Both the position numbers and the translations under genes were made by a program. A DNA stretch of 64,000 nt from Subdoligranulum sp. CAG:314. Its GTDB lineage: Bacteria > Bacillota > Clostridia > Christensenellales > CAG-314. The notes under the pieces are model-generated. The model did no database searches, was not told the DNA's origin, and worked only from the letters and a program-made list of their open reading frames with translations. Shown one piece after another: positions 1-64,000 of the stretch; positions within the stretch are counted from its first letter, which is position 1; the number at the start of each line of letters is the position of its first letter. Location: contig FR901000.1 of NCBI GenBank assembly GCA_000437915.1, positions 119,244-183,243 on the forward strand, read 5' to 3'.

Positions 1-157
1 CTTTTCAAGTAAAATTGTGTATTTATTATACATTCAAACAAAAGATACGCGGCAGACTGACCAATTTTCGCAATGTACAATCAATAAATTTAATTATTTG
101 TGCAAATTCAACAATTTTCGTCAATCCTTTCTTGCCGTTTGCGCGTTTCCCGAAAAA

Positions 158-670
158 CTAACCGAGTCTGTCTTTGAGCTTTTCCACTATCTTTTTCACC
201 CTGCGTTTTAGCACGCTGTCCGGCACGCCGTAAACCGCCGACAGGGTTTTAAACGTCAGGTCGGCTTCGTATTTCAAGGCAAAAAGCTCTCTTTCTTTTT
301 CGTCGAGGCAGGACAGGGCGCGACGCATATCGAGTTCTTCCTCCGAAAGCAGGCTGCGTCCTCCCGTTCTGACCAGGCGGGTGTCGGTTGCCACCTCGAA
401 CCTGCTTTTGTTAAGCTCATTCAGCGCAAGATTGCGGGCGACGGTAAAAATCCAGCCGAAGCAATTGGAAAAATTTTTTATCGGGCGGCTGTAAAGACAG
501 AGAAAAACATTGTGCACGATGTCGTCCGATGCGTCGGCGTTTCCCGTGTAACCGTTGACGAATTTGAGGAGCGGGAGTTTGAGCAGAGAATAAAGTCTGT
601 CGAAGGCGGTTTCGTCCCCTTCTTTGAGGCGCATGACAAGGCGGTTGACTTCTTTTTTGTCGATATTCAT
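158..670 (-). CDS. ECF-type sigma-70 family RNA polymerase sigma factor
   Basis: 170 aa ORF. Region 2-like segment (DDIVHNVFLCLY...GWIFTVARNLALNELNK) and C-terminal region 4 HTH (LTFKTLSAVYGVPDSVLKRRVKK). Confidence 0.8.
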   Translation of the reverse strand: MNIDKKEVNRLVMRLKEGDETAFDRLYSLLKLPLLKFVNGYTGNADASDDIVHNVFLCLYSRPIKNFSNCFGWIFTVARNLALNELNKSRFEVATDTRLVRTGGRSLLSEEELDMRRALSCLDEKERELFALKYEADLTFKTLSAVYGVPDSVLKRRVKKIVEKLKDRLG

Positions 671-873
671 AAAAAATAATCGGGTTCTCCCCTGAAAAAG
701 TTAAAAAATATAAAATAAAAAGAAAAAAAGTTGCTTTAATACAAATCAGCTTTGATATGATAGCAAATTTTTCCGTCCAATGCAAGCATATTTGTAAAAT
801 ATGTCATATTTGAACAAAAACCGATTTCCCAAATGTCCTAAAACACAAATTTCCCCCGATTCACACCCTTTTA

Positions 874-902
874 TTGACAATCGCCGTAAAAAACTATACA
901 AT
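874..902 (+). promoter_or_regulatory. Sigma-A-type promoter for the sigma/anti-sigma pair
   Basis: TTGACA (874-879), 17-nt spacer, TACAAT (897-902), about 50 nt upstream of the ATG at 953. Confidence 0.55.
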
Positions 903-952
903 ATAAACGCTGACAAGAATTTGACAATAAAACGGCAGGCAAAGGGGCAGGA

Positions 953-1537
953 ATGGAAAGCGAGACATTGAACGCGGAAATAGACAGATTGCTTTTCAGG
1001 ATAAAAGCAGGCGACGCCGACGCTTTTTGCAGCTTTGTGGACGCAACCAAAAGACCGTTGGCATTGAGCGCGTTGGCTTATCTCAAAAATGCAGACGACA
1101 TCGAGGACGCACTGCAAGAAACCTATATTTCGATACTTGTCCACATAGACGGATACTGCTCGGCTCAAAATCCTATGGGTTGGGTTTACAAAATTTTCAA
1201 AAACAAATGTCTGTCCATTTTGCGAAACAGGCGCAGCGACCTGCCGTTGGACTTTGCCGCGGACATAGGAGCCGCTTTCTGCTTTGAACACACGGACAAT
1301 ATGCTGCTTGTTCAAACGCTGATGAACAATCTCACTCAAAAAGAAATCAAGGTTGTTTCCATGAAACTTTGGTTGGATATGACCTTTGAGGAAATCGCGT
1401 CCGCCGCGCGCATATCCAAAGCGGCGGCGCACAGAACATACGCGCGGGCGCTGAAAAAGTTGGAGGGCAGCCGTTCTTTCAAAGAAAGTCTCTGCGCCGC
1501 GTCAAAAACGCTTAGCTACGGAGGGGAACAAACATGA
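953..1537 (+). CDS. ECF-type sigma-70 family RNA polymerase sigma factor
   Basis: 194 aa. Region 2-like (DDIEDALQETYISILVH...GWVYKIFKNKCLSILRNRR) and region 4 HTH (MTFEEIASAARISKAAAHRTYARALKKL). AGGGG Shine-Dalgarno before the ATG. Confidence 0.8.
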   Translation: MESETLNAEIDRLLFRIKAGDADAFCSFVDATKRPLALSALAYLKNADDIEDALQETYISILVHIDGYCSAQNPMGWVYKIFKNKCLSILRNRRSDLPLDFAADIGAAFCFEHTDNMLLVQTLMNNLTQKEIKVVSMKLWLDMTFEEIASAARISKAAAHRTYARALKKLEGSRSFKESLCAASKTLSYGGEQT

Positions 1538-2205
1538 AAAATATTTTTGAAACGCGCACGAAAACGGAAAAAGCGCTGTCCGAACTGCCGCAAGACGTAC
1601 AGCCCTTCAAGGACACGGACTTTGCAAAAAACGCGCTCTCGCGGCGGCAGTCCGCCGAAAGAGCCTGTTCGCTGCGTCGCAAACGCCGTCTGTGCGCGGC
1701 GCTTTCCCTTGCGGTGTGCCTGATTGTCGCAGCCGCCGCAATGGTTTCGGTTCTGTTGCTGAAAGACAGCGCGGGCTACAACGGCAACGGCGATTACGAA
1801 TCTAAAACAGTTTTCGATTTCGGATTTCAAGACTACAACGGGCTGTACGGGACGGATTTCCCCGTTTTGCCCCCGGATGTCGGCGGCTCCCGCACGTTTC
1901 AGACAATAACACGAACAAAAAACCGAAAGGTTGTCCTGCTTTGCGAAACGGCAACCGAACAAAGCCTGACGGTTCAGCTTTACGTAGCGACGGAAGAAAG
2001 CTCGCACTCCGACGCTCTTGACGCGCTTTTCCCCGACGGCTGCCTTGAAGAAACGTTCGACGGAGTGTCGGTGGAATATTTCGGGGAAACGGCTTTGCCT
2101 CTGACCGCCGCCCGATTCCGCATCAACCGAGACGACGTTTTCCTCGTCGTGCGGCAAAGCGACAGCTTGGAGCTGCTTTTCAATATTTTAAAAGAAATAA
2201 TATAA
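1534..2205 (+). CDS. Putative anti-sigma factor, single-pass membrane protein
   Basis: ATGA overlap with the sigma factor stop and a GGAGGGG SD. One hydrophobic helix (LCAALSLAVCLIVAAAAMVSVLLL) separates a short cytoplasmic N-terminus from an extracytoplasmic domain. No zinc-finger anti-sigma motif, so the function is inferred from context only. Confidence 0.5.
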   Translation: MKNIFETRTKTEKALSELPQDVQPFKDTDFAKNALSRRQSAERACSLRRKRRLCAALSLAVCLIVAAAAMVSVLLLKDSAGYNGNGDYESKTVFDFGFQDYNGLYGTDFPVLPPDVGGSRTFQTITRTKNRKVVLLCETATEQSLTVQLYVATEESSHSDALDALFPDGCLEETFDGVSVEYFGETALPLTAARFRINRDDVFLVVRQSDSLELLFNILKEII

Positions 2206-2234
2206 AAAAGGAGTCTAAAAGACTCCTTTTTTTT
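2204..2234. terminator. Bidirectional intrinsic terminator (copy 1 of an identical 30-nt hairpin)
   Basis: AAAAAA-GGAGTC-TAAAA-GACTCC-TTTTTTTT between convergent genes. The same 30-mer recurs at 6428-6457. Confidence 0.8.
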
Positions 2235-2239
2235 GTCAA

Positions 2240-2755
2240 TCAAAGTCTTTTGAGGTAAGACGCGGCTTTTTTCAGCGTTTCGAGCAAATCCAACCGCTCC
2301 GCGTCGTCAAGCTTGTCTCTAACCTTGTCGCGCATATTCTTGACGAACACGCCCTCCTCCTCGTCTATCAACGCATATCCTTTTGCGGTAAGCTCCACGT
2401 AAACCTGCTTGCGGTTGTTCTCCTGCTGAAAACGTCTTGCAAGCCCCTGTTTTACGAGATAATCCACAAGCCTTGTCATATTGCCCCTGTCGTAGTTTAC
2501 GTTGTCGGCAAGCTCCGACATGCTTTTGGGACCGCTGCGCGCAAGCAAAAAAACCGTGTTGCGCTGCGAAGAACCGCCCAGATTGTAGCGGTCGAGAGGC
2601 TTGACGCGGACGTTTTCCTTGTCAAAAACCAATCTTTTGTTGTAAACGGCGATAAACTCCGAAAAAGCGCTGCCCAAGCTTTCAAAAAATTCGTCGCTGT
2701 CCGTGTCCTTTGCCGTCTTGACCTCGGCATACTCTTTGCCTGCTTCTTCAACCAT
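2240..2755 (-). CDS. MarR family transcriptional regulator
   Basis: 171 aa. Winged-helix core (LLARSGPKSMSELADNVNYDRGNMTRLVDYLVKQGLARR...DNRKQVYVELTAKG). GGTGGA SD. Confidence 0.8.
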   Translation of the reverse strand: MVEEAGKEYAEVKTAKDTDSDEFFESLGSAFSEFIAVYNKRLVFDKENVRVKPLDRYNLGGSSQRNTVFLLARSGPKSMSELADNVNYDRGNMTRLVDYLVKQGLARRFQQENNRKQVYVELTAKGYALIDEEEGVFVKNMRDKVRDKLDDAERLDLLETLKKAASYLKRL

Positions 2756-2846
2756 ATATTTCCACCCCGAAAAATTTCCTTTTATGTTAAAATATCAATA
2801 CTTTCACATGATACAAAAAAATTGTGAAAAAATCAACTGTTTTTTA

Positions 2847-2875
2847 TTGACATAATCCGACAAAGATGTTAAAAT
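2847..2875 (+). promoter_or_regulatory. Sigma-A-type promoter of the LRR lipoprotein gene
   Basis: TTGACA (2847-2852), 17-nt spacer, TAAAAT (2870-2875). Confidence 0.55.
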
Positions 2876-2878
2876 CGG

Positions 2879-2900
2879 TACAATGATTGTATTTTACAAT
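2879..2900. promoter_or_regulatory. Candidate operator with three TACAAT/ATTGTA half-sites
   Basis: TACAAT-G-ATTGTA-TTT-TACAAT lies immediately downstream of the -10 box, in the intergenic region shared with the divergent MarR gene. Confidence 0.4.
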
Positions 2901-2935
2901 CAAAAATTTTAATCCATAGGAGGTAACAACGGATT

Positions 2936-5900
2936 ATGAAACAAAGAACACTCAAACTTGCGGCGCTTGTTTTCGCGCTGCTCGCGCTCGTCTGCCTTGC
3001 CGCGGCTTGCGGAAAGGTCACGCACGAGGTGGTTTTCGACGCGGACGGCGGCTCCGCCGTGGTCGGGATAACCGTCGCGGACGGTCAAGCCATAGGCAAC
3101 GCTCCGCACTCGGAAAAAGAGGGCTGCAAGCTCAAAGGCTGGTCCGCCGACGGCGGAGAAACGCTCTTCGACTTCTCCACGCCCGTAACACGTCCGATGA
3201 CTCTCAAAGCGGTGTGGGAAAACGTCGCCTCCCAAACGCCGCAACAGCCCGTGACCGTCACCTTCGAGGACGACGGCAAGGTCATAGCACAAGTGACAAT
3301 CGAAAAAGGCGGCAAGGTTTTTGCCCCCGACTACTCCAAGGAGGGCTTTGAGCTTGTGTGGAAAAACGGCGGCGAGACGTTTGCTTTCGACACGGCAATC
3401 GACTCCGACTTGAATCTCGTTGCCGAGTTTTCCCCCGTCATGCTCAGCGTCACCGTGCAGGACGCGGACGGACTGCGCCTTGACGAGGTCGAGGTCGCCT
3501 ACGGACAGGCGGCGGACATTCAGCTCGAACCCACTCACTGGGCTTATCCCGAAATTTTCACCTTTTCGGGTTGGGACAAGCCCGTTGACTGCGTAAAGGA
3601 AAACATGACGGTAACGGCGGTTTACGACTACAAATCGCTTCCCGAAAGCCTGTTTTACTTCAATCTCCTCGACGACGGCACCTACGAAATAGCCGTCAAA
3701 CGCACGCTTGACTTCCGCTACATGAACCTTGACGGCGATTGGGGCGTGCCCGCGACCTTCAACAACAAACCCGTGTCGAAAATCGCCTCCTACGGCTTGT
3801 CGTCGCTTTACAAGGGCTTTAAGGACATAGACCTCCTCTACATACCCGAATCGGTAAAAATCGTGGACGCTTACGCCTTTGACGGTTTGGACATCCCCCG
3901 CGTGGACTTTGCGGGCTTGGAGCAAATTTGGGCTATGGCTTTTTTCAACTGCGCGTTTGAGCTGAACCTCCCCGCTTCTCTCTGCGAAATAGAGCCTTAC
4001 GCCTTTTTCCAGTTCGGTCTCATCAATCGGCTGAACAGCCAAAACGACCGCTCCGTCAATCTTTCCTCCGATTGCGAAAGCTTTTTCATGAGCGGGCTTG
4101 CCCTTTACTCCTCCGACGGCAGCGAGCTTGTGTATATAGATTACTTGAACCGCACTTCCGAAAACGCGGAGCTTGTAGTGCCCGACACGGTAAAAACCGT
4201 CTATCCCGCGCTGCTTTGGCAGGCATGGGGAATAGACTCCATCGTCTTTGAGGGGGACGTAGAAACCATCGGTTCGGGTTTTTTGTACAGTAACTCTATT
4301 CAATCCGTCACGTTCAACGGCAATGTAGAACGCATAGAGGGCGCGGAGGCGACCTACGAGCTGAAAGGAGCAATAACCCGCGACCACGCCTCCCAACTCA
4401 AAGCGGGCGCTTTTCAGCAATGCAGTCGGCTCGGTTACTCCGCCGATTTTACGCTGCCCCGCGGACTGAAATATATAGGCGACTTCGCATTTTTTGAAAC
4501 AGAGCTGAAAGAAGTCAGGCTTGACGGAGTCCAATACGTCGGAGAAGGCGCTTTCTATTGCCAATATTATGACAAATTCGATACCGTCGTCGTGACGAAC
4601 AGCGACAAATATTACAGCTACTTAGACCGCGCTTTGATAGAAAAAGGCACGGGCCCCCTTTTCAACGGCAAAGCGGGAGACACGTTTGTCCTTTACGCTC
4701 CCATTGTCGCAGAATACAACTTCAATAACGACGACTTTGACCCGGAAAACGCAGAGCAGTTTTTGACCGAAACATACACGGTGCCTCAGGGTGTGACGGC
4801 GTTCCGCCCGTTCGCATTCAATGACGTTTACGACATCAAGACTCTTGTAATCCCCGAGGGAGTGGTTTCCCTGCCGGCGGGCGTTGTCTTATCCGATTCC
4901 GTTTTTCAGGTATATGACCACGGTACATTCACCGAATATTATTTTGGAATAAGTCAAATAAGTTTGCCCTCCACTCTCAAAGAAATCAACTCCGAGTTGA
5001 ATTGGGAAAACGCTCTTGCAAACGAATCTTACCCCGCGTTGACTCTCGGCGAAAACTTCACGGGCTTTGTCTGGCCCAACGGCTGCAATCTCAAAAAAAT
5101 CGAGTATTACTCCATCCACACTAGACAAACGGAGGTGGAGCTGCCCGCAACCGTCACGGATTACTCCGCGTCGGGCTACGGCAACATGTATCTTGAAAAC
5201 ATAACGGTAGAAGAGGGCAACGGACGCTATCTTTCCTTCGGAGGTTGGCTGTACGAAAAAATCGGCGGCAACGAGCTGAGGCTCGTGCACATCCCCCGCG
5301 CTTCCGCAAACGCCGACGGAAAGCTGATTTTCCCCGACACGGGAGAATATATTCTTACTGAAATAGCCTCCCAAGCAGCATATGGCATTATTCCAAATTA
5401 TTCCGAAGAAGGCGAAGTTATTTTTGACGGAATAACGGAAATCGAGTTTCCCGACACGGTGCGCGTGATTTGTGACCTCGCGTTTAACGGCTGCTCGACT
5501 ATCAAGAGCGTGACGTTCCCCGCGGGAATAGAATATATCGGCACAAGGGCGTTTGCTCCGGCTCTCAATATCCAATCGATAACCTTCAACGGCATTTTGC
5601 CTCCGAAAATGGGCGAAAACGTCTTTTCAAATCCTTTCGGAGAGCCTCTTGCCAACGCAACAATACACATACCCAACGGCACTTACGCCTGTTGGTCGGC
5701 GTTTTTGGCAGAGTACGGAAAGCTGTACGGCATAAACTACTTCAAAGCGTTGGAAACGCCGCAAAGCTTCACCTACAATTTTGAAAGCAACGGCGGCACG
5801 GAGGTTGAAAGCGTGCAAAGCTACGACCTTTGGAGCCTCCCCTACACAGAGTGGGCGGGCGAAGGCGAAAGGTTTTTCCAAGGCTGGTTCACAAAGGACG

Positions 5901-6406
5901 GCAGCGTGGACGGAGATTGGGGCGAAAGAGTTTTCGGCGCGCCGTATGTAGGAAAAGCGGACAGTCTCGGCGTTGTCACGCTGTATGCAAGATTCGGCGA
6001 GGACAGATACGAGGACGGTTCGGACGTGCCTTTCGCTTTCGTCGTATCCGAAACGACGAGAAAGCTGACCTTGAACGCTTGGACGACGACGTTCTTTGAG
6101 TTTACGCCCGAAAGGGACGGACTTTATCTCATGAAGATGAATTTCGACCACGTGGCTTACTCCGACTCCGGCTTCGGGACGTTCGACAAGGCTACAAACA
6201 CGGTAAACGGATTTTGGTACACGACGGTTTACGACGAAAATTGGAACGTTTTGTATCTCGGATTCGAGTGCAAGGCGGGACAAACGTATTACATCTTTTA
6301 CGAATTTTCGGAGCAGAACGTTTACACGGGCGAAATTGAAGTGCCTCTTGCGGAATATGAATTTACCGTCGAGTGGCAGGGAGAAATACCCGCACAGCAG
6401 GCGTGA
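2936..6406 (+). CDS. Large surface lipoprotein with Listeria-Bacteroides (Flg_new) repeats and BspA-type leucine-rich repeats
   Basis: 1156 aa. Signal peptide with lipobox (LAAAC-GK). GWS/GW..DGG...F.F...V......L.A.W repeats at the N-terminus and near the C-terminus. Long central I.IP..V..IG..AF LRR region. The C-terminal module is shared with the 6619 and 48652 paralogs. Confidence 0.8.
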   Translation: MKQRTLKLAALVFALLALVCLAAACGKVTHEVVFDADGGSAVVGITVADGQAIGNAPHSEKEGCKLKGWSADGGETLFDFSTPVTRPMTLKAVWENVASQTPQQPVTVTFEDDGKVIAQVTIEKGGKVFAPDYSKEGFELVWKNGGETFAFDTAIDSDLNLVAEFSPVMLSVTVQDADGLRLDEVEVAYGQAADIQLEPTHWAYPEIFTFSGWDKPVDCVKENMTVTAVYDYKSLPESLFYFNLLDDGTYEIAVKRTLDFRYMNLDGDWGVPATFNNKPVSKIASYGLSSLYKGFKDIDLLYIPESVKIVDAYAFDGLDIPRVDFAGLEQIWAMAFFNCAFELNLPASLCEIEPYAFFQFGLINRLNSQNDRSVNLSSDCESFFMSGLALYSSDGSELVYIDYLNRTSENAELVVPDTVKTVYPALLWQAWGIDSIVFEGDVETIGSGFLYSNSIQSVTFNGNVERIEGAEATYELKGAITRDHASQLKAGAFQQCSRLGYSADFTLPRGLKYIGDFAFFETELKEVRLDGVQYVGEGAFYCQYYDKFDTVVVTNSDKYYSYLDRALIEKGTGPLFNGKAGDTFVLYAPIVAEYNFNNDDFDPENAEQFLTETYTVPQGVTAFRPFAFNDVYDIKTLVIPEGVVSLPAGVVLSDSVFQVYDHGTFTEYYFGISQISLPSTLKEINSELNWENALANESYPALTLGENFTGFVWPNGCNLKKIEYYSIHTRQTEVELPATVTDYSASGYGNMYLENITVEEGNGRYLSFGGWLYEKIGGNELRLVHIPRASANADGKLIFPDTGEYILTEIASQAAYGIIPNYSEEGEVIFDGITEIEFPDTVRVICDLAFNGCSTIKSVTFPAGIEYIGTRAFAPALNIQSITFNGILPPKMGENVFSNPFGEPLANATIHIPNGTYACWSAFLAEYGKLYGINYFKALETPQSFTYNFESNGGTEVESVQSYDLWSLPYTEWAGEGERFFQGWFTKDGSVDGDWGERVFGAPYVGKADSLGVVTLYARFGEDRYEDGSDVPFAFVVSETTRKLTLNAWTTTFFEFTPERDGLYLMKMNFDHVAYSDSGFGTFDKATNTVNGFWYTTVYDENWNVLYLGFECKAGQTYYIFYEFSEQNVYTGEIEVPLAEYEFTVEWQGEIPAQQA

Positions 6407-6427
6407 CGGCAAAATTCTAATTGATTT

Positions 6428-6457
6428 AAAAAAGGAGTCTAAAAGACTCCTTTTTTT
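6428..6457 (+). terminator. Intrinsic terminator (copy 2 of the identical 30-nt hairpin)
   Basis: AAAAAAGGAGTCTAAAAGACTCCTTTTTTT, 22 nt after the stop codon. Confidence 0.8.
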
Positions 6458-6577
6458 ATGCAAAGCAAGCAGCGCACTCAATTTGTTTTTGCTGCCCGAA
6501 CATGCCGACGACGAGTAAAGCCAAACACCGACTAAAACCCGCAGTCCCTGACGGACAATTTTTTTTTAAACTTTAAT

Positions 6578-6609
6578 GCAAAAGGGGACGCAAATGCGTC
6601 CCCTTTTGC
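6578..6609 (-). terminator. Intrinsic terminator of the 6619-9888 gene
   Basis: GGGGACGC-AAAT-GCGTCCCC stem flanked by A and T runs, 10 nt after the minus-strand stop. Confidence 0.7.
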
Positions 6610-6618
6610 CTAGACAAA

Positions 6619-9600
6619 TCAACTTTCGTTTATCACTACGTTTGCCGTAAAGGTGAAAGGAAACATCTCGGCGGGCAAATCGATTTCAAGCCAACCGAAA
6701 TAGGTGTGCCCCTCTTTGACCGTTCTGTTGCTCCTGCTCACCAGATTTTCCATGCTTTCGTCGGAGAACAGCATAACCCATACTCTGTACTCCGCGCCCG
6801 CGGCTTCCAGCTCGGCGGAGATAAGCGGCACGTCGTTTGCGTCGGATGCAAGCTTACCCGACGCGGAGGCGGTAAAGCGGAAGTAGTAAATCCCCGACTG
6901 CGAAACGGTAACGGTCTTTTGCTCGGAGAAATCCCAACCCGTTTCGACGCTCAGACCGTCCTGCTTGCGCTCGGTCTCCCAGCGGGCATACAGCGTGACG
7001 CCCGTCCCCTCGCCTTCGTACCAAAACGGGAAAGACGCTTCCTCGCCCCAGACGCCGCCGGACACCGTTCCGTCCGTCAGATACCAGCCCCAGAAGAAGT
7101 AACCGTCGCGGGCGGGCACGGGTCTTGTGAGCGCCGCAAAGCCGTTGACGGAAGCAATCTGACTGCCACCCTTGGAGTCGAACACAAAGTCGTACTTCGG
7201 TTGCTTGCTGTCGTCAAGCGCGGCGGCTATTTCCGGAGCGATGGCGTAAAGCGCGTCGAAATAGTTTCTGAATCTGCCTTCGGGGCAAACGATGGTCACG
7301 TCGGAATAGAACCGCGCGGGCACCCATTCGTCGGGGTTTTCGCTCTCGGGCTGATATTTGAACCAATTGTTCTCTCCGTAGTCATCGGCGACGGCGGGCA
7401 TTTCCCCGCTCAAAAATACGAGCTTTTCAAGCGCGGTATTGCCGAAAAACGCCGACACCCCTATGTTTGTCAAAGTCGCGGGCAAAGTGATTGTCTTCAA
7501 CGTCGCAATACTCGCAAAGCAGCTTGCCCCGACCGAAACGCAGGCGCTGTCGTCGGCAAAGGCAATGCTTGTGAGTTCCGCGTTGCGCAAAAACGCCACG
7601 TCCGCCACATATACCACGCTTGCCGGCACCGTGTAGGTCAAGCCCTGCTTTGCCGCAGGATACATCAAAAGAACCTGCTTGTTTTTGTCGAAGAGCACGC
7701 CGTCCTCGGAGGAAAGCGTAGGATGCCCTTCCGCCACGTTGAACTCTTGGAGACTCCAACAGTAGAAAAAGCAATTGTTTCCGAGTCTCATGTTTTCCCC
7801 TATGTCGAAGCTCGTAAGTTTGGTGCCTGAAAACATACTGTCGCCCACCTCCGTCAGGCCTTGGTAGTTTTCAAGAACGGTGAGCTTTTCGCAGGCGTAG
7901 ACGGCAGGGGAAGCGGACCATATTTCACCTCTCGCCCAAACGGGTATTCCGTCAAACTCGGGCAGACCGTCGGACAAAAGCCGTGTTATTTTTGAAGAAA
8001 GCGTTATTTTTTCGACATAAGAGCCATAAAAACAGCCTGCGGGCAGCTCGGTCACGTTGCTTGACGAAAAGTCAACCCACTTTACGTTTGCAAAGGCAAA
8101 GGCAAAGGGCACAACCTCCGAAACAGAGGCGGGCACGGCGTATTTTTCCTCGCCAACCCTCGCAAATTTTATCAGCCTGTCTCCGCCGTCGGCGGCGGCG
8201 CCTTTGGCAATCAACGCCTGTCCCACGTCAAAATAAGCGTTGCTTCCGCCGTCCCGCATAGTAATCACGGGCGTTTTTCCGGAGCCTATAAAATCGTCCG
8301 CAATTTTTTCCAGAGTGGAGGGAAGGCTAAGCGATTCAGGCTCACAAAAACCGCCGAACACCGCGGGACCGATGTATTTCACACCGTCGGGCAGAACGTA
8401 ATTCTCGGCTCCGCAGCTTTCAAACGCGCCGTAATACATGATTTGCTCTTTTTCAAGGGGTGTGAGCCAGGTGTAAAAGTCGTCATTAAATACGTCGGTA
8501 AAACCGAATATGTACTCTATGCTGCCGTTTAACGCGACTGAGTTAAGCTCGGGCGTGTTGTAAAAGGTTCCCACACCCAAAAACTCCAAATCGCAGTTGA
8601 TTGTTATGCTTTCAAGCAAGTTGTCGTCGCAGAAAAGCCCCGAGTGGAGATAGGTGATTTCCTCCCCTATCACGACGCTTGCTCCCAGCTTGGAGAAATT
8701 CGCCCAATAAAGTCTGTCGCCGCCAAGATTGCTTAGCCACTTGCCGTTGTCCTTCATCATGAAATGCCCGTTGCCCTCGGCGACTTGAAGGTTGCCAACG
8801 CCCAATTCGTAACAGCGGTAAAAGGTGTTTTCTCCGAAATAATTGAGAGAAGCGGGCAGGGTTACGTTTTTCAAAACGTATGCGCTTGCGATTGAAACGG
8901 CTTCCAGTCTTTCAAGCCCTTCCTCGATTTCCAGCGTCTCCATCTGACGGCACTGATATATGCCTATCGGGTTGACGGTGCGGTAGGTCGAGGGTATGTG
9001 CAGCTTTGTGAAGCTTTCGTACATTATTGCTTCGCACCCGATCGTCGTCACAGGCAGATTGTTGAAATAAGCAGGCAAAGCGACCTCGTCGGGAAGCTCG
9101 CCGACCACTCCCGTAAGGGTGTAGCCCTTTTTGTCCTCGTTCAGCTCAAAATCGAAAAGAGAAGGCTCCGTTTCGAGATAAGTGTAAACGGCGTTTAGCG
9201 TCATGTCCTCGGTCACGCACTCCAACTCGTCCTCGTAAACGTCCCAGCCGCTAAGCTCGTAGCACCAGCTGTAAGTGTGCGGAGCAACTGCGGGGCAGAT
9301 TACGTCGCTTCCGTAAGGCAAAACCTTTGTGTCAAAAGCATAGCCCGTGTCGTCCAAAAACTCCACCGAAACGGTCGCCGTCTCCCAGCGCGCCGAAAAG
9401 ACCACGTCCTTCAAGGGGCTCTCCGACACGTCGTAGACCGAGCCTGCGGCGTAAATTTCGCTGCCGTCGCTCCAACCGAGAAATCTGTAACCCACTCTCA
9501 GCGGCGCGGACGCGAGAGTTACGTCCCCGTCCTTGGTAAAATCCACCGTCGAGGGATTTTGACAGTCGGGATAATTGAGGTCGTAGCTCGCTTTGAAAAC

Positions 9601-9888
9601 CGTGCTTGCAAACTTTGCCCACAACGTCACGTCCTCCGTGATTTCCTTGTCGAAATCGAATTTTTCGCCCGTTCTTTGCTCGTTGTCGTACCAGCCTTCG
9701 ACATAAACGCCGTCGGCGCACTCGACGGCGGGAGGTATCGCCTTGCTCCCCTTTTTCACCGTCACGACATAACCGTCGCTTTCGCCTGCGTTGAAGGTGA
9801 CGCCGTACGTTTTGCCGCACGCGGCAAGGCAAGTCAAAACCAACGCGACGCAAAGCGCACAAAGCAACAACTTAAAAAGCTTTTTCAT
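6619..9888 (-). CDS. Large surface lipoprotein with Flg_new repeats and BspA-type LRRs (paralog)
   Basis: Start moved to the ATG at 9888 (MKKLFKLLLCALCVALVLTCLAAC-GK lipobox), preceded by a GGAGGA SD. Repeat and LRR architecture as in 2936-6406. Confidence 0.8.
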   Translation of the reverse strand: MKKLFKLLLCALCVALVLTCLAACGKTYGVTFNAGESDGYVVTVKKGSKAIPPAVECADGVYVEGWYDNEQRTGEKFDFDKEITEDVTLWAKFASTVFKASYDLNYPDCQNPSTVDFTKDGDVTLASAPLRVGYRFLGWSDGSEIYAAGSVYDVSESPLKDVVFSARWETATVSVEFLDDTGYAFDTKVLPYGSDVICPAVAPHTYSWCYELSGWDVYEDELECVTEDMTLNAVYTYLETEPSLFDFELNEDKKGYTLTGVVGELPDEVALPAYFNNLPVTTIGCEAIMYESFTKLHIPSTYRTVNPIGIYQCRQMETLEIEEGLERLEAVSIASAYVLKNVTLPASLNYFGENTFYRCYELGVGNLQVAEGNGHFMMKDNGKWLSNLGGDRLYWANFSKLGASVVIGEEITYLHSGLFCDDNLLESITINCDLEFLGVGTFYNTPELNSVALNGSIEYIFGFTDVFNDDFYTWLTPLEKEQIMYYGAFESCGAENYVLPDGVKYIGPAVFGGFCEPESLSLPSTLEKIADDFIGSGKTPVITMRDGGSNAYFDVGQALIAKGAAADGGDRLIKFARVGEEKYAVPASVSEVVPFAFAFANVKWVDFSSSNVTELPAGCFYGSYVEKITLSSKITRLLSDGLPEFDGIPVWARGEIWSASPAVYACEKLTVLENYQGLTEVGDSMFSGTKLTSFDIGENMRLGNNCFFYCWSLQEFNVAEGHPTLSSEDGVLFDKNKQVLLMYPAAKQGLTYTVPASVVYVADVAFLRNAELTSIAFADDSACVSVGASCFASIATLKTITLPATLTNIGVSAFFGNTALEKLVFLSGEMPAVADDYGENNWFKYQPESENPDEWVPARFYSDVTIVCPEGRFRNYFDALYAIAPEIAAALDDSKQPKYDFVFDSKGGSQIASVNGFAALTRPVPARDGYFFWGWYLTDGTVSGGVWGEEASFPFWYEGEGTGVTLYARWETERKQDGLSVETGWDFSEQKTVTVSQSGIYYFRFTASASGKLASDANDVPLISAELEAAGAEYRVWVMLFSDESMENLVSRSNRTVKEGHTYFGWLEIDLPAEMFPFTFTANVVINES

Positions 9889-10095
9889 ATTCTGTCCTCC
9901 GATAAAAATATTTTTTGCAAACAATTAGATTTTTCAGCCAACACGATTGGTCGAAATTATATTTGCAATTTAAAATTATCATACGGACAAATCTTTGTCA
10001 AGCGTTTTTACGCCGTTTTGTCGTAAAAATTTCTTTTTCTTGTTCAGTTGTTTTGGAAATCCGTTCTTTTTTAACTCCGATTCTTCTTGTCGCTG

Positions 10096-10365
10096 TCAAA
10101 AAACCTGTTTTCCTTTGGACGAGTCAAAACGCGCTTCGCTCTTCTTTTTGGCGCGCTCCTCCCCTTTGTCATAGCCCAGCAGATAATCCGTGCTTTCGTC
10201 AAACAGCGCGGCAATCCTGCACAGGTCGGTCAGAGACGGCTCCGCGCGGTTGGTCTCCCAGCTTGCGACCGACGCCCGCGTAATTTGCAAACGGTCGGCA
10301 AGTTCCTTTTGTGTCCACTCGTTTTCCTTTCTCAGCTCTTTGAGCTTGTCCGCAAATTTTCTCAT
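10096..10365 (-). CDS. XRE family helix-turn-helix transcriptional regulator
   Basis: MRKFADKLKELRKENEWTQKELADRLQITRASVASWETNRAEPSLTDLCRIAALF is a classic Cro/C1 HTH. The internal ATG at 10365 is preferred over the ORF-track start. No SD; CATAAT lies 6 nt upstream, so the mRNA may be leaderless. Confidence 0.7.
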   Translation of the reverse strand: MRKFADKLKELRKENEWTQKELADRLQITRASVASWETNRAEPSLTDLCRIAALFDESTDYLLGYDKGEERAKKKSEARFDSSKGKQVF

Positions 10366-10628
10366 ACGAGTATTATGTGTAGTTAATACACGAAAAAAAT
10401 GCGGTGTGCATAAATTACACAACTCAATTTTGCGCGGCGCTGCCTGCGGAGGGCATCGGAAAGCAATTTTTTACACGGAAAATTTACAAAAAGTCAAATT
10501 CCGCCATATTTCACGGCGCTGCCCGACGCATCTGCGACAATTTGATTTCAAACAAAAAAATACCGCCCGAAAACACGGTTTTATGTCGGCAATCCGTTTT
10601 TAAACGGCTCCCAAAAGGACAAAAGACG

Positions 10629-10661
10629 AAAAAAAAGGCGTGACCGAGTCACGCCTTTTTT
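10629..10661 (-). terminator. Intrinsic terminator after icd (bidirectional hairpin)
   Basis: A8-GGCGTGAC-CGA-GTCACGCC-T6. Confidence 0.75.
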
Positions 10662-10710
10662 GAGTTTAAATTTAATTGTTTTTCGCGCCGCCATGCTGCG
10701 CCCTTTTTCG

Positions 10711-11925
10711 TCAGGCAAGCAGCTTTTCCAGACGCGAGCGGATTTCTTTGAGGAAGGTTTCGCTGTTGACGGATTTTACCTTTACGCCCTCGTCCACAAG
10801 GTTGACGAGGTCCTTTGTCATAATGCCTTCCTCCAGAGTCTGTATGCAAGCCTTTTCCAGCTTTTCGCCGAACTCGACAAGCTTGGGCAGATTGTCCAGC
10901 TCGCCGCGCTTTTTGAATGCGCCCGTCCAAGCGAAAATGGTCGCCATGGGATTTGTGGAGGTTTCCTCCCCTTTGAGATACTTGTAGTAGTGACGCGTCA
11001 CGGTGCCGTGAGCCGCCTCATACTCGTATTTTCCGTCGGGGCTGACCAGAACGCTTGTCATCATGGCAAGAGAACCGAATGCCGTGCTTACCATATCGCT
11101 CATAACGTCGCCGTCGTAGTTTTTGCACGCCCAGATGTAGCCGCCCTCAGACCTGATAACGCGCGCCACCGCGTCGTCGATGAGAGTGTAAAAATACTCC
11201 AAGCCCATTTTTTCAAAGGTTTCTTTGTAATCGGCTTCGTAAATCTCCTCAAAAATCTGCTTGAACGCGCCGTCGTATTTTTTGCTTATGGTGTCCTTGG
11301 TGGAGAACCAGAGGTCCTGCTTTGTGTCTATCGCGTATCTGAAACAGCTGTGGGCAAAGGATTTGATTGACGTATCCTTGTTGTGCATTGCCTGAAATAC
11401 GCCGCCGCAATCCAGCTTCTGCACCTCTACCGACTCGGTTTTGCCCGACTGTCCCACAAAAGTAAGCGTCGCCGTGCCCGGCTCCGTCGTGCGCAGCTCC
11501 ACTCCCTTGTACACGTCGCCGTAAGCGTGACGCGCAATGGTAATGGGCTTTTTCCAATTTTTGACCACGGGCTTGATTGTGCTTATGGTTATGGGAGCGC
11601 GGAAAACCGTGCCGTCCAGCACCGAACGAATGGTTCCGTTGGGGCTTTTCCACATTTCTTTGAGGTTGTACTCGCTCATCCTCTGTTTGTTGGGGGTGAT
11701 TGTCGCGCATTTGACTGCCACGCCGTATTTTTTGTTGGCGTTGGCGGCGTCCCAGGTAATTTGGTCGTTGGTGCGGTCGCGCTCCACAAGCCCCAAATCG
11801 TAATATTCCGTTTTGAGGTCTACGAAAGGAAGAATAAGCTCGTCCTTTATCATTTTCCAGAGTATTCTTGTCATTTCGTCGCCGTCCATTTCCACCAACG
11901 GCGTAGTCATCTTGATTTTTTCCAT
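10711..11925 (-). CDS. icd: NADP-dependent isocitrate dehydrogenase, eukaryotic-like (type II) form
   Basis: MEKIKMTTPLVEMDGDEMTRILW...KCATITPN...ARHAYGD motifs. The ATG at 11925 has an AGGAGA SD and removes the overlap with the upstream gene. Confidence 0.9.
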   Translation of the reverse strand: MEKIKMTTPLVEMDGDEMTRILWKMIKDELILPFVDLKTEYYDLGLVERDRTNDQITWDAANANKKYGVAVKCATITPNKQRMSEYNLKEMWKSPNGTIRSVLDGTVFRAPITISTIKPVVKNWKKPITIARHAYGDVYKGVELRTTEPGTATLTFVGQSGKTESVEVQKLDCGGVFQAMHNKDTSIKSFAHSCFRYAIDTKQDLWFSTKDTISKKYDGAFKQIFEEIYEADYKETFEKMGLEYFYTLIDDAVARVIRSEGGYIWACKNYDGDVMSDMVSTAFGSLAMMTSVLVSPDGKYEYEAAHGTVTRHYYKYLKGEETSTNPMATIFAWTGAFKKRGELDNLPKLVEFGEKLEKACIQTLEEGIMTKDLVNLVDEGVKVKSVNSETFLKEIRSRLEKLLA

Positions 11926-11951
11926 TTTCGGTTTCTCCTGAATTTTTATTC

Positions 11952-14207
11952 TTATTTGTTTTTTCTGTTGAGCGCCGCGTAATAATTCATCAGACAGCCC
12001 TCGCAAATAATTGTCTTTTCGTCCGCCGTCAAGCCCTTGACGTAAAGCGTGATGTCCTCGACTCCCTTTTGGGTAATCACCTTGGCGGGGATAGTCTCCC
12101 TGCCGTTGACGATAGCGTCGCGTATGCCCTTGACAAACACGAAATCACCCGGCTGATAGTCGAATTTTGTGTCCTTGTCCAGCGTAAAAGGCACTATGCC
12201 CCAGTTTATGCAGTTGGAGCGATAACGCTTGGTGGCGTACTCGTAGCAGATGTTGGCGTCGCCGCCCAGCACCTTCTGACAGCTTGCCGCCTGCTCGCGC
12301 GCGCTGCCGTCGCCGGGACGGTTTGCAAACACGCAGCTGCCGAAGCTTGTCTTTTTGATTGTTTCGGAAGGATTGTCGTCAACCTTTGCAAGTGCGTCAA
12401 GCAGCTTCTTTTCGTAATTTCCCTCGCGGCGGGCGCGCTCCGTGTTCTGTATCGCCTTGCTTCTGCCGACGTACTCGGGCACTCTGCGCGACAGCGCAAA
12501 CTCCGAAAGCTTGAGAGGATTGGAACGATAGCTGCTTGTCTCTCCGCTGGGGATAAGCTCGTCGGTCGTCGTCACGGGGTCGTGTATGACGGCGGCAAGC
12601 TCCACAAGCATATTTTCCTGCAAAGGATTCATCTTGGGCCAGTCGGTTATGTTGGGACCGAGTCTCAACTGCTCGTCGGACTGCGGTTTGCCGAAGCCGT
12701 TGTAAACCCGCTTTTCGTAAACCGTTCTGTCAAAGTCGTAAGCATATTCTTTTTTGCGATAATCTATTTCGCTTGCGGCGGTAAGGACTCCGCCGTTGCG
12801 GGCTGTCGCCGCTATGCTGCGCGCGTCCATAAGCGCAACCGAGCTGATTTGGTTTTGGTTGGGCTTGCTGCCCTCTCTGTTGGGGAAGTTTCTCGTCGTG
12901 TGCCTTATTGACAGACCGTTGTTGCCCGGCACGTCTCCCGCTCCGAAGCATGGACCGCAAAAGGCGGTTTTCATGATGGCTCCGCATTCCAACAGCTTGC
13001 TCGCAACTCCGTTGCGGGTAGCCGCCAAATTGATCGGCATACTCGCGGGATAAACGCTCAAAGCAAAGTATCCGTCGCCCGTGCTCTGTCCGTCCAGTAT
13101 ATCCGCCGCTTCGCACAGGTTGTCGAACAAGCCGCCCGCGCAGCCGGCGATTATGCCTTGGTCCACCATGACCTTGCCGTCGTGGATTTTTTCGGTAAGG
13201 TTAAACGCAACCTTAGAGCCTATCTGCTTTTTCGCGTCCTCCTCCACGGCTCTAAACAGCTCTTTTGCGTTTTTCTGCACTTCTTTGATTGTAAACGCGT
13301 TGGAGGGGTGGAAGGGCAGCGCAATCATGCACTCCTGAGTGGAGAGGTCGATTTTTATCATGCTGTCGTAATACGCCGTGTCGGCAGGTTTAAGCTCCTT
13401 GAAATCAGCCGCCTTGCCGTGCTTGGCGTAATATTCCTTCACCTTGTCGTCCGTTACCCATATTGAGGAAAGACAGGTTGTTTCCGTCGTCATCACGTCG
13501 ATTCCGTTTCTGAAATCCACAGACAGATTTTTTATGCCGGGGCCGACAAATTCCAGCACCTTGTTGTTGACAAAGCCGTTGGCGAAAACCGCCTTGCACA
13601 GCGAAATGGCGACGTCGTGAGGACCTACGCCGTGAGGAACCTCGCCCTCAACCCACACCAGCACGACCTCAGGCATATTCACGTCGTATGTATTGTTGAG
13701 CAGCTGCTTGACCAGCTCGGGACCGCCTTCTCCCACGCCCATTGTTCCCAGCGCGCCGTAACGCGTGTGGCTGTCGCTGCCGAGAATCATCGAACCGCAT
13801 TTGACCATTGCCTCGCGCGCGTACTGATGAATGACAGCCTGATTTACGGGAACGTAAATTCCGCCGTACTTCTTTGCCGCCGAAAGACCGAAAATGTGGT
13901 CGTCCTCGTTGATTGTGCCGCCAACCGCGCACAGACTGTTGTGGCAGTTGGTCATGGCGTAGGGCAAAGGAAACTCGGTAAGCCCGCTTGCGCGCGCCGT
14001 CTGTATGATGCCGACATAGGTTATGTCGTGCGACATCAGCGCGTCGAATTTTATGCGCAGCTTTTTGTCGTCTCCCTTGTTGTGAGCGGAGAGTATGGAA
14101 TACGCCATGGTTCCCTTGCGGGCTTCCTCGGGCGCAGGCAAGCCTCTGCCGCTTTCGACGATTTGTCCGTTTTTCAGATAAACGCCGTTTTTCTCCAAAG
14201 TTATCAT
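11952..14207 (-). CDS. acn: Aconitate hydratase
   Basis: 751 aa. Aconitase-family motifs GSDSHT and CGPCFG, and a swivel-domain C-terminus. Confidence 0.85.
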   Translation of the reverse strand: MITLEKNGVYLKNGQIVESGRGLPAPEEARKGTMAYSILSAHNKGDDKKLRIKFDALMSHDITYVGIIQTARASGLTEFPLPYAMTNCHNSLCAVGGTINEDDHIFGLSAAKKYGGIYVPVNQAVIHQYAREAMVKCGSMILGSDSHTRYGALGTMGVGEGGPELVKQLLNNTYDVNMPEVVLVWVEGEVPHGVGPHDVAISLCKAVFANGFVNNKVLEFVGPGIKNLSVDFRNGIDVMTTETTCLSSIWVTDDKVKEYYAKHGKAADFKELKPADTAYYDSMIKIDLSTQECMIALPFHPSNAFTIKEVQKNAKELFRAVEEDAKKQIGSKVAFNLTEKIHDGKVMVDQGIIAGCAGGLFDNLCEAADILDGQSTGDGYFALSVYPASMPINLAATRNGVASKLLECGAIMKTAFCGPCFGAGDVPGNNGLSIRHTTRNFPNREGSKPNQNQISSVALMDARSIAATARNGGVLTAASEIDYRKKEYAYDFDRTVYEKRVYNGFGKPQSDEQLRLGPNITDWPKMNPLQENMLVELAAVIHDPVTTTDELIPSGETSSYRSNPLKLSEFALSRRVPEYVGRSKAIQNTERARREGNYEKKLLDALAKVDDNPSETIKKTSFGSCVFANRPGDGSAREQAASCQKVLGGDANICYEYATKRYRSNCINWGIVPFTLDKDTKFDYQPGDFVFVKGIRDAIVNGRETIPAKVITQKGVEDITLYVKGLTADEKTIICEGCLMNYYAALNRKNK

Positions 14208-14250
14208 TTTTTCTATCTCCCTTGTGTTTTTGTTTATATTTCCACGCTGT

Positions 14251-15093
14251 TCAAAGCAAGCGATTGCAAGTGATTTTTTCGAGGAACAACGTCAGCGCAA
14301 GCGTGTCGGCTGCTCCTCCGGGGCTTAAATTGCGCCGTATAAATTCGGCGTTAAGGCTCTCCGCCTTTTCCTCCGAAAAATCCTCGAACAAGGATTTTCC
14401 GCTTTGACGCACAAACAGCACGCCCTCCGTACCGCCCCGTTTGTAGGCGTTGCTGTCCCAAATGCTCGACATGATATATCCGAGAGTTTTTAATTCCGCG
14501 TTTTTTTCCTTTGCCGCAAGCATACGTTTCAAAAGCGGCAGACACTCAAACAGCACAAAGGCATACCCCTCCGCCACCTGTCCGCGCGCTCCGAGCTTGC
14601 CCGAATGCAGAAAAAATTTTTCGCCCGCAGTCAGCGCACGGCTTGTTTTGCCCGCCGCGTCTAAAAGCTCGACTTCGATTCCCGCCGCAAGCGTTTTGAC
14701 CGCGCCGCAGATTTCATTCGGTTCAAACTCTTTGCCCTCGCTGCTTAAAAGTCCGAGCGCTCCCGAAACGAAGCCGAAAGAGAAGATTGCGCCCTTGTGG
14801 GTATTTATTCCGCCCGTCGCGCCGTACATGGCTTTTTCCGCCGCAAGCCCCTGTTGCCTGAGCGCGCGCGTCAAGTCCGACGCGCTCTTTCCTTCAAGAC
14901 TCAGACCGAACGTCCCGTCAAACATTTCGCCGAAAAACGGACAGACCGCGTCTATCCCTCTCGACATAAGAGCAAAATCCATGTCCGTATGCGAGCCGTT
15001 GTCCTTCAAATCCACAAGTCCGGGCTTGGGCGTGGTTTCAAGCTCGGCAATCAACGCGCGCTTTGCCAAAGCGGTTAAAAGCGTCGCGTTCAT
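14251..15093 (-). CDS. citG: Triphosphoribosyl-dephospho-CoA synthase
   Basis: 280 aa. N-terminal ELETTPKPGLVD..DNGSHTDMD motif. Sits within the cit cluster. Confidence 0.85.
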   Translation of the reverse strand: MNATLLTALAKRALIAELETTPKPGLVDLKDNGSHTDMDFALMSRGIDAVCPFFGEMFDGTFGLSLEGKSASDLTRALRQQGLAAEKAMYGATGGINTHKGAIFSFGFVSGALGLLSSEGKEFEPNEICGAVKTLAAGIEVELLDAAGKTSRALTAGEKFFLHSGKLGARGQVAEGYAFVLFECLPLLKRMLAAKEKNAELKTLGYIMSSIWDSNAYKRGGTEGVLFVRQSGKSLFEDFSEEKAESLNAEFIRRNLSPGGAADTLALTLFLEKITCNRLL

Positions 15094-16079
15094 TCAAGCA
15101 TACCGTTTGCGGAAAGAATCTTTGCCGTAGTGTCGGGCACAAGCCGCGACGCTTCCGCAAATTTTTTTTCTTTAAGCAATGCGCGCACCCGCTTGGCGCT
15201 TACCGGCGCGCCGTCCTTTTCCATGCGGGCAAGCTCCGTTACCTTTATTCCGCGCGGCGGCAGAATCTGCCTGAGTGCAAAGTTATATTCATTTGTAACC
15301 GCGTCAAGCGGTTCGCTGCCCACAAATCTTTCGCAAACTTTGAGCGCGGGCGCGATATGTCGGGAAAACAAATCCGCGTCAAGCTGCGCCTGATTTTTGC
15401 TTACCATGCCGCTGTCTTTAAGAAAATAAGCGGGAAAGGTGGCTTTGCTTATTACGTAGTCTCCACCCTCGTGCACAACCGCATCGGGCAGATGCTTCAA
15501 GCCCGCCTTTATCATTTCGAGTCTCAACGCGAAAGGAAACTCCGACGCGTCCTCTCTGACCGCAATGACGTGCAGCCTGTCGCAGCTTTTCGCGGCGGCT
15601 TCGGCAAGATAACGGTGCCCCAGAGTGAAAGGATTGGCGTTCATGACAATACAGCCGTTTTTGCCGTCGCAGGCAAAGACGGAAAGCTTTTCGCAAAAAG
15701 AACTCACCCCGCGCGCGCTGCTTTCCAAAAGCACCGCGTCGTCGCTTTGCGCTATCGGGTGAAAGGCAAGGCTTTCGAAAATCTCCCTGTTGGAGCGTTT
15801 TGTAAACACAAAAATGTCGCTCGCTCCGCGGCTTTTCAATTCGCTGCGCAAATGGGACACTATCTTGTTGGACAGCTGCATATCCCTCGCCTCGGGACTT
15901 GTGGCAACGCATTTTATGACGTTTTTTTCAAACCCGCCGCAGGCGAGTATTTTGTCTCCGTCCGTCAAAACGGCGAAATAATCCAGCGGCTCGGGCGCCA
16001 GTCCGTTTGCGGCAAGAAACTCCTCCGCTCTTTTTTCAATTCCGCCGACTCCGAGCGGAATTTGCTCTATCTGTATCAT
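15090..16079 (-). CDS. citC: [Citrate (pro-3S)-lyase] ligase
   Basis: 329 aa. Nucleotidyltransferase motif NANPFTLGHRYL. 4-nt overlap with citG. Confidence 0.85.
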   Translation of the reverse strand: MIQIEQIPLGVGGIEKRAEEFLAANGLAPEPLDYFAVLTDGDKILACGGFEKNVIKCVATSPEARDMQLSNKIVSHLRSELKSRGASDIFVFTKRSNREIFESLAFHPIAQSDDAVLLESSARGVSSFCEKLSVFACDGKNGCIVMNANPFTLGHRYLAEAAAKSCDRLHVIAVREDASEFPFALRLEMIKAGLKHLPDAVVHEGGDYVISKATFPAYFLKDSGMVSKNQAQLDADLFSRHIAPALKVCERFVGSEPLDAVTNEYNFALRQILPPRGIKVTELARMEKDGAPVSAKRVRALLKEKKFAEASRLVPDTTAKILSANGMLE

Positions 16080-16591
16080 CAGTCGTATAAAAGCTCGTAC
16101 TCTTCCTTCATTGTGGCAATTTTTTCATTAAGCTCGTCTGCCGAGTGAACTCTGCTACGCGCGCAGATACGCGCGTCGTTTCCGCAAAGAAGGCATTTTC
16201 TTTCCGCAAGATTCAGCGAGCTGCGGGACACCTGTCCGCCCTCCCCGTCGTAAACGTCTATGTCGAAAATGCGTCCGAGAAAATGGCTCTCCTCTATTCG
16301 GCACATCCTCTTTTTCAGCTGCGCCGCGTCAGCCGCTCGGGCAACGAAAAAGGCTTCGTTGCCGGTAGGTGCGTCCACAACGGAAAACTCCGCAGTTTCT
16401 TCGAGCAACTCTCTGCTGATTGCTTCCACTCCCGCCTCGAAAATATAGTCGGGTATTTCCCCTCTCTTTGTCTCGCCGGGAATATTCAAGGTAAGCACGA
16501 CAACGGGCAGACGGTATTTCAAAGCAAGCTCCCGACGTTTTTCCTGCCGTCTGTCTCTCGCTTCAAGAACTTCCTCCAAAGAGACCTTCAT
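16079..16591 (-). CDS. citX: Holo-ACP synthase CitX (apo-citrate lyase phosphoribosyl-dephospho-CoA transferase)
   Basis: The internal ATG (MKVSLEEVLEARD...) makes an ATGA overlap with the citF stop. FDIDV and CLLCG...C.RS..HS motifs. Confidence 0.8.
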   Translation of the reverse strand: MKVSLEEVLEARDRRQEKRRELALKYRLPVVVLTLNIPGETKRGEIPDYIFEAGVEAISRELLEETAEFSVVDAPTGNEAFFVARAADAAQLKKRMCRIEESHFLGRIFDIDVYDGEGGQVSRSSLNLAERKCLLCGNDARICARSRVHSADELNEKIATMKEEYELLYD

Positions 16592-18147
16592 TGCCCGTCG
16601 CTGTCGGCTATGTTTCTGATAACGTCGAGGAGCGCGCCGTCGCGGCTTGTGACTATACCCACGATTTTGTCGCCCCAAGGCAGCTCCTGCGGCTTGCCTA
16701 CGATTTTTTCGGCTTTTTCTTTAAGCTCCTCGATTGTGGTCACATTGAGATTTGCCGCTTTCAGTCTTTCTGCGATTTCGGGACGTCTCGGATTGACAGC
16801 TATACCCTGGTCGGTTACTATGACGTCAACCGAATCGCCCGGCGTTACCACGGTGTTTACCTTGTCGACCACGCAGGGTATGCGCCCTCTCAACAAGGGC
16901 ACTACTATGATTGAAAGCGCCGCTCCCGCAGCAGTGTCGGGATGACCGCCTATTGCGCCGCGTATAACGCCGTCGCTGCCCGTCAGGACGTTTACGTTGA
17001 AATTGACGTCCACTTCGAGAGCGGAAAGCACCACTATGTCCAAAAGATTCATCGCCGAACCGTTTTCAAAAGGATTGGCGTAGTAATCCGCGGAAATCTG
17101 CTGATGGAATCTGTTGTTTTTGAGCGACTGCGCCGCAATTATGTCAAAGCTCTGAACGTCCAAAAGCTTTTTTATCAGCCCTTCCTCGTGCAGAGCGACC
17201 ATCTGCCCCGTTATACCGCCGAGAGCATAGCTCGCGTGCACGTTGTTGGCTATCATGTAGTCGCGTATGTATCTGGTAACCGCAAGGCTTGCTCCGCCGC
17301 TGCCCGTCTGCAAGGAAAAGCCCTCCTTGAAGTAACCGCTGTTGACGACAACGCGCGCCGCCGTCTCGGCAAGCAGCAGGTCGTGCGGGTTGGTCGTAAA
17401 GCGAGTTGCCCCGCTGCTGATTTTCGTCGCGTCGCCTACCGCGTCCACCTTTACTATATAATCCACGTAATGCTCGGCTATGGCAAAGGGCGCGTTGGGA
17501 TAACCGACAATATTGTCCGTCAGTATTATTACCTTTTTTGCGTAGCGCGCGTCAACCATGGCGTAGCCCAAGGAGCCGCACACCGATTTTTCGTCCCCGT
17601 CGCGGCTGTAACCGTTGGCGTTTCCCATCGTGTCGCAGCTGCTCGCGCCGAGAAAGGCAACGTCTATTTTAAGGTCGCCGTCCTTTATCGCCGCCGCCCT
17701 GCCGCCGTGCGAGCGGAACAGCACCGGCTCCTCCATGAGTCCGTGGCTCACCGCGTCCGCAAGCTTTCCGCGCAGACCGCTCGTGTTGATTTTTGTAATC
17801 ACGCCGTTTTTGATGTGCTCGATAAGCGGCGCGTGAACATCGGAAAGACTGCTCGGCGCAATGGTGAGATTTTTGAAGCCCATTTCTGCAAGCTTGTCGA
17901 TGACAAGATTCACTACGTGGTCGCCCTCGCGGAAATGGTGATGGAAGGATATGGTCATGCCGTCTTTCAATCCGCTTGCCCTGATTGCCTGTTCAAGCGT
18001 AACCACCTTTTCGCTGGACCTTTGAAGCTCGTTTCTCGAATCGAAGCAGCGCGGTCTGACGCGTTTGTTCCAATTTTCGCTGTAAATGGGCATATTGTAT
18101 TTTTTAAGCAATTCCTTGGGAATTTTGTTGTTCTCTTTTTCTTTCAT
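16588..18147 (-). CDS. citF: Citrate lyase alpha subunit (citrate CoA-transferase)
   Basis: Start taken at MKEKENNKIPKELLKKY, 13 nt after the citE stop and preceded by GGGAGCGG. Size and sequence fit the CitF family. Confidence 0.9.
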   Translation of the reverse strand: MKEKENNKIPKELLKKYNMPIYSENWNKRVRPRCFDSRNELQRSSEKVVTLEQAIRASGLKDGMTISFHHHFREGDHVVNLVIDKLAEMGFKNLTIAPSSLSDVHAPLIEHIKNGVITKINTSGLRGKLADAVSHGLMEEPVLFRSHGGRAAAIKDGDLKIDVAFLGASSCDTMGNANGYSRDGDEKSVCGSLGYAMVDARYAKKVIILTDNIVGYPNAPFAIAEHYVDYIVKVDAVGDATKISSGATRFTTNPHDLLLAETAARVVVNSGYFKEGFSLQTGSGGASLAVTRYIRDYMIANNVHASYALGGITGQMVALHEEGLIKKLLDVQSFDIIAAQSLKNNRFHQQISADYYANPFENGSAMNLLDIVVLSALEVDVNFNVNVLTGSDGVIRGAIGGHPDTAAGAALSIIVVPLLRGRIPCVVDKVNTVVTPGDSVDVIVTDQGIAVNPRRPEIAERLKAANLNVTTIEELKEKAEKIVGKPQELPWGDKIVGIVTSRDGALLDVIRNIADSDGQ

Positions 18148-18160
18148 TTTTCCGCTCCCG

Positions 18161-19045
18161 TCAATCCACAACGATATGCACCGCGCGCGCAAGCTCGAGC
18201 GTGCGCTCCGCTCTCAAAACTACCGGCTTGTCAATCATTTTTCCGTTGAGACTCACCACGCCGCTGCCCTTGGCCTCCGCCTCCTTCAAGGCGGCGATGA
18301 TTCTTTTCGCCTTGTCTATTTCCGCCGTCGTGGGTGTAAAAATTTCGTTCACGGGGTTGATTTGTCTGGGATTGATGACGGATTTGCCGTCAAAGCCCAA
18401 CTGTTTGATAAACCTTACCTCCTCCTTGAACGTGTCCATATCGTTCAGGTTGGAAAACACCGTGTCCACGGCGTCTATACCCGCCGCACGGGCGGCGACC
18501 ACAATGGTCTGACGCGCGAGCAGCAGCTCGCTGCCCTCCTTGCTGCGCGTGGTTTTGAGGTTTGCGCAATAGTCCTCCGCGCCAAGCGCGATACCCATCA
18601 TACGCTTGCTAGCCGTTGCGATTTTGTAAGCGTTGACCACTCCGAGCGCCGACTCTATCGCCGCCATGATGAGAGTTCTTCCCACAGGTATGCCGGCAAG
18701 CTTTTCCACGCGCTCGATTTCCTCCTCAAGCTCCGTGATTTCCTCCGCCGTCTCCGTCTTAGGCATACGTATGACGTCGGCGCCCGCCCTTACCATGGCT
18801 TCGACGTCGGCGCGCCCGAACTCGGTGGACAGCGGATTGACTCTGACAACCTTTTCAACCCCGCCGTAGTCAATGGTTTTCAAGGCATTGTAAACAAGCA
18901 GTCTCGCCGCGTCCTTTTCGGCAAGGCTGACGGAATCCTCCAAATCGAACATTATCGAGTCAGCGCCGTAAATATGCGCGTCTCTCATCATGCTGGGATT
19001 GTTGCCCGGCACGAACATCATGGTTCTTCTCAATCTTTTCTGCAT
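18161..19045 (-). CDS. citE: Citrate lyase beta subunit (citryl-CoA lyase)
   Basis: Start at MQKRLRRTMMFVPGNNP, the HpcH/CitE N-terminus. DLEDSV motif. Confidence 0.9.
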   Translation of the reverse strand: MQKRLRRTMMFVPGNNPSMMRDAHIYGADSIMFDLEDSVSLAEKDAARLLVYNALKTIDYGGVEKVVRVNPLSTEFGRADVEAMVRAGADVIRMPKTETAEEITELEEEIERVEKLAGIPVGRTLIMAAIESALGVVNAYKIATASKRMMGIALGAEDYCANLKTTRSKEGSELLLARQTIVVAARAAGIDAVDTVFSNLNDMDTFKEEVRFIKQLGFDGKSVINPRQINPVNEIFTPTTAEIDKAKRIIAALKEAEAKGSGVVSLNGKMIDKPVVLRAERTLELARAVHIVVD

Positions 19046-19106
19046 ATTCTCTGCTCCGTTTTTTCTCAAAAAAATAAATGGCGAAAAAATTTCTTCGACG
19101 AGAAAC

Positions 19107-19394
19107 TTATTCCCATTTATTTCTGTCCTTGCCAAGAGCGCGTATCAACGCCGCCTTGACTCTCGCCCTTATTGTGCAATCCAACGCGCCCTTGTCCGTC
19201 GCGTCTACAAAGCCGTCCTTGACGCCCATTTCGGCAAAGGTCTCCGAAATGACTTCCTTGATTCTTTTTCCGAATTGGTTGGCAACCGTACTGTCAAGTC
19301 TGATTGTCAGCCCCTTGCCCTCGTTAGGCTCCAGCTCGATAAGTATGTCTCCGGACTCCAACGTACCTGCCGCGGCAGGCTGCTTAAGCTCCAT
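19107..19394 (-). CDS. citD: Citrate lyase acyl carrier protein (gamma subunit)
   Basis: 95 aa. AGTLESGD prosthetic-group serine motif near the N-terminus. Confidence 0.9.
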   Translation of the reverse strand: MELKQPAAAGTLESGDILIELEPNEGKGLTIRLDSTVANQFGKRIKEVISETFAEMGVKDGFVDATDKGALDCTIRARVKAALIRALGKDRNKWE

Positions 19395-19445
19395 TTGACC
19401 TTAACCTCCAAAAATATTTATTTTCGGCTTATGCCAATCGAATTG

Positions 19446-19474
19446 ATTATAAGTGAGCGCGGACAAAAAAGCAA
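19446..19474 (-). promoter_or_regulatory. Sigma-A-type promoter of the cit operon
   Basis: Minus strand reads TTGCTT, 17-nt spacer, TATAAT, about 50 nt upstream of citD. Confidence 0.5.
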
Positions 19475-19499
19475 CTATTTGCAAAAATATTGACTTTAT

Positions 19500-19528
19500 T
19501 TGACATGCGCTTAAAAAAAAGTTATACT
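19500..19528 (+). promoter_or_regulatory. Sigma-A-type promoter of argS
   Basis: TTGACA (19500-19505), 17-nt spacer, TATACT (19523-19528). The -10 box ends only 9 nt before the ATG at 19538. Confidence 0.5.
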
Positions 19529-19537
19529 ACTTTCATT

Positions 19538-21223
19538 ATGGAATTTAAAAGTTATATCTCATCCGTGCTCGACCTTGACGGACTGAGTTCCGACGAAGTC
19601 GCCTCCCTGCTTCAGGACGTCGCCGACCCGCGTATGGGCGACGTCGCCCTGCCCTGCTTCAAGCTTGCCGCACGCCTTAAAAAGCCGCCGCAGGCAATCG
19701 CCTCGCAGATAGCGGAAAAGTTCACGTCGGACGGGCTTGTGGAACGCGCGCAGGCGGTAAACGGCTACGTCAATTTCTTTTTCGACAGAAAAGCCGCCTC
19801 GCGGAGAATTCTCGCAGAGCTTCCGGACATGAACGGCGAGCTTTTGAAAGACGTCGGACAGGGACGCACGATTTGCATAGATTACAGCTCGATAAACATC
19901 GCCAAACCCTTTCACATCGGACATCTCGGCACCACCGCGATAGGCGGCAGCCTCTGCAAAATCTTCAAGGCGCTCGGATACTCTGCCGTCGGCATAAACC
20001 ATCTGGGCGATTGGGGCACGCAGTTCGGCAAGCTGATTGTCGCCTTCAAAAAATGGAGCGACAGAGAAACCATAGAAAAGGGCGGCGTGCGCGCCTTGCA
20101 GGAAATTTACGTTCGGTTCCACCGCGAGGAGGAAACCGACCCCTCCTTGACAGACAAGGCGAGGGAGTGGTTTGCAAAGCTCGAAAAAGGCGACGAAGAA
20201 GCAACCGAGCTGTTCTCCTTTTTCAAAAAAATCACTCTCGACGAGGTGGAAAAGGTTTACAAGCGCTTGAACGTATCTTTCGACAGCTACAACGGCGAAA
20301 GTTTTTACAACGACAAGATGCAGCCGATTTTGGACGTGCTCAAACAAAAGGGACTTGCGAAAATGTCCGAGGGCGCGCTTGTCGTGGAGCTTGAAGAATA
20401 CGGCATGCCCCCCTGCCTGTTGGTAAAGGCGGACGGCGCGACGCTTTACGCCACGCGCGACCTTGCCGCCGCGCTGTATCGCAAGAATACCTACGGTTTT
20501 GACAAATGTCTCTACGTGGTCGCTTATCAGCAGAATCTCCATTTCCGACAGATTTTCAAGGTTTTGGAGCTTGCCGGCTTTGATTGGGCGAAGGATATGG
20601 TGCACGTGGCTTACGGCATGGTGTCTCTCGAAGAAGGCAGCATGAGCACGCGCAAGGGCAATGCCGTGTGGCTTGAAGACGTATTGGACAAGGCGGTGGA
20701 AAAGGCTCTCGATATTATCACCGAAAAAACGCCCGACCTTGAAAACAAACGGGAAACCGCCGAGCAAATCGGCGTGGGAGCCGTCATGTTTTCCGCGCTG
20801 TGCAACGCAAGAATTAAGGACATAACTTTCAGTCTCGACCGCGTACTCAATTTCGACGGAGAGACCGCGCCCTATCTGCAATATACTTATGCCAGATGCC
20901 GCTCCATAGAACAAAAAATAAAACAGACGCGCATAGCTCCCGACCCGAACGGAATAGACAACGACGAGGCGTGGGAAGTAATAAGGCACATTGAAAAATT
21001 CGTCCGCACGGTGGAAACCGCGGCGGAAAGATACGAGCCGAGTTTGATAAGCAACTATCTTATAGATTTGGCGCAGGTATTCAATCGTTTTTATCTCGCG
21101 CACAGAGTCATCAACGAGGACAAGGGCGTGGAAAACGCCCGCCTTGCTCTCGTCAAAACAGTGGCGAATATCCTCAAAAGAGGTCTTGCCCTTTTGGGTA
21201 TTGCCGCACCGGAAAAAATGTAA
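19538..21223 (+). CDS. argS: Arginine--tRNA ligase
   Basis: The N-terminus MEFKSYISSVL...PRMGDVALPCF fits the ArgS add-1 domain. Class I HIGH-type motif (PFHIGHLG). DALR anticodon-binding C-terminus. Confidence 0.9.
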   Translation: MEFKSYISSVLDLDGLSSDEVASLLQDVADPRMGDVALPCFKLAARLKKPPQAIASQIAEKFTSDGLVERAQAVNGYVNFFFDRKAASRRILAELPDMNGELLKDVGQGRTICIDYSSINIAKPFHIGHLGTTAIGGSLCKIFKALGYSAVGINHLGDWGTQFGKLIVAFKKWSDRETIEKGGVRALQEIYVRFHREEETDPSLTDKAREWFAKLEKGDEEATELFSFFKKITLDEVEKVYKRLNVSFDSYNGESFYNDKMQPILDVLKQKGLAKMSEGALVVELEEYGMPPCLLVKADGATLYATRDLAAALYRKNTYGFDKCLYVVAYQQNLHFRQIFKVLELAGFDWAKDMVHVAYGMVSLEEGSMSTRKGNAVWLEDVLDKAVEKALDIITEKTPDLENKRETAEQIGVGAVMFSALCNARIKDITFSLDRVLNFDGETAPYLQYTYARCRSIEQKIKQTRIAPDPNGIDNDEAWEVIRHIEKFVRTVETAAERYEPSLISNYLIDLAQVFNRFYLAHRVINEDKGVENARLALVKTVANILKRGLALLGIAAPEKM

Positions 21224-21235
21224 AAGCAATTCAAA

Positions 21236-21267
21236 GGGGCGACGCCCATTCGGACGTCGCCCCTTTT
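21236..21267 (+). terminator. Intrinsic terminator after argS
   Basis: GGGGCGACG-loop-CGTCGCCCC followed by TTTTCTTTT. Confidence 0.75.
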
Positions 21268-21315
21268 CTTTTAAGGGAGATTCCACCTTCCTTCAAAAAA
21301 GCGTTTATGCCGTCA

Positions 21316-21504
21316 TCAAGCCGTAGTCCGAGCAACCGTAATTTCTACGGGATATTCCGCTTCTATGCTCGAAGGAGCGACAATTGACGCGGAAGCGGGT
21401 TCTTTCAGAAATCTCACTATGGTAACGACCGCGCTCGTGCAAATTGCCGCCAGCAAAACCGCCATAAGCGCAAAGATGATTTTTCTTTTTGTCGATTTGG
21501 TCAT
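21316..21504 (-). CDS. Small single-pass membrane protein (hypothetical)
   Basis: 62 aa from the ATG at 21504, with a perfect AAGGAGG SD 6 nt upstream. KRK followed by a hydrophobic helix (IIFALMAVLLAAICTSAVVTIV). Has its own promoter. Confidence 0.5.
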   Translation of the reverse strand: MTKSTKRKIIFALMAVLLAAICTSAVVTIVRFLKEPASASIVAPSSIEAEYPVEITVARTTA

Positions 21505-21535
21505 ATGCGCACCTCCTTTACATATTTGCAACTAT

Positions 21536-21563
21536 ATTATACCATAGTTTTCAAATATTGCAA
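21536..21563 (-). promoter_or_regulatory. Promoter of the small membrane protein gene
   Basis: Minus strand reads TTGCAA, 16-nt spacer ending in TG, then TATAAT (extended -10). Confidence 0.5.
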
Positions 21564-21660
21564 CTGTTTTGCGCATATTTTATGAAAATATTTTTATTGT
21601 TTTTTCTTAATTTTCAAATCCTGCAAACAACGCCCATATTCAAAGTCAAGCAAAGCGGAT

Positions 21661-22962
21661 TCATTCGATTTTTTCGATGATTATCGGAGAAGACTCGGGT
21701 TTTTCGTCGCCCAGCGCAAAAGCGTCCGCCGCAAGCCCGACGGCTTTTTCAAAAAGCTTTTCGTCCGAACAGTACAGCGTGGCGCACGTTTCCCCCTCCG
21801 CCGCGAAATCGCCCTTCTTTTTGCGGAGAACTATACCCGCCGACAAATCTATCCCGTCCTCCTTTTTGTTTCTTCCCGCGCCCAACGCAAGGCACGTCTC
21901 TCCGATTTTTTCGGCGTTTATTCCGACAACGAAGCCGCCGCCCTTCAATTTTACATCCATTGAAAAGGGCGCGTTGCAAATCCTTTCGGGAGCGTTTAAA
22001 AAAGCCGTGTCGCCGCCCTGCGCCGCCACCCATTCCTTGAATTTTTTTAGCGCGCCGCCCGTTTCGAGCGCCTCGCGAACTCTTTCCTCCGCTTCTTTTG
22101 CGGAAATTTCGAGCGCAAGCCGCGTCATCTCTGAAGCAAGCGCAAGGCACAGCTCTGTCAGACGCGGTTCCCCCCTGCCCCGCAAAACCTCCGCCGCTTC
22201 GACAACCTCCAATGCGTTTCCCACGCAATAGCCCAGCGGCTCGTCCATATCCGTCACAAACGCCGTTGCCCTGCGTCCTGCAAGGCGGGCGACAAGCGTC
22301 ATTTCGCGGGCGAGAGCTTCGGCAAACCTCCGCGTTTTGGCAAAAGCGCCGCTGCCCGTTTTGACGTCAAGCACTATGTTGGGCGCGCCGGCAGCCAGCT
22401 TTTTGCTCATTATGCTCGAAACAATGAGCGGAACGCTGTCCACCGTGGCGGTAAGGTCGCGCGCGGCGTAAAGCTTTTTGTCGCAGGGCACGAGGTTTTT
22501 TGTCTGCGCAACGACGGCAATACCCGTTTTTTTGACAATACGGGCAAATTCCTCCTCGTCAAGCTCGGTTTTAAAACCCGGTATGGCTTCCAGCTTGTCT
22601 ACGGTGCCGCCGGTAAAGCCAAGACCGCGCCCGCTCATCTTCGCCACGGTTACGCCGCAGCAGGCGGCAAGAGGAGCCACCGCAAGCGTGGTTTTGTCTC
22701 CGACTCCGCCTGAGGAGTGCTTGTCGGCGCAAGCGCTCCCCCAACCGCTCAAATCAAGACTGTCTCCGCTTTTTGCCATAGCGTTTGTCAGGGCAAGCGT
22801 TTCCGCTCTCGTCATGCCGTTGAAATAAACCGCCATGAGAAACGCGCCTGTCTGCTCGTCCGAGGCAAAGCCGTTTGTCACGCTTTGCGTGAAAAAGGAA
22901 ATTTCCTCTTCCGTAAGCTCTGCCCCGTCGCGTTTGCGTTTTATTATGTCGTAGATGCGCAT
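21661..22962 (-). CDS. pdp: Pyrimidine-nucleoside (thymidine) phosphorylase
   Basis: MRIYDIIKRKRDG..L..EEI.FF N-terminus, DKHSSGGVGDK motif, about 433 aa. Confidence 0.9.
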   Translation of the reverse strand: MRIYDIIKRKRDGAELTEEEISFFTQSVTNGFASDEQTGAFLMAVYFNGMTRAETLALTNAMAKSGDSLDLSGWGSACADKHSSGGVGDKTTLAVAPLAACCGVTVAKMSGRGLGFTGGTVDKLEAIPGFKTELDEEEFARIVKKTGIAVVAQTKNLVPCDKKLYAARDLTATVDSVPLIVSSIMSKKLAAGAPNIVLDVKTGSGAFAKTRRFAEALAREMTLVARLAGRRATAFVTDMDEPLGYCVGNALEVVEAAEVLRGRGEPRLTELCLALASEMTRLALEISAKEAEERVREALETGGALKKFKEWVAAQGGDTAFLNAPERICNAPFSMDVKLKGGGFVVGINAEKIGETCLALGAGRNKKEDGIDLSAGIVLRKKKGDFAAEGETCATLYCSDEKLFEKAVGLAADAFALGDEKPESSPIIIEKIE

Positions 22963-22964
22963 TT

Positions 22965-23129
22965 TTACCAATCCTCTTTTATGTCCAGCTTGACGTCGCT
23001 GTAAAACTCCTTGTATTTACGCCTGAATTTTTCGGCGTCCTTTTCAGGAGCCTCCCGCAAAAAATCGTCGTAGTCCGGTCCGTCGTCGTCCATAAACTCG
23101 GACAGGCGCATAAGCTCGTATTTGTCCAT
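22965..23129 (-). CDS. Small acidic hypothetical protein (ORF below the track length cutoff)
   Basis: My translation of the minus strand gives MDKYELMRLSEFMDDDGPDYDDFLREAPEKDAEKFRRKYKEFYSDVKLDIKEDW (54 aa). It exactly fills the gap between cdd and pdp: 3 nt after the cdd stop, and its stop lies 2 nt before the pdp ATG. Confidence 0.45.
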   Translation of the reverse strand: MDKYELMRLSEFMDDDGPDYDDFLREAPEKDAEKFRRKYKEFYSDVKLDIKEDW

Positions 23130-23132
23130 AGC

Positions 23133-23543
23133 CTAATTCCCCTTTTTCAGCGTAAAAGAACGGGGCAGAAGCCCGCCCAGCGAAAACTCCGCCGTTTCGC
23201 CGCCGCTTTCGGATAAAATCAAAAAATCCTCCGCGCAAAATTCACTCATAACCTGACGGCATTCGCCGCAGGGCAGGCACAAGCCGTCTGAGTCGGGCGA
23301 AACCACGGCTATTGCCTTAAACTCTCTTTTGCCTGCCGCAACAGCCTGAACAAAAGCCGTCCGCTCGGCGCATACGGTTGACGAAAACGCCGAATTTTCC
23401 ACGTTGCAGCCGACAAACATACTGCCGTCCGCGCACAGCAGGCAAGCGCCCACGCGGAACAAAGAATAAGGCGAATAACTGTTTCGCGCCGCCTCGCGCG
23501 CTTTTGAAAGCAGCTTTCCCTTCACAACGTCGTCGATGCTCAC
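23133..23543 (-). CDS. cdd: Cytidine deaminase
   Basis: CAER...PCGECRQ zinc-binding motifs. A GTG start at 23543 makes a GTGA overlap with the deoB stop. The long N-terminal extension in the ORF track is arginine-rich nonsense overlapping deoB. Confidence 0.85.
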   Translation of the reverse strand: MSIDDVVKGKLLSKAREAARNSYSPYSLFRVGACLLCADGSMFVGCNVENSAFSSTVCAERTAFVQAVAAGKREFKAIAVVSPDSDGLCLPCGECRQVMSEFCAEDFLILSESGGETAEFSLGGLLPRSFTLKKGN

Positions 23544-24712
23544 AAAACAATTTCCTCCGCAAAGCTTTTTCCCGTTTTGAGACCGAGTCCCAGCAGCTGC
23601 GCGACGGTGGCGCCTATGTCGCAGAAGCTTTCTCTGACGCCCAGATTCACGCCGCTTTTCAACCTCCTGCCGAATGCCACTATCGGCACGTATTCTCTTG
23701 TGTGGTCGGTGCTCACGTCCGACGGGTCGCAGCCGTGGTCGGCAGTGACAATCGCCGCGTCTCCCTCTCCAAGCAGCAAATCGAGCTTTTTCAGGTCGGA
23801 GTCGAAAGAGCTCAACGCCTTCGCATAGCCGTCCGCGTCGTTTCTGTGTCCGTATTTGCTGTCGAAATCCACCAGATTGACAAAAATCAGCCCTTTTATA
23901 TCCCGCCTTGCAAGGTCGCAAGTCTTTTCCATACCGTCCCCGTTTGAGACGGTGTGTATACTTTCGGTAAGGCCGCGTCCGCAGAAAATGTCGCCTATTT
24001 TTCCCACGCCGACGCATTGCAGCCCCGCCGCCTTTACGACGTCAGTGAGCACCTCACCGTGCGGTTGAAGGGAAAAATCCTTTCTGTCCGATGTTCGTAT
24101 ATAGTCGGGTTCGTCGCCCTTAAAGGGACGTGCTATGACTCTGCCGACGGAGTATTTCCCCGTCATGATTTTTCTTGCTTTTTCGCAGACGGAATACAGC
24201 TCGTCAAGAGGCACCGAATCAATGTGCGCGGCAATCTGCATCACGCTGTCGGCGGAAGTATACACGATAAGCGCGCCCGTCTCCGACTGCTCCCTGCCGA
24301 AAACCTTCAAAACCTCCGTACCCGAATAGGGCTTGTTGCAAAGCACCCTCCTGCCCGTTTTTCTTTCAAGCGCGGCGACAATTTCGGGCGGAAAACCGTT
24401 CGGAAACACGGGCATTTTTTGACGGGAAACAAGCCCTGCAATTTCCCAATGTCCGCTCGTGGTGTCTTTTCCCGCCGAAAGCTCGCGCGCTTTGCCGAAG
24501 CACCCCTCGGGATGAGACGCGGGACAGCCGCAATCCACGCCGTCGATGTTGAACAATCCCTTGGATTTGAGAAAAGGGACGTTCAGAAACGGGCTTTTGC
24601 AAACCGCTCCCAGAGTATTCGCCCCCTCGTCGCCGAACAAAGCGGCGTCGGGCGCCGCTCCCACTCCGAAGCTGTCCGCCACAATCAAAAAAACACGTTT
24701 GAATTTTTCCAT
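23540..24712 (-). CDS. deoB: Phosphopentomutase
   Basis: 390 aa. N-terminus RVFLIVADSFGVG and the TADHGCDP motif. Confidence 0.9.
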   Translation of the reverse strand: MEKFKRVFLIVADSFGVGAAPDAALFGDEGANTLGAVCKSPFLNVPFLKSKGLFNIDGVDCGCPASHPEGCFGKARELSAGKDTTSGHWEIAGLVSRQKMPVFPNGFPPEIVAALERKTGRRVLCNKPYSGTEVLKVFGREQSETGALIVYTSADSVMQIAAHIDSVPLDELYSVCEKARKIMTGKYSVGRVIARPFKGDEPDYIRTSDRKDFSLQPHGEVLTDVVKAAGLQCVGVGKIGDIFCGRGLTESIHTVSNGDGMEKTCDLARRDIKGLIFVNLVDFDSKYGHRNDADGYAKALSSFDSDLKKLDLLLGEGDAAIVTADHGCDPSDVSTDHTREYVPIVAFGRRLKSGVNLGVRESFCDIGATVAQLLGLGLKTGKSFAEEIVL

Positions 24713-24716
24713 AATT

Positions 24717-25418
24717 TTATTCCGCAGTTTCCAGCGCGATTTCTATCATCTGAGTAAACGACGTCTGCCTTTGCTCTGCGGGCAGAGACTCTCCGCGCAA
24801 AGGACAGTCGCTGACGGTGAGCACCGCAAGCGCCCTTTTGCCGAATTGCGCCGCCTTCATGTAAAGCGCCGCAGTCTCCATTTCTACCGCAAGCACTCCC
24901 ATACCTTTCCACTTTTCGAGCGAGTCGTCGTAAAAAACGTCGCTGCTCAATACGTTTCCCGTCCTAGCGTTGACGTTTCGTGCCAAAGCCGCGCTCTCCG
25001 CTTTTTTCAGCAGCCCGAAATCGCCTATCGGCGCAAAGTCGCCGGGCAGACGGTAGGATGCGGCAAACGCGCTGTTGGTGCATGCCGCCTGAGCCAGAAC
25101 TATGTCGCGCAGGTTCACGTCGTCGGCAACCGCGCCCGCGCTTCCCACGCGGATAATGCACTCAACGCCGTAGCAATCGAAAAGCTCGTGGGCGTATATG
25201 GCAATGGACGGCATGCCCATACCCGACGCCATGACCGAAACCCTCTTGCCTGCGTAAAAGCCCGTCCAGCCGTTTATACCGCGCACGTTGTTTACAAGCC
25301 GCGCGTTTTCCAGATAATTTTCGGCTATAAAGCGCGCCCGCAGCGGGTCTCCGGGCATAAGCACCGTTTTGGCAAAGTCTCCGTATTTCGCCGTGTTGTG
25401 CGGAGTAGGCGTTTTCAT
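24717..25418 (-). CDS. deoD: Purine nucleoside phosphorylase, DeoD type
   Basis: 233 aa. TPHN...VLMPGDPLRA...SGMGMPS...VEME motifs. Confidence 0.9.
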   Translation of the reverse strand: MKTPTPHNTAKYGDFAKTVLMPGDPLRARFIAENYLENARLVNNVRGINGWTGFYAGKRVSVMASGMGMPSIAIYAHELFDCYGVECIIRVGSAGAVADDVNLRDIVLAQAACTNSAFAASYRLPGDFAPIGDFGLLKKAESAALARNVNARTGNVLSSDVFYDDSLEKWKGMGVLAVEMETAALYMKAAQFGKRALAVLTVSDCPLRGESLPAEQRQTSFTQMIEIALETAE

Positions 25419-26086
25419 ATCTTTATCTCCTCCTCTATGAAATCGTTTCCGAGCAGTCCGCTGGCTCCTATTCTGTCGCAGCCGAGCAGGAGAAATTTCG
25501 CTGCCTGCTCAAAGGTTTTTATTCCTCCCGAAGCCTTTATTTTAAGCCCGTCGGGCAAATGCCGTTTAAAAAGACTTACGTCCTCCTCCGTCGCCCCGCC
25601 TCCGCCGAAGCCCGTCGAGGTCTTGATGAAATCCGCTCCGCAGTCCCCGATCAGCTTCAAGGCAAGAAGCTTTTCTTCGCGCGTCAGAAAACAGGTTTCG
25701 GCAATCACTTTAAGTATATATCCCTCGGTGAGAGCGCGCAGCGCTTCAAGCTCGGTTTTCACGTATTCCGTTTCGCCCGCTTTGAGCGCGCCAATGTTGA
25801 GCACGACGTCTATTTCTTCCGCGCCGTCCTCCAGCATTCCCGCAATCTCGAAAATTTTTGCGTCGGTGGAAACGTAACCGTTGGGAAAACCCGCAACCCC
25901 GCACACCCTGATTTGTCCGTCGGCGGCGCGCACCGCGTCCTCCACATAGCAGGGCGGCACGCAGACGCTTGCGGCTTTGAACCTTGCCGCAATCAAGGTT
26001 GCCTGCTCCACGTCGGCGCGGCTTGCCGTCTGCTTCAAAACCGTATGGTCCGTCCTTGAAATCACGAAACTCTTTTTCATATCCAT
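25415..26086 (-). CDS. deoC: Deoxyribose-phosphate aldolase
   Basis: 223 aa. IDHT-like RTDHTVLK, and the FIKTSTGF Schiff-base lysine motif. The ATG at 26080 is an alternative start. Confidence 0.9.
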   Translation of the reverse strand: MDMKKSFVISRTDHTVLKQTASRADVEQATLIAARFKAASVCVPPCYVEDAVRAADGQIRVCGVAGFPNGYVSTDAKIFEIAGMLEDGAEEIDVVLNIGALKAGETEYVKTELEALRALTEGYILKVIAETCFLTREEKLLALKLIGDCGADFIKTSTGFGGGGATEEDVSLFKRHLPDGLKIKASGGIKTFEQAAKFLLLGCDRIGASGLLGNDFIEEEIKI

Positions 26087-26106
26087 TTTTCCCTTCGTTT
26101 CGGTTT

Positions 26107-26135
26107 ATTATATTCTTAAACTTACTTTTTGTCAA
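26107..26135 (-). promoter_or_regulatory. Consensus sigma-A promoter of the deo operon
   Basis: Minus strand reads TTGACA, 17-nt spacer, TATAAT, about 20 nt upstream of deoC. Confidence 0.65.
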
Positions 26136-26192
26136 ATCGAGACGAGCGTGCGCCTTGTGCGGGCTTTGGCATATTCGGTCGGCAAAGGCGAA

Positions 26193-26219
26193 GCGCCGCG
26201 TGCATTTTGCACGCGGCGC
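26193..26219 (-). terminator. GC-rich hairpin after the ECF S-component gene (probable end of the operon)
   Basis: 11-12 bp stem GCGCCGCGTGC / GCACGCGGCGC, 30 nt after the stop. The trailing T-run is weak. Confidence 0.4.
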
Positions 26220-26248
26220 GATACGGCATTGTTTTACATGAAAATTGC

Positions 26249-27049
26249 TCAATCGGCTCTTTGTTCGATACGCTCGAACAATCCGTATTTATTTTTTATT
26301 CTGTTGAGTTTTTCTAAAAAAGGATTTGTCAAAAGCAGCAGAAAAACGACGTTTGACGCCGCGTACACCGCCATAAAGGGCAGACTCGACGCTATAAGCG
26401 CCGCATATCTCGACCAGCTCCAGCTGCCGTCGAAATTCAGGACAGACCATACGTCCATCATGACGGAAAACAACACTCCGCCCAATATTCCCGCCAAAAC
26501 AAGCAAAAAGCGGTTGGGCTTTTTGCCCCGCTTGAAAATCAGTCCCGACAAAAGTCCAAGGAATCCCCATACAAACATCTGAAACGGAGTCCAGGGTCCC
26601 TGTCCGTAAAATATGTTGGACACCACGGCGGACAAGGCGCCGGTCACGAAGCCCGCCTGCATTCCGTAGGCTATCCCCGTGATGATCACCATGGCGGTAA
26701 CGGGCTTGAAGCCGGGAAGCGGCGCGAAAATCAGTCGTCCCACAACGGACAGCGCCGTAAGCACGGCAATAACCACAAGCTCGCGCGCGCCCGTTTTTCC
26801 CCTTTCAAAGCCGATAAAAAACGGGACGCACGCCAAAAAAGCGATAATCAAAGAAATTATGTTGTATTTTCTGTCGTCAAACAGCTTTACTCCGATAAAA
26901 ATCGCCGCGGGGATGGCAATCAGATAAACGCATAAAGATATCACGCTGCGCCAACGCGGCGCAACCCTTTTGCGCTTTTTGGGCGATGCGGAGCTTTCCT
27001 CGACGACGTCTTCAAGCGGCATGGCAAAGCAAATCAGTTTTTTATCCAT
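26249..27049 (-). CDS. ECF transporter substrate-specific (S) component, candidate corrinoid-specific (CbrT-like)
   Basis: 266 aa with about 6 hydrophobic helices. Last gene of the riboswitch operon and overlaps the EcfA stop by 8 nt. Substrate assignment is inferred from context only. Confidence 0.6.
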   Translation of the reverse strand: MDKKLICFAMPLEDVVEESSASPKKRKRVAPRWRSVISLCVYLIAIPAAIFIGVKLFDDRKYNIISLIIAFLACVPFFIGFERGKTGARELVVIAVLTALSVVGRLIFAPLPGFKPVTAMVIITGIAYGMQAGFVTGALSAVVSNIFYGQGPWTPFQMFVWGFLGLLSGLIFKRGKKPNRFLLVLAGILGGVLFSVMMDVWSVLNFDGSWSWSRYAALIASSLPFMAVYAASNVVFLLLLTNPFLEKLNRIKNKYGLFERIEQRAD

Positions 27050-28724
27050 CTTTCAATCCGTTTTTCAAACAAATTTCCGTTACCATATCCACGGTTACGG
27101 CGTTTTTGTACAGCACCCGCGAAATTCTGCTTGCGGCGGTTGTGTAAAAGGCGTTGGCGGAAAAGAACTTTACCGGATTGGCAAGCGAAACGATTTTGCC
27201 ATCGAAAAACATACCGCATCTGTCAGAGTGCTCGGCGGCAAACTCCACGTCATGCGTGACCATGACGATTGTTTTCCCGCGAGCTTTCAGCCCGTAAAGA
27301 ATGTCGGCAAGCTCCTGCTTGGAGCAGGCGTCCAATCCCTTGGTAGGCTCGTCCAACAGAATTATTTCAGGCTCCATGAGCAGAATTTTTGCAAACGCCG
27401 CCTTTTGCTGTTCGCCGCCCGACAGGTCGTAGGGATGAGAGTCCAACAGCTTCTCTATTTTAAGCTCCCGCGCAACCTCGTTCACCCTTTCCTCCGCCTC
27501 GTCTCCCGAATAACCCATGATTAGGGCGGCTTCCTTCAAGTCCTCCTTGAGAACGCTCTTGACAAACAGCGTCTGCGGATTCTGCGGCAAGGAGGAAAGA
27601 TTTTTTCTGTACAGCGAATTTCCCGCGTATTCCTTTATTTTCTTTCCCCAGAACCGCAGTTTTCCGCTGTAAAGACGGCTTATGCCGCTCATGACCCTGA
27701 GCATGGTGGTTTTTCCCGCTCCGTTGCCGCCGAGTATGCACAAAATCTCGTTTTTGTAAACCGTAAGCGACAGACCGTTAAGCACATCGGGCAGATTTCT
27801 TTCGTACCTGAAACAGCCCTCTGAAATTTCCACAGCCTTTTCCCTTTCGGAATAATCCTCGTCGGACACATCGTAACCGGGATAACGGTTGCCGTAATTT
27901 TTTTCCAGAAACTGCCTGCTTTCTCCGACGGTAAGCGGACAATCCCCCTTTGCGTCAAGCCGTCCGAATATCCTTATCCCCGACGGAAGCCCCGCAAGCA
28001 TTTTGTGCGGCTTGTCGGACGCTTTGAGAATGTTTCCTACGTTTCTCGGCGTATCCGTCAAAAAAATGCGGGCTTTGTCCATAAGCACCGCTTTGTGCGC
28101 CAGCGGAAACACCTCCTCCAATCTGTGCTCCGCCAACAGCACGGTAGTGCCTAGCTCCGTGTTGATTTTTTTCAGCGCTCCGATAAAATCCGACGCGGCA
28201 ATCGGGTCGAGCTGCGCCGTCGGTTCGTCCAGAACAAGTATTTCGGGCTGCATAGCCATGACTGACGCAAGATTCAACAGCTGCTTCTGACCGCCCGACA
28301 ATTCGCAGGTACGCTTTCTGTACCAGTCGCCGATTCCGAAAAAGCCGCAGATTTCCGCAACGCGGCGGCGAATTTCGTCCGACTCCGTACCGAGGCTTTC
28401 AAGCCCAAACGCCAGCTCGTGCCAAACCTTGTCGGTGACAATCTGATTGTCGGGATTTTGCATGACGAAGCCGATGTCCGTGACGGCCGTCCTGTCGTCA
28501 AGGTCGTCTATTTCCACGCCCTTGTAAAATATGCCGCCGCTTTTTGTGCCTTTGGGACGCAGCTGCTTTTTAAGCAGCCTCAATAGGGTGCTTTTGCCGC
28601 AGCCCGACTCACCGCACAGCACGACAAATTCTCCGCGCCCGATAGTCAAGCATATATTTTCCAAAGCCTTTTCATCTCTGTCGGGATAAGAAAAGCTCAG
28701 ATTTTCGAGCGTAAGGATTGCCAC
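27042..28724 (-). CDS. ecfA: ECF transporter fused double ATPase (EcfA-EcfA')
   Basis: 560 aa. Two Walker A motifs (GESGCGKST, GGNGAGKTT), two LSGG signatures and two Walker B motifs (LVLDEPT, ILLDEPT). Confidence 0.9.
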   Translation of the reverse strand: MAILTLENLSFSYPDRDEKALENICLTIGRGEFVVLCGESGCGKSTLLRLLKKQLRPKGTKSGGIFYKGVEIDDLDDRTAVTDIGFVMQNPDNQIVTDKVWHELAFGLESLGTESDEIRRRVAEICGFFGIGDWYRKRTCELSGGQKQLLNLASVMAMQPEILVLDEPTAQLDPIAASDFIGALKKINTELGTTVLLAEHRLEEVFPLAHKAVLMDKARIFLTDTPRNVGNILKASDKPHKMLAGLPSGIRIFGRLDAKGDCPLTVGESRQFLEKNYGNRYPGYDVSDEDYSEREKAVEISEGCFRYERNLPDVLNGLSLTVYKNEILCILGGNGAGKTTMLRVMSGISRLYSGKLRFWGKKIKEYAGNSLYRKNLSSLPQNPQTLFVKSVLKEDLKEAALIMGYSGDEAEERVNEVARELKIEKLLDSHPYDLSGGEQQKAAFAKILLMEPEIILLDEPTKGLDACSKQELADILYGLKARGKTIVMVTHDVEFAAEHSDRCGMFFDGKIVSLANPVKFFSANAFYTTAASRISRVLYKNAVTVDMVTEICLKNGLKDG

Positions 28725-29578
28725 AGAATATTCTCCTTTATTTCAATAACGGTGGAAAGCCACGCCAGCGCAGTCAACGCGGCGTACAGTGCGACGGCAT
28801 ACGGGCTTAGGTCGAGAGGCGAAAACGCGGGATAATAACTAAACTCCCCGTATCCGCAGGACATCGCAAAGCATACCGCCGCGACAAAAACCAAAATAAC
28901 CGCCAGCACAACGCTGTCCCGCGCGCTCCACGCAAACACGGAATAGCTGCTCCTTCCCTTTAATCCGTAGCCGCGCGCGCGCATGGAATCGCCCGTTTCC
29001 ACCGAACTTTCGAGACTCCACGTGACCAGAATGCTCATCACGCGCATTTTGCTTCTCAGTCTGTCCACAAAGCTCTTGGAGGTGTAAGTTCCCAACGCCT
29101 TCTGCGCGCTGTCGATTTCCTTGTAACGCCTTTTCAGCTTGGGAATAAAGCCGAGCGTCATGGACAAAAGGAGCGCAAGCTTGGGGATAACCCTTCCGAA
29201 CAGATAAATAAATTTGTCGGAACTCATGACCGCGTTGAAGCATTTGAACCAGTAAAACACCGACATAATCATGACTCCCACGGCAAAGCCGTAGCAGACG
29301 GCTTCGAGAGTTACGGGATTGTCGTTCATGAAAAACAAAATCGTTTCTCCGTTGTGGGAAAAAATCGGATTAGTCAAAGAAATGAGCAGCAGCACGGGAA
29401 CGGAATATGCAAGACTTGACGCAAGCTTTCTTGCGCCGACCAGCATACCGCAGAACGAAACCGCCCCGAAAAACGAAACGGCAAGCAAAACGGGGTTGAC
29501 GGTAAACATGGTTATGAATATCATCGCCGAAAAATAAATCATCGGAATGACGGGATGCATTTTTTCAAACGCCTTCAT
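28697..29578 (-). CDS. ecfT: ECF transporter transmembrane (T) component
   Basis: 293 aa polytopic membrane protein with the EcfT-type ARG coupling motif (SMRARGY). Confidence 0.85.
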   Translation of the reverse strand: MKAFEKMHPVIPMIYFSAMIFITMFTVNPVLLAVSFFGAVSFCGMLVGARKLASSLAYSVPVLLLISLTNPIFSHNGETILFFMNDNPVTLEAVCYGFAVGVMIMSVFYWFKCFNAVMSSDKFIYLFGRVIPKLALLLSMTLGFIPKLKRRYKEIDSAQKALGTYTSKSFVDRLRSKMRVMSILVTWSLESSVETGDSMRARGYGLKGRSSYSVFAWSARDSVVLAVILVFVAAVCFAMSCGYGEFSYYPAFSPLDLSPYAVALYAALTALAWLSTVIEIKENILWQSLRSKI

Positions 29579-30119
29579 CGTAGAACCATCCGCCTCCCAC
29601 GTCTCGCCCCAAATCGCAGGTGTAAACCCACTCTATCACGTCGCCGTCTTTGAGCACATACTTGCTGCACCCGTAATTGGGAAATTGTCCGTTCACCTTG
29701 TACATCCACCCCGAAAGCGGTCCGCAGGAAAATTCGTAAAGAAAATTTATGCCTCTTATGTACACGCTTCCGAATGCGTTTTCGTTGGCGCCCTGATATT
29801 CCATCTGAATTTTGTTGTGTCTGACCGCTCTGTTCAAAATATCGTAAACCGTGTCGTCTTTCCGCAAAACATATTCGGTTTGTTCAAGGATAATCCCGTC
29901 GGACGGAACGTATTTTTCAAAACGCAGGCTTTCGTCCAGGTCGTCCCAGTTGTCGAGTATTGTCCCGCATTCTATGCTTAAAAACACGGTTTCGCTTTCC
30001 GGCGTTATATCGTCAAGATGCGTAAGATAGTAGTCCTCGACAGACTGAAATTTAGTGCCTGCGCAAAGAATCGCAATGAGAAACGCCACTATTGCGACAG
30101 CCAGAAAATCCTTTTTCAT
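29565..30119 (-). CDS. DUF4430 (transcobalamin C-terminal-like) domain protein, membrane-anchored
   Basis: 184 aa. N-terminal hydrophobic anchor, then LSGWMYKVNGQFPNYGCSKYVLKDGDVIEWVYTCDLGRDVGG, the characteristic DUF4430 signature. Confidence 0.75.
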   Translation of the reverse strand: MKKDFLAVAIVAFLIAILCAGTKFQSVEDYYLTHLDDITPESETVFLSIECGTILDNWDDLDESLRFEKYVPSDGIILEQTEYVLRKDDTVYDILNRAVRHNKIQMEYQGANENAFGSVYIRGINFLYEFSCGPLSGWMYKVNGQFPNYGCSKYVLKDGDVIEWVYTCDLGRDVGGGWFYDEGV

Positions 30120-32032
30120 TCGTCACTCTCCGGCATGGCGTTAAGCGCCTTTAATTTTTTTCTTTTGCGTATGTTAAAGAAAAGCCATACGGCGACCGAC
30201 ACGGCGACAGCACCGACGCAAATACCCGTCACAAGCGCCGCAAAAAGATTGTCCGCCTGAGTTTTGCTTTTGACAAGTCCCTCTATGTCCGACGCTTCGA
30301 GCTGCGCTCTGTCGTATTCGGACAAGGCAAGGTATCTGTCGTAAAGCTCGTGCACGGTCTTTCTCTTGCTCAGAGTTATCGAATCGAAGGGATAAAGCTC
30401 CTCTTTTATCGCTTTTCTCAACGCCTCTATCTCGGCGTAAATGGCGTCAATCTCGTTTTTGGCTTTTTCCAGCTTTATTGTATATTCCTGTTTTCCGTCA
30501 AAGTCAACGCTGTTGTTTATTTTGCTCCACAGCCTGAGCACCTCCGACCTATAAGCGGTGGTCAAGGTTTCGGGCAAACCTACGAGCGCCTCTATATCGG
30601 ACGGGGAGAAATACTCGGTGGGCACGGTTACTCCCGCGTCGCCGCTGTTGTATTGCAGCTCTTCCTTTTCAAAAGGTATGTCAGCCGCGACAAGCAACAC
30701 GGACAGGTCTTTGTAGTTTGAAACATAGCTGCGCTCCTCGACGGGTATTTCAAGGTAGGCGTCGTAAACCTCTTTAAGTTCGACGACAGAAGCGTCGGGA
30801 GTAAGCCCGCTTATTTTAAGCTCGACGTCCTTTATCAAAAGGCGCAGCTTTTCGCTCTGCTCCTCGCGGAAGTCGTAAAGTCTCCTTTTCCCCTCGAGAA
30901 ACCTCACAAGCGCGGTCAAACCGTAAAGCGTCTGTTCGCTCGCCATTGTGTTGGGCATACCCGCAACCGCCGTCGGATTGTCCTCGTCGTTTACGTAAGA
31001 ATGCGTAAACCCTCCCGACGACGTCCGATATTTCATTATTCCGTCCAAAAGCGTGTTGGGCAATCCGTCGTCCCCCGTTTTGACGAATCTTTCGTCCGTC
31101 AAAGGGTTTATTCCGAGAGAAGTAAGAGCGACGAGCACCTGAACGGTGCTTTCGCAATTGGGCATCCCCCAGCTGAAATAATCGCCGTCCTGCCTCTGCG
31201 TGCGGGACAGAAGCGCAACCGCTTTGTCGCACGCCTCCCTCACCTTCATGACGACGGGAAGCTCGGAAATATTCTCGTTTAAGTAGGTATATTCTTTTTC
31301 GCTGTTGTAATAAGGCGCAAAACATTGAAGCGTCATCGCCGTAATATCGGGGTCGGAAACGCTGCCGGTCAGCGCCCAGCCGCCGTCCGCAAGCTGCAAT
31401 CCGAGTATCTGAACGATAATGTCGTCGCGCGAATAATAAGCTCCCTCCGGTATTTCGTAATACATGCTGTCCAGCGTTATCAGTCCCCAGATAAGACCGT
31501 TTATGCCCTGTCTTCCAAGGCTCCCCTTTCCGTTTTCGTCCACACGAGCGTAAGTCCCGTCGGCAATCAGGTCTATATCGCCTCTGCCGTCGCCGTCGCG
31601 GTCCTCTCCGAAAGCGCGCGGATTGCCTCCCGAAGCAAGCACGGCGAGAGAAATTCTGTGCCATTCGGTAGCTTTCGCCCTGTCCAGCTTGTCTGGACCG
31701 TCATACCTTTTTTGCACGTTGTCGCTGAGAACGGCAAGATATCCCGCCTGATTGTCCTCCACTCCCAGTCTTCCCAGCCCTATCGGAAACCAGTCGCCGG
31801 GAGTCGTGCCCGCCTGTTCCAGAAACGCGTCGTTGAAAAGAAATCCGTCTTTTTCCGCGCCGACGTCGTTTTTTTTCCACTCTATGATGCCGTAAGCCGT
31901 CTCACGTATACTGTCCGCCGAAATTTTCTCCGTCTCAACCGACGCAAGACAAAGGGCAGGGACGCCCAAAGGCGTTCCTGCCGAAACAAAAATCGATAAA
32001 ATCACCAACAATGCGAAAACAAATTTTTTCAT
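30116..32032 (-). CDS. Alpha/alpha-toroid (prenyltransferase / terpene-cyclase-like repeat) protein with C-terminal membrane anchor
   Basis: 638 aa with a signal peptide. QW-type repeats (LQLADGGWAL, RTQRQDGDYFSWG, YRTSSGGFTH). A coiled C-terminal part, a TM helix (LFAALVTGICVGAVAVSVAVWLFF) and RKRKK. Confidence 0.65.
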   Translation of the reverse strand: MKKFVFALLVILSIFVSAGTPLGVPALCLASVETEKISADSIRETAYGIIEWKKNDVGAEKDGFLFNDAFLEQAGTTPGDWFPIGLGRLGVEDNQAGYLAVLSDNVQKRYDGPDKLDRAKATEWHRISLAVLASGGNPRAFGEDRDGDGRGDIDLIADGTYARVDENGKGSLGRQGINGLIWGLITLDSMYYEIPEGAYYSRDDIIVQILGLQLADGGWALTGSVSDPDITAMTLQCFAPYYNSEKEYTYLNENISELPVVMKVREACDKAVALLSRTQRQDGDYFSWGMPNCESTVQVLVALTSLGINPLTDERFVKTGDDGLPNTLLDGIMKYRTSSGGFTHSYVNDEDNPTAVAGMPNTMASEQTLYGLTALVRFLEGKRRLYDFREEQSEKLRLLIKDVELKISGLTPDASVVELKEVYDAYLEIPVEERSYVSNYKDLSVLLVAADIPFEKEELQYNSGDAGVTVPTEYFSPSDIEALVGLPETLTTAYRSEVLRLWSKINNSVDFDGKQEYTIKLEKAKNEIDAIYAEIEALRKAIKEELYPFDSITLSKRKTVHELYDRYLALSEYDRAQLEASDIEGLVKSKTQADNLFAALVTGICVGAVAVSVAVWLFFNIRKRKKLKALNAMPESDE

Positions 32033-33867
32033 GACAAATTCAAACCGTAAGCGGCAATCAGCTCATTGTATACTCTGTCCACAAGCTCCTGCGAAGCGTC
32101 CCAGACGGAAATTTCCTCAACCGCTTTTGCGTACGCTTCTTCGCCCGAACCGTAAAATTCATTTTCTCTTATCAGAGCGAGCAGCTTGTTCACCCGTGCG
32201 TAATCCGCAAACTCGGCAAAGTCCGAGCCGGAGCCGCCCGTAGAGTCTCCGCCGCCCACGTCGCGCCCCAGCGCAAGCGTAAAGCATACGCGCACCACGT
32301 CGCCGTCCTGCGGAAAATAATCGGCAAAGCCGTAGTTGGGAAAGGAGCCGTTGACGCTGTACATCCAACCCGAGCCGCTTGTGTAATCGAATTCTCCGAG
32401 ACTGTACCTGCCGTCGTCGTCTTTTTGCAGAGTATAAGAAAAAACTTCCAGACGCTCCGCAAGTCCGTCGGCGATTCTGTTTCCGTCCAGGTCAAGTCCC
32501 TTTATCGACGCCAGATAAAAGCCCGAATCAAGCTCGCCCGTATATCGGTATTCAAGCCCGTAAGCGCTCAGCAGACGCGTCAGCGTCACGGAAAAGGGTT
32601 CGCCGTCGAAAACCGTGAGCAGCATGGGTTCGATAAAATATCCGCAGCCTACGGTAAAGCCTTCGAGCGAAAAGACGACCTCTCCTATTTCGCCGTCGGC
32701 GCCCGCGCCGACATAGGTCATTCTGAACGTCTGCACGGTCTGCCTGCCGAAAGCCTCCGCAACGACGCGGAACAAAAACGCTTTTCCCTTGCAGCCCTCA
32801 AAAACGCCAGCCTCGAAATTTATACGATAGCTTGTCTTTTCGGAATCCGACCACACCTTCTTCAAATCGGATTGTCCCAACGCTACGAAGTCGTCCCGCC
32901 CGTCGTCGGCGTCCATATCCGCGAAAAACGACAGAGAGTTGTCGGGCAGCTTTGCTCCCAAAGCGTCCTCCGCCGTCACCTCGAAGGTAAAAACGCTGCC
33001 CTTGTATTCCTTGCCTTCCTCCAACGAAAGCCTTTCAAAGCGCGGAGGCGCGTCGGAATACCGCACCGAAAACAGCTCGGTTTTTTGCATGGAGCCGCTG
33101 CGCGCGGTTACGCGCACCTCGTACTCCCCCGCCTGCGGCATAACGAGAAGATAATTCCCGTCATTTGGAGAAAGAACATCTCCGTTGACCGTCACCTCCG
33201 TTTCGCAGGCAACCTTGCCGTAAGTCGTTCTCACCGCAAAGCTCAATGTGTCCGACGCCGTGTCCTGAGAGACAAGCGTCGTATTCACCTTGAATCCCTC
33301 GTAAAAAACCGTCTCCGTCAAGGTTGACGCGGCGTCGCCGCTCCTTGCGCTCAGAACAAACTCGTGCTGCTTGTTTTCGGTAAGCTTAAACTCGTATTTT
33401 CCGTCTGAAACGGGACTGATAAGCTTTCCGTCGGCCGTCACCGTCAGCGCACAGCTCTCGTCGTTGCAATAGGCGGCGGCGGAAAAATAAAGCACGTCGT
33501 CACGTATCACGCGCTCGGACAAATCCGTACGCACAACAAAATCCGCCCTGTAAACAATGTTGTAGCTGCGCGTCTCCTTTTTGGAGCCCTTTTTCGCGGT
33601 GAGCAGCACGGCATTGTCACCCTCGTTCAGATATACGGTAAATCTTGTCCCGTCGCTCTTTGCCGTTATTCCGTTGCAGCGCACTTCTATCTCGCATCCG
33701 ACTCCGCCGCAGGTGGCAGTGGCTCCGAAGGAGTACTGCGGAGCGCTTACAACCAGTCCGTCGACAATATCGGTTGCAAAGACAAAGGCGCTCCCGCATG
33801 CGGCGGCAATACACAGCACGGCGGCAAGAACAACGGCAATGGACAGGATTTTAATTGCTTTTTTCAT
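32029..33867 (-). CDS. Surface lipoprotein with tandem Ig-like/cadherin-like beta-sandwich repeats and a C-terminal DUF4430 domain
   Basis: 612 aa. Lipobox IAAAC-GS. About four repeats of the pattern T..VNG..L.......Y.......GE...V.A.SG......T..V.Y. C-terminal GSGWMYSVNGSFPNYGFADYFPQDGDVVRVCFTLALGRDVGG. Confidence 0.7.
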   Translation of the reverse strand: MKKAIKILSIAVVLAAVLCIAAACGSAFVFATDIVDGLVVSAPQYSFGATATCGGVGCEIEVRCNGITAKSDGTRFTVYLNEGDNAVLLTAKKGSKKETRSYNIVYRADFVVRTDLSERVIRDDVLYFSAAAYCNDESCALTVTADGKLISPVSDGKYEFKLTENKQHEFVLSARSGDAASTLTETVFYEGFKVNTTLVSQDTASDTLSFAVRTTYGKVACETEVTVNGDVLSPNDGNYLLVMPQAGEYEVRVTARSGSMQKTELFSVRYSDAPPRFERLSLEEGKEYKGSVFTFEVTAEDALGAKLPDNSLSFFADMDADDGRDDFVALGQSDLKKVWSDSEKTSYRINFEAGVFEGCKGKAFLFRVVAEAFGRQTVQTFRMTYVGAGADGEIGEVVFSLEGFTVGCGYFIEPMLLTVFDGEPFSVTLTRLLSAYGLEYRYTGELDSGFYLASIKGLDLDGNRIADGLAERLEVFSYTLQKDDDGRYSLGEFDYTSGSGWMYSVNGSFPNYGFADYFPQDGDVVRVCFTLALGRDVGGGDSTGGSGSDFAEFADYARVNKLLALIRENEFYGSGEEAYAKAVEEISVWDASQELVDRVYNELIAAYGLNLS

Positions 33868-33869
33868 GC

Positions 33870-36293
33870 TCAGGCAACGTCGACGTTTTTGAACTCGACT
33901 CTTGCTATTTCGTTCCCGTTTTCGTCCGAAAGCGTCGCGACAAAGGTAAACGCGTCGAAAATCATCATGTACTTGCTGCTTATATCGCTATAAGACACCT
34001 TGACCGTTATCACTCCGTTTTCTTCGGAAACAACGGTAAAAGGAACGGTGTACTCAGTTCCCCAGGACGCAACCATTTTCAAGGTCAGCCTGTCGGAAGA
34101 AATAGGCGCTCCAGACGAATCCTTCGCCGTAATCGTAAGAGTAATATCGCCGCTTATTTTGTCCCCGTCGGCAATACCGGCGACGGAAAACTGCGGCGGC
34201 GCGATATAAATCATTTCATACTCCTCGCGCAGAGTTTCGTCCTGAGACACGCTGAACGAAACAGCCAGCTTGAAATTGTCCTCCACCTCGTACCACATCG
34301 TCAAAAGATTGTCAAAGTCAAGCGCTATTTCCGCAACGGTGTCATTTGCGGAATAAGTAACGGTATAATTGAAGCCCTCGCTGAGAGTAGTAAAGTTAGG
34401 CGCAGACATTCCGCAGTCAACCGCTATTGAAAGCCTGTCCTTGACCGAAACCGCGTTGCCGTCCGCATCCTTTACCGTGACGGTAAAGGTCGAGCCGTCC
34501 GTTTCTCTGTTAAGCCCGTCTTTTTTGAGAGAGCTTTCTATTTGCAGCTGCTCGGTTTTTTCCACCGCAAAGCTCCACGATTTTTCGGCGTTGTTCTTTT
34601 CGACGCAAACCGCCGTTACAACTATTTCGTTTTCGCCGAGCGCTAGGCTTACCGAACAGTTTTTGCCGTCAACCGTGCCGTTTGTCTGCGCGGTATTGTT
34701 GTAAACGGAAATCTGACAGTCATATTCGCCGTAATTTACGCTCGCCGTAAATTCCAGCGTCGTCTTTGCGGTTGTCATTTCGTCGGCAATGCCGACGAAA
34801 GTTTCCTCGAAGAAGTAATACTTTTCGCCGTAAGAAACGGTCGCCGAGCCGTTCCAGCCGCGCCCTAGCTCGCAGAGAGTTCCGTCCTGATAATAACCCC
34901 GTTCGTCGAAAGAAACGGCAACGGTCGCCTGCTCGGCTATGCCGGCGAAAGCGTTGAAGCCGATAAAGGACAAACTGCAAGCTTCGAGATTGACCGATTC
35001 AAGAAGAACGGCGTTTTCAAAAGCTCTGCCCCAGATTCTTTGGAGCGAAGCAGGGGCGGTGTATTCCTTAACGCCGCACGCCGCGGGAAAATTGATTAGC
35101 TGCGTTTTGTCCGCAGTATACATAATGCCGCCGTCCGAGGTAAAATAAGGGTTTAGCCCGTCGATTTCGATGCTCTCCAAAGCGTCGCAGTCGCCGAACA
35201 TATCGGCATTTTCGCTTTCAAGATAGGTGCTGTAACCGCCTATGTATCTTAGCGAATAGGGCAAGGACACTTTTTTTAGCGACGAACACAGCTTGAACGC
35301 GTCCCTCTCGATGCTTTGAAGCGACTCGCACTCGGAAAGGTCGATTTCCGTCAGTTGAGTTTGATACTCGAAGCATTTCTGCCCGATAAATTCCAAAGAT
35401 ACGCAGCCCGAAAAGTCAACCGTTTTGAGTTTTGTATCCATTGCGGGATACCTGCCGACAAAAGCAGAGCTTGAAACGGTGGTGAGCTTGCTCAGACCTT
35501 TTAAAGAAACAAATTCAAGCTCGCCGCAGTTTGAAAAGGCAGAGCTGCCTATTGTTTCCAATTCGACGGCGCCGTCAAGATAAACCTTTTTTACGTCGGA
35601 ATAAGAAAAAGCATAGGCGCCTATTTCCGTGATTTTGTTGCCCTCCGCGTCCGTCGCGGGCAATACGACTATGTCGCCGTCAAAGCCGTCGGCAAGACCG
35701 CTCAACTTCACCTTTCCCTCTTCCTCCGTCTGCGAAAATTCAAACATTTCCGCAGGAGTGAAATTCATCTCGTACCGAGCGGTAAAGGTAAGCGGCTGCG
35801 TAACTGCCACGTTTGCGTCCGCCGCATAATCCGTCGAGCCGCTTTTCCACCCGACAAAGCTATACAGGTCCGAATCCGACGGCTCCGCGACGTAATCCGA
35901 AAGCGCCAGCGTATAACCGTGCTCCGCCTTCAAACTGTCCGCGCCCGTCATTTTGCCTTCTCCCGCGTCGAAAACGACGTCGTAGCTTTTTAAGGTATAA
36001 TGCGCGACAAGCGTGATGTCCCCTTTGATTATTATCGAGTCGGAGGCGGAGTATTCGACGGAGCCGGCGCTCCACCCCTTGAAATCATACCCCTCCTTTT
36101 GCGGAGCATAATTTTCGAGTTGCAGCACGCTGTCCTCCTCGACTTCAAGCCCCGCGCTCAAATCGCGCCCCTCCACAACGCCGCCGTCAAGCTCGAACGT
36201 GACGCTGTAAACCTTAGGCTCGCCGTCGCAGGCGGCAAAAACCATAAGCGCCGCGACAAGGCACAAAACAATCAGCAAAATTTTTTTCTTCAT
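33870..36293 (-). CDS. Surface lipoprotein with Flg_new repeats, BspA-type LRRs and Ig-like domains; first gene of the cobalamin-riboswitch operon
   Basis: Start moved to the ATG at 36293 (MKKKILLIVLCLVAALMVFAAC-DG lipobox, AAGGAGA SD). The ORF-track extension to 36632 runs through the riboswitch. Confidence 0.8.
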   Translation of the reverse strand: MKKKILLIVLCLVAALMVFAACDGEPKVYSVTFELDGGVVEGRDLSAGLEVEEDSVLQLENYAPQKEGYDFKGWSAGSVEYSASDSIIIKGDITLVAHYTLKSYDVVFDAGEGKMTGADSLKAEHGYTLALSDYVAEPSDSDLYSFVGWKSGSTDYAADANVAVTQPLTFTARYEMNFTPAEMFEFSQTEEEGKVKLSGLADGFDGDIVVLPATDAEGNKITEIGAYAFSYSDVKKVYLDGAVELETIGSSAFSNCGELEFVSLKGLSKLTTVSSSAFVGRYPAMDTKLKTVDFSGCVSLEFIGQKCFEYQTQLTEIDLSECESLQSIERDAFKLCSSLKKVSLPYSLRYIGGYSTYLESENADMFGDCDALESIEIDGLNPYFTSDGGIMYTADKTQLINFPAACGVKEYTAPASLQRIWGRAFENAVLLESVNLEACSLSFIGFNAFAGIAEQATVAVSFDERGYYQDGTLCELGRGWNGSATVSYGEKYYFFEETFVGIADEMTTAKTTLEFTASVNYGEYDCQISVYNNTAQTNGTVDGKNCSVSLALGENEIVVTAVCVEKNNAEKSWSFAVEKTEQLQIESSLKKDGLNRETDGSTFTVTVKDADGNAVSVKDRLSIAVDCGMSAPNFTTLSEGFNYTVTYSANDTVAEIALDFDNLLTMWYEVEDNFKLAVSFSVSQDETLREEYEMIYIAPPQFSVAGIADGDKISGDITLTITAKDSSGAPISSDRLTLKMVASWGTEYTVPFTVVSEENGVITVKVSYSDISSKYMMIFDAFTFVATLSDENGNEIARVEFKNVDVA

Positions 36294-36384
36294 GAGTTCA
36301 TCTCCTTTTATCATTTTTTCCGCCTGTCGGCGGACGTTTGCGGAACGCAGGCAATACGAACGGGGACGGTATTTAAACCGCTGC

Positions 36385-36413
36385 AAAAAAAATCTCCCGA
36401 TTGTCCCGGGAGA
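36385..36413 (-). terminator. Riboswitch expression-platform terminator
   Basis: Minus strand reads TCTCCCG-GGACAAT-CGGGAGA followed by T8, 92 nt upstream of the first start codon. Confidence 0.75.
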
Positions 36414-36479
36414 GTCTGCATACACGACAAAAGGAAACATGAAAAATGCTCCTTGATGCTGTGGCTGACATCCTTCTTT

Positions 36480-36633
36480 CGCCCAAGAATGTATTACCTT
36501 TTGGCAATAAGGCAGGTCTCCCGACTTATGGCGACTGTGCGCCAAATACGGTAATGGCTGTTGCGACGGATTCTCACCGCTCTTCCCGCTGTTGACCGCT
36601 TGACAAGCGTCGTTGCTTGACTTCGGAACCAAA
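36480..36633 (-). promoter_or_regulatory. Cobalamin (B12) riboswitch aptamer
   Basis: Minus strand reads GGTTCC...AACAGCGGGAAGAGCGGTGAGAATCCGTCGCAACAGCC...GCCATAAGTCGGGAGACCTGCC. This matches the conserved GGGAA/GGTGnnAATCC core and the B12 box (AGTCGGGAGACCTGCC). Confidence 0.8.
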
Positions 36634-36650
36634 TTGCTTATTCAATTGAG

Positions 36651-36662
36651 AGTATTGTAGCA
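36651..36662 (-). promoter_or_regulatory. Extended -10 promoter element upstream of the riboswitch
   Basis: Minus strand reads TGCTACAAT (TGn + TACAAT), about 20 nt before the aptamer. No good -35 at canonical spacing. Confidence 0.4.
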
Positions 36663-36787
36663 CAGTTTTTCAAAACAGTACAGCGTTTTGAATAAAAATT
36701 TTTCCGAACATACGCGCGCGTCGAGAAAGCGTCCGCGTCTTTTTCAAGTACGCTCCGACGTAGAATCGAAAGGACGTTAACGCGTTT

Positions 36788-36816
36788 ACAAAACAAAAGC
36801 GCCGCAAAAGCAGCGC
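36788..36816 (-). terminator. Intrinsic terminator after the coiled-coil protein gene
   Basis: Minus strand reads GCGCTGC-TTTT-GCGGCGC followed by TTTTGTTTTG. It separates this gene from the riboswitch operon. Confidence 0.65.
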
Positions 36817-36848
36817 TTTGACACTCTGTAAAAAATTTTGCGGTGCGC

Positions 36849-39800
36849 TTACACTGCCGCGTACTCCACTTCAAGCAGGGAAAGCGCTTTGTTCAGTTTC
36901 AATCGGTTGCACACTATTCTTTCGTCCACAATCAGCCAATTGCCCCTTTCTCCGTTGTGTGCGGGCTGAGCCAAAAGCAGACTCAGATATATCAGCAGTC
37001 TGTCCGTATTTTCTATGCCGGCAAGCTCTATCGCATTCTGTTCGGAATCGGAAAAAACAAGCTCGTTTTCAAAGCTTACGCCAAGACGCCCCTCCGACAT
37101 GATTTTCAACAGCGAATCCGCATACGCAACCACGCTTTTGACCTTGTCGTAAATGATTGCCGAAGCAACCTTAGTTTCGTTGAACGCCTCCGTCAGACCG
37201 CCGAGTATTTCCGCCTCGTTGGCAGCCTGCGCCAGACTGACTTTCAGCGCGCCCGTATTGACGAACACATTTAGCTCGTAGTCCAGCTTTTCTTCAAGCT
37301 CCGCCGCTTTGGCGTCGAGATTGGCAAGCCGTCTTTCGAGATGCGCCGCCCTTTCCGCCGCGCGGGGAATCTCTTTTTCTCGGGGCAGAAGCTCAAGCGC
37401 GCGCTTTTCAGTATCCGTCCTTTCGGTGAGTTTTTCAAACAGATAATCGAAATTTTTTACGCCTCTGCGCGTCGCCTCTATATCCTCGTCGGAAAGGTCG
37501 GCTATCGCGCGTATCCACTCCTCGTTTCTGTCGGAGCTTTTGAGCATTTCCGACAGAGAACGCCTGCTTTCTTCCAGAGCCTTTTCCTTCACGTCGCAAT
37601 CTATTTCGAGACAGCGCAGCTCTACGCGCTTGTCGAACACCTGACGGCTGAGATTTTCCTTGCTGTCGAAAAGCATATTGCGCTCGCTCTCCACCTCCTC
37701 CAGCTCTCCCTCAAGCTCGGCAAGCCTTTCCTCTGTTTCGCCGCCGGCAAATTCCTCCGCCTTTTCGCCCGCAGCCACGATTTCTCTTTCGTTGGCGCGT
37801 ATTTTTTGCAGCGTCTCTATGATAAGCTCCTGAATCCTCAGACGCTTGTTGTCAAGCTGGTCTATGGTGTCGAGAATTGTTTTGTGCTGTTTGTAGGACA
37901 GCGACAGCCTGTCTCCTATGTCCGCAAGCTCGTGCTTGATTTGCTCGTTGGTCTGCATAATCACTTCCAGCCCGCCCTCGTCGGAAACGCTCCTGCGGTT
38001 GTCCGAAAGATAATTTAGGCGGGTCGTAAGCTCGGTCAGTCTGCCTTTCTTCTGTTCCAAATCGCGCTTCAAGGCTCTCAGCTCGGTCTCGTTTTTTACC
38101 ACGTCCTCCTGAATACCCAGCAGATATCTCGTCGCGCCGTTTGTTTCCAGAGATTTCAGATATTGCTGTGTGGACTCCGCCTGATTCTGCGCCACAAGCT
38201 CCAAATATTTTCTGTTTATATTGCTTTTTTCCTGCCGCAGGGACTCTATTTCGGCGTTGTTTACGGCTATATGCCGCGAAATTTCCCCCATCGCGCCTTT
38301 GAGCATAGCCGACGCGCGCATTGCCTCCTGCCTGTCCATAGTCCTGTTTGCCAGGTCGCTTTTGAGCCGCTCTATTTCAGGGTCGTCAAGCTGCGCGGGC
38401 AGCGCGGACATGACGGAAATATTGTCCGGCTCCTCTCGTCCCGCCAGCAACACCTGCCGCTTGAACTCCTCCTCCTTGGCAAACTGCTTTCTCACAAGAA
38501 CGGTGGAAATGGACTCGCTCGATTGTTCAAGCCGCATTTCCTGAAAGCCGTTGTCCTCCAAGGCACGGCGGAAATTGTTGAGTTTTTCTTTAAGAGAGTC
38601 GTTTATAAGCGTCAGCTTGTCTATTTTCGCGTCGATAACGCTTACTATCGCGTCCTTTGCCTTCAACGGCGCTACCGTGCTGTCAAGCGCCATAAGGCTG
38701 TTCAGCTGCTTGGTCTGTCCCGAAATGGTCAGCTCCTTGTCCGCTATGTCGCTTTCCCTCGCCGCAATTTCGGTTTGAAGTCTGTCCGTCTGCGCGCGGA
38801 TTTCGGTAATCTTGACCTCGGCGCGCACGTTTTCCATCAGTTCCCCTATGCTCTGCTCGGGAATATTGAAAGACTCCATACTCTGTCTTATTTCGGCTAT
38901 CGACTGCTCCACGTCGGCAAGATTGTTTTTGAGGTTTACCTTTTTGGTTTCCAGCCTGTCAAGCTGCACGTTGAGCTTGCCCATGCTTTCGGTAAGCTCG
39001 TTGTTGCGCCTTTTCAGCTCCTCCGCCTTTTTCTGTTCGTCAATGGCGATTTCCATACGGGACTTTTTGGCGATAAGGGAATCCGCCTGCGCCTGCTTGG
39101 ACACAAGCTGCTCCGTTATCGAAGCAAATTCGCCGTCCTGCCAATCTATTTCGCCTTTTAACGCTTGCCTTTTTTCTTTGAGAGCTTCAAGCGCCTGCTT
39201 CTCCGCGTCCAGACGGCGCATTCTTGCGACAAGCTCACAAGCCTCGTCGTATGCCGCAAGCTGTCCCCTTTTCAAATCTATGTAGTCCTTGTTTTCAAGC
39301 AGCTTTTCAAGCTTGGCGCTGTCGGAGGCGTATTCGGCGGCAAGAGCTCCCGCCGCTTTTTGACCGAACATATTGCGTTTAAGCTTTTCAAGCTCGGACG
39401 CCCTTTCCTCCCGCTCGGCAAGGTTTGCCTTGACGGCGGCGAACAGCTTTTCTATATTTTCCTTTGCGGAAAAGGGAATGTCCGCGTCAGCCATGCGCCT
39501 TGCGCGTTCCAAAGCCTGCCCGTGGCGTTCCTTCAAACCCGCAAAAACCTTTTCCCCCTCGTCGGCCGCCCTCAAAAGCCCGTCAAGGTCGGCAAAGCTC
39601 CTTGCGGAACCCTTTTTTACAAATTCCTTAAATCCGTCGGCGGAGGCAAAGCAATTTTGCGCAAGCTCCCGCAAGTCGCAGCCTGCAAGCCTGAAAAGCT
39701 CCTCGTTGACGCGCTTTTCGCGCGCTACGACCTCCGTCTTGCCGTCGCAGTCTTTTTCTTTCAGCGCGCGGCGGGTGACGCCCTCGGCGTTTGTAGTCGC

Positions 39801-40010
39801 GCTCAAAACGTACCGTTTGCCTTTAAGCTCAAACTCCACCCACACGTCCTTAGCCGTTTCGTTCTCATCGCCCAACGCTCTGAGCAAACCGTCGTAAAGC
39901 TCGTTGGAGCCTTTTTTGAGTATATCGCGCGACGAAGCCGCGCGTTGAAAATCGAACACGCTTTTTTCCTTTTGACCTCTTGGCGCAAGGGCGATACCGT
40001 ATATTTTCAT
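36849..40010 (-). CDS. Rad50/SbcC/SMC-like long coiled-coil protein with a degenerate ATPase head
   Basis: 1053 aa from MKIYGIAL (GGAGGA SD). About 850 aa of heptad-rich E/K/L/R sequence. C-terminal Walker-B-like WLIVDE. No G....GK[ST] P-loop anywhere and no LSGG signature. Confidence 0.6.
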   Translation of the reverse strand: MKIYGIALAPRGQKEKSVFDFQRAASSRDILKKGSNELYDGLLRALGDENETAKDVWVEFELKGKRYVLSATTNAEGVTRRALKEKDCDGKTEVVAREKRVNEELFRLAGCDLRELAQNCFASADGFKEFVKKGSARSFADLDGLLRAADEGEKVFAGLKERHGQALERARRMADADIPFSAKENIEKLFAAVKANLAEREERASELEKLKRNMFGQKAAGALAAEYASDSAKLEKLLENKDYIDLKRGQLAAYDEACELVARMRRLDAEKQALEALKEKRQALKGEIDWQDGEFASITEQLVSKQAQADSLIAKKSRMEIAIDEQKKAEELKRRNNELTESMGKLNVQLDRLETKKVNLKNNLADVEQSIAEIRQSMESFNIPEQSIGELMENVRAEVKITEIRAQTDRLQTEIAARESDIADKELTISGQTKQLNSLMALDSTVAPLKAKDAIVSVIDAKIDKLTLINDSLKEKLNNFRRALEDNGFQEMRLEQSSESISTVLVRKQFAKEEEFKRQVLLAGREEPDNISVMSALPAQLDDPEIERLKSDLANRTMDRQEAMRASAMLKGAMGEISRHIAVNNAEIESLRQEKSNINRKYLELVAQNQAESTQQYLKSLETNGATRYLLGIQEDVVKNETELRALKRDLEQKKGRLTELTTRLNYLSDNRRSVSDEGGLEVIMQTNEQIKHELADIGDRLSLSYKQHKTILDTIDQLDNKRLRIQELIIETLQKIRANEREIVAAGEKAEEFAGGETEERLAELEGELEEVESERNMLFDSKENLSRQVFDKRVELRCLEIDCDVKEKALEESRRSLSEMLKSSDRNEEWIRAIADLSDEDIEATRRGVKNFDYLFEKLTERTDTEKRALELLPREKEIPRAAERAAHLERRLANLDAKAAELEEKLDYELNVFVNTGALKVSLAQAANEAEILGGLTEAFNETKVASAIIYDKVKSVVAYADSLLKIMSEGRLGVSFENELVFSDSEQNAIELAGIENTDRLLIYLSLLLAQPAHNGERGNWLIVDERIVCNRLKLNKALSLLEVEYAAV

Positions 40011-40217
40011 GCTTTCCTCCGAGGGGAACACAAACTGCGTTCTGAATTTATTATAATTTTATTGCTGAACTGTTTGAATTTTTACAAATGTGTGCTAAAA
40101 TCTTCTTTACGGAAAAAAAGCTCCGCTTAAAGCAACGTTTTTCTTTTGTTTATTATACCACAGCTGAAAAATAAATCAAGCGGAATTTTCCATTTGACTA
40201 TTAAGAGGTAATTGCTT

Positions 40218-41663
40218 ATGCCCTTGTGCAGCGCTTCCGCCGAGCTTGTCAACTCCGGCTACACCGTTGTGGACAACGCCTTCATCGCCGAATATATGCC
40301 GCAAAGTCCTTCGGGCTGCGCGGAAATTTATCTTTTCGGACTTTATCTGTGTTCGCAGCCCAACAAGCAACACAACACTATGGAGGTCATGTGCCGCGCG
40401 TTGGGGCTAAAGGAGGAGGACGTCATAAACGGCTTCGCCTATTGGGAAGAAATGGGACTTGTGCACGTCGTGCAAAAGGAACCGATAGAGGTCGTTTACC
40501 TTTCGCAGAAAACCTCCCACGCGCTGCTGAAAAAAATCAAGGCGGGAAAATACTCCTCCTTCAACAAGCAGATTCAGGACGTAATTTCCGGTCGCATGAT
40601 AACGGTGCAGGAATACAACGAGTATTATATGTTTCTCGAAACCGCCTTTTTCCAACCCGAAGCGTTGGTGGCGGTGGCAAAGCACTGCGCCGAGCTTAAA
40701 GGAAACGACATAGGCTACAATTATATTCTTACGGTTGCGCGCAATCTTGCGACGGCGGGCTACACCTCCGCAGCCGCCGTCGAGGAAAAGCTCGCCAACC
40801 ACCCCAAATTCAACGAGGAACTGTCCCTTGTTTTCAAGGCGATGGGTTTAAGGCGCAAAATCGAATTCGAGGACAGACGCGCCTATGAAAAATGGACAAG
40901 CGATTTCGGCTTTTCTCCCGACATAGTTCTCAAAATTGCAAAACGCTTCAAAAAAGGCGAAATACGCAAGCTGGACGCCGCCCTGTCGCAATATTTCAAG
41001 CTCAATCTTCTGTCCGAGAGAGAAATAGAAAGCTTTGAAAGCTCCAAGCAGGAGCTTTTGGAGCTTACGCGGGAAATAAACCGCATAATAGGATACTACC
41101 ATCCCTCTTTGGAGCTTGTCGCGGAGGAATACGTGACGCCCTGGACGCAAAAGGGCTACGACGGCGAGACCTTGAAGCTCATCGCAAGATATTGCTTCCG
41201 TCGGCGCATACAGACTTTGGAGGGCATGAACTACACGGTAGACAAGTTTTTCAAACTCGGGCTTTTGGACGCCGACGCGATAAATCAATACATAGAACGT
41301 CTATTGCGCTACGACGAAAACATAAGAAAGCTTCTCGACAACATGGGAGTGCTGCGCACGGTTACGGCTGCGGACAGAAAGAATTACGCGCTGTGGATTG
41401 AGGATTGGCAGATGTCTCCGGAAACTGTCGAATATGCCTCCACCCTCTGCTCGGGCGCGCTGAATCCCATGTCTTATCTAAACAAAATTCTTTCCGATTT
41501 CAAGCAGAGGGGCGCCACCACGCCTGAAAAGGCCAAAGCCTTATCCCTTTCCCCAAAAACGCAAATGCAGGAAAAAAAGGCGCGCCCGACGGGCACCGAA
41601 AGGAATTATACGGCGGAGCAGCTCGCAGCGCTGTTCGACAATCTCGACGAAATAAAAATTTGA
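40218..41663 (+). CDS. DnaD-domain replication initiation / membrane attachment protein (B. subtilis DnaB-like)
   Basis: About 481 aa. The N-terminus (VVDNAFIAEYMP.....EIYLFGLY) and repeated DnaB_2/DnaD-like C-terminal modules are typical of this family. Immediately followed by a DnaI-like loader. Confidence 0.7.
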   Translation: MPLCSASAELVNSGYTVVDNAFIAEYMPQSPSGCAEIYLFGLYLCSQPNKQHNTMEVMCRALGLKEEDVINGFAYWEEMGLVHVVQKEPIEVVYLSQKTSHALLKKIKAGKYSSFNKQIQDVISGRMITVQEYNEYYMFLETAFFQPEALVAVAKHCAELKGNDIGYNYILTVARNLATAGYTSAAAVEEKLANHPKFNEELSLVFKAMGLRRKIEFEDRRAYEKWTSDFGFSPDIVLKIAKRFKKGEIRKLDAALSQYFKLNLLSEREIESFESSKQELLELTREINRIIGYYHPSLELVAEEYVTPWTQKGYDGETLKLIARYCFRRRIQTLEGMNYTVDKFFKLGLLDADAINQYIERLLRYDENIRKLLDNMGVLRTVTAADRKNYALWIEDWQMSPETVEYASTLCSGALNPMSYLNKILSDFKQRGATTPEKAKALSLSPKTQMQEKKARPTGTERNYTAEQLAALFDNLDEIKI

Positions 41664-41667
41664 AAAT

Positions 41668-42606
41668 ATGGACAAAATTCGGCTTGACAAAACAATAAAA
41701 GATATGCTTGCGCAAAGACGGCAGAAAGCGGAGCTTGACGCATTGAGCTACCGCGATTTTGTCATGAGCAACGCCGACTACGCCGCGCTGGACAGGCTTT
41801 TGAGGGAAAAAGAACTCGAAGAAATGAAGCTGAGCTTTTCGGGCAAAAGCGCCCCTCCCTCTTTAAAAGCCGAGCTAAAACGACTGCGCGGGCAAAAAAG
41901 CGCGCTTGAAAAAGAGCTTGGAATAAACGCGGAGAGACTTCTTCCCCGATATTTCTGCTCCAAATGCTCGGATACGGGAAGATACGAAGGAAAAATCTGC
42001 GAATGCGCAATCAGGCTCAGGGAGGAGCTGCTTTACTCGGACAGTTCCTTTGTGTGCAAAGGGCAGCAATTTTCCCTTTCGACCGAGACCGATGAGGAAA
42101 ACAACAAAGCCATCGAAATCTGCCGCAGGTTTGCCGATGCTTACCCCTCGACGCAAATCTTGAACATAATTATTTTCGGCGCGGTGGCAACGGGAAAGAC
42201 CTTTCTTGCGGGCAGTATCTGCAACCGCCTCGCAGAGCGCGGCTTGTCCTTTTGTGCGCTCACCGCATTCGGGCTTGCGAGAGAATTTCTGAACGAACAC
42301 ACATCCCCCGCCGCGCAGAGAACGGGTTTGTCGGAGCTGACGGACGCGCCTCTGCTTGTCATAGACGATTTGGGCAGCGAGCCCTTTTACAACAACGTTT
42401 CGCGAGAATATCTTTTTGCGCTGCTCGACGAGCGCGCGGTCGGGAAAAGAGGTACCATCGTCACCACCAATCTTTCGCTTGCCGAGCTGTGCGAAAGATA
42501 CGGCGAAAGAGTCTTTTCGAGGCTGGCGGACAAATCCAAAGGAATCTTTATCAATCTGAAAGGCTCGGACAAAAGACTCAACAACAAACAAGGCGGTCGG
42601 CAATGA
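41668..42606 (+). CDS. DnaC/DnaI-like helicase loader ATPase
   Basis: 312 aa. Cys cluster CSKCSDTG...CEC. Walker A GAVATGKT. Walker B LLVIDDLGSE. Confidence 0.8.
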   Translation: MDKIRLDKTIKDMLAQRRQKAELDALSYRDFVMSNADYAALDRLLREKELEEMKLSFSGKSAPPSLKAELKRLRGQKSALEKELGINAERLLPRYFCSKCSDTGRYEGKICECAIRLREELLYSDSSFVCKGQQFSLSTETDEENNKAIEICRRFADAYPSTQILNIIIFGAVATGKTFLAGSICNRLAERGLSFCALTAFGLAREFLNEHTSPAAQRTGLSELTDAPLLVIDDLGSEPFYNNVSREYLFALLDERAVGKRGTIVTTNLSLAELCERYGERVFSRLADKSKGIFINLKGSDKRLNNKQGGRQ

Positions 42607-43352
42607 AAAATTTTATCGATATCACCCACAAAAACCTTGCAGTAAAGCTTGCGGAAACGCGCGAGGAAATAGAAAAAGCGCGCGTTCTGCGATTCGACGA
42701 GCTGATAAACAAAAGCAATCCGGACATACCTTATTCCCAATGCTTTGACGACAGCGACTTTATTTACGACCACCTTATCGTAACCGACAGGGACAACGGT
42801 TCGGTAGTGGGCACCTACCGTTTGGGCAGGCGCGAGCAGCTTGAAAAAATAGGAGATTTTTACACCAACGTCAAATTCAACGTGGACAGCCTTATGGCTG
42901 CCGAGGGCGAGGTGCTCGAGCTGAGCCGCATGGCGATTAGGGAAAGCTACCGCGACGGCTCGGTCATCAAACTGCTGTGGAAGGGACTGTTCGCCTACTG
43001 TGCGAGGTTTGACGTGAAATGGCTTTTCGGCATCATATCCCTGCCGACAACGGAGCCTGACGACGCGCTTAATTTTTTGTCGTACATAAACAACGGCTTG
43101 CTGACGGAAGAATTCGATTTGTTCGCAAGAGAGCCGGTAGTAAGGACAAAGCTGCTGTCTGCCGACGAAATCGACGTATTCAAGGCAAAAAAAGAAATGC
43201 ACCCCATACTCAAAGCGTACCTGTCGATGGGCTGCAAATTTGCGCGCGGCGCGCACTACGACCTGGGCTTTTTGAAGAGCATAGACGTAATGATTGTCAT
43301 AGACTTCAAAAAAGTCAATCCGAAATATATAGAACTTGTCACCCGAATGTGA
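42603..43352 (+). CDS. GNAT-fold N-acyl amino acid synthase (OlsB / hemolysin-like N-acyltransferase family)
   Basis: 249 aa from the ATG at 42603 (ATGA overlap with the dnaI-like stop). Family hallmarks are RF.....K.......D.FD..hDHLhV.D....VVGTYRL, ELSRMAI...YR and LKAYLSMG. Confidence 0.7.
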   Translation: MKNFIDITHKNLAVKLAETREEIEKARVLRFDELINKSNPDIPYSQCFDDSDFIYDHLIVTDRDNGSVVGTYRLGRREQLEKIGDFYTNVKFNVDSLMAAEGEVLELSRMAIRESYRDGSVIKLLWKGLFAYCARFDVKWLFGIISLPTTEPDDALNFLSYINNGLLTEEFDLFAREPVVRTKLLSADEIDVFKAKKEMHPILKAYLSMGCKFARGAHYDLGFLKSIDVMIVIDFKKVNPKYIELVTRM

Positions 43353-43365
43353 CCGAAGGCAGAAT

Positions 43366-44598
43366 ATGAAACAGCGCACACCTCCCGACAGACAACCGGC
43401 AATTTTGCCGCGCCCCTTTGCGTTGAACTTTTTCAGAAACGCAATCAGATTTTTTTATATCAACCCTCGCGTAAAAAGAAAGCTTGACTGCGACAGGAAA
43501 AAACTTCCGCCGCAGTTCGTTCTTTTGTGCAACCACCCTTCAGGGCTGGACAACCTCTACGCGGTGGATTGGCTGCTGCCCGAGCACAAGCTGAATTTTA
43601 TTTCCAACCGCTATTATTTTTTCAAAACGGCGCTCGGCAGAATGCTCAGAAAGGTGGGCTGCATACCCAAGAGCCTTTTTACGGGCGATATAGAATCGGT
43701 CAAAAACTGTCTGCGCATAGCAAAAGCGGGCGGGAACATAGGTATCATGGCGGACGTAAGGCTGTCGATGTACGGACAGACGGAGGATGTGCCCGACACC
43801 ACCGCAAGATTTTTAAAAAAGCTTGGACTGCCCGTTGTGGTCATGCACTTTGACGGCAGCTATATGACCAAACCCAAATGGGCAAAGGACATACGCAAGG
43901 GTATGATTCTTGCAAAATGCTACGAGCTTTTCGACAGCGCTTCACTTGCCGCCGCCACCGACGAAGAAGTGACCTCGAAGATGAGAGAAGCCCTTTACTA
44001 CGACGACTTCGAGTGGATAAAAAAGCACCCCGAAATCACCTTCAAATCCAAAAAAATTGCGGAGGGGTTGGAAAACATACTTTACAAATGTCCGCACTGC
44101 GGCAAAGAATTTTGTTTAAAGAGCAAAAAGGACAGATTTTTCTGCACCTCGTGCGGATACGAGGTAAGGCTTAATCCGCGCTACGCTTTCCTGCCGCAGA
44201 GAGGCTTTCCTCTTTATTTTGAAAACCTCAGAGATTGGTTCAAGGCGCAGAAAGCGGAAATCGCCCTTGCAATAACCGATTCCGATTTTTGCCTATCCTC
44301 TCCCGTTCTGCTAAAAAAGCGCAGCAAGGACGGCAAAACATTTTTGCGCGAGGCGGGACGCGGCACGTGCACGCTTTCTCACGGAGGGCTTGTCTACGAG
44401 GGAAGCGCGGACGGCGAAAACCTTCGGTTGGAATTCAAGCCGTCGGAGCTTTACGCGCTCAGCTACTTGACGGGCAAGGGCTTTCAGCATTTTTCGGGTA
44501 CGGATTATTTTTGTTTCATGCCCGACGAGCCGCTGCTTTCAATCAAATTTTACATAGCCGCCGAGCTGTTGGGCAAAATGCACGGCGCAAAGGGCTGA
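43366..44598 (+). CDS. Lysophospholipid (PlsC/OlsA-like) acyltransferase with a C-terminal zinc-ribbon-containing extension
   Basis: HX4D motif (NHPSGLD). Zinc ribbon CPHCG....CTSCG. 13 nt downstream of the N-acyl synthase gene. Confidence 0.65.
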   Translation: MKQRTPPDRQPAILPRPFALNFFRNAIRFFYINPRVKRKLDCDRKKLPPQFVLLCNHPSGLDNLYAVDWLLPEHKLNFISNRYYFFKTALGRMLRKVGCIPKSLFTGDIESVKNCLRIAKAGGNIGIMADVRLSMYGQTEDVPDTTARFLKKLGLPVVVMHFDGSYMTKPKWAKDIRKGMILAKCYELFDSASLAAATDEEVTSKMREALYYDDFEWIKKHPEITFKSKKIAEGLENILYKCPHCGKEFCLKSKKDRFFCTSCGYEVRLNPRYAFLPQRGFPLYFENLRDWFKAQKAEIALAITDSDFCLSSPVLLKKRSKDGKTFLREAGRGTCTLSHGGLVYEGSADGENLRLEFKPSELYALSYLTGKGFQHFSGTDYFCFMPDEPLLSIKFYIAAELLGKMHGAKG

Positions 44599-44670
44599 CG
44601 GGAAACTCCCCGACGTTCCGCCAAACCCGTCGCGGGCGCAATTTAATTCCTCAAAAAGACAAAACAAAAA

Positions 44671-44693
44671 GACGGCTTTTAGCCGTCTTTTTT
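44671..44693. terminator. Bidirectional terminator between convergent genes
   Basis: A-run, GACGGCT-TTT-AGCCGTC, then T6. Confidence 0.7.
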
Positions 44694-45595
44694 CAGCTGT
44701 TGAACTCCTGCTCCGGCACGGAAAGCTTTATCGGTCTTTCCTTCGCCACGAAAATCACGCCCAAGGTACCCGGACCGCAGTGTGAAGCGATGACGGGTCC
44801 CACAATCTGCCGCTTGACCTCGGCTTCGGGACGCCCCTCTTTGATAAGTCGGGCAAGCAAATCGCCGTCCTCCCCGCAATCGGCGTCAACCACATAGACC
44901 TCGTATTTGTCAAGCTCCACTCCGTCCTCCACGACGCGGCGGGCAAGGTTTCTGATTGTTCTTTTGCGGCCGCGCACCTTGTAGACGACGGAAAGTCCTC
45001 CCTCCTCGTTGAAGGTCAAAACGGGCTTTATGCCGAGAATAGTCCCGAAAATACCGCTTGTCAGACTGAGTCTGCCACCCTTGTGCAGATACATCAGGTC
45101 GTCGCAGGCAAAATATGTGGCAACCCGATTGGTAAACTCGTTGAGAAACTTAAACAGCTCCCCGTCGCTAGCGCCCGTGCGCCACAGCTCGGCGGCGTAT
45201 TTGACTTGAAGTCCCGCGCCGAGAGAAATTTCCTTGGTGTTGAAAACGGTAAATTTTCTGTCGGGAAACTCCTCTTTGAGCTTTTTTACCGCCGCGTCGA
45301 GACTCTGAAAGGTTCCCGACAGGGCGTGCGAAAAGGTAATGTAAAAAATATCCTCGCCCTTTTCAAAATAAGGGCGGAAAATCTCGTCGTACATTTCGGG
45401 ATTGAGGGCGGAAGTGATACATTTCGCGCCGTTTCTGACGGATTTGTACCATAAATCAAAATCGGTATTTTTCCCCAAATCGTAAAAATACTCCGTGTCC
45501 TCGAGAGTATACGGCATACTGATAAATTTCAGTCCCAGCCTTTCCACCTCGTCGAACCACAGCTCGCAGTTGGAATCGCAAAACAACACACTCAT
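44693..45595 (-). CDS. DegV family fatty-acid-binding protein
   Basis: 300 aa. DegV-type pattern (..DS...L.......G.....P......Y.D; TS.LNP..Y; ISLGAG). GGAGGT SD. Confidence 0.85.
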   Translation of the reverse strand: MSVLFCDSNCELWFDEVERLGLKFISMPYTLEDTEYFYDLGKNTDFDLWYKSVRNGAKCITSALNPEMYDEIFRPYFEKGEDIFYITFSHALSGTFQSLDAAVKKLKEEFPDRKFTVFNTKEISLGAGLQVKYAAELWRTGASDGELFKFLNEFTNRVATYFACDDLMYLHKGGRLSLTSGIFGTILGIKPVLTFNEEGGLSVVYKVRGRKRTIRNLARRVVEDGVELDKYEVYVVDADCGEDGDLLARLIKEGRPEAEVKRQIVGPVIASHCGPGTLGVIFVAKERPIKLSVPEQEFNS

Positions 45596-45840
45596 GTTTA
45601 TGACCTCCGAATATATTCCCCTGATTTTATATTATAAGTTGAAACGGCTTAAATGTCCAATAAATTGAAGAAAAATTTATGCCGATTTTGTCCGAAACAA
45701 CCGAATCGGACGAAAACCGTCCGCGCGTGCGGCCGCCTCTCCGCCGCATAAACCAAAAAACGAACTGAACTTTCAATCCCGAAAGACGGCGGCGCACCGA
45801 AAAATTTCGCACCGCTTGGGCTACACACGGCAAAAGAACG

Positions 45841-45868
45841 CAAAAAGGCGGAGTCCGTGCTCCGCCCC
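45841..45868 (-). terminator. Intrinsic terminator after the MarR gene
   Basis: Minus strand reads GGCGGAG-CACGGA-CTCCGCC followed by TTTTTG. Confidence 0.65.
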
Positions 45869-45872
45869 TCAA

Positions 45873-46400
45873 TTAAACGTCGATTTTTCTTTTTTTAAGC
45901 AGATTGTGACAGAACTCCGCCGCCGTCTTGGGATGACCGCAATATTCGGCGTAAATGTCCAGCACCTTGTCGTAGCACTCTATGAGGGTTTCCAGCTTTT
46001 CCTCGGGCACGTTTCCCACAAGCTTGAAAAAGTTGCGCCTGATAGCGTCGTTGTTGTCCTCTGTCAGACGTATGCCCTTTTCGGTAGGCTTAACGCGGAC
46101 AATTCGGCGGTTGACCTGATCGTTCCACCGCGTGGCGAAGCCAAACTTGACAAGCGTGTCCACCGCCCTCGTGGCGCGGCTTGCGGTAAAGCCGCAGGCA
46201 TAAGCAAGCTCGCTCATTGCGCTTTCGCCTATGTCGTGCAGCACTGACATAGTGCTCCATTCGGTGGAATTGAGCTTTGCCTTGACGTAAGGCAGCTCCT
46301 CTCCCGTCTGATTGGTGTTGAAAATCTGCATTTTGTTGAATCGGGTAAGGCTTGAATTGAGCGCCAAAACCTGCTCCGCAAGTTGATTTCTGTCTGCCAT
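45873..46400 (-). CDS. MarR family transcriptional regulator
   Basis: 175 aa. Winged HTH (MSELAYACGFTASRATRAVDTLVKFGFATR...DQVNRRIVRVKPTEKG). Confidence 0.8.
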   Translation of the reverse strand: MADRNQLAEQVLALNSSLTRFNKMQIFNTNQTGEELPYVKAKLNSTEWSTMSVLHDIGESAMSELAYACGFTASRATRAVDTLVKFGFATRWNDQVNRRIVRVKPTEKGIRLTEDNNDAIRRNFFKLVGNVPEEKLETLIECYDKVLDIYAEYCGHPKTAAEFCHNLLKKRKIDV

Positions 46401-46549
46401 AATCTCTCCTTTGTATAAGGAAAATTATACCACTCAACATTTTTGATGTCAACCGCTCCGCCGCAAAAACCTGTTAAACATTAAAATTTTCGCAACAAAA
46501 ATAACCGAGAGCCGTCCCCTGCGGACAGCCCGCGCGCCCAAAAACCCGC

Positions 46550-47137
46550 TTACTTAAAAACGGCAGCTATCACGTCCGCGCATTTGTTAAGTCCCAGCTC
46601 GCCGCTGTCAAGGCACAGGTGATAGTGCTGCGACCTGCCCCACTCCATATCGGTGTAAAAGCGATAATACGCCTTGCGCCGCTTGTCCTTGTCGGCAAGC
46701 CGCTTTTCGGGAGACTCGTCGGTTTCGCCGTACACCTTGACAATGCGCTCGGCGCGCTTTTGCATATCCGCGTGAATAAAGACTCTCAGACAGTCGTTTC
46801 TGTCTTGAAGTATGTAGTCGGCGCATCTGCCCACAATAACGCAGCTTTCCTTTTCCGCAAGGTCAAGGATGATTTTCCGCTGCACCGTCCACAGATAGTC
46901 CTGCGTAGACATACCCGAGTAGGAACGGCTTGCGGCAAACGCGTTGGCAAACCAATTGGAATGCGCGGCGTACTCGCCCTTGTCGGCGATGTAATCGCGG
47001 GCAAGCCCGCTTTCCTCGGCTATTTTTTCAATCAGCTCGGAGTCGTAACACTTGATTCCGAGCTGCCGCGCGACCTCGCGCCCGATTGTCCTGCCGCCGC
47101 TGCCGAACTCGCGGCTGATTGTGATAACTCTGTACAT
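46550..47137 (-). CDS. Cytidylate kinase-like family protein
   Basis: 195 aa. N-terminal ITISREFGSGGRTIGREVA..LGI..YD motif typical of this family. Confidence 0.75.
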   Translation of the reverse strand: MYRVITISREFGSGGRTIGREVARQLGIKCYDSELIEKIAEESGLARDYIADKGEYAAHSNWFANAFAASRSYSGMSTQDYLWTVQRKIILDLAEKESCVIVGRCADYILQDRNDCLRVFIHADMQKRAERIVKVYGETDESPEKRLADKDKRRKAYYRFYTDMEWGRSQHYHLCLDSGELGLNKCADVIAAVFK

Positions 47138-47303
47138 AAACCGTAACCTCTTTGAAATATTTTAAACTTTTCCGCACGGTTTGTCAAGAAAAAGCGTATT
47201 TTAACGCCCGCAGCGCCGCTTACGGAATTTTTCGGCAAAATAAAACAATGCTTGACTTCGCGTCATAGACAAATTATAATTATATTCGACAAGGAGGAAT
47301 ATA

Positions 47304-48290
47304 ATGAATACCACCGTAAAAAAATTAAAAGTCTTGAAGCTGATTATCTTAACGCTCGTTGCGGCAGGCATTTTGCTTGCGCTTACCGCTTGCGGCTCCG
47401 CCGACTCTCTCGAATTCAAGTTAATCATGGACGAATATTACGTCGTAACGGATGTAAAAGAAGATTATCCCCAAAAAATCGTCGTGCCGTCCAAATACGA
47501 AGGACTGCCCGTAAGGGAAATAGGCTCATCTGCGTTTGCGAATTGCAAAAATTTAAAAAGCGTCGTACTCCCGAACAGCATCCGATTTATAAACATAAGA
47601 GCTTTCTACAATTGCGTATTGCTTGAAGAAGTCCGATTGGGCAGCAACGTGAAAAGCATAGGTCACAGCGCATTTTCGGGCTGCGAAAAGCTTAAAAAAA
47701 TAACCATTCCCGCAAAAACGGAAAAAATCGGGGATTACGTTTTTTCGGGCTGCGACAACCTCGAAACAATCACGGTAAAGAGCGGAAACAAAATTTACAG
47801 CGGGACGGGTAAATGCCTGACAGAGAAAAAAACCAAAACGCTTTTGGCGGGCGGAACAAAAAGCAAAATTCCAGACGACGGCTCCGTTGCCACAATCGGC
47901 GAAAACGCGTTTGCGGGGCGGAACATAAAAAATATCGTTGTTCCAGACGGAGTTACTTTGATAAAACAAACGGCTTTCGGCGAGTGCCGCGAACTCGAAA
48001 CCTGCATTTTGCCTGACGGATGCGAGATAGAGCAAGCTCTGTTCTGTTTTTGCGACAATCTGAAATGGGTGGTTTTGCCCCAAAGCATAACGTACATCGA
48101 CCTTTATTGCTTCGGCTATTGCAGCTCGCTTCAAAGTATTTTTTACAAAGGCACCGAGCAGCAATGGGAAAATGTGGAAGTCGTTGAAACGCGCGGCGAA
48201 AAAGTATATTTTTACAGCGAGGAAAAGCCCGCGCAAAACGACGGCAGCTATTGGCATTTCGACAGCGCCGGCAACCCCGTCGTTTGGTAA
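47304..48290 (+). CDS. BspA-type leucine-rich-repeat lipoprotein (short paralog)
   Basis: 328 aa. Lipobox LALTAC-GS. Repeated I.IP..V..IG..AF.GC..L LRRs. AAGGAGG SD. Confidence 0.8.
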   Translation: MNTTVKKLKVLKLIILTLVAAGILLALTACGSADSLEFKLIMDEYYVVTDVKEDYPQKIVVPSKYEGLPVREIGSSAFANCKNLKSVVLPNSIRFINIRAFYNCVLLEEVRLGSNVKSIGHSAFSGCEKLKKITIPAKTEKIGDYVFSGCDNLETITVKSGNKIYSGTGKCLTEKKTKTLLAGGTKSKIPDDGSVATIGENAFAGRNIKNIVVPDGVTLIKQTAFGECRELETCILPDGCEIEQALFCFCDNLKWVVLPQSITYIDLYCFGYCSSLQSIFYKGTEQQWENVEVVETRGEKVYFYSEEKPAQNDGSYWHFDSAGNPVVW

Positions 48291-48361
48291 ACAAAACATG
48301 CGGCAGTCTCAGCGTCGCTTTATCCAATCAGCCGCACTTTTTCCTTATTCCCGAAAAAACA

Positions 48362-48389
48362 AAGCCGTCTGTACAGACGGCTTTTTTTC
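48362..48389 (+). terminator. Intrinsic terminator after the short LRR gene
   Basis: Perfect palindrome AAGCCGTCTGTACAGACGGCTT followed by a T-run. Confidence 0.75.
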
Positions 48390-48651
48390 CGCTGCCGAAC
48401 CCGACTGCAAGACTGAGACTTTCTGTCGGCAGGCAAACAAACAACGCAAAAAAGCGTCGGCAGAAGCTGTTTAAAAATTTTTGTCGGTCAAGGCAAAGGC
48501 TCGGAAAAACCGAGCCTTTGCCTTTCAAACGGAAGCGGACAAATTCTGTCTTGAAAAATCGTCCTGCATTTTTTGCCAATCAATCCGACGCGCGGGCAAA
48601 GTCCGTCACTGACGTATTGCCCCTGCCGACAAACCGCCTGCTGAAAAATCA

Positions 48652-51600
48652 TCAGGATATGCCGCTAACAACACCGCCGTACTCCCCTGTTTTCTCCATA
48701 AAAACGCTCAGCTCTATCGTTTCGCGCTTGTTGTTCATATACTCATACATTTCGTCTCCGAAAACCGTGACAAAGTAATAAGTCGTACCTGCTTTCATAT
48801 TTGAGTAGCTCAGACCGTTGGCGGGATTGATGCTCAAAAATCTAGTCGTCGAGGGATGATAAGAAGGACCGTTGGCATTCTGCCAATAAGGTCTGTCGTT
48901 GCCGGGCACGTAAATGTAAGTCAGTCCGTTGAGCATTGCCCTTCCCCTGTCCACCGTGAACAAGGGGCAGTTAACCGTACCATCCCTTTGCTCAAGCTCC
49001 AACGAATTGAAATATCCCCAATAGGAAAAATGAGGCATATACATCCCGTCCTCGGCGGGCGTGAACTGAAAGAAAACCCTTTCATAGGTTCTAACGTCCA
49101 AAGTCCTTGTCTCGGCGGTGACGATGTAAGCGTTGTTCCAATTTCTGCCGTCCTCCAAAACCTCGTCCCCCCACCTGGCGTAGAGATTGACCACGCCGTT
49201 AGCGTCGGGGGCGCCGAAGTAAGGATAGCTTTCCACCCTTGAGCCCCAGTCGCCGTCAACGCTTCCGTCCTTGGTGTAATAGCCCTGAAGATGCTTGTTT
49301 CCCTCGCCTTTCCAAACGGTAACTGGCATATCCCACAGCACGGCGACGTTTTCAACGTCGAAAATGCTGTTGCCGCCGTCGGTGTGGAAGCTGTACGTAA
49401 CCTTTTCCTGATTGTCGGTAGCTATCCTTCCCGCATAGGTGTCTCCGCAGTAATCGTAAAATACCTCGAAATACGCCTTGTAGCTGCCCGCGGGCACAAT
49501 AAATTTACTCTCCAATCCGGGACCGAAATAATTCATCGTCAAGTCTATAGTCGAGATTTTGTAACCCGTCATAAATATTTGGTATATGCTGTAAATACCC
49601 TCCAGCTGATTGACGTATCGGTTTATATATTCCATTTTCGGAGGCTCGACGGAGTTGAACGTCACGGTTTTGAGGTAAAGAGCATAGTAGAACGCTCCGT
49701 TGGCAATCTCCACGAGTGTGGAGGGCAGCACAAGCTCCTCCAAGCTGCTCTGAAAAGCAAAAGCCTCGTCTCCTATGTACTGCACGCCCTCGGGTATGAC
49801 AAGTTTTTTCAAGCTTGAAAACAGCTTCACCAAATTTGCGGGGTCTGCGTTTTCCGTCATTGCCTTGGGCGCTATCTGAGTCGTCACATAGTCGCCCGTA
49901 TCGGGGAAAACAAGCTCCTCGTCGCCCATGCAGAAAGGTAGATTGATTAGCCTCAGCTCCCTGTCGTTCAACTTTTCGTAAATAAAGCCGTCAAAGGTGA
50001 TATACTTGCCCGTATTGCCCTCGATTTTAGGGTTGTAAAGCCCGGAAAAAGGACGCTTTTCGATTGTTTCGATTGTGTCGGGGAAAAGTATTTCGTTGTA
50101 ATTCATGAAGGATACTATACAACTTGTTTCCAGCGCTTTGAGATTGCTGCCGTTGGGCCACTCCAACCCTTTGAGCGACGGGGTTCTGATTGAGCCCCCG
50201 CACAGTCTTTCCAGCGTGGAGGGCAGGCTGATGTACTCCGTGCCGTCCGTCACTTCATATCCCCACACAACATTGCCGTCACCCTTTTCGCCTGTTTCGG
50301 TAAAAGCTACCTCGCCCGTGTTCAAAAAGCCGCTTGGCAGCTCCCTCACTCCCTCGGGGACGACAACGCGCTTTAATGCGTCGGAGGTGAAGCACGCCCC
50401 GAGAATCGGTTTGAAAGCCGTCACTCCGTCCGGCACGACATACTCGCTCGCGGATGACGCGGGCGTGTGAAGAATAAACGAGTCTCCCCCGTCGGGGCCC
50501 GTGCCGAGTTCTATAATCGCGTCGTTTCGCCTCTCTATGAGAGTAAGCTCGTCCCACATCAGCTCGTAGCCCCCTTTCATCTTGGCTCCGCCGAGACCGC
50601 AGGTAGACATCAGACGCCAAATGTCGTCGTCGACATACAGTCTTGCAAGATTGACGTCGGCTAGGGCTTCCGGCGCAATGTACTCCAAGCCCTCAGGCAG
50701 GGTGAAAGCAGTTACCTGCCTGAAATAGGAAAACGCTCCGCTTTCAAAACGCTTGACCTTTCCCTTGAATATAACCTGCTTTGCGCTTTCTCCGCCGATA
50801 TTAGTAAGACTCTCCCTGTCTCCTTCGATTGTGAGGATTTCCACACCGCCGGGGACAATATTTGCGACAAGATTTGTCACGTGTTCGGGCAAAGTAAACT
50901 TGGCGCTATTGAGATTTATATAATGAATTGTGTCCCGAGCGGCGTTGTACATCAAGTCATTGCCGAATGTGTCCTTTTCAAAGTGAAAATACGGATTGCT
51001 TTCGTCCAAATAAATCTGCCGAAATCCTATTTGAGGATGAGTCGTGTACAAGTGTCCCCCCTCGATGTTTTTAAGGCTTGCGGGCAGATAAAATTCTACA
51101 TTGTCGCTGTAAGCGTAGCCGTTTGTTTCTTTTCTTGTACATGAAGCGCCTCCAAAACCTTTCTCTTCTATCGTTTCCAGACCGAGAAAATAAATTCTGT
51201 CAAAAAGACCGCCTGAAAAGGCATAATCCCCTACTGTCTTGTAGCACTCGGGCACAAGCAGCTCGTCAAGTCTGAATTTTGTGTAGAAACTGTCAAACGC
51301 GTAACCCAAAATTTTTGTTATCGGTTTGCCGTTGTACTCGACGGGCAGCGACTTGGAGCCGGTCAAGAGAGGCTGCGACAGTGACTCGACAGTATTTTCG
51401 TACACGTAATTTTCCGCCAGTCCGTAAGTACCGTCTTCGAGCAGGGTGTATTTGAAGTAATGCTCGGGTATGACAGTGCTTTCGTCAAACACGTACTTTG
51501 CAGTAAAGGTGACGTCCTCCGTCAGAGGCGTCTCCAAGTCCGAATCCCAACCGTCGTAAAGATAAAAGTTTTCGTATTTGTGGAAAAACACGGGCACCTT

Positions 51601-52188
51601 GCTCTCGGGCACCGCCTCCCCTCTTTTGACCTGCACGACCTCCTGCTCGTTTTTGGACGGGTTGACAAAGGTTGCCAGCACGACGTCCTCGGCGGGCAGC
51701 TCCTTTTCGGCAAACTTGGGCCACAGCTCCAAATTTTTGGTGATTTTCGTGTCTTTAAGAAACGCCTGCGTTTTTCCCGCGTTGGTGTACCAGCCGACAA
51801 ACACCTGCCCCTCGGGCGGAGTGGGGTCGGCGGTTTTGAGCGTGCCGTTGTACTCGACCTTTTCCGCAGGCAGATTCGTTTCCCTGAACGTCACGGTATA
51901 GGTCTTGATGTTGAATTTGGCGTAAACCGTCGTGTCCTTTTGTATGGGCTTGGAAAAGTCGAATTCCTTTGTCAGGGCCTCGTCCTCGTACCACCCTACA
52001 AAGTCGTAGCCGACCTTGTTGGGAGCTACGGCGGGACGGACGGCGCACTCGTCTTTAAGCACCGTCTGAGTCGCGACTTCCGCACCCGAAAAGCTCACGG
52101 TAAACTCCTTTGTCTTTCCGCACGCCATGAGCGCCAGACTCATTGCCAAAGCCAGCAGCATCGCCAAAAGCAGCTTTGTTCTTTTCAT
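48652..52188 (-). CDS. Large surface lipoprotein with Flg_new repeats and BspA-type LRRs (paralog)
   Basis: 1178 aa. Lipobox LMAC-GK. The C-terminal module (..GYYTKDGSVDGDWGSRV....VNLYARWG....FFQFTPAEDGMYM) closely parallels that of 2936-6406. Confidence 0.8.
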   Translation of the reverse strand: MKRTKLLLAMLLALAMSLALMACGKTKEFTVSFSGAEVATQTVLKDECAVRPAVAPNKVGYDFVGWYEDEALTKEFDFSKPIQKDTTVYAKFNIKTYTVTFRETNLPAEKVEYNGTLKTADPTPPEGQVFVGWYTNAGKTQAFLKDTKITKNLELWPKFAEKELPAEDVVLATFVNPSKNEQEVVQVKRGEAVPESKVPVFFHKYENFYLYDGWDSDLETPLTEDVTFTAKYVFDESTVIPEHYFKYTLLEDGTYGLAENYVYENTVESLSQPLLTGSKSLPVEYNGKPITKILGYAFDSFYTKFRLDELLVPECYKTVGDYAFSGGLFDRIYFLGLETIEEKGFGGASCTRKETNGYAYSDNVEFYLPASLKNIEGGHLYTTHPQIGFRQIYLDESNPYFHFEKDTFGNDLMYNAARDTIHYINLNSAKFTLPEHVTNLVANIVPGGVEILTIEGDRESLTNIGGESAKQVIFKGKVKRFESGAFSYFRQVTAFTLPEGLEYIAPEALADVNLARLYVDDDIWRLMSTCGLGGAKMKGGYELMWDELTLIERRNDAIIELGTGPDGGDSFILHTPASSASEYVVPDGVTAFKPILGACFTSDALKRVVVPEGVRELPSGFLNTGEVAFTETGEKGDGNVVWGYEVTDGTEYISLPSTLERLCGGSIRTPSLKGLEWPNGSNLKALETSCIVSFMNYNEILFPDTIETIEKRPFSGLYNPKIEGNTGKYITFDGFIYEKLNDRELRLINLPFCMGDEELVFPDTGDYVTTQIAPKAMTENADPANLVKLFSSLKKLVIPEGVQYIGDEAFAFQSSLEELVLPSTLVEIANGAFYYALYLKTVTFNSVEPPKMEYINRYVNQLEGIYSIYQIFMTGYKISTIDLTMNYFGPGLESKFIVPAGSYKAYFEVFYDYCGDTYAGRIATDNQEKVTYSFHTDGGNSIFDVENVAVLWDMPVTVWKGEGNKHLQGYYTKDGSVDGDWGSRVESYPYFGAPDANGVVNLYARWGDEVLEDGRNWNNAYIVTAETRTLDVRTYERVFFQFTPAEDGMYMPHFSYWGYFNSLELEQRDGTVNCPLFTVDRGRAMLNGLTYIYVPGNDRPYWQNANGPSYHPSTTRFLSINPANGLSYSNMKAGTTYYFVTVFGDEMYEYMNNKRETIELSVFMEKTGEYGGVVSGIS

Positions 52189-52486
52189 TTTTCTTTTTCC
52201 TCCGTTTTCTGTTTTTTAGCCTATTTTCAAATACTTTATCTTTGAGTAAAAACTCAACGATATTTGTATTTAATTTCAGCCTATACCAAATATACTTAAA
52301 TTATTTTGTCATGTCAAGCGTTTTTGTCGAGATATGTAAAATTTCTTTCGGATTTTTTTAAACAGAGAGCTTTCTTCAAATCCAACCGAAGGCGCCTTTG
52401 ACGGGCGGCGGCTGTTTTTGCGCAAGCCGTTGAAGTCCGAAATAAAAATTTTCACACGGAGCAAAGGATTTTTTGTTTTTCCGCAG

Positions 52487-52515
52487 TTGACAAAGTCGGC
52501 AAAAAAGCGTATTAT
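52487..52515 (+). promoter_or_regulatory. Near-consensus sigma-A promoter of the lysine fermentation operon
   Basis: TTGACA (52487-52492), 17-nt spacer, TATTAT (52510-52515). Confidence 0.65.
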
Positions 52516-52540
52516 ATCAATGGAAAAGTACAGTTTAATA

Positions 52541-52694
52541 CTTGTTAGAGGAGCGGTTCGGCAAGGTAAGCGGGCGCGCGTTTGAGACGCGGTGGCGTCG
52601 ATGCGTCCCGAACAATGTGCCGCCGCCGAAAGCGCGTTTGTCCACCGCAACGCGGCTTGGAGGTCGGGGTCAGTCGTCGGCTTCTGTCATAAGT
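52541..52694 (+). promoter_or_regulatory. Probable lysine riboswitch (L-box)
   Basis: Conserved L-box landmarks appear in order: TAGAGGAGCG (consensus AGAGGCGC), GCCGCCGAAAG (CGCCGAAG), CTTGGAGG (CUGG) and TTCTGTCATAAG (ACUGUCA). A closing P1 helix forms between ACTTGT and ATAAGT. Internal GC-rich helices are plausible but were not fully folded by eye. Confidence 0.6.
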
Positions 52695-52704
52695 TTTTTA
52701 TGAT

Positions 52705-52738
52705 GCGCTAAGGTTTTTTTGCCTTAACGCGTTTTTTT
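52705..52738 (+). terminator. Leader terminator between the L-box and kal
   Basis: GCGCTAAGG-T7-(G)CCTTAACGC (one mismatch) followed by T7, 27 nt before the kal start. Confidence 0.65.
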
Positions 52739-52764
52739 ATTTTATCCGACGGAGGAAAACGTAT

Positions 52765-53163
52765 ATGAGCAAAATTAAAGCGACAATTCGTTTGAGAATG
52801 AGCGCGCACGACGCGCATTACGGCGGCAATCTGGTGGACGGGGCGCGTATGCTGGGACTTTTCGGCGACGTTGCAACGGAGCTTCTTATCCGTCACGACG
52901 GCGACGAGGGGCTTTTCAGAGCTTACGACAGCGTGGAGTTTTTGGCGCCCGTCTTTGCGGGAGACTACATAGAAGCCGAGGGCGAAATCACGGAAACAGG
53001 AAAAACCTCCCGCAAAATGAAGTTCGAGGCGCGCAAGGTCATTGCTCCCCGCCCCGATTTAAACGACTCCGCCTGCGACGTGCTTGACAAGCCCGTCGTC
53101 GTTTGCCGGGCTTCGGGCACCTGCGTGGTGCCGCTCGACAAGCAGAGAAATGCAAACCGTTAA
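52765..53163 (+). CDS. kal: 3-aminobutyryl-CoA ammonia-lyase (hot-dog fold)
   Basis: 132 aa. [40 protein letters not shown] is the typical Kal N-terminus. First gene of the lysine fermentation cluster. Confidence 0.8.
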
Positions 53164-53178
53164 AGGAGGCAGAAAAAA

Positions 53179-54006
53179 TTGGAAAAGCTGATTATCACCG
53201 CGGCAATCTGCGGCGCAGAGGTAACAAAGGAGCACAATCCCGCAGTCCCCTACACCGTCAGGGAAATCGCGCGGGAAGCCAAGTCCGCCTACGACGCGGG
53301 GGCGGCAATCATCCACCTGCACGTGAGAGAGGACGACGGCACGCCCACTCAGAGCGCGGAGCGGTTCAAGCTATGCATGGACGCAATCAGAGAGGCGTGC
53401 CCCGACGTAATAATTCAGCCGTCCACGGGCGGCGCGGTGGGCATGAGCGACGAGGAGCGCTTGCAGCCCCTCGCCCTAAACCCCGAAACGGCTACGCTGG
53501 ACTGCGGCACCTGCAATTTCGGCGGGGACGACATCTTTGTCAATACGGAAAACACCATAATAAATTTCGCACGGCAGATGACGGAAAAAAACGTCAAGCC
53601 GGAGTGCGAGGTGTTTGACAAGGGCATGGTGGACATGACGTTGAGGCTTGCGGCAAAGGGCGTCATTCCACAGCCGCTGCACTTCAACTTCGTCATGGGC
53701 GTCAACGGCGGAATTGCCGCAACCCACACCAACCTGCTGTTTCTTGTCAACAGCCTGCCGCAAAACGCCACCTTCACCGTTTCGGGCACGGGACGGGCGC
53801 AGCTGCCCATGGCGGTCATGTCAATGCTGCTCGGCGGACACGTCCGAGTGGGCTTTGAGGACAACGTATATCTGTCAAAGGGCAGGCTGTTGAAAAGCAA
53901 CGGCGAAATGGTGGAAAAAATCGTGCGCATTGCCAAAGAGCTGGGGCGGGATATCGCCGCGCCCGACGAGGCGCGCGAATTACTCGGCATACCTAAAAAA
54001 TTTTAA
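53179..54006 (+). CDS. kce: 3-keto-5-aminohexanoate cleavage enzyme (BKACE/DUF849)
   Basis: 275 aa with a TTG start. IITAAICGAE....NPAVPYT..EIA.EA..AY.AGAAIIHLHVR motif. Confidence 0.85.
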   Translation: MEKLIITAAICGAEVTKEHNPAVPYTVREIAREAKSAYDAGAAIIHLHVREDDGTPTQSAERFKLCMDAIREACPDVIIQPSTGGAVGMSDEERLQPLALNPETATLDCGTCNFGGDDIFVNTENTIINFARQMTEKNVKPECEVFDKGMVDMTLRLAAKGVIPQPLHFNFVMGVNGGIAATHTNLLFLVNSLPQNATFTVSGTGRAQLPMAVMSMLLGGHVRVGFEDNVYLSKGRLLKSNGEMVEKIVRIAKELGRDIAAPDEARELLGIPKKF

Positions 54007-54028
54007 TCCAAACAAGGAGACGACATAT

Positions 54029-55069
54029 ATGGAAATCAAGGGAAACAAATACGGAACTCACCGCGTTATACAGCCCAAGGGCGTGCTCACGCAGGCGGCG
54101 CTGAAAATCGACAACGGCTTCGACACGGTTTACTCCAACGAAATAGTCTGCGACGTGACAAGCCTAAACATAGACTCCGCCTCTTTTACTCAGATAGAAA
54201 ACGAGTGCGGCGGCGACGCGGAAAAAATCGCAAGACGCATAGAACAGATTGTCGCCGAGCGCGGCAAAATGCAAAACCCCGTCACGGGCAGCGGCGGTAT
54301 GTTTATCGGCAGAGTCGCGCACATAGGCAAGGATTTGACCGACACGGGACTCAAAGTCGGAGACAAAATCGCGTCTCTCGTGTCCCTCTCCCTCACGCCG
54401 CTCAAAATCGAAAAAATACTTGCCGTTCACCCCGAAATCGACCGCGTGGACGTGGTTGCCAAAGCCGCGCTGTTTGAAAGCGGAATTTACGCAAAGCTGC
54501 CCGACGACATGCCCGAAAACCTCGCGCTTGCGGCGCTGGACGTTGCGGGCGCGCCCGCGCAGACGGCAAGGCTGGTCAAGGAGGGCGACTCGGTGCTGGT
54601 GCTCGGCGCGGCGGGCAAATCGGGCGTTCTTGTTTGCTACGAAGCCAAAAAACGCGCAGGCGCAAAGGGCAACGTGGTTGGCGTCGTCATCTGCGAGGAG
54701 GACAAAAAGAAGGTCGAAAAGCTGGGGATAGTTGACAAGGCAATTGTCGCGTCGGCTACCGAGCCCGTCGAAATCCTCGAAAAAGCCGTCGCCGCAAACG
54801 GCGGAAAAGAGTTCGACCTGTCAATAAACTGCGTCAACGTCCCCAACACGGAAATGGCGGCTATTCTGCCAGTAAAGGAAAACGGCACCGTTTACTTCTT
54901 TTCCATGGCGACAAGCTTCACAAAGTCCGCTCTCGGCGCGGAGGGCGTGGGCAAGGACGTCAATATGATTATCGGCAACGGCTACTGCAAGGGACACGCC
55001 GAGCTGACGCTCAACGAGCTGCGCGAAAGCAAAGCGCTGCGCGAGCTTTTTGAAAAAACCTACGCTTGA
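54029..55069 (+). CDS. kdd: L-erythro-3,5-diaminohexanoate dehydrogenase
   Basis: 346 aa from MEIKGNKYGTHRVIQPKGVL. Rossmann motif LGAAGKSG. Confidence 0.8.
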   Translation: MEIKGNKYGTHRVIQPKGVLTQAALKIDNGFDTVYSNEIVCDVTSLNIDSASFTQIENECGGDAEKIARRIEQIVAERGKMQNPVTGSGGMFIGRVAHIGKDLTDTGLKVGDKIASLVSLSLTPLKIEKILAVHPEIDRVDVVAKAALFESGIYAKLPDDMPENLALAALDVAGAPAQTARLVKEGDSVLVLGAAGKSGVLVCYEAKKRAGAKGNVVGVVICEEDKKKVEKLGIVDKAIVASATEPVEILEKAVAANGGKEFDLSINCVNVPNTEMAAILPVKENGTVYFFSMATSFTKSALGAEGVGKDVNMIIGNGYCKGHAELTLNELRESKALRELFEKTYA

Positions 55070-55085
55070 CAAGGACGGTAAAATT

Positions 55086-56336
55086 ATGGAAACAAAAAAC
55101 AAGCTTTTCGCCGACGTTTCCGCAAAGGACTGGAACGATTGGCGCTGGCAGGTTCGCAACCGCATAGAAACGCTTGACGACCTGAAAAAATACATAAAGC
55201 TCACCCCCGAGGAGGAGGAAGGCGTCGCGCGCTGTCTCGAAAGCCTGCGCATGGCAATCACCCCCTACTACCTCTCGCTGATAGATTTGGAAAATCCGTT
55301 CGACCCCGTGCGCCTGCAAGCAGTGCCCACCGCCAAAGAGCTGCACCGCTCCGACGCCGACTTGCTCGACCCTCTGCACGAGGATACCGACAGCCCCGTG
55401 CCGGGACTTACGCACCGCTATCCCGACCGCGTGCTCATACTCGTCACCGACCAATGCTCCATGTACTGCCGCCACTGCACGCGCAGACGCTTTGCGGGAC
55501 AAAAGGACTGCGAGGTGCAGACAAACAGAATAGACAAATATATCGAGTACGTTGCGGCGCACCCCGAAGTGCGCGACGTGCTGCTCTCGGGCGGCGACGC
55601 GCTGCTGCTTTCCGACGAAAAGCTCGAAAGCATAATCAGCCGCCTGCGCGCCATTCCGCACGTGGAAATTATCCGCATAGGCAGCCGCACTCCCGTCGTC
55701 ATGCCCCAACGCATAACGCCCGAACTGTGCGCCATGCTGAAAAAATATCATCCCGTGTGGCTGAACACCCACTTCAACCATCCAAACGAAATCACTCCCG
55801 ATTCACGTCGCGCCTGCGAAATGCTTGCTGACGCGGGTATACCTCTCGGAAACCAAAGCGTGCTGCTTGCAGGCGTCAACGACTGCGTTCACGTCATGAA
55901 ACGGCTGGTTCACGAGCTGGTCAAAATAAGAGTGAGACCTTATTACATTTATCAGTGCGACCTGAGCATGGGCTTGGAGCACTTCCGCACGCCCGTTTCC
56001 AAGGGAATCGAAATCATAGAAGCTCTGCGCGGACACACAAGCGGCTTTGCGGTGCCCACCTTCGTCGTGGACGCGCCCGGCGGCGGCGGCAAAATCCCCG
56101 TCATGCCGGAGTATCTCATATCCATGTCCCCCGACAAGGTAATCCTGCGCAATTTCGAGGGCGTCATCACTACGTACAGTCAGCCCGTTCATTACGAAAA
56201 CGTGTGCCGCTGCCCCGACTGCACCGCAAAAGAAAAGAAAAAACTCATAGGAGTTGCGGGGCTGGAACAAGGTCAGGCTCTCTCCCTCGAACCGACGGGA
56301 CTTTTGAGAAACGACAGACACGTAAAGGAGGGCTGA
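55086..56336 (+). CDS. kamA: L-lysine 2,3-aminomutase (radical SAM)
   Basis: 416 aa from METKNKLF. W.DWRWQ..NRI N-terminus. CSMYCRHCTRRR radical-SAM cluster motif. Confidence 0.9.
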   Translation: METKNKLFADVSAKDWNDWRWQVRNRIETLDDLKKYIKLTPEEEEGVARCLESLRMAITPYYLSLIDLENPFDPVRLQAVPTAKELHRSDADLLDPLHEDTDSPVPGLTHRYPDRVLILVTDQCSMYCRHCTRRRFAGQKDCEVQTNRIDKYIEYVAAHPEVRDVLLSGGDALLLSDEKLESIISRLRAIPHVEIIRIGSRTPVVMPQRITPELCAMLKKYHPVWLNTHFNHPNEITPDSRRACEMLADAGIPLGNQSVLLAGVNDCVHVMKRLVHELVKIRVRPYYIYQCDLSMGLEHFRTPVSKGIEIIEALRGHTSGFAVPTFVVDAPGGGGKIPVMPEYLISMSPDKVILRNFEGVITTYSQPVHYENVCRCPDCTAKEKKKLIGVAGLEQGQALSLEPTGLLRNDRHVKEG

Positions 56337-57914
56337 ATGAGAAACAAGCTCGGACTCGACAAAGACGTAATTGCAAGGGCGCGGCATTTTGCCCGCAATA
56401 TTGCCGCGGACACGCAAAGCTATATCGACCTTCACACCACAGTCGCCGTTGAGCGCACCGTTTTGAGGCTGCTCGGCGTAAACGGTGTGGACGCAAACGA
56501 CGTGCCGATGCCCAACGTGGTTGTGGAGCACATGACAAACAGAGGGCTGCTCGCGCACGGCGCGGCAATCGCCGTCGGCAGCGCGGTTTACGATACGGGA
56601 AAAGCTCCGCAAAAAATCGCCGAGGAAATTTCGGCGGGGACAATCGACCTGGCCAAAATCCCCCTGCTCGACGCGGAAAAAGCGCGCGTCGCGCTTGCGC
56701 CCCATGTCGTAAAATCCGTCAGAAAAATCAACGGCAACGTAAGAAAACGCAAAAAATTTCTTAAAGAATACGGAGACAAAACAGGTCCCTATCTTTACAT
56801 AATAGTCGCGACGGGCAACATATACGAGGACATCGTTCAGGCGAAAGCCGCCGCCAAGCAGGGCGCGGACATCATCGCGGTGATAAGAACCACAGGGCAG
56901 AGTCTGTTGGACTACGTCCCCTACGGCGCGACGACGGAAGGCTTCGGCGGAACCTACGCCACACAGGAAAATTTCCGTCTCATGCGCGCCGCTCTGGACG
57001 AGGTGGGAGCGGAGCAAAAGCGCTACATCCGTCTGTGCAACTACTGTTCGGGGCTGTGTATGCCTGAAATAGCCGCAATGGGCGCTCTGGAAAGACTGGA
57101 CGTAATGCTAAACGACGCGCTTTACGGAATTTTATTCCGCGACATAAACATGAAGCGCACCATAGTAGACCAATTCTTTTCGCGCGTCATCAACGGATAT
57201 GCGGGAGTCATTATCAACACGGGCGAGGACAACTATCTGACCACCGCCGACGCCGTAAAGGAAGCGCACACCGTGCTCGCCTCGCAGTTTCTCAACGAGC
57301 AGTTTGCCGCCTTTGCAGGCATCCCCGAGGAGCAGATGGGTTTGGGGCACGCCTTTGAAATCGACCCCTCCGTCAAAAACGGCTTTTTGATGGAGCTTGC
57401 TCAGGCGCAGATGGCGCGTGAGATTTTTCCCAAAGCGCCCCTCAAATATATGCCTCCGACAAAGTACATGACGGGAAACATCTTCCGCGGGCACATACAG
57501 GACGCGCTGTTCAACATCGTTACGATAACGACAAACCAAAAGCTGCATTTGCTCGGTATGATGACGGAAGCGTTGCACACGCCTTTTATGTCAGACCGCG
57601 CGCTTGCAATAGAAAACGCTCAGTACGTTTTCAACACCATGGCGGATTTGGGAAAAGAAATCGAGTTCAAAAAAGGCGGATTTATGCAGCAACGCGCGCA
57701 AAGCGTGCTTGCCAAAACCGTTTCGCTGTTGGAAGAAATCGAGCGCAACACGCTGTTTGTCTCCCTCTCGCGCGGAGTGTTTGCGGACATAAAACGTCCG
57801 CCCGACGGCGGCAAGGGGCTTGACGGAGTCGTCGCAAAGGAAGACGACTATTTCAACCCCTTCATCGAAATTTTCCTCAAAAACAAAACGGCGGACAAGG
57901 AGGAAGCGAAATGA
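56337..57914 (+). CDS. kamD: Lysine 5,6-aminomutase alpha subunit
   Basis: 525 aa, directly abutting the kamA stop. Family-typical N-terminus (LGLD...I..AR..A..IA.D). Confidence 0.85.
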   Translation: MRNKLGLDKDVIARARHFARNIAADTQSYIDLHTTVAVERTVLRLLGVNGVDANDVPMPNVVVEHMTNRGLLAHGAAIAVGSAVYDTGKAPQKIAEEISAGTIDLAKIPLLDAEKARVALAPHVVKSVRKINGNVRKRKKFLKEYGDKTGPYLYIIVATGNIYEDIVQAKAAAKQGADIIAVIRTTGQSLLDYVPYGATTEGFGGTYATQENFRLMRAALDEVGAEQKRYIRLCNYCSGLCMPEIAAMGALERLDVMLNDALYGILFRDINMKRTIVDQFFSRVINGYAGVIINTGEDNYLTTADAVKEAHTVLASQFLNEQFAAFAGIPEEQMGLGHAFEIDPSVKNGFLMELAQAQMAREIFPKAPLKYMPPTKYMTGNIFRGHIQDALFNIVTITTNQKLHLLGMMTEALHTPFMSDRALAIENAQYVFNTMADLGKEIEFKKGGFMQQRAQSVLAKTVSLLEEIERNTLFVSLSRGVFADIKRPPDGGKGLDGVVAKEDDYFNPFIEIFLKNKTADKEEAK

Positions 57915-58699
57915 GCGGCGGACTTTACAATACCTCCAACAAAAAATTCGACACCACTCTCAACCTCAAAGAGCTGCGCCCCTACGGCGACACAATGAAC
58001 GACGGAAAGGTTCAGATGAGCTTCACTCTGCCCGTAAAAAACGACGACAAGGGGCAGGAGGCGGCGATTCAGCTTGCCAAAAAAATGGGACTCAACGAGC
58101 CTTCGGTGGCGTGCGCCAAGACGTTGGACGAGGAATTTACCTTTTACATCGTTTACGGCGAATGCGCGTATTCCGTCGACTACACCTCCATTTCCGTGCA
58201 GACGGTGGACAACGACGTCATGAGCATGGAGGAAACGGACGAATTTATCAGAGAAAATTTCGGCCGCAAGCTTGTGGTTGTAGGCGCTTCCACGGGGACC
58301 GACGCGCACACCGTCGGTATAGACGCCATTATGAACCGCAAGGGCTTTGCAGGACACTACGGACTCGAACGCTACGATATGATAGAGGCATACAATATGG
58401 GCAGTCAGGTGCCCAACGAGGAATTTATCGCCAAAGCCAAAGAACTCAAAGCCGACATACTGCTTGTAAGTCAGACTGTCACGCAAAAGGGAATACATAT
58501 CGAAAATCTAACCAATCTCGTGGAGCTTATGGAGGCGGAGCACCTGCGCGACAAGGTGGTGCTTTGCTGCGGCGGCGCAAGAATCACGCACGAGCTTGCA
58601 AAGGAGTTGGGCTACGACGCGGGCTTCGGTCCGGGCAAATATGCCGACGACGTAATTTCTTTCGCCGTGAACGAAATGCTTAAACGCGGCATGAAATAA
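57911..58699 (+). CDS. kamE: Lysine 5,6-aminomutase beta subunit (cobalamin-binding)
   Basis: 262 aa. ATGA overlap with kamD. B12-binding DxHxxG motif (TDAHTVGID). Confidence 0.85.
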   Translation: MSGGLYNTSNKKFDTTLNLKELRPYGDTMNDGKVQMSFTLPVKNDDKGQEAAIQLAKKMGLNEPSVACAKTLDEEFTFYIVYGECAYSVDYTSISVQTVDNDVMSMEETDEFIRENFGRKLVVVGASTGTDAHTVGIDAIMNRKGFAGHYGLERYDMIEAYNMGSQVPNEEFIAKAKELKADILLVSQTVTQKGIHIENLTNLVELMEAEHLRDKVVLCCGGARITHELAKELGYDAGFGPGKYADDVISFAVNEMLKRGMK

Positions 58700-58716
58700 T
58701 TCAAAGGAGACAAAAA

Positions 58717-59379
58717 ATGAAAAACAAACTCACAACGCCCGACGAATTTGCCGCCCTGATAAACGATGGCGACGAAATCATGTACGGCGGCTTTCTCGGA
58801 GTGGGCACCCCCGACTCCATTGTGGACGCAATTATCAGAAAGGGAGTCAAGGACCTGACGGTCATAGGCAACGACACCTCAGTTCCCAACCGCGGCATAG
58901 CCAAGCTGATTGAGCGCAAAATGGTCAAAAAGGTCATAACCTCGCACGTGGGCACCAACCCGCAGACAGGCGCCCAAATGACGGCAGGCACCCTCGAGGT
59001 GTGTCTCGTGCCGCAGGGCACGCTGATAGAACGAATCAGAGCGGGCGGCTACGGATTGGGCGGCATACTTACGCCTACCGGAGTCGGCACCGAGGTGGCA
59101 AACGGCAAACAGGTGCTCAACGTAAACGGCAAGGATTATCTTCTCGAACTCCCCCTGCGCGCGAGGATAGGCATCATACGCGGCTCCGTGGTGGACGAAC
59201 ACGGAAACGTGTATTACAAGGGCACGACCCGCAACTTCAATCCGTTGGTCGCAATGGCTTGCGACATTGTCGTTGTGGAAGCCGAAAAGCTGCTTAAAAC
59301 GGGAGAAATCGAGCCCGAACACATTATGACTCCGGGTATTCTCGTGGACTACATAGTTGTCGAAGGAGAACAAAAATGA
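58717..59379 (+). CDS. atoD: Acetoacetate/3-oxoacid CoA-transferase subunit A
   Basis: 220 aa. DGD.IM.GGF.G.G.P N-terminus. Confidence 0.85.
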   Translation: MKNKLTTPDEFAALINDGDEIMYGGFLGVGTPDSIVDAIIRKGVKDLTVIGNDTSVPNRGIAKLIERKMVKKVITSHVGTNPQTGAQMTAGTLEVCLVPQGTLIERIRAGGYGLGGILTPTGVGTEVANGKQVLNVNGKDYLLELPLRARIGIIRGSVVDEHGNVYYKGTTRNFNPLVAMACDIVVVEAEKLLKTGEIEPEHIMTPGILVDYIVVEGEQK

Positions 59380-60026
59380 GCGACGTCAAGGAAATCATCG
59401 CAAGACGCGCCGCGCGCGAGCTGCACGACGGCGACATAGTAAATCTCGGTATCGGACTGCCCACATTGGTTACCGATTACCTCGACTCCGACATAGAGGT
59501 CATTCTGCAATCGGAAAACGGCATCTTGGGCATGAAGGGCGCGGCGGAGCCGCACGAAATCAATCCCGACGTAACAAACGCGGGAGGCTCGCACGTGAGC
59601 GTTCATAAATTCGCAAGCTTTTTCGACTCCGCGACCTCTTTCGGTTTCATCAGGGGCGGGCACGTGGACGTGACAATCCTCGGAGCCTTGCAGGTGGACA
59701 GGGACGGCTCTTTGGCAAGCCACATAGTGCCGGGCAAAATGGTGCCGGGCATGGGCGGAGCAATGGACCTTGTGGCAGGCGCGAAAAACGTGATTGTCGT
59801 CATGACACACACCGCCAAGGGCGACGCTCCCAAAATACTTGAAAAATGCACTCTGCCTCTCACGGCTTACAAAAAGGTGAACCGCATTATAACCGAGCTT
59901 GCCGTCATCGACGTAACGGCGGACGGACTTGTTTTGAGGGAAATAAACAAAAACACCACTGTGGAAGACGTTGTACGTCTGACCGAGGCAAAGCTCGTTA
60001 TCCCCGAAAATATCGGAACCTTTTGA
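59376..60026 (+). CDS. atoA: Acetoacetate/3-oxoacid CoA-transferase subunit B
   Basis: 216 aa. Catalytic SENG motif (LQSENGILG). ATGA overlap with subunit A. Confidence 0.85.
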   Translation: MSDVKEIIARRAARELHDGDIVNLGIGLPTLVTDYLDSDIEVILQSENGILGMKGAAEPHEINPDVTNAGGSHVSVHKFASFFDSATSFGFIRGGHVDVTILGALQVDRDGSLASHIVPGKMVPGMGGAMDLVAGAKNVIVVMTHTAKGDAPKILEKCTLPLTAYKKVNRIITELAVIDVTADGLVLREINKNTTVEDVVRLTEAKLVIPENIGTF

Positions 60027-60056
60027 GTAAAAGGAAATCTTTTGAGTAAACAAAAA

Positions 60057-60087
60057 CAGCAGACGCTTATGCGTCTGCTGTTTTTTT
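60057..60087. terminator. Bidirectional terminator between convergent operons
   Basis: CAGCAGACGC-TTAT-GCGTCTGCTG followed by T7. Confidence 0.8.
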
Positions 60088-60103
60088 ATTTTTATTTCTC
60101 GAC

Positions 60104-63100
60104 CTAACTTTGAGCTATGTACCAATCGCCGCCCTGTCCGTAAGTCACAAACAACGACACGAGACTTTGATTGTTGCCGCCGAGGAGGGCTCCCGCTCTC
60201 GTCACAATTTCCATCAGCTGCTGTCCGTCGGCAAGTTTGAATCCCTCTTGGAATGCCTTTAAAGTCACCGCGTTGCTGTTTCCGCCGTTTGCCAAAACCG
60301 CCGCCGCAAAGTCACTCCAAATGCTGTAAGCGCCGACGGGGAAACCGAACATTCCGTCGCTTATTCTTTGGTCCGTTCCGTCGGTATACCAGCCGTTCTC
60401 TCTCATGAAAGACACGCTGTTGTCGCCGTCCACAAAAGTAAGTTTAACTCTCGAAGTATTCACCGTCCCGTTGTCCCAATTTTGGTCGGCAGGTTTGAAC
60501 GCTATGGCAAAGTTGAATATCTCCTCGTTGTTATTCTTTTTGAGCATGCTGTAACCCAATTGGCTGACGCTTGCCTGCGCCGCGGATTTAAGCTGCGCCG
60601 CAAGCTGAGACGCGCCGTAAGCGGCGAACCAGGCTTCGTTGCCCGTTTTCCAGTTGTTGATTTTTGTGTTTTTTATGACAAGCTCGGGGTTTCTTTCGTT
60701 GCTGTTGTCGCAGTCTTCAATATGAATCGCCCCGCCGAAGCTATTGCCGAAATCGCAGCCGTCCAAAGTTATTTTCGCATTGCTCCATCCGTACAGACTG
60801 CTCTGCCAGTTGTTGTCGGCAAAACAATCGACAATAGATATTTCCCTCGTCACTTCGTTGGTGTCGAAATAATAAGCTATGCTGAAATTGTTGGCGTACA
60901 CGTTGTTCAGATTGGCGTCGGCGTCTCTCGTCAAAATACCGGCATGACCGCCGCTGTGCTCCGTTATATCCTCGTTGTTGCCCTTCATTTCGCTGTTGCC
61001 TATTATATGGAGGTTGTTGTAATTGGTGACTATCTCGGCGTTTTCAAACGCTCCTCCCCTCGCTCCGAAGTTGTAGACGACAAACAAACCGATTTGTATG
61101 GTCTGTACGTCCATATCGCCCATAGGTTTGCCCTGTCCCGGAGTTGTGTTTTCGGATTCCTGACTCCATTTGATTCTCGGAACAAGCAGATTGCCGCTTT
61201 CGTCCTTTTTGCTCGCGTCCACGGTGAAGAAGTTGCCGTTGAGCGTGAACGTGTCGTCGGCGGTGACAACTCTGTGGTAAACGCTGCCCTCGGGCTTGTC
61301 GGCGTCACTGTAAGGATGGTAGTTTATCGCCGTGCCGTCGGGATTTTTCTGGTCGGCGGCAAGTTCTGCCGTTATGTCGCCGTGCAGGTTGATAATGTGC
61401 ACGGAAGAGTCGTTAAAATTCTTTTTGAGTCCGTCGTGGTCATAGACGTTGACTCCGTCGTTGAGCTTGAACTCAATCCTGACGGTATAGTCGGCTGCAT
61501 TTTCGTTCTGTTCTCTTGTCAGATATTTGGGTCTGATTGACAGTATCAGAGCGGAATCGATGCTCGTGTCCGCGCTTTGCTTCCACACAAGACGATATTT
61601 GCCGTCCTCGCCTGCAACCACAGTGAAGTAATCCGACGCCTTTATCGGCGCGCCGTCTTTTCTTTCAAGGTCGATTGTCACTTCTATGGAAGCGGAGTCC
61701 TTGCTCAACCTGTCGTGATAGGTAATAAGCTCCGTATCCAAAATGAAATCGTTTCCGACACCCACGTTGTAGTCTCCTTCCTTTTTGAGGAAAATACTGT
61801 TTTCGCCCGTGTTGTCTCTGAACGCTTCGATGGTGTCGCCCGCAATAAAGGACGCCGCCTGCTCGACGAATTTGGCTTTTATCTCTACGCCGTTGGCAGT
61901 GGGTATTGTGATTGAGCCGACAGCCTTGTTTATCGTCAACGTATTGTCGTTGTCGCCGCTCACCGAATAATGCTCGTTGCCTTTTTCGGTAAAGGTGTAG
62001 GAATCGAAACGATAAGTAGTGCCGACAAAGAAAACGAATACCGTCGTCTGACTGTCGCCGCTGCCTATGCTCTCGCGTATGAGTTTTCCGTCGCCGTCCA
62101 CATAGGATATGTCGGAGTCAAACACGATTTCCGTCTCAAACTCTCCAAGCTCCGTCTTTCTTCCGTTTCCCTCCACAGCGGTAATAATAAGTTTGTGAGC
62201 GCCCGGCGTGAGCACGATCTGAGTGGTGTTGAGCGAATACGTCGCGACGCCTGCCGCTATTGTCGCTCGGGAAACTCTCGCGCTTTCGGAATCGAATCTC
62301 ACCTCGTAATAATTCACGTTGGAGTCGGCGTTCCACGTCCACACGAAATTGTCTCCGTTGATTTCATAGTCTCCTATTTCGGGCAGCGCCACGAACTGCG
62401 CGTAAACGCTGACATAGGAGCTTATCCCTTCGTTGACGAACGTATCGCTCAAAAACTCTGCCGCCACCGTCCAGAAAGAGAAAACGTACCCTGTTTTTGA
62501 AGGATTGGCGGGAAGAGTTACCTTTCCGTCCTCAACCTTGACGGCGGCAATCAACGTTCCGTCGACGTTTCTGAACCAGACGTAAGGCGCGTCGGCGTCA
62601 AACTCCAATTCAACCTCCTCAGACTTTATTCCGCCTGCAACGGTGTAAACCGTTACCGTATGCTTGCCTGCGGAAAGCGAACGCACAACGAAGCCCGTGC
62701 CGTCTGCCTGTGCAAAGTTGAGCATATTGTCCAGCTTGTACCAATATTCCTCTATGCCGTCTATTGCGTCCCAGCTTATCGTAGCGCTCGTTGCGTCGAA
62801 GGAAACGGATTGGGGAGCAGCGGGTCTTTCCGTCCACTGCGCGTAAACGACAATATACTCGGTTATATTGCTTGGGTTAAAAACATGTTCACCCGCCTCG
62901 TCCGTCGTCCATTTGTCAAACACGTAGCCTGTCTTTGTCGGCTCCTGCGGCAGAAGGATAGTTCCGGAGGAATTGACCACCTTGACGTCATACTCCTTGC
63001 CGTCCACCATAAAGGTCACGGTGACGGAGCTTTCGCCTATAACCGAATAAGTAAAGTTATATACGGCTTTTTCCGACCTGAGAGCCTCGCCGTCCACCTC

Positions 63101-64000
63101 GTTGACCGACATTGTCACAATTTCAACGGTATATTCCGTTCCGTCCGTCAAGCCTTGGGGCAGAGCAAAGGAATACGCGCTTTGTCCCTCGACAAAGTCG
63201 ATTGTCGTTTCCTTTCCGTCAAAACTCACGACAAAGCTTGCCGCGTCGCCGCCCGTATAATTCCACTCGATTGTCTGAGTATTGGCTACGTACCTCGGGG
63301 ACACGGTTTGGGGCAGCTTTTTGAACTGCGCGTATACGCTCAGACTCTCGACAAGGTCGCGGTTTTCAAAGGGAATGTTTCCCTCTTTGTCCGTCGTCCA
63401 GCCTGCAAAGGCATAGCCTTTTTCCGTCGGCTGGGCAGGCAATTTTACCTCGCCTTCGACAATTTCCACTATTCTCCACATTTCGTCGCCCACAAAGAAG
63501 CTGACGTACTGCTTGGGCTGCTCGCGGTTGACGTAAAAGGACAGGTTTGCCGTCTGTGAGGAATATTTGTTTTCCTTGGCGGTGACCTTAAAGGTGTGCG
63601 TGCCGTTGAGCATGTTTGCAGGCAGGTCGTAAGTCGTGTTTACGACAAGCTGCTCGGAGTTGTCGTCAAGCTGAATCATATAACCCGTTGCGCCGGAAAC
63701 CGCCGTCCAGGACACCGTATGTGTGTCGGGGTCGTAGGCAAGGTTGGCGGGCATGGCGGGCAGCCTGTGCCACTTTGCGTAAACGACTACGTTCTGCGTG
63801 TAGGTCTTGGTGGGGTCGAAAACATTTTGACCCTCTTTGTCCGTCGTCCAGGCTTCAAGAGCAAAGCCGTCCTTTGACAGTTCGAGCAGAGTCATGTCGG
63901 GTTTTATTTCCGCCTCGCCCACGGTTATGTATTCTTCAACGCTGTCGTCCGTTTCGTACTTGGGATTGATATCCTTGTAGATGACCTTTACAGCGGGGTC
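60104..64000 (-). CDS. Giant surface protein (5' end outside the window) with alternating Flg_new and FN3-like modules followed by a right-handed beta-helix-like domain
   Basis: The frame stays open to the window edge: I translated 63923-64000 as DPAVKVIYKDINPKYETDDSVEEYIT with no stop. The GTG at 63922 in the ORF track is therefore internal. The C-terminal part carries NN..I/..GG.I repeats (NLHIIGNS..., GGAIHIEDCD). Confidence 0.75.
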   Translation of the reverse strand, partial: DPAVKVIYKDINPKYETDDSVEEYITVGEAEIKPDMTLLELSKDGFALEAWTTDKEGQNVFDPTKTYTQNVVVYAKWHRLPAMPANLAYDPDTHTVSWTAVSGATGYMIQLDDNSEQLVVNTTYDLPANMLNGTHTFKVTAKENKYSSQTANLSFYVNREQPKQYVSFFVGDEMWRIVEIVEGEVKLPAQPTEKGYAFAGWTTDKEGNIPFENRDLVESLSVYAQFKKLPQTVSPRYVANTQTIEWNYTGGDAASFVVSFDGKETTIDFVEGQSAYSFALPQGLTDGTEYTVEIVTMSVNEVDGEALRSEKAVYNFTYSVIGESSVTVTFMVDGKEYDVKVVNSSGTILLPQEPTKTGYVFDKWTTDEAGEHVFNPSNITEYIVVYAQWTERPAAPQSVSFDATSATISWDAIDGIEEYWYKLDNMLNFAQADGTGFVVRSLSAGKHTVTVYTVAGGIKSEEVELEFDADAPYVWFRNVDGTLIAAVKVEDGKVTLPANPSKTGYVFSFWTVAAEFLSDTFVNEGISSYVSVYAQFVALPEIGDYEINGDNFVWTWNADSNVNYYEVRFDSESARVSRATIAAGVATYSLNTTQIVLTPGAHKLIITAVEGNGRKTELGEFETEIVFDSDISYVDGDGKLIRESIGSGDSQTTVFVFFVGTTYRFDSYTFTEKGNEHYSVSGDNDNTLTINKAVGSITIPTANGVEIKAKFVEQAASFIAGDTIEAFRDNTGENSIFLKKEGDYNVGVGNDFILDTELITYHDRLSKDSASIEVTIDLERKDGAPIKASDYFTVVAGEDGKYRLVWKQSADTSIDSALILSIRPKYLTREQNENAADYTVRIEFKLNDGVNVYDHDGLKKNFNDSSVHIINLHGDITAELAADQKNPDGTAINYHPYSDADKPEGSVYHRVVTADDTFTLNGNFFTVDASKKDESGNLLVPRIKWSQESENTTPGQGKPMGDMDVQTIQIGLFVVYNFGARGGAFENAEIVTNYNNLHIIGNSEMKGNNEDITEHSGGHAGILTRDADANLNNVYANNFSIAYYFDTNEVTREISIVDCFADNNWQSSLYGWSNAKITLDGCDFGNSFGGAIHIEDCDNSNERNPELVIKNTKINNWKTGNEAWFAAYGASQLAAQLKSAAQASVSQLGYSMLKKNNNEEIFNFAIAFKPADQNWDNGTVNTSRVKLTFVDGDNSVSFMRENGWYTDGTDQRISDGMFGFPVGAYSIWSDFAAAVLANGGNSNAVTLKAFQEGFKLADGQQLMEIVTRAGALLGGNNQSLVSLFVTYGQGGDWYIAQS

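Follow-up and report, generated by a model that had tools for sequence, protein, structure and literature searches.

A seven-gene unit behind a cobalamin riboswitch

The window analysed here – a stretch of 64,000 nucleotides from contig FR901000.1 of the gut Clostridia bacterium Subdoligranulum sp. CAG:314 – contains a seven-gene unit on the minus strand, as are all features described below, which extends to position 26249 and of which the three genes originally flagged are the middle part. In order, these genes encode an LRR lipoprotein, a 612-aa DUF4430 protein, an alpha/alpha-toroid protein, a 184-aa DUF4430 protein, EcfT, EcfA-A' and an S component, with overlaps of 4-28 nt at all junctions.

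A cobalamin riboswitch aptamer (RF00174) is found upstream at 36494..36648, with a score of 38.8 bits against a gathering score of 31.5 bits (E 2.8e-6 over the whole window). This aptamer is shortened, the 62-nt peripheral insertion of the model being represented by 11 nt, and it contains the B12 box (AGUCGGGAGACCUGCC) as well as the riboswitch core (GGGAAG..GCGGUGAGAAUCCG). A hairpin of the intrinsic-terminator type (TCTCCCGGGACAATCGGGAGA) with eight consecutive T after it (36385..36413), 80 nt 3' of the aptamer and ~100 nt 5' of the first start codon, is probably the expression platform of this riboswitch. High intracellular B12 would lead the leader riboswitch to stop transcription, and all seven genes would be expressed when B12 is low. 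The earlier note, which had placed the toroid and DUF4430 genes under a B12 riboswitch, was right on this point and on the sequence features of the genes, which all stand out clearly from chance; to its picture has to be added an 807-aa gene between the riboswitch and the first DUF4430 gene.

Four predicted surface proteins

The first gene (33870..36293) encodes this 807-aa predicted surface lipoprotein, with Flg_new, LRR_5 and Ig-like domains and a signal that ends in FAAC. The second (32029..33867) encodes a 612-aa secreted or lipid-anchored protein, which displays a hydrophobic segment at its N-terminus, Cadherin-like beta-sandwich repeats (PF12733, E 1.7e-6) and a C-terminal DUF4430 (SLBB) domain (PF14478, E 1.1e-10, 42.3 bits, at 32284-32394). 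The smaller DUF4430 protein (184 aa, 29565..30119), whose start codon overlaps the stop codon of the toroid gene in the sequence ATGA, carries a membrane anchor or signal near its N-terminus (residues 4-22) and has a stronger match to PF14478 (E 4.1e-19, 69.2 bits, domain at 29619-29858); its sequence is 100% identical to that of a protein recorded for Subdoligranulum sp. CAG:314. Both DUF4430 proteins exceed the gathering score of 23.8 bits and share the signature, in the forms SGWMYKVNGQFPNYGCSKYVLKDGDVIEW and SGWMYSVNGSFPNYGFADYFPQDGDVVRV, so that the toroid gene is indeed flanked, as claimed earlier, by genes for two signature-bearing DUF4430 proteins. On these profile matches, both are assigned to the transcobalamin-like SLBB clade (PF14478), with a predicted secreted location.

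The toroid protein itself (638 aa, 30116-32032) is predicted to be secreted and held by a C-terminal membrane anchor. It consists of an alpha/alpha-toroid domain (residues 36-400, 30833..31927), delineated by AlphaFold2, Foldseek, hhalign and HMMER, a conserved all-helical C-terminal extension (residues 401-596, 30245..30832) and a transmembrane segment (residues ~597-621, 30170..30244), recognised from the AlphaFold2 model and hydrophobicity, which is followed by a basic tail (RKRKKLK). The QW-like repeats noticed earlier (LQLADGGWAL and RTQRQDGDYFSWG) were located, and the AlphaFold2 model (pLDDT 88.3, pTM 0.81, domain pLDDT mostly >90) folds residues ~39-380 into an alpha/alpha toroid, for which all confident Foldseek matches (prob ~1.0) are alpha/alpha-toroid proteins. 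Helices of the extension span residues 394-575 (pLDDT about 90) and contain many invariant residues; this region could serve as a stalk. All accessory proteins carry a signal or anchor at the N-terminus, and for both the toroid and the small DUF4430 protein the predicted location is outside the cytoplasm, with a tether to the membrane, in keeping with the cell-surface location that had been suggested for them.

A dedicated ECF importer

The last three genes encode (i) an EcfT (CbiQ-family) transmembrane component (28697..29578; PF02361, E 4.2e-8, above cutoff), (ii) a fused EcfA-A' double ATPase (27042..28724; TIGR04520, 343 bits against a 315-bit cutoff, with two ABC_tran domains, PF00005) and (iii) a CbrT-like S component (26249..27049; PF07155 and PF12822, both above cutoff). 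With EcfT, two EcfA domains and S component encoded together, the importer is by its gene content a group I-type ECF transporter with a dedicated module. The best solved relative of the S component is CbrT, the S component of ECF-CbrT (6FNP_A, E 4.9e-13), the next one being about eight orders of magnitude worse (1.5e-4), and NCBIfam returned only weak matches to folate-family and riboflavin S components. ECF-CbrT of Lactobacillus delbrueckii transports cobalamin and cobinamide (Santos et al., 2018, eLife, PMC5997447), and the two systems have in common a homologous S component and a standard EcfT plus EcfA/A' energising module. However, L. delbrueckii CbrT uses a shared general module (group II) rather than a dedicated one with fused ATPases, and it has no described extracellular partner, whereas four surface proteins are co-transcribed with the importer here. 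The S component in the window also has two extra hydrophobic segments at its N-terminus.

Conservation of the split arrangement

Among related genomes with enough sequence around the toroid gene (72 loci), a small DUF4430 gene is found 3' of the toroid gene in every case (72/72), the two being adjacent, within 1 kb, in 70 of the 72. A homologue of the 612-aa DUF4430 protein is encoded 5' of the toroid gene in 66/68 loci, and the importer is similarly widespread (EcfT in 64/69, EcfA-A' in 60/64). The first gene is more variable, this position being occupied by an LRR protein in 19 of 62 loci and by a giant protein that contains another toroid domain in 31 of 62. A survey of toroid and DUF4430 genes behind RF00174, which the earlier note had suggested, detected the riboswitch 5' of 11 of the 14 related loci sampled, with scores of 34-107 bits in homologous loci. 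The split-gene arrangement is therefore real and widely conserved, although a natural fusion does exist, in an ORF (L079:3006-8609) that combines the toroid with a DUF4430 domain.

Remote kinship to transcobalamin

When deep profiles were compared by hhalign, the toroid matched the alpha domain of transcobalamin (TC) over 212 columns (Prob 95.8%, E 7.9e-9) and the DUF4430 family matched the TC beta domain over 83 columns (95.3%, E 2.2e-8), while cross, reversed and shuffled controls, which comprised no cyclase or prenyltransferase profiles, reached at most 4%. As measured by such profiles, the link between toroid and TC alpha domain is as strong as the accepted link between DUF4430 and the beta domain. 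With shallow profiles, neither of the two was detected. The most conserved toroid motifs, QGING (175-179) and SDPDITAM (226-233), align in hhalign to the N-terminus of TC alpha6 and to the alpha7/alpha8 loop plus the start of alpha8, respectively, i.e. to regions that in rat TC surround cobalamin on its beta-axial side (PMC11107200).

This kinship is remote. PF01122 (Cobalamin_bind) matched neither the protein in the window, nor 37 family members (E up to 10), nor the family consensus, and HMMER profile searches with the toroid never reached TC. A TC profile gave only 342 matches at E<=0.001 among 1.84 billion representatives, of which the best 150 span 59-961 aa and include many short fragments. 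The proposal that the toroid is TC-like thus stands in the sense of remote homology to the alpha domain, as seen by hhalign, but not in the sense of a likeness specific to TC, for which PF01122, HMMER and Foldseek offered no support.

The animal carriers (TC, intrinsic factor and haptocorrin; PF01122 and PF14478) likewise combine an alpha/alpha toroid with a beta-grasp domain. They are, however, single soluble chains of ~410 aa, whereas here two membrane-tethered chains are made from separate genes. Moreover, the toroid domain is ~40 residues longer than in the animal carriers and followed by ~240 more residues (helical region and membrane anchor), and the cobalt-coordinating His of TC aligns with a Ser (S226).

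Earlier predictions of such systems

An arrangement of this kind has already been predicted twice. Burroughs, Balaji, Iyer & Aravind (2007, Biol Direct 2:4, PMC1796856) predicted that toroid and SLBB proteins encoded in CbiO/CbiQ operons scavenge B12, described bacterial proteins with fused toroid and SLBB (DUF4430) domains and proposed an evolutionary link between these bacterial proteins and animal transcobalamin. Their systems resemble ours in combining secreted or surface SLBB proteins with an alpha/alpha toroid, in having another SLBB paralogue within the operon and genes for a CbiO-like ATPase and a CbiQ-like membrane protein, and in the predicted function in B12 scavenging. That study, which was purely computational and is older than the ECF concept, stresses fused toroid-SLBB proteins, whereas here these are separate, oppositely anchored membrane proteins; neither 'riboswitch' nor 'CbrT' is found in its text. 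In 2019, HHpred comparisons linked the extracellular proteins Lsa1839/Lsa1840 of Lactobacillus sakei to the TC beta/alpha domains, and the two were modelled as a heterodimer that would supply an ECF transporter (bioRxiv 10.1101/864751). That locus was linked to heme by a mutant phenotype, with no mention of a riboswitch, whereas a cobalamin riboswitch is present here, as are two further surface proteins and, on the toroid, a long helical extension, perhaps a stalk, and a transmembrane anchor. These are independent predictions of the same mechanism. The idea of a bipartite bacterial ancestor or analogue of the animal carriers, as the earlier note put it, is not new, and the split form need not be ancestral because fused bacterial toroid-SLBB proteins have also been described (PMC1796856).

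A model for corrinoid capture and import

The gene content, domains, synteny and riboswitch conservation computed here, along with TC homology of both halves and the lack of catalytic motifs in the toroid, lead us to propose that this operon serves to scavenge and import corrinoids (vitamin B12), with a toroid-DUF4430 capture pair, a reading that we consider rather probable. EcfT, fused EcfA-A' and CbrT-like S component would form the dedicated ECF importer, and the four surface proteins would capture corrinoids outside the membrane. Central to this would be a pair made of the toroid, anchored at its C-terminus, and a DUF4430 (SLBB, beta-grasp) protein, anchored at its N-terminus, which are distant homologues of the TC alpha and beta domains. 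By analogy with the animal carriers, in which alpha/beta association is cobalamin-dependent and isolated domains bind cobalamin (PMC11107200), toroid and DUF4430 would form a ligand-dependent heterodimer that holds a single corrinoid clamped between the two chains, and would then hand this corrinoid over to the S component. The LRR protein and the larger DUF4430 protein (612 aa) probably reach further out from the cell, as extra binders or tethers.

Assembly in trans of toroid and DUF4430 is plausible. A fused toroid-DUF4430 AlphaFold2 model built from an unpaired alignment had a pLDDT of 74.9 and a pTM of 0.55, and it had no TC-like two-domain match in Foldseek (TM to TC of 0.40 vs 0.43 for the toroid alone). 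Pairing is in addition ambiguous because the window encodes two DUF4430 proteins for one toroid. We advance only tentatively, as possible rather than probable, the more specific idea that the tethered toroid and the small DUF4430 protein make up a corrinoid-dependent, two-chain TC-like clamp docking on ECF-CbrT.

The toroid could instead be an enzyme of the terpene cyclase/prenyltransferase superfamily, acting on an envelope lipid or a corrinoid rather than providing a binding half-site, a reading in line with the name that NCBI gives to it and its homologues ('terpene cyclase/mutase family protein'). HMMER profiles built from the toroid find squalene-hopene cyclase first in PDB (E 7.7e-5, over ~105 residues of the QW-repeat region) and also match drimenyl diphosphate synthase, while in Foldseek TC is equalled or outranked by class II terpene synthases, which are the top matches, and by farnesyltransferase beta, all of these matches being weak. 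Pfam matches in the family point the same way, but every one falls under the gathering score: 15.5 bits for SQHop_cyclase in the toroid itself against a 26.1-bit cutoff, with sub-threshold matches only in 22/37 members (including to SQHop_cyclase_C), and for Prenyltrans (PF00432) matches in 9/37 members (best E 1.3e-5), with 16.9 bits for the consensus against a 26.5-bit cutoff. No DxDD, DDxxD or NSE/DTE motif occurs along the whole length of the protein, the nearest to DxDD being the invariant D227-P-D229-I-T-A-M, and the toroid domain has no conserved Cys (only H125 and H344 are conserved), hence no Asp/Cys/His zinc site. The earlier note had named a closer similarity to true terpene cyclases with an intact catalytic DxDD/DDxxD pocket as the finding that would speak against it; the similarity in HMMER and Foldseek is there, the catalytic motifs are not, and the resemblance to squalene-hopene cyclase is, as far as these profiles go, at the superfamily level only. 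Considering also that the toroid is predicted to lie outside the membrane, presumably away from prenyl diphosphate pools, and that its gene is consistently accompanied by those for DUF4430 and ECF proteins, mostly under a B12 riboswitch, we give the enzyme reading scarcely any credence.

If toroid and DUF4430 are both binders, they might still work separately, as a relay of independent corrinoid-binding proteins (each DUF4430 protein, perhaps the toroid too) that pass their ligand inward, much as BtuG/BtuH/BtuJ of Bacteroides would, with the toroid serving chiefly as a platform for docking, or as a scaffold, on the ECF transporter. Two DUF4430 proteins for one toroid, and no confident docking in the fused model, would fit with this, as would the animal beta domains, which can bind cobalamin in isolation and exist alone in some organisms (PMC11107200). 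Multi-protein extracellular relays are also documented in Bacteroides. We nevertheless find a relay unlikely, given that the toroid and small DUF4430 genes are translationally coupled and so consistently close, that the conserved toroid motifs align with ligand-facing TC positions and that the two domains occur fused, in nature and in the proteins described in 2007. The ligand could alternatively be heme or another tetrapyrrole, as proposed for lsa1836-1840 of L. sakei, the sole experimentally studied locus of this architecture, which was assigned to heme uptake and not to B12. Its component order is the same (S, A-A', T, beta-like, alpha-like), and uptake of 57Fe-hemin fell 5- to 8-fold in its deletion mutant and was restored by complementation (10.1101/864751). 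Yet that likeness is drawn from published gene order and HHpred assignments, the authors of that study point to the absence of the cobalamin-binding residues from their own S component (10.1101/864751), and in our case a cobalamin riboswitch precedes the operon, as in most of the relatives sampled, with B12-specific CbrT as the closest solved relative of the S component. Heme import by the present system is therefore very unlikely.

Implications

The proposed corrinoid-dependent clamp has an analogue in Bacteroides, where BtuG/BtuH/BtuJ carry out riboswitch-controlled corrinoid capture at the surface and feed a membrane transporter, although in another type of envelope, with the TonB-dependent BtuB in the outer membrane. 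The folds would not be related, BtuG being a beta-propeller. To our knowledge, the textbook definition of ECF transporters is that they function without a solute-binding protein. Were the two-chain clamp to prove true, it would therefore represent (i) an extracellular substrate-capture module for ECF transporters, (ii) a counterpart in Gram-positive gut bacteria of the Bacteroides BtuG system and (iii) a living split version of the fold used by animal B12 carriers.

Organisation of the operon

The three genes singled out in the earlier note, a toroid gene flanked by two DUF4430 genes and read as lying behind a B12 riboswitch, turn out to be the middle of an ECF transporter operon, a single tightly packed unit on the minus strand that runs from 36648 to 26249. 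Profile searches bear out both the domains (Pfam and NCBIfam) and the riboswitch, although one more gene, for an 807-aa protein, sits between the latter and the first DUF4430 gene. The cobalamin riboswitch aptamer (RF00174; 36648-36494, minus strand), which at 38.8 bits clears its gathering score of 31.5 (whole-window E 2.8e-6), is the sole Rfam match within the 64 kb. Its alignment covers the conserved core as well as the B12 box AGUCGGGAGACCUGCC, and its peripheral element measures just 11 nt as opposed to a 62-nt insertion in the Rfam model. The riboswitches of several homologous loci score much higher (88-107 bits), and that of the window may be an abbreviated form that selects differently among corrinoids. 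At 36413-36393, 80 nt downstream of the aptamer, a hairpin (TCTCCCGGGACAATCGGGAGA) runs into eight T, and past this hairpin come a Shine-Dalgarno sequence (AAAGGAGA) and the ATG at 36293.

Seven ORFs follow in series, all on the minus strand, with neighbours overlapping by 4-28 nt. The 807-aa product of the first (33870-36293) has a lipoprotein-like signal (…MVFAAC) and Flg_new, LRR_5 and Ig-like domains, while the second (32029-33867; 612 aa) combines a Cadherin-like beta-sandwich with a C-terminal DUF4430. The 638-aa toroid protein (30116-32032) and a small DUF4430 protein of 184 aa (29565-30119) precede the transporter proper, which consists of a CbiQ/EcfT protein (28697-29578), a fused EcfA-A' ATPase that exceeds the TIGR04520 cutoff (27042-28724) and an ECF S component (26249-27049). 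No NCBIfam model matched any of the accessory proteins.

At the upstream end, a strong terminator hairpin (36796-36819, minus strand) directly after a coiled-coil-rich 1060-aa ORF (36849-40031, minus strand) isolates the riboswitch operon from that ORF. At the other end, a perfect sigma-70 consensus (TTGACA, 17 nt, TATAAT; 26107-26135, minus strand), just 3' of the S-component gene and 5' of an ORF at 25415-26086, probably marks where the B12 operon ends and the following unit begins; by eye, the latter resembles a deoC/purine nucleoside phosphorylase/phosphopentomutase cluster.

The transporter and its likely substrate

Among all solved structures, the S component best matches chain A of 6FNP (E 4.9e-13; the runner-up, another S component, reaches 1.5e-4), that is, CbrT of the Lactobacillus delbrueckii ECF-CbrT complex, for which transport of cobalamin and cobinamide has been demonstrated experimentally (PMC5997447). 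Together with the riboswitch, this CbrT-like S component makes a corrinoid the most likely substrate. As read from its genes, the operon would be a dedicated ECF-CbrT-type corrinoid importer, controlled by a B12 riboswitch and equipped with four co-transcribed predicted surface proteins, and corrinoid acquisition is very probably its function.

The S component differs from CbrT of L. delbrueckii, which has 182 aa only, by an N-terminal extension of ~85 residues that precedes the CbrT-homologous core (89-256) and holds two extra strongly hydrophobic segments (residues 36-54 and 63-81). It might be a point of contact with the membrane anchors of the DUF4430 and toroid proteins.

Fold and neighbours of the toroid protein

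The AlphaFold2 model of the toroid protein, built from a 37-sequence alignment, is confident (pLDDT 88.3, pTM 0.81) and consists, from N- to C-terminus, of a signal helix, an alpha/alpha toroid (~39-380), an all-helical extension (~394-575) and a long helix that turns into a transmembrane segment (597-615 by hydropathy) with RKRKKLK behind it. From this topology the bulk of the protein is predicted to lie outside the membrane, to which it would be tethered by its C-terminus. The ~200-residue helical extension between toroid and anchor (residues 401-596; 30245-30832, minus strand) is strongly conserved and matched no Pfam family above noise; its pLDDT is about 90 when the toroid protein is modelled alone, and this confidence is lost when it is modelled fused to its DUF4430 partner.

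Single-sequence searches of the PDB with the toroid and small DUF4430 proteins gave zero matches, and hmmsearch of the PDB with a DUF4430 profile gave chance matches only. Against the PDB, Foldseek with the full-length toroid model returned alpha/alpha-toroid proteins exclusively, none of them strong (best E 3e-3), including drimenyl diphosphate synthase, farnesyltransferase beta, Rv3377c, GH-type six-hairpin hydrolases and, at rank 10, transcobalamin (TC) in complex with CD320 (4ZRP_B; E 0.03, TM 0.43). A structural comparison with TC had been proposed in the earlier note, and TC is indeed among the matches, but terpene synthases, farnesyltransferase beta and GH88/GH105-type hydrolases are equally weak neighbours, which Foldseek could not tell apart (all E > 1e-3, TM 0.36-0.51). 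HMMER searches of the PDB with toroid-family profiles reached squalene-hopene cyclase (E 7.7e-5; residues 466-570, the QW-repeat region) and drimenyl diphosphate synthase but never TC, and Pfam scans of the protein and its family never matched PF01122, giving sub-threshold hits to SQHop_cyclase_C and Prenyltrans only.

These cyclase-type matches account for the source annotation 'terpene cyclase/mutase family protein' and are what could be said for an enzymatic role. The protein sequence lacks D.DD, DD..D and NSE/DTE motifs and the family has zero conserved cysteines, which leaves neither the acid of class II cyclases nor the zinc site of prenyltransferases. Kinship with true terpene cyclases, which the earlier note had set against its own reading, is seen as a resemblance by HMMER but not as an intact DxDD/DDxxD motif, and an enzymatic role for the toroid is among the less likely readings. 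The motif DPDITAM was considered as a degenerate DxDDTA and rejected, since the HMMER register against squalene-hopene cyclase (466-570) misses D374-D377 and the protein is without D.DD.

Distant homology to the two transcobalamin domains

Profile-profile comparison was made with deep profiles. A human TCN2 sequence, which matched database entries at 98-100% identity, served solely as a probe, and a TC profile run against 1.84 billion representative proteins yielded 342 unannotated matches at E<=0.001, from which 68 sequences with 21-81% identity to the reference sequence formed the TC-family alignment. The toroid alignment held 230 sequences, including the paralogous toroid domain of giant neighbouring proteins. 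With these, hhalign paired the toroid with the TC alpha domain (Prob 95.8%, E 7.9e-9, 212 columns) as well as it paired, under identical conditions, DUF4430 with the TC beta domain (95.3%, E 2.2e-8, 83 columns), which is an accepted relationship and had been taken for granted in the earlier note. Controls (cross-pairings, a reversed template and five column-shuffled templates) gave <=4%. When the profiles were shallow, the toroid reached 0.5% against an alignment of TCN2 sequences from mammals only, a negative that carries no weight because the accepted DUF4430/TC-beta pair was also missed (2%).

This alignment pairs the most conserved toroid motifs with several TC segments. QGING (175-179) aligns with the N-terminus of TC alpha6 (YYQY), SDPDITAM (226-233) with HSVDTAAM, which comprises the alpha7/alpha8 loop and the start of alpha8, NCEST..Q (292-298) with NVYST and MASEQ (363-367) with MISQ. 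Two of these TC segments, the N-terminus of alpha6 and the alpha7/alpha8 loop, lie along the beta-axial face of cobalamin in the rat protein (PMC11107200). Ser226 aligns with the His that coordinates cobalt in TC, so this feature is not conserved in the toroid protein. A fair statement, on the strength of these alignments, is that the toroid and DUF4430 proteins are remotely homologous to the two TC domains, but that the toroid cannot be placed nearer to TC than to the rest of the six-hairpin superfamily. The proposed kinship with animal carriers stands as distant homology, HMMER, Foldseek and PF01122 giving no sign of a specific closeness of the toroid to TC.

Conservation of the arrangement

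Two strict toroid-family peptide patterns matched 175 of 185,579 species-representative genomes, and the best 80 of these relatives, nearly all MAGs of gut or rumen Clostridia, were surveyed, neighbours being counted only at loci with enough flanking sequence. The co-occurrence of toroid and DUF4430 genes behind RF00174 that had been anticipated is borne out: a small DUF4430 gene lies 3' of the toroid gene in 72/72 loci (<=1 kb away in 70/72), and RF00174 precedes the operon, on its strand, in 11 of 14 sampled loci. Further downstream come EcfT (64/69), EcfA-A' (60/64) and a recognisable S component (49/58), while a larger DUF4430 protein is encoded 5' of the toroid gene in 66/68. Two of the related loci, L062 (1435-5356) and L077 (3125-5057), have two or three separate cobalamin riboswitches 5' of the same operon type, one of the copies in L062 preceding a gene for an extra DUF4430 protein.

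The first gene is variable, encoding an LRR protein as in the window in 19/62 loci and, in 31/62, a 1300-2000-aa protein with a second toroid domain. This second domain is paralogous and about 43% identical (e.g. 2453-7588 in the related locus L036, and about 30 others). Relatives with the giant protein seem to have two toroid/DUF4430 pairs per operon, compared with a single toroid for the two DUF4430 proteins of the window. In another related locus (L079, 3006-8609), the giant and the large DUF4430 proteins are joined in frame in a single 1868-aa ORF (toroid, Big_3, DUF4430), so that both domain types occur here naturally fused.

Proposed assembly in trans and earlier proposals

The core of the operon is best described, from sequence comparison, as a putative split, membrane-tethered pair of toroid and beta-grasp proteins with distant homology to both domains of TC. 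The toroid and small DUF4430 genes overlap (ATGA), their products have complementary predicted topologies (anchored C-terminally and N-terminally, respectively), and in animal carriers the association of alpha and beta domains is cobalamin-dependent and isolated domains bind the ligand (PMC11107200), all of which is consistent with the assembly in trans that the earlier note had put forward. A test construct in which the mature toroid and DUF4430 proteins were concatenated (topologically a membrane hairpin) was modelled with AlphaFold2 from an unpaired block alignment (pLDDT 74.9, pTM 0.55; stalk <50, linker also of low confidence), and its comparison with TC, in which Foldseek cannot span the 280-residue insert between the domains, brought no improvement (2BB6_A, TM 0.40). 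The two proteins would form a ligand-dependent two-chain clamp on the corrinoid, a mechanism that we advance tentatively, as nearly balanced by its alternatives. The main one is a relay of independent binders among the surface proteins, for which the ligand binding of isolated carrier domains could speak.

Much of this has precedents. Burroughs, Balaji, Iyer and Aravind defined in 2007, within the SLBB superfamily, the transcobalamin-like clade now known as DUF4430, whose members in bacteria are secreted proteins, often with an alpha/alpha toroid fused to one side or the other, in operons that often carry a second paralogous SLBB protein and CbiO-like and CbiQ-like genes and in genomes usually without key B12 biosynthetic enzymes (PMC1796856). 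Verplaetse et al. described the L. sakei lsa1836-1840 locus (components in the order S, A-A', T, TC-beta-like and TC-alpha-like protein), modelled the extracellular pair as a heterodimer that delivers to the ECF transporter and ascribed the locus to heme uptake from a deletion phenotype (bioRxiv 10.1101/864751). By that precedent the present system could be specific for heme, which is less likely given its CbrT-like S component and riboswitch. Our literature search on DUF4430 and transcobalamin-like proteins found no report in which a toroid/DUF4430 pair from a bacterium is shown to bind a corrinoid. The interpretation of a TC-like pair beside an importer is therefore already in print, computationally since 2007, and the locus in the window is a newly found and experimentally untouched case, a good experimental target rather than a conceptual surprise.

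Significance

Gut communities are shaped by competition for B12. The capture machinery of Bacteroides is well described; that of Gram-positive Clostridia is, to our knowledge, hardly described. As for the origin of animal B12 carriers, the link was proposed in 2007 already, and direct ancestry is undemonstrated by the present comparison. The type of operon described here is conserved across many uncultured Clostridia of the gut, it bears on whether ECF transporters can use extracellular binding partners, and its toroid and DUF4430 proteins offer a concrete pair with which to address high-affinity corrinoid capture at the Gram-positive surface.

Follow-up and report, generated by a model that had tools for sequence, protein, structure and literature searches.

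A leucine-rich repeat lipoprotein gene behind a cobalamin riboswitch: a candidate accessory of B12 capture in a Gram-positive gut bacterium

The window analyzed here is a stretch of 64,000 nucleotides from Subdoligranulum sp. CAG:314 (GenBank assembly GCA_000437915.1, contig FR901000.1, positions 119,244 to 183,243). On its minus strand, which carries all features described below for this locus, a gene at 33870..36293 encodes a leucine-rich repeat (LRR) lipoprotein of 807 aa plus stop, as defined by its open reading frame, Pfam matches and an AlphaFold2 model. Upstream of this gene lies a cobalamin riboswitch aptamer (36494..36648; RF00174, 38.8 bits versus a gathering score of 31.5). A second cobalamin riboswitch was not found in the genome, which measures 1.5 Mb. 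In an alignment with the riboswitches of relatives, a peripheral segment is missing from the window aptamer, which is a short variant lacking the long P6 extension. An intrinsic terminator with an 8-bp GC-rich stem and a T8 tail (36385..36413) forms the expression platform; its hairpin (36413-36393) is followed by AAAAGGAGA and then by the ATG of the LRR gene at 36293. Just upstream of the aptamer, the sequence reads as a possible extended -10 element, TG-c-TACAAT (36654..36663), which the consensus promoter scan did not report. The aptamer and the LRR gene are on the same strand, no gene intervenes between them, and the expression platform is present. This layout shows a predicted riboswitch and intrinsic terminator that would gate transcription of the LRR gene.

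The sequence-only reading took the LRR gene to be the first and largest gene behind the riboswitch, and this is borne out: it heads an operon of seven genes and is the largest of them. The seven genes are co-oriented and tightly packed, with junctions that overlap or are 2 nt apart. The second gene (32029..33867) begins 2 nt past the LRR stop codon, the junction being TGA-GC-ATG, and encodes a 612-aa DUF4430 lipoprotein with three copies of an Ig-like domain, D1, one of a second, D2, and a DUF4430/SLBB domain (Pfam and HMMs). It is followed by the gene for a secreted protein of 638 aa, anchored in the membrane by its C-terminus (30116..32032; gene call and conservation), the only Pfam match of which is a sub-threshold one to SQHop_cyclase_C. 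On the basis of an earlier prediction (PMC1796856), this protein is presumed to be an alpha/alpha-toroid partner. Next comes a small membrane-anchored DUF4430 protein of 184 aa (29565..30119; Pfam, 69.2 bits). While phmmer finds no match for it in the PDB, transcobalamin, intrinsic factor and haptocorrin make up 16 of the 18 top PDB matches to its AlphaFold2 model (pLDDT 66.8), and the model aligns to the transcobalamin beta domain (5no0) with a TM of 0.66. According to the model, this protein has a B12-carrier fold like that of the transcobalamin beta domain. The three last genes encode an ECF importer (26249..29578; Pfam CbiQ, ABC_tran twice, ECF_trnsprt and ECF-ribofla_trS), with a T component (29578..28697), a fused A1A2 ATPase (28724..27042) and an S component (27049..26249), all assigned by Pfam.

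Apart from its first gene, this operon is of the kind predicted by Burroughs, Balaji, Iyer and Aravind in 2007, in which bacterial transcobalamin-like SLBB (DUF4430) proteins are combined with an alpha/alpha-toroid and CbiQ/CbiO (PMC1796856). Their paper also describes SLBB domains fused to surface modules, among them the Ig fold, and operons with more than one SLBB paralog. It makes no mention of an LRR or Listeria-Bacteroides-repeat protein (0 occurrences of LRR/leucine-rich); what is added here is a separate gene for an LRR protein with the same Ig-like module as the binder.

From its N-terminus, the LRR lipoprotein is built of a lipobox, two Flg_new repeats, a BspA-type LRR and three Ig-like domains. 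The N-terminus, MKKKILLIVLCLVAALMVFAAC, comprises the signal peptide and lipobox (residues 1-22, Cys22; 36228..36293), assigned from the sequence and from ortholog conservation. It has MKKK, a hydrophobic stretch and VFAAC, from which lipidation is predicted, and A21 and C22 are conserved in at least 90% of the orthologs. The two Listeria-Bacteroides (Flg_new) repeats (residues 28-176; 35766..36212) are matched by PF09479 in 2 copies (64.9 bits, cut-off 27) and by TIGR02543 (31 bits, cut-off 20.95), and an HMM built from the first repeat of the orthologs matches residues 28-100 and 104-175. The BspA-type LRR (LRR_5) with its conserved C-terminal cap occupies residues 216-499 (34797..35648; Pfam and Foldseek), with PF13306 matching residues 222-355 at 84.1 bits (cut-off 27.7). 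Thereafter follow D1, a cadherin-like beta-sandwich (residues 500-582; 34548..34796; hhalign and D1 HMM), D2 (residues 583-699; 34197..34547; hhalign and HMM) and D3, a D2-like C-terminal domain (residues 700-807; 33873..34196; HMM). The AlphaFold2 model (mean pLDDT 87.3) has beta-sandwich domains throughout residues 500-807, and Pfam gives sub-cut-off matches to Big_1 and Invasin_D3 in the C-terminal third. Among the orthologs, the mean pairwise identity is 48% for the first Flg_new repeat, about 44% for the LRR and 28-36% for D1-D3; the LRR, together with the first Flg_new repeat, is the best conserved part. The LRR is positioned at the membrane-anchor side and the Ig-like domains are distal, an odd geometry for an outermost receptor.

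No known B12-binding domain was detected in the LRR lipoprotein with Pfam at E<=0.01 (classes BtuG, BtuH, BtuJ-DUF4465, DUF4430-SLBB, alpha-toroid and BtuF). Moreover, its 50 best PDB fold matches in Foldseek are LRR proteins, generic Ig-like arrays and S-layer proteins.

The Ig-like domains tie the first gene to the second. Those of the LRR lipoprotein are homologous to those of the neighboring 612-aa DUF4430 lipoprotein (hhalign 99.2%, E 8.5e-20), and genome-wide the D1 and D2 HMMs match the genes for these two proteins only; none of the other 31 LRR-family ORFs of the genome has a D1 or D2 match. Every LRR ortholog has one D1 match, compared with three to four in the majority of DUF4430 lipoproteins from the clade that has the LRR gene and one or two copies in fusion and outgroup proteins, while D2 is present in one to four copies in the LRR orthologs and in one copy in the DUF4430 protein. 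At low resolution, the LRR-type D1 domains group apart from the binder copies and do not cluster within genomes, which suggests that the D1 duplication is old and has been maintained. Domain homology shows the LRR lipoprotein to be a predicted chimera of the Flg_new and LRR_5 surface head common in this lineage with a binder-type D1-D2 module.

The head itself belongs to a family of about 32 ORFs that accounts for 7.5% of the genome bases. Five other genes of the window had been credited with the full lipobox, Flg_new and LRR_5 build. This applies to those at 2936, 6619 and 48652 only: at 47304, a lipobox and LRR_5 are present and Flg_new is lacking, and at 60104, Flg_new is present and LRR_5 is lacking. 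The further claim that the C-terminal Ig-like region of the LRR lipoprotein differs from the module of the three large paralogs stands, as these align with one another over nearly their full length and match the B12-linked gene in its N-terminal half only. Since the family is so abundant, the adjacency of an LRR gene and a riboswitch in a single genome is not very surprising. Chance adjacency is excluded because the LRR gene and its B12 context are conserved across genera.

Of the 82 genomes of the family, 12 have the operon, and LRR orthologs (E<=1e-25) occur in operon-bearing genomes only. All LRR orthologs with readable surroundings, from about 10 lineages, are in a B12 context, a tally that leaves out P0007, P0014, P0015, P0017 and P0018, orthologs known from the representative search only. 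The operon-bearing genomes are all related metagenome-assembled genomes (MAGs), and independent observations are fewer than loci. A gathering-score riboswitch immediately precedes the LRR gene in the window and in G014, G003, G080, G095, L057 and L058, and a variant aptamer is located upstream in G075. In L059 and L062, cobA (PF02572) is immediately 5' of the LRR gene, which is positioned between cobA and the B12-binder gene; in L059, a gathering-score riboswitch precedes the cobA-LRR pair. Rfam misses short riboswitch variants in G075, G079-C48, G016/G025, G063 and L061. An nhmmer profile of the family riboswitches, which includes that of G075 itself, recovers such variants; its matches in L061, L019, L020 and L028 are weak and cover the conserved core only.

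A B12-independent promoter had been named beforehand as an observation that would speak against the proposal. In G003 the opposite is seen: the LRR gene forms a unit of its own with a riboswitch, a terminator (196-221), the gene and a strong terminator (3078-3107), beyond which follow a promoter-like site, a second riboswitch (3576-3766) and the DUF4430 gene. With orthologs confined to operon-bearing genomes and found in B12 contexts, the LRR gene is, as had been proposed, a true part of the B12 regulon, retained by selection.

The ortholog group is well delimited. It consists of eight clusters at no less than 884 bits and no less than 84% coverage, all eight in a B12 context, the best paralog scoring 583 bits at 27% coverage. 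Matches to the C-terminal module number 16 among 1.84 billion representative proteins, and the same Flg_new/LRR_5 build is present in all 10 of those scanned (nine of them full length). When contigs were searched with a profile of a five-sequence ortholog alignment, the matches were nearly all unrelated LRR_5 paralogs of other phyla; none of these adjoins operon genes, and they are useful as a negative control only. Across genera, the LRR orthologs retain all domains. The LRR gene is the fastest evolving in the operon: its identity is 30-44%, whereas that of the genes for the binders and the transporter is 54-80%. Such a pace would also fit a generic, variable surface adhesin.

Contrary to expectation, not every syntenic operon has the LRR gene. 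It is found in the operon in six of the 12 operon-bearing family genomes; in three others (G079, G063 and G023) the first gene is Flg_new::DUF4430 without an LRR, and the remaining three show no trace of the gene. In G079, an in-frame fusion has clearly removed the LRR, and the fused first genes of G063 and G023 are similar; a search of the fusion proteins for LRR remnants found none. G004 lacks the LRR gene although it is nested among LRR-bearing relatives. The giant DUF4430/toroid proteins in other families of the order (G040, G060, G055, G049 and G004) have neither LRR nor Flg_new, and the distribution indicates that LRR recruitment is confined to one clade. Because the LRR gene is missing from about half of the family operons, it is not required for uptake. 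Comparative genomics identifies it as a real but dispensable predicted accessory of B12 uptake.

A second, separate LRR locus with its own riboswitch was considered for G079 and rejected. The start of its LRR protein is identical to that in G080, the riboswitch score is the same (207.8 bits), and the upstream ORFs (208, 341, 169 and 199 aa) match those of G080 in size and order. This contig may be mis-binned or represent a G080-type operon that runs past the contig end.

Several known systems share parts of this arrangement. In sequence and fold, the repeats are of the same family as those of the LRR_5 surface proteins PcpA (4cp6), EUBVEN_01088 (4h09), FAEPRAA2165_01021 (4gt6) and 4fs7: Foldseek against LRR_5 structures gives E 1.2e-11 to 9e-9, with 4cp6 as the best match (TM to target 0.59), and phmmer against the PDB finds 4cp6, 4fs7 and 4h09 at E 7e-12 to 5e-8. 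Like the LRR lipoprotein, these four proteins are surface-displayed and all are from Firmicutes, but they have no described link to a vitamin regulon and lack the D1-D2 Ig-like module. PcpA is anchored through choline-binding repeats, whereas the LRR lipoprotein has a lipobox and Flg_new repeats. Listeria internalin B likewise combines an LRR, an Ig-like domain at the LRR end and a Flg_new-type B-repeat. It differs in module order (here Flg_new, LRR, Ig-like), in LRR class and in using a GW-repeat anchor instead of a lipid. No internalin-specific family is among the Pfam matches of the LRR lipoprotein, and LRR_8 is borderline (28.6 versus 27).

With respect to B12, the closest likeness is to BtuG, BtuH and BtuJ, lipid-anchored surface proteins of Bacteroides encoded in riboswitch-controlled B12 transport loci (PMC8941943, PMC6143338, PMC13616437). 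Like the LRR lipoprotein, they are accessory and patchy among relatives, and BtuH also couples Ig-like domains to a functional head. However, their folds (a beta-propeller, the BtuH globular domain and DUF4465) bind B12 directly, whereas here the head is an LRR. Moreover, the Btu proteins function alongside a TonB-dependent transporter in cells with two membranes, while the LRR lipoprotein presumably belongs to a single-membrane cell with an ECF importer.

The regulatory logic is that of LRR surface proteins in haem and iron uptake. In streptococci, the LRR adhesin HupY/LrrG, which is under metal control, binds haem in vitro, and haem use depends on it (PMC6593403). HupY/LrrG and three NEAT-LRR proteins, IlsA, Hal and Shr, are all LRR surface proteins induced by cofactor shortage and tied to uptake genes (PMC6593403, PMC3923779, PMC2777315). 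These proteins have 22-residue internalin-type LRRs and LPXTG or SLH anchors, in contrast to LRR_5 and a lipobox, and are regulated by the protein repressors MtsR or Fur rather than by a riboswitch. The LRR lipoprotein scores 26.8 bits against the HupY/LrrG equivalog model (NCBIfam NF047961), the cut-off of which is 1250, and this match is a local LRR match only. Pfam finds no NEAT domain in it, and the likeness to IlsA, Hal and Shr is functional only; in the NEAT-LRR proteins the cofactor-binding domain and the LRR are in one chain, whereas here the cofactor-binding domain is on a neighboring polypeptide.

Taken together, we give somewhat better than an even chance to the explanation that the LRR lipoprotein is a surface protein induced by B12 shortage that acts as a dispensable accessory of Gram-positive corrinoid capture and import. 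Low intracellular B12 would allow the lipid-anchored protein to be made, and only then. Its LRR head would be the ligand-binding element, acting through protein-protein contact, and might either assemble or hold the transcobalamin-like binders of the operon or dock a foreign source of protein-bound B12. The corrinoid would subsequently be handed to the DUF4430/toroid binders and from there to the ECF S component. As to the ligand, a foreign carrier, the operon's own transcobalamin-like proteins and the corrinoid itself are equally compatible with the data.

One sub-case of this explanation, which the sequence-only reading put forward, is that a foreign carrier loaded with B12 docks at the LRR head and is then stripped of the vitamin by the operon's transcobalamin-like binders. 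Candidates are host intrinsic factor, haptocorrin or transcobalamin, or a corrinoid-binding protein or vesicle of another microbe, e.g., Bacteroides. LRR_5 is a protein-binding surface with the surface proteins PcpA, 4h09 and 4gt6 as its closest structures, the protein has no B12-binding fold of its own, its control by B12 starvation is conserved, and the head is what the orthologs conserve best. There are also precedents in IlsA, a binder of the carriers ferritin and haemoglobin (PMC3923779), and in BtuG of Bacteroides, which acquires B12 from intrinsic factor (PMC6143338; PMC13616437). However, the gene has been lost repeatedly, the LRR adjoins the membrane anchor beneath a wall that a large carrier must penetrate, and an ortholog identity of 30-44% does not obviously imply one conserved host ligand. 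On balance we consider foreign-carrier docking unlikely; if true, it would represent a B12 piracy device of a Gram-positive commensal that follows the Isd/IlsA logic of haem and iron.

Alternatively, the LRR protein could bind corrinoid directly and constitute a new type of extracellular B12 binder and a new B12-binding fold. HupY/LrrG, a haem binder in which no haem-binding domain is known (PMC6593403), offers a parallel; accessory binders with new folds such as BtuH and BtuJ are common in B12 loci, and the D1-D2 module is common to the LRR protein and the B12-binder protein exclusively. Yet neither Pfam nor Foldseek reveals any likeness to known B12-binding domains, the score against the HupY model is far below its cut-off, and binding is already provided for in the operon by two DUF4430 domains and the presumed toroid. 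This possibility is quite improbable in our view.

A third possibility, on which we would place a small probability, is that the protein is a B12-starvation-induced adhesin that relocates the cell, to B12 producers, mucus or food particles, outside the uptake chemistry. Such a role agrees with the great expansion of this adhesin-like family, which has 32 ORFs and takes up 7.5% of the genome, and with the fast evolution, variable repeat number and dispensability of the gene. It leaves unexplained, however, why this paralog alone carries the binder-type Ig-like module and why the gene is linked to binder genes, or placed between cobA and a binder, in nearly all lineages. Finally, a passenger that landed behind the riboswitch without a B12 role, an idea that draws on the frequency of LRR-family genes, the weakness of single-genome adjacency as evidence and the losses in several relatives, is disfavored as very improbable given that orthologs 30-44% identical have kept every domain across genera, that in G003 the gene has a riboswitch and terminators to itself, that the ortholog group is confined to B12 contexts and that the protein carries a specific module shared with the binder.

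The preferred explanation, an accessory of corrinoid capture and import, bears on a contested gut nutrient for which the surface capture relay is well studied in Bacteroides (BtuG, BtuH and BtuJ). According to a 2026 review, the question of whether binders of the BtuH/BtuJ type act in extracellular capture in Gram-positive Firmicutes is "entirely uncharacterized" (PMC13616437). In the literature we found no published link of LRR proteins to B12, and no experimental test of the Firmicutes transcobalamin-like DUF4430/toroid operons predicted in 2007. A defined, conserved and riboswitch-controlled LRR protein is now added to this system as a new candidate part of the Gram-positive extracellular B12 capture machinery, and a member of a huge and otherwise uninformative adhesin-like family gains a physiological context, which is rare. 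Three testable constructs arise, i.e., the LRR head, the D1-D2 module and the neighboring binder, and the operons with the LRR gene, without it and with deletion fusions provide a natural comparison set. If the LRR does bind protein-bound B12, it would show how a very common B12-dependent lineage of gut Clostridia competes for the vitamin with the host and with Bacteroides.

The B12 economy of the organism was also surveyed. CobS, CbiB and a PduO-type adenosyltransferase were looked for and not found, and the organism appears unable to make B12. Only one B12-binding domain scores above its cut-off (58274-58648 in the window). B12 appears to be required by, at the least, an enzyme of the lysine 5,6-aminomutase type, the gene for which lies 20 kb from the operon.

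The LRR gene (36293-33870, minus strand) encodes a protein of 807 residues whose N terminus has a lysine-rich n-region followed by a hydrophobic segment and a VFAAC lipobox (Cys22), features that suggest a surface lipoprotein. Pfam identifies two Flg_new (Listeria-Bacteroides) repeats (64.9 bits; cut-off 27) and a BspA-type LRR region (LRR_5; 84.1 bits; cut-off 27.7), and sub-cut-off matches to Big_1 and Invasin_D3 are confined to the final 300 residues. In the AlphaFold2 model (11-ortholog input, mean pLDDT 87.3), two small beta domains on the N-terminal side precede an LRR solenoid (approximately residues 216-465) with its cap, and three beta-sandwich domains extend from residue 500 to the C terminus. 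The closest solved structures are the LRR_5 surface proteins PcpA (4cp6), 4h09, and 4gt6, with generic Ig-like arrays and S-layer proteins ranking next.

Upstream of the gene, on the same (minus) strand, lies the only cobalamin riboswitch detected in this genome (1.5 Mb, 95% complete), at 36494-36648 (Rfam 38.8 bits; gathering score 31.5). It is followed by a terminator hairpin at 36413-36393 (minus strand; 8-bp GC-rich stem, T8 tail), a Shine-Dalgarno sequence, and the start codon (ATG, 36293). At the level of sequence, B12-gated transcription can be regarded as demonstrated for the LRR gene. The alignment shows that the window aptamer is a short variant without the long P6 extension found in most relatives. 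Similar short variants in G075 (L027, 14206-14353, minus strand) and on contig C48 of G079 (L029, 3515-3668, minus strand) have no Rfam match and were detected via alignment or nhmmer only; some riboswitch calls depend on a profile made for this analysis. The short variants may represent a different ligand-selectivity class.

This genome has a greatly expanded LRR_5/Flg_new family of surface proteins. An LRR-region HMM finds 32 ORFs (7.5% of the 1.5-Mb genome), and 41 ORFs (9.4%) carry LRR or Flg_new; some members reach approximately 2,800 aa, large ones being encoded, for example, on contig C24 at 189103-197610 and 347448-355829. Because the family is so abundant, one LRR gene adjoining a riboswitch in a single genome is weak evidence. 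The sequence-only reading had counted five other window genes of the same build. This is correct for those at 2936, 6619, and 48652, which have the full lipobox, Flg_new, and LRR_5 architecture and align mutually across nearly their full length, but not for 47304 (lipobox and LRR_5 only) or 60104 (Flg_new only). Its further claim that the C-terminal part differs from that of the three large paralogs is upheld, as similarity to the window paralogs is limited to the N-terminal half of the LRR protein.

Traced through the toroid protein, the operon is present in 12 of the family's 82 species genomes; a few members of the order that are more distant also have it. The operon-bearing genomes are related MAGs, some of them incomplete (72-88%). 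LRR orthologs (E<=1e-25; best 12 candidates per genome scored) are confined to these genomes. The gene is first in the operon, behind a riboswitch, in the window, G014 (L015), G080 (L026), G095 (L031 and L025), and G075 (L027), where the short aptamer is recognised through alignment alone. In G003 (L018), it forms a separate unit: a riboswitch truncated at the contig end, a terminator (196-221), the LRR gene, and a strong 13-bp terminator (3078-3107) are followed by a promoter-like site, a second, complete riboswitch (3576-3766), and the DUF4430 gene. Since the G003 gene has its own riboswitch and terminators, selection has evidently kept the LRR gene on its own under B12 control. The linkage in relatives, the G003 arrangement, and the restriction of orthologs to operon-bearing genomes confirm that the LRR gene belongs to the B12 regulon, as first proposed.

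In large protein databases, the ortholog group is sharply delimited: eight clusters score at least 884 bits with coverage of at least 84%, and the top paralog reaches 583 bits with 27% coverage. All eight clusters have a B12 context, which holds without exception across approximately 10 distinct lineages. The riboswitch is followed by the LRR gene and the full operon in L057, by the LRR gene in L058, and by a small gene, cobA, the LRR gene, and the full operon in L059 and L060; the LRR gene precedes the DUF4430 and toroid genes in L061 and stands between cobA and a lipoprotein gene in L062, while L063 is from a strain of the window's species. None of the unrelated LRR_5 proteins from other taxa adjoins operon genes. 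Two lineages have a gene for a CobA/BtuR-type corrinoid adenosyltransferase directly 5′ of the LRR gene (L059, 9468-9977; L062, 1-215); this cobA sits behind the riboswitch, and B12 genes thus flank the LRR gene on both sides.

It might be expected that orthologous riboswitch operons always carry the LRR gene. This is not the case. G016, G025, and G049, which form the outgroup in the toroid protein tree, have the operon without LRR or Flg_new, and G004 lacks the gene although it is nested beside G080 among LRR bearers, which argues for loss in G004. In three relatives (G079, G063, and G023), the gene is fused away: in-frame fusions (L029, 2388-3368, minus strand; L028, 9082-10890, minus strand; L017, 1148-3349, plus strand) place the 5′ end of the LRR gene, covering the signal peptide and the first Flg_new repeat, in front of the DUF4430-encoding portion of the gene that follows it, each at its own breakpoint. 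The fusion on G079 contig C48, the first operon gene there, begins like the LRR protein of its sister G075 (residues 1-101 of the fusion, 79% identity to residues 1-101 there) and continues as the DUF4430 end of the G075 binder (residues 104-325, 49%); an in-frame deletion has therefore taken out the LRR and all Ig-like domains. The Flg_new::DUF4430 proteins of G063 and G023 contain no LRR remnant that we could find, and they carry a Flg_new repeat that belongs to the B12-LRR type (E values of 1e-20 to 1e-28, vs 1e-4 to 1e-8 for the window paralogs). Given the different breakpoints, the LRR appears to have been removed repeatedly by deletion. Most economically, the gene was gained once, in the ancestor of a 13-member clade (support 100/99), and then lost three or four times. 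G079 (2.1 Mb, 3% contamination) carries the G075-like operon on C48 (L029) and a G080-like riboswitch with an LRR fragment on C49 (L030); this probably reflects a mixed bin, or else two systems in one genome. Elsewhere in the order, other families have very large surface proteins (from 1,400 to more than 2,300 aa) that combine DUF4430 and toroid-like segments with modules of the cadherin-like, aBig_2, Big_9, or GLUG type (L021, 1-6804, minus strand, with a riboswitch at 6978-7184, minus strand; L016, 3-4229, L022, 3431-10360, and L023, 3308-9343, all plus strand). All of these are devoid of LRR. One, in G049, is controlled by a separate riboswitch and oriented divergently to the ECF operon.

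The C-terminal half of the LRR protein links it to its operon neighbour, the binder. Residues 486-668 align with binder residues 186-402 (profile-profile probability 99.2%, E 8.5e-20), and HMMs of the three Ig-like domains, D1-D3, match only these two genes in the genome; the 31 remaining LRR-family ORFs give no hit. Every LRR ortholog has a single D1. Most DUF4430 lipoproteins from the LRR-bearing clade carry three or four D1 copies in tandem; the outgroup proteins and the fusions have one or two. The number of D2 copies ranges from one to four among LRR orthologs, and the binder has one, immediately before its DUF4430 domain. A phmmer search with residues 486-807 against 1.84 billion representative proteins returned only 16 proteins, and all 10 of these that were scanned (nine full length) have the Flg_new/LRR_5 build. 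The LRR protein is thus a chimera of the lineage's standard surface head and the binder's Ig-like module. In a D1 tree of low resolution, LRR-type copies separate from the binder's positional copies without same-genome clustering, suggesting an old duplication with both lineages retained. The length of the Ig-like array varies within species: D2 copy number differs inside one 90% cluster (P0021; 908, 1011, 1039, and 1120 aa, in steps of about one D2 unit), and the strain of the window's species (L063, 2813-5209) has an in-frame deletion of approximately 60 residues in D3.

Six genes lie 3′ of the LRR gene, at junctions that are overlaps or 2-nt gaps (TGA-GC-ATG at the first). They encode the binder (612-aa lipoprotein; cadherin-like domains and DUF4430), a 638-aa anchored protein that is the presumed alpha-toroid partner, a 184-aa DUF4430 protein, an ECF T component, a fused A1A2 ATPase, and an S component. 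For the model of the 184-aa protein (pLDDT 66.8), 16 of the 18 top PDB matches are beta domains of transcobalamin, intrinsic factor, or haptocorrin, and the other two are Ruminococcus gnavus protein 3u7z. Linkage of the LRR gene to transcobalamin-like binders and the ECF importer is exclusive and conserved. Identity to the window proteins increases along the operon (LRR 30-44%, Ig-DUF4430 26-47%, toroid 43-64%, small DUF4430 62-80%), and mean pairwise identity among LRR orthologs is 48% for Flg_new1, 44% for the LRR and cap, and 28-36% for D1-D3.

On evidence that is entirely comparative, we somewhat favour a role for the LRR protein as a protein-contact accessory of B12 uptake. The conserved LRR head would provide a protein-binding surface, either for organising binders encoded by the operon itself or for docking a protein-bound B12 source of foreign origin, and corrinoid would pass from the DUF4430/toroid pair to the S component. 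Docking to a foreign carrier, the version proposed from sequence and a sub-case of this role, has a precedent in logic in IlsA, a NEAT-LRR protein with ferritin and haemoglobin as ligands (PMC3923779), and is by itself unlikely. Direct corrinoid binding is a little less probable still; haem is bound by HupY/LrrG, a metal-regulated LRR adhesin required for haem use (PMC6593403), and no known B12-binding fold was seen in the LRR protein with Pfam or among the solved-structure matches of its model. Neither precedent is related to the LRR protein, which scores 26.8 bits against the HupY model (cut-off 1250). A starvation-induced adhesin acting outside uptake is more doubtful again, and that the gene is a passenger is highly improbable. 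The LRR gene is dispensable, and the favoured uptake protein would be an accessory, like BtuH in Bacteroides, whose B12 loci have established accessory surface lipoproteins (PMC8941943, PMC6143338, PMC13616437). What is new here would be an LRR-type accessory within a Gram-positive ECF B12 system. The rest of the operon is of the SLBB/toroid/CbiQ-CbiO type predicted in 2007 (PMC1796856), a paper in which no LRR or Listeria-Bacteroides-repeat partner is mentioned. Full-text literature searches returned nothing relevant tying leucine-rich repeat or BspA proteins to cobalamin riboswitches, and the sole source name located for an ortholog is "leucine-rich repeat protein".

The S component (26249-27049, minus strand) matches only general S-component families in Pfam and scores 33.3 bits against a folate-family NCBIfam model (cut-off 60); judged from genomic context, it is putatively B12-specific. 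The genome yielded no CobS, no CbiB, and no PduO-type adenosyltransferase, and its single B12-binding domain above the Pfam cut-off (58274-58648, plus strand) lies in a lysine-fermentation cluster. Together these indicate that the organism is in all likelihood auxotrophic for B12 and has a defined need for it. The domain is lysine 5,6-aminomutase beta-like and lies approximately 20 kb from the uptake operon; lysine fermentation may be the main use of the B12 taken up here.

Follow-up and report, generated by a model that had tools for sequence, protein, structure and literature searches.

The 64,000-nucleotide stretch of Subdoligranulum sp. CAG:314 DNA that we analysed (the window) carries two acyltransferase genes directly behind two replication genes, which raises the question of what the two enzymes make and why they lie there. 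The first encodes an N-acyltransferase (NAS) and the second an HX4D acyltransferase (AT). Aminolipid synthesis by OlsB and OlsA follows a two-step logic, in which an amide bond is formed and a second acyl chain is then added (PMC11631085, PMC12971839). We propose that NAS and AT may constitute a two-enzyme cassette, co-transcribed with dnaB_2-dnaI, that makes a two-tailed N-acyl amino-acid (or amino-alcohol) lipid, a reading towards which we lean modestly. If so, the locus would be a concrete two-gene aminolipid candidate from a human-gut Bacillota lineage (small-genome Clostridia), and it is directly expressible.

The four genes lie head to tail in the order DnaB_2 gene, DnaI-like loader, NAS and AT, and a strong terminator ends the set (Table 1). 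The junctions are a 4 nt gap, a 4-nt overlap in which the TGA stop of the loader shares its letters with the ATG of NAS (ggcaATGAaaa, 42603-42606), and a 13 nt gap between the NAS stop and the ATG of AT (ccgaaggcagaat, with a GAAGG Shine-Dalgarno sequence). A search of the forward strand from 40212 to 44598 for terminator-like sites found none, leaving the site behind AT as the sole forward-strand terminator. The promoter-like site upstream agreed with the consensus at 9 of 12 positions, a weak match from a consensus scan only. From the gene packing and the terminator we infer that the four genes would be transcribed as one unit; the junctions were as tight in two related loci (L094 and L096). 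The product of the first gene matched PF07261 (79.5 bits) and TIGR01446, and its gene is the sole copy in this 95%-complete genome, flanked in every family genome examined by a divergent SMC-like gene on one side and followed by dnaI. The loader contains Walker A (GAVATGKT) and Walker B (LLVIDD) motifs in its translation and gave partial matches to the NCBIfam models PRK06835, DnaC and DnaI. The initial annotation had described the ATGA overlap and a pair joined to the replication genes; the coordinates of the overlap were confirmed, and the pair is indeed packed closely together with dnaB_2-dnaI, of which the genome has no second copy.

Table 1. Positions of the features of the locus within the window.
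Feature	Positions	Strand	Remarks
Promoter-like site	40074..40101	+	TTGAAT-16-TAAAAT, extended -10 TG; divergent intergenic region 5' of the DnaB_2 gene
DnaB_2/DnaD-domain replication initiation protein, B. subtilis DnaB type	40212..41663	+	First gene of the unit
DnaI/DnaC-type (IstB/DnaC/DnaI-type) AAA+ helicase loader	41668..42606	+	PF01695, 51 bits
NAS, OlsB/FeeM-like N-acyltransferase (PF13444)	42603..43352	+	249 aa, soluble; PF13444, 74 bits
AT, HX4D acyltransferase with zinc ribbon	43366..44598	+	410 aa; ATG at 43366
AT N-terminal domain: amphipathic helix (residues 17-32) and PlsC-fold acyltransferase	43366..43995	+	
AT Cys4 zinc ribbon	44077..44163	+	CPHC...CTSC (C242/C245/C260/C263)
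AT C-terminal PH-like domain	44278..44580	+	Seven strands and C-terminal helix (model secondary structure)
Bidirectional intrinsic terminator between AT gene and convergent DegV gene	44666..44692	.	12-bp stem AAAAAGACGGCT/AGCCGTCTTTTT, T runs flanking on both strands
DegV/FakB-type fatty-acid-binding protein, convergent neighbour	44693..45595	-	PF02645, 199 bits; TIGR00762, 213 bits

Analysis of NAS supported its assignment as an OlsB/FeeM-type N-acyltransferase of family PF13444 with a GNAT fold. Its score against PF13444 was three times the gathering cut-off of 22.4 bits, and the motifs VVGTYRL and ELSRMAI..YRDG were present as had been described. The AlphaFold model (pLDDT 93.6) adopts the GNAT-derived fold of the acyl-ACP-using FeeM N-acyl amino acid synthase and LuxI-type AHL synthases, and in a Foldseek search FeeM (2G0B) came second (E 6.6e-6) and LasI (1RO5) eighth. 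Identity to these proteins is 9-14%, and unlike them NAS has a C-terminal extension of about 80 residues, as in OlsB-length proteins. The NAS profile matched no PDB sequence at E <= 1, and the link to FeeM and LasI therefore comes from the fold search alone. Residues E22, R30, D52, G70, Y72, R73, E106 and R109 are invariant in distant homologues (25-87% identity), and the acidic and basic ones may correspond to the catalytic positions of FeeM/LuxI and to the ACP-binding face.

Could NAS be something other than a lipid synthase, acylating a protein or another small molecule ('hemolysin-like', or a LuxI-like signal), with the role of the pair unrelated? Its scores of 129.9 and 126 bits against the NCBIfam OlsB models NF052555 and NF052554 fall far under the equivalog cut-offs of 320 and 350, the fold search gives general GNATs scores close to that of FeeM, and the lack of a sequence-level match to any solved structure points the same way. 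However, besides the PF13444 score, NAS reaches 26 bits against the FeeM family PF21926 (just below the cut-off of 27), its partner is a lipid acyltransferase, DegV genes recur alongside, and every characterised PF13444 member transfers fatty acyl groups to the nitrogen of an amino acid or amine (PMC11631085, PMC12971839). We therefore give this explanation hardly any credence.

In the phylogenetic tree NAS fell in a Bacillota/Mycoplasmatota clade of its own, separate from the OlsB-like sequences of alpha-, beta- and gammaproteobacteria (SH-aLRT 97). The OlsB-like family proposed in the initial annotation was thus upheld by the PF13444 and structural matches, with its place among PF13444 clades now a separate Bacillota one. 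The accompanying remark that such a pair is unusual in a Firmicute was half right: against it stand this distinct clade, the characterised Gemella nas, and a 2026 review that reports OlsB homologues in a few Bacillota, with no aminolipid described there. As that annotation had also stated, PF13444 members of the human microbiome (hm-NAS) make N-acyl amides active on GPCRs; Gemella is a Firmicute with an active enzyme of the family, and some hm-NAS genes adjoin an acyltransferase gene and yield N-acyloxyacyl products (PMC11271093, PMC13012048). NAS shares its Pfam family and the gut or oral habitat with these enzymes, including the N-acyl serinol-producing nas of Gemella haemolysans, but AT differs in architecture from their partners and no characterised hm-NAS was among the homologues recovered. 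A broadened profile used to seek a characterised close relative, such as the Gemella enzyme, recovered only metagenome proteins without a name and entries called generically 'GNAT family', so that the head group cannot be transferred by homology.

AT is supported as an HX4D acyltransferase of the PlsC fold. Its HX4D motif is NHPSGLD (N56-D62, 43531-43551), and N56, H57 and D62 do not vary among 29 homologues, nor do C242, P243, C245, C260 and C263 of the ribbon. The protein scored 20.3 bits against PF01553 (22.9-23.1 in the genome frame; cut-off 23), for which its relatives score 36-50 bits, and no acyltransferase model of NCBIfam matched it. The family profile found Thermotoga maritima PlsC (1-acyl-sn-glycerol-3-phosphate acyltransferase, 5KYM) in the PDB at E 1.2e-6. 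The AlphaFold model (pLDDT 91.4) superposes on 5KYM, which also led the Foldseek search (E 2e-6, TM(target) 0.64), followed by PatA and GPAT. This best structural and profile match covers AT residues 45-205; AT and 5KYM have in common HX4D, the conserved Arg in motifs II and III, the Pro in motif IV and, at the N-terminus, an amphipathic helix for membrane association. The two proteins differ in that identity is about 16%, motif III is altered, and AT has 200 extra residues that form the zinc ribbon and the PH-like domain. AT has no transmembrane segment, its pI is 9.3 and the moment of the N-terminal helix is 1.34; we infer that this helix would hold the enzyme at the membrane, perhaps together with the PH-like domain. 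Among zinc ribbons, that of AT weakly matched RPB12, S27ae and others. The PH-like domain is covered by no Pfam or NCBIfam model, and by Foldseek resembles PH/EVH1 domains (ASAP1 5C6R, ARAP3 7YIR; probability 0.99-1.0, TM(target) 0.5-0.69). This domain and the convergent DegV/FakB neighbour are additions to the initial annotation.

Motif III of PlsC is the binding site for the glycerol-phosphate acceptor. In AT it reads MADVRLS instead of (F)PEGTR, with the Arg retained, which fits a non-glycerolipid acceptor. The NAS-linked ATs of genus g4 have PEVRLS and the long forms PEARLS, while a few distant members have PEGxR.

The family to which AT belongs, defined by the PlsC fold, zinc ribbon and PH-like domain, was found in about 7% of sampled Bacillota and in all 82 host-family genomes at 1-5 copies each (usually 2-5). 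NAS homologues occur in only 20 of these 82 species; since the other 62 have none, the ancestral role of AT is independent of NAS. The AT family is probably a main lipid-remodelling enzyme family in this fatty-acid-scavenging host family. Close long-form relatives bear an N-terminal VTT/DedA domain, and the genome also holds a separate, ordinary PlsC of 202 aa. AT thus represents an unstudied acyltransferase architecture.

The locus resembles OlsB/OlsA (Sinorhizobium, Brucella, Rhodobacter), GluB/OlsA and GlsB/GlsA in that a PF13444 N-acyltransferase gene adjoins an HX4D PlsC-type gene; here, unlike in OlsB/OlsA, the N-acyltransferase comes first. An HX4D acyltransferase with a zinc ribbon 13 nt behind NAS had been noted correctly. 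An OlsA/GlsA-type identity of the partner did not hold, as AT belongs to a Bacillota-specific family with a zinc ribbon and PH-like domain that is present in every host-family genome, whether or not a NAS accompanies it.

We then compared the neighbourhoods of NAS and AT in relatives. The genes are adjacent in the window, in two close relatives (L001 and L008, 75-87% NAS identity), in the four loci retrieved from genus g4 (L106-L109) and in L094 and L096 (36-43% NAS identity). The complete dnaB_2-dnaI-NAS-AT order recurs across two genera and metagenomic relatives in which NAS identity is 36-44% and acyltransferase identity 40-48%, which indicates that the pair is not a chance arrangement. In the closest sister lineage the two genes have relocated together, to a site behind fba (L004, L147) or behind a carbonic anhydrase gene (L148). 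Taken together, gene neighbourhoods support NAS and AT as a probable functional pair that behaves as a unit, as had been suggested.

Several observations count against two enzymes acting in one pathway. Most NAS genes of the wider Bacillota clade stand alone, as do, as a rule, those of two of the three host-family subclades, two loci (L111, L113) have a subclade-1 NAS with no adjacent AT, and L097 retains AT with no adjacent NAS. NAS alone might therefore make a single-chain N-acyl amide (a signal or surfactant, as hm-NAS do), with AT re-acylating another membrane lipid, for instance lysophospholipids or glycolipids, with scavenged fatty acids, and the two genes being neighbours merely since both products handle acyl-ACP. 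The universality of the AT family in the host family, with NAS or not, is in keeping with this, and the characterised Firmicute nas, that of Gemella, yields a single-chain N-acyl serinol (PMC13012048). Set against it, the pair has changed genomic site at least three times without being split, its gaps measuring 0-20 nt, and one specific AT clade, confined to eight genomes of genera g1 and g4, occurs only beside NAS, which lies within about 50 nt in 8/8. A second, independent adjacency is seen in G354, where a distant AT-family member lies divergent, 320 bp from another NAS, and motif III of AT is altered as expected for an acceptor other than glycerophosphate. In genus g2 a third NAS subclade co-occurs with a long-form AT paralogue (6/9 versus 5/38, Fisher p = 0.0026, kinship ignored). 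We consider the single-chain product with a separately employed AT rather unlikely, though a serious alternative.

A two-tailed product requires two acyl chains, and we therefore looked at fatty-acid supply. No FabZ/FabA, FabF, FabD or ACC carboxyltransferase was found in the genome, a 95%-complete assembly of 24 contigs, in which missing FASII genes count as not found rather than proven absent; FabZ was missing from 58/58 good genomes of the host family. A FabH-like gene next to an SDR gene, beside thiolase and ETF genes (G000, contig 23), was considered as a source of 3-hydroxyacyl-ACP through a single elongation round and rejected, since an in-frame TAG interrupts the FabH-like gene and neither FabD nor ACC turned up. 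The genome has one ACP, PlsX, a FakA-like protein and five DegV proteins. Together with the missing FASII genes, this indicates that fatty acids are scavenged. The convergent DegV/FakB protein is likely a supplier of such fatty acid, and DegV genes stand beside NAS in two separate subclades, that of the window and another (L005, L110, L112).

The missing FASII genes also bear on the chemistry. The N-acyloxyacyl model put forward earlier requires 3-hydroxyacyl-ACP, the donor in the classical OlsB/OlsA systems, which this monoderm would not make, so that acyloxyacyl chemistry of that type is doubtful and the model was not sustained. In the two-enzyme cassette that we prefer, the soluble GNAT enzyme NAS would, judging from its family, N-acylate an amino acid or a related amine with a long chain taken from acyl-ACP. 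The peripheral-membrane AT would then add a second chain through an ester bond, a step suggested by the conserved pairing and the HX4D/PlsC fold. Because no type II fatty-acid synthesis was found, both chains would come from scavenged fatty acids, which FakA and DegV/FakB would convert to acyl-phosphate and PlsX to acyl-ACP. As 3-hydroxyacyl-ACP would not be made, our guess is that the ester is less likely to involve a 3-hydroxyacyl chain of the cell's own making than a head-group hydroxyl (as in serine, threonine or serinol) or a hydroxy fatty acid taken up from outside. The predicted linkage chemistry would thus be unlike that of ornithine lipids, and the two-tailed amino-acid lipid is probably an undescribed product. 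With chains drawn from host, dietary or neighbour fatty acids, such products could be among the N-acyl amides of the gut that act on host receptors.

The position of the pair behind dnaI would, on the two-enzyme reading, reflect an inherited operon arrangement with housekeeping-level expression and no mechanistic requirement. Constitutive expression, which the initial annotation drew from this position, is conjectural, and sister lineages use the pair outside the replication operon. Alternatively, the N-acyl lipid could be made in step with DnaB_2 and DnaI, or with DnaA in another lineage, and modulate the membrane attachment or activity of initiation proteins, which we regard as very unlikely. 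The conservation of the four-gene order at 36-44% NAS identity is compatible with it. In G324 and G337 a NAS of a different subclade follows the sole true dnaA after 15 nt, and in G344 it is 1.7 kb away from dnaA. The probability that by chance at least two of about 14 independent contexts fall beside replication-initiation loci is 8e-4 to 2.6e-2, a post hoc estimate resting on two events only. A long-form AT paralogue also abuts dnaI in G226. To our knowledge, ytxB of Bacillus subtilis has no function in replication. In favour of the idea, this gene is one of six DedA/VTT paralogues and is co-transcribed in the dnaB-dnaI-ytxB-ytxC-thrS operon (PMC8208703; bioRxiv 10.1101/2022.02.03.479048). 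The two operons would be alike in that replication-loader genes are co-transcribed with a membrane- or lipid-related gene; they differ in that the downstream genes here encode lipid acyltransferases and not DedA, the sole link being the VTT domain of long-form AT relatives. On the other side, the 62 NAS-less family species replicate without any NAS, and the NAS-negative genomes examined have unrelated genes after the SMC-like/dnaB_2/dnaI block. Because the sister lineage has NAS and AT after fba or after a carbonic anhydrase gene, we rejected an obligatory linkage and regard the association of NAS-AT with replication genes as an old one that is not required.

A broader form of the idea, in which one NAS lineage in the dnaB_2-dnaI operon and another behind dnaA reflect wiring of N-acyl lipid synthesis to initiation, with the lipid or AT itself attaching or regulating initiation proteins at the membrane, is similarly improbable. 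If true, it would provide a monoderm counterpart of the link between acidic phospholipids and DnaA, and possibly a clue to the DedA gene retained in the B. subtilis operon.

Two other origins were considered for these genes and rejected. A prophage or IS21 source of the DnaB_2/DnaI pair is at odds with its being the only copy, with no adjacent transposase and the same SMC-like neighbour family-wide. A recent horizontal arrival of NAS-AT is at odds with GC and GC3 values equal to those of the neighbouring genes and with a NAS tree that follows a Bacillota clade.

The initial annotation had placed a DnaB-like gene, a DnaI-like loader gene, an OlsB/hemolysin-like N-acyl synthase gene (NAS) and an HX4D acyltransferase gene (AT) in this order on the forward strand, and the coordinates, junctions and domain matches of the four ORFs bore out this arrangement. 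Successive ORFs are separated by 4 nt, joined by a 4-nt ATGA overlap, and separated by 13 nt carrying a GAAGG ribosome-binding site, and a terminator scan detected no second terminator-like site on the forward strand within the four-gene unit. Every one of the motifs quoted in that reading (VVGTYRL, ELSRMAI, NHPSGLD and CPHC...CTSC) was found in the ORFs. The window's genome (1.51 Mb, 95%-complete) carries one copy of DnaB_2, and in most family genomes examined dnaB_2 and dnaI make up a stable block with an SMC-like gene in divergent orientation; the SMC/Rad50-like neighbour, compared at the window and at loci L107, L135, L136, L138 and L141, shows 29-77% identity. These are therefore chromosomal loader genes rather than genes of a mobile element. 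The host family comprises 82 species with genomes of 1.0-2.4 Mb, mostly 1.1-1.8 Mb. Among named records, the closest is 'uncultured Subdoligranulum sp. UMGS1403', a gut MAG in which the gene order is unchanged and the NAS is 87% identical to that of the window.

Features of the loader operon, its neighbours and related loci (window coordinates unless a fetched locus, L, is named; G, genome; G000, the window's genome)
Feature	Location	Strand	Remarks
SMC/Rad50-like coiled-coil gene	36849-40031	-	1060 aa; divergent from dnaB_2
ORF 1, DnaB_2/DnaD domain	40212-41663	+	483 aa; 79.5 bits (Pfam/NCBIfam)
ORF 2, IstB/DnaC/DnaI-type AAA+	41668-42606	+	312 aa; Pfam/NCBIfam
ORF 3, NAS	42603-43352	+	249 aa; PF13444
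ORF 4, AT	43366-44598	+	410 aa; PF01553 below threshold, zinc-ribbon-like stretch
AT, amphipathic helix then PlsC fold	residues 1-210		best match T. maritima PlsC 5KYM, then PatA, GPAT
AT, Cys4 ribbon	residues ~238-266		all four cysteines invariant
AT, PH-like part	residues ~305-405		seven strands and a helix; PH/EVH1 match, probability ~1
Bidirectional hairpin	44666-44692	both	12 bp, T runs; parts unit from convergent DegV gene
DegV gene	44693-45595	-	convergent neighbour of AT; Pfam/NCBIfam
AT-architecture member	L090 724-2565 (G000 contig 23)	+	
FabH-like (KAS III) gene	L149 4307-5332 (G000 contig 23, ~43806-44831)	+	in-frame TAG at L149 4571
dnaA then NAS	L120 5589-6953 (dnaA), 6968-7729 (NAS)		
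dnaA then NAS	L121 5562-6923 (dnaA), 7001-7729 (NAS)		
NAS and dnaA, divergent	L114 7013-7720 (NAS), 9470-10831 (dnaA)	-, +	1.7 kb apart; G344

NAS scored 74 bits against PF13444 (cut-off 22.4), and 126-130 bits against the OlsB equivalog models of NCBIfam, below their cut-offs of 320-350. NAS belongs to PF13444 but is no OlsB equivalog. A sequence-only search of the PDB with NAS returned no match. The AlphaFold model (pLDDT 93.6) showed a GNAT fold, with FeeM (2G0B) and the AHL synthase LasI (1RO5) ranking among its best structural matches, and residues E22, R30, D52, Y72, R73, E106 and R109 were invariant down to 25% identity. Placement among PF13444 proteins in a tree of 57 sequences put the synthase in a Bacillota/Mycoplasmatota clade of its own (SH-aLRT 97), apart from alpha-, beta- and gammaproteobacterial OlsB-like sequences. 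A broadened profile recovered ~250 clusters, nearly all of unnamed metagenome proteins, and the closest of these made up the same clade. NAS was present in 7 of 301 genomes sampled over the order, all 7 in the host family; there it occurs in 20 of 82 species and 6 of 18 genera, as a mostly AT-linked subclade that includes the window's protein, a DegV-adjoining subclade and a stand-alone subclade. Such a pair had been regarded initially as unusual in a Firmicute without an outer membrane. The spread of NAS is narrow, but a Firmicute nas has already been characterised in Gemella (PMC13012048), and, according to a 2026 review, a few Bacillales and Eubacteriales possess OlsB homologues for which no lipid has been described; genes of this kind were therefore already known.

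AT scored 20.3 bits against PF01553, under the cut-off of 23. The three-part model of the protein (pLDDT 91.4, pTM 0.88), with its PlsC fold and invariant Cys4 ribbon, supported the HX4D acyltransferase with a zinc-ribbon extension that had been read from the sequence. The protein has no transmembrane segment and a pI of 9.3. HX4D is retained, as is the arginine of both motif II and motif III, but motif III reads ADVRLS, not PEGTR, an alteration that fits an acceptor other than glycerol phosphate. The AT family was found in all 82 host-family genomes, with 1-5 copies each, and full-length members in 27 of 400 genomes sampled over the phylum. Long-form relatives carry an N-terminal VTT/DedA or a different membrane domain, and the window's genome also holds one such long paralogue and an ordinary 202-aa PlsC. 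Given this architecture and the family-wide, multi-copy spread, AT is not an OlsA orthologue but was recruited, as a paralogue, from an acyltransferase family specific to this lineage; it has a PlsC fold, yet is neither PlsC nor OlsA. The combination of acyltransferase, zinc ribbon and PH-like part defines a multi-copy family whose C-terminal half is covered by no model in Pfam or NCBIfam.

To the extent that genome comparison can tell, NAS and AT are a functional unit. Gaps of 0-20 nt separate the two genes in the window and in L001, L008, L094 and L096, and they are also adjacent in four fetched loci of a second genus (NAS 36-43% and AT 40-48% identity). In a sister lineage (53-62% identity) the two have relocated jointly: in L004 and L147 the pair follows fba, and in L148 it follows a carbonic anhydrase gene. 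The AT clade linked to NAS is confined to eight genomes of two genera of the host family (g1 and g4), and in all eight NAS lies within ~50 nt of the linked AT. A distant AT-family member is divergent from a NAS, 320 bp apart, in G354, and in a further genus (g2) NAS of the stand-alone subclade and the long-form AT with the highest score co-occur (6/9 versus 5/38, p = 0.0026, uncorrected for kinship). Exceptions to the pairing were AT alone in L097 and NAS alone in L111 and L113. A small TSCPD-domain gene follows AT in two metagenome contigs (AT at L097 6001-7230 and L148 5764-6990), whose ATs are 63-68% identical to that of the window; L097 has lost the adjacent NAS.

We did not find FabZ/FabA, FabD, FabF, the ACC carboxyltransferase or an intact FabH in the window's 95%-complete genome, where the sole PF00109 match is a thiolase and the FabH-like gene contains an in-frame TAG. 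All 58 host-family genomes of good quality likewise lacked FabZ. The FabH-like gene is preceded by genes for ETF-beta, ETF-alpha, a thiolase and an SDR, and its open frame is equally short in the genus's other species; the TAG may reflect a pseudogene, an assembly error or read-through. The genome encodes one ACP, PlsX, a FakA-like kinase and five DegV/FakB proteins, and a gene set of this kind, with the Firmicute Fak/PlsX system, is typical of organisms that scavenge fatty acids. From established knowledge of Fak/PlsX, the organism would make acyl-ACP from imported fatty acids, with no de novo 3-hydroxyacyl-ACP, and the entire host family looks like obligate fatty-acid scavengers. DegV genes adjoin a NAS in two separate subclades, which fits a scavenged acyl-chain supply. 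In the classical OlsB/OlsA route, 3-hydroxyacyl-ACP is the donor for N-acylation and the same hydroxyl is afterwards esterified. Since this donor is unavailable here, the ester would be placed elsewhere, either at a head-group hydroxyl or at that of a hydroxy fatty acid taken up from outside.

The logic of the pair may be likened to the two-step aminolipid pathways OlsB/OlsA, GluB/OlsA and GlsB/GlsA (PMC11631085, PMC12971839), and to human-microbiome hm-NAS systems (PMC11271093). The aminolipid-pair reading of the initial annotation therefore stands in part: the two genes behave as a unit, but AT is no OlsA and the genes for 3-hydroxyacyl-ACP were not found. Three features are new: the architecture of the recruited AT, a scavenging background that excludes the usual 3-hydroxyacyl donor, and the pair's conserved position within the loader operon.

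The dnaB_2-dnaI-NAS-AT order is old, but not universal and not required. In a sister genus, three species (G324, G337 and G344) have a NAS of the third subclade beside their single true dnaA, 15 to ~80 nt downstream of it in G324 and G337 and 1.7 kb away in G344. The NAS family has thus been associated twice, independently, with a replication-initiation gene. The chance of at least 2 of ~14 independent NAS contexts lying beside replication-initiation loci was 8e-4 to 2.6e-2, a post hoc estimate on two events that varies with how the replication class is drawn. In G226, a species without NAS, a 568-aa long-form AT (L136 5883-7589, reverse strand) abuts dnaI (4915-5811, forward strand) convergently. 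The DedA-family gene ytxB of B. subtilis, co-transcribed with dnaB-dnaI (PMC8208703; bioRxiv 10.1101/2022.02.03.479048), likewise occupies the place after dnaI, and AT relatives carry a VTT/DedA domain. A replication-coupled role of NAS and AT has, however, a low probability; the simpler view is that a site behind dnaI, dnaA, fba or the carbonic anhydrase gene in each case ensures steady expression at a housekeeping level. In the window's genome (contig 24, 322000-331000; L140), dnaA (3639-4997, reverse strand) and dnaN (5341-6444, forward strand) are divergent and not in one operon, and a tilS-like PP-loop gene (2277-3611, reverse strand) follows dnaA. This arrangement leaves a slot downstream of dnaA, which NAS fills in other species.
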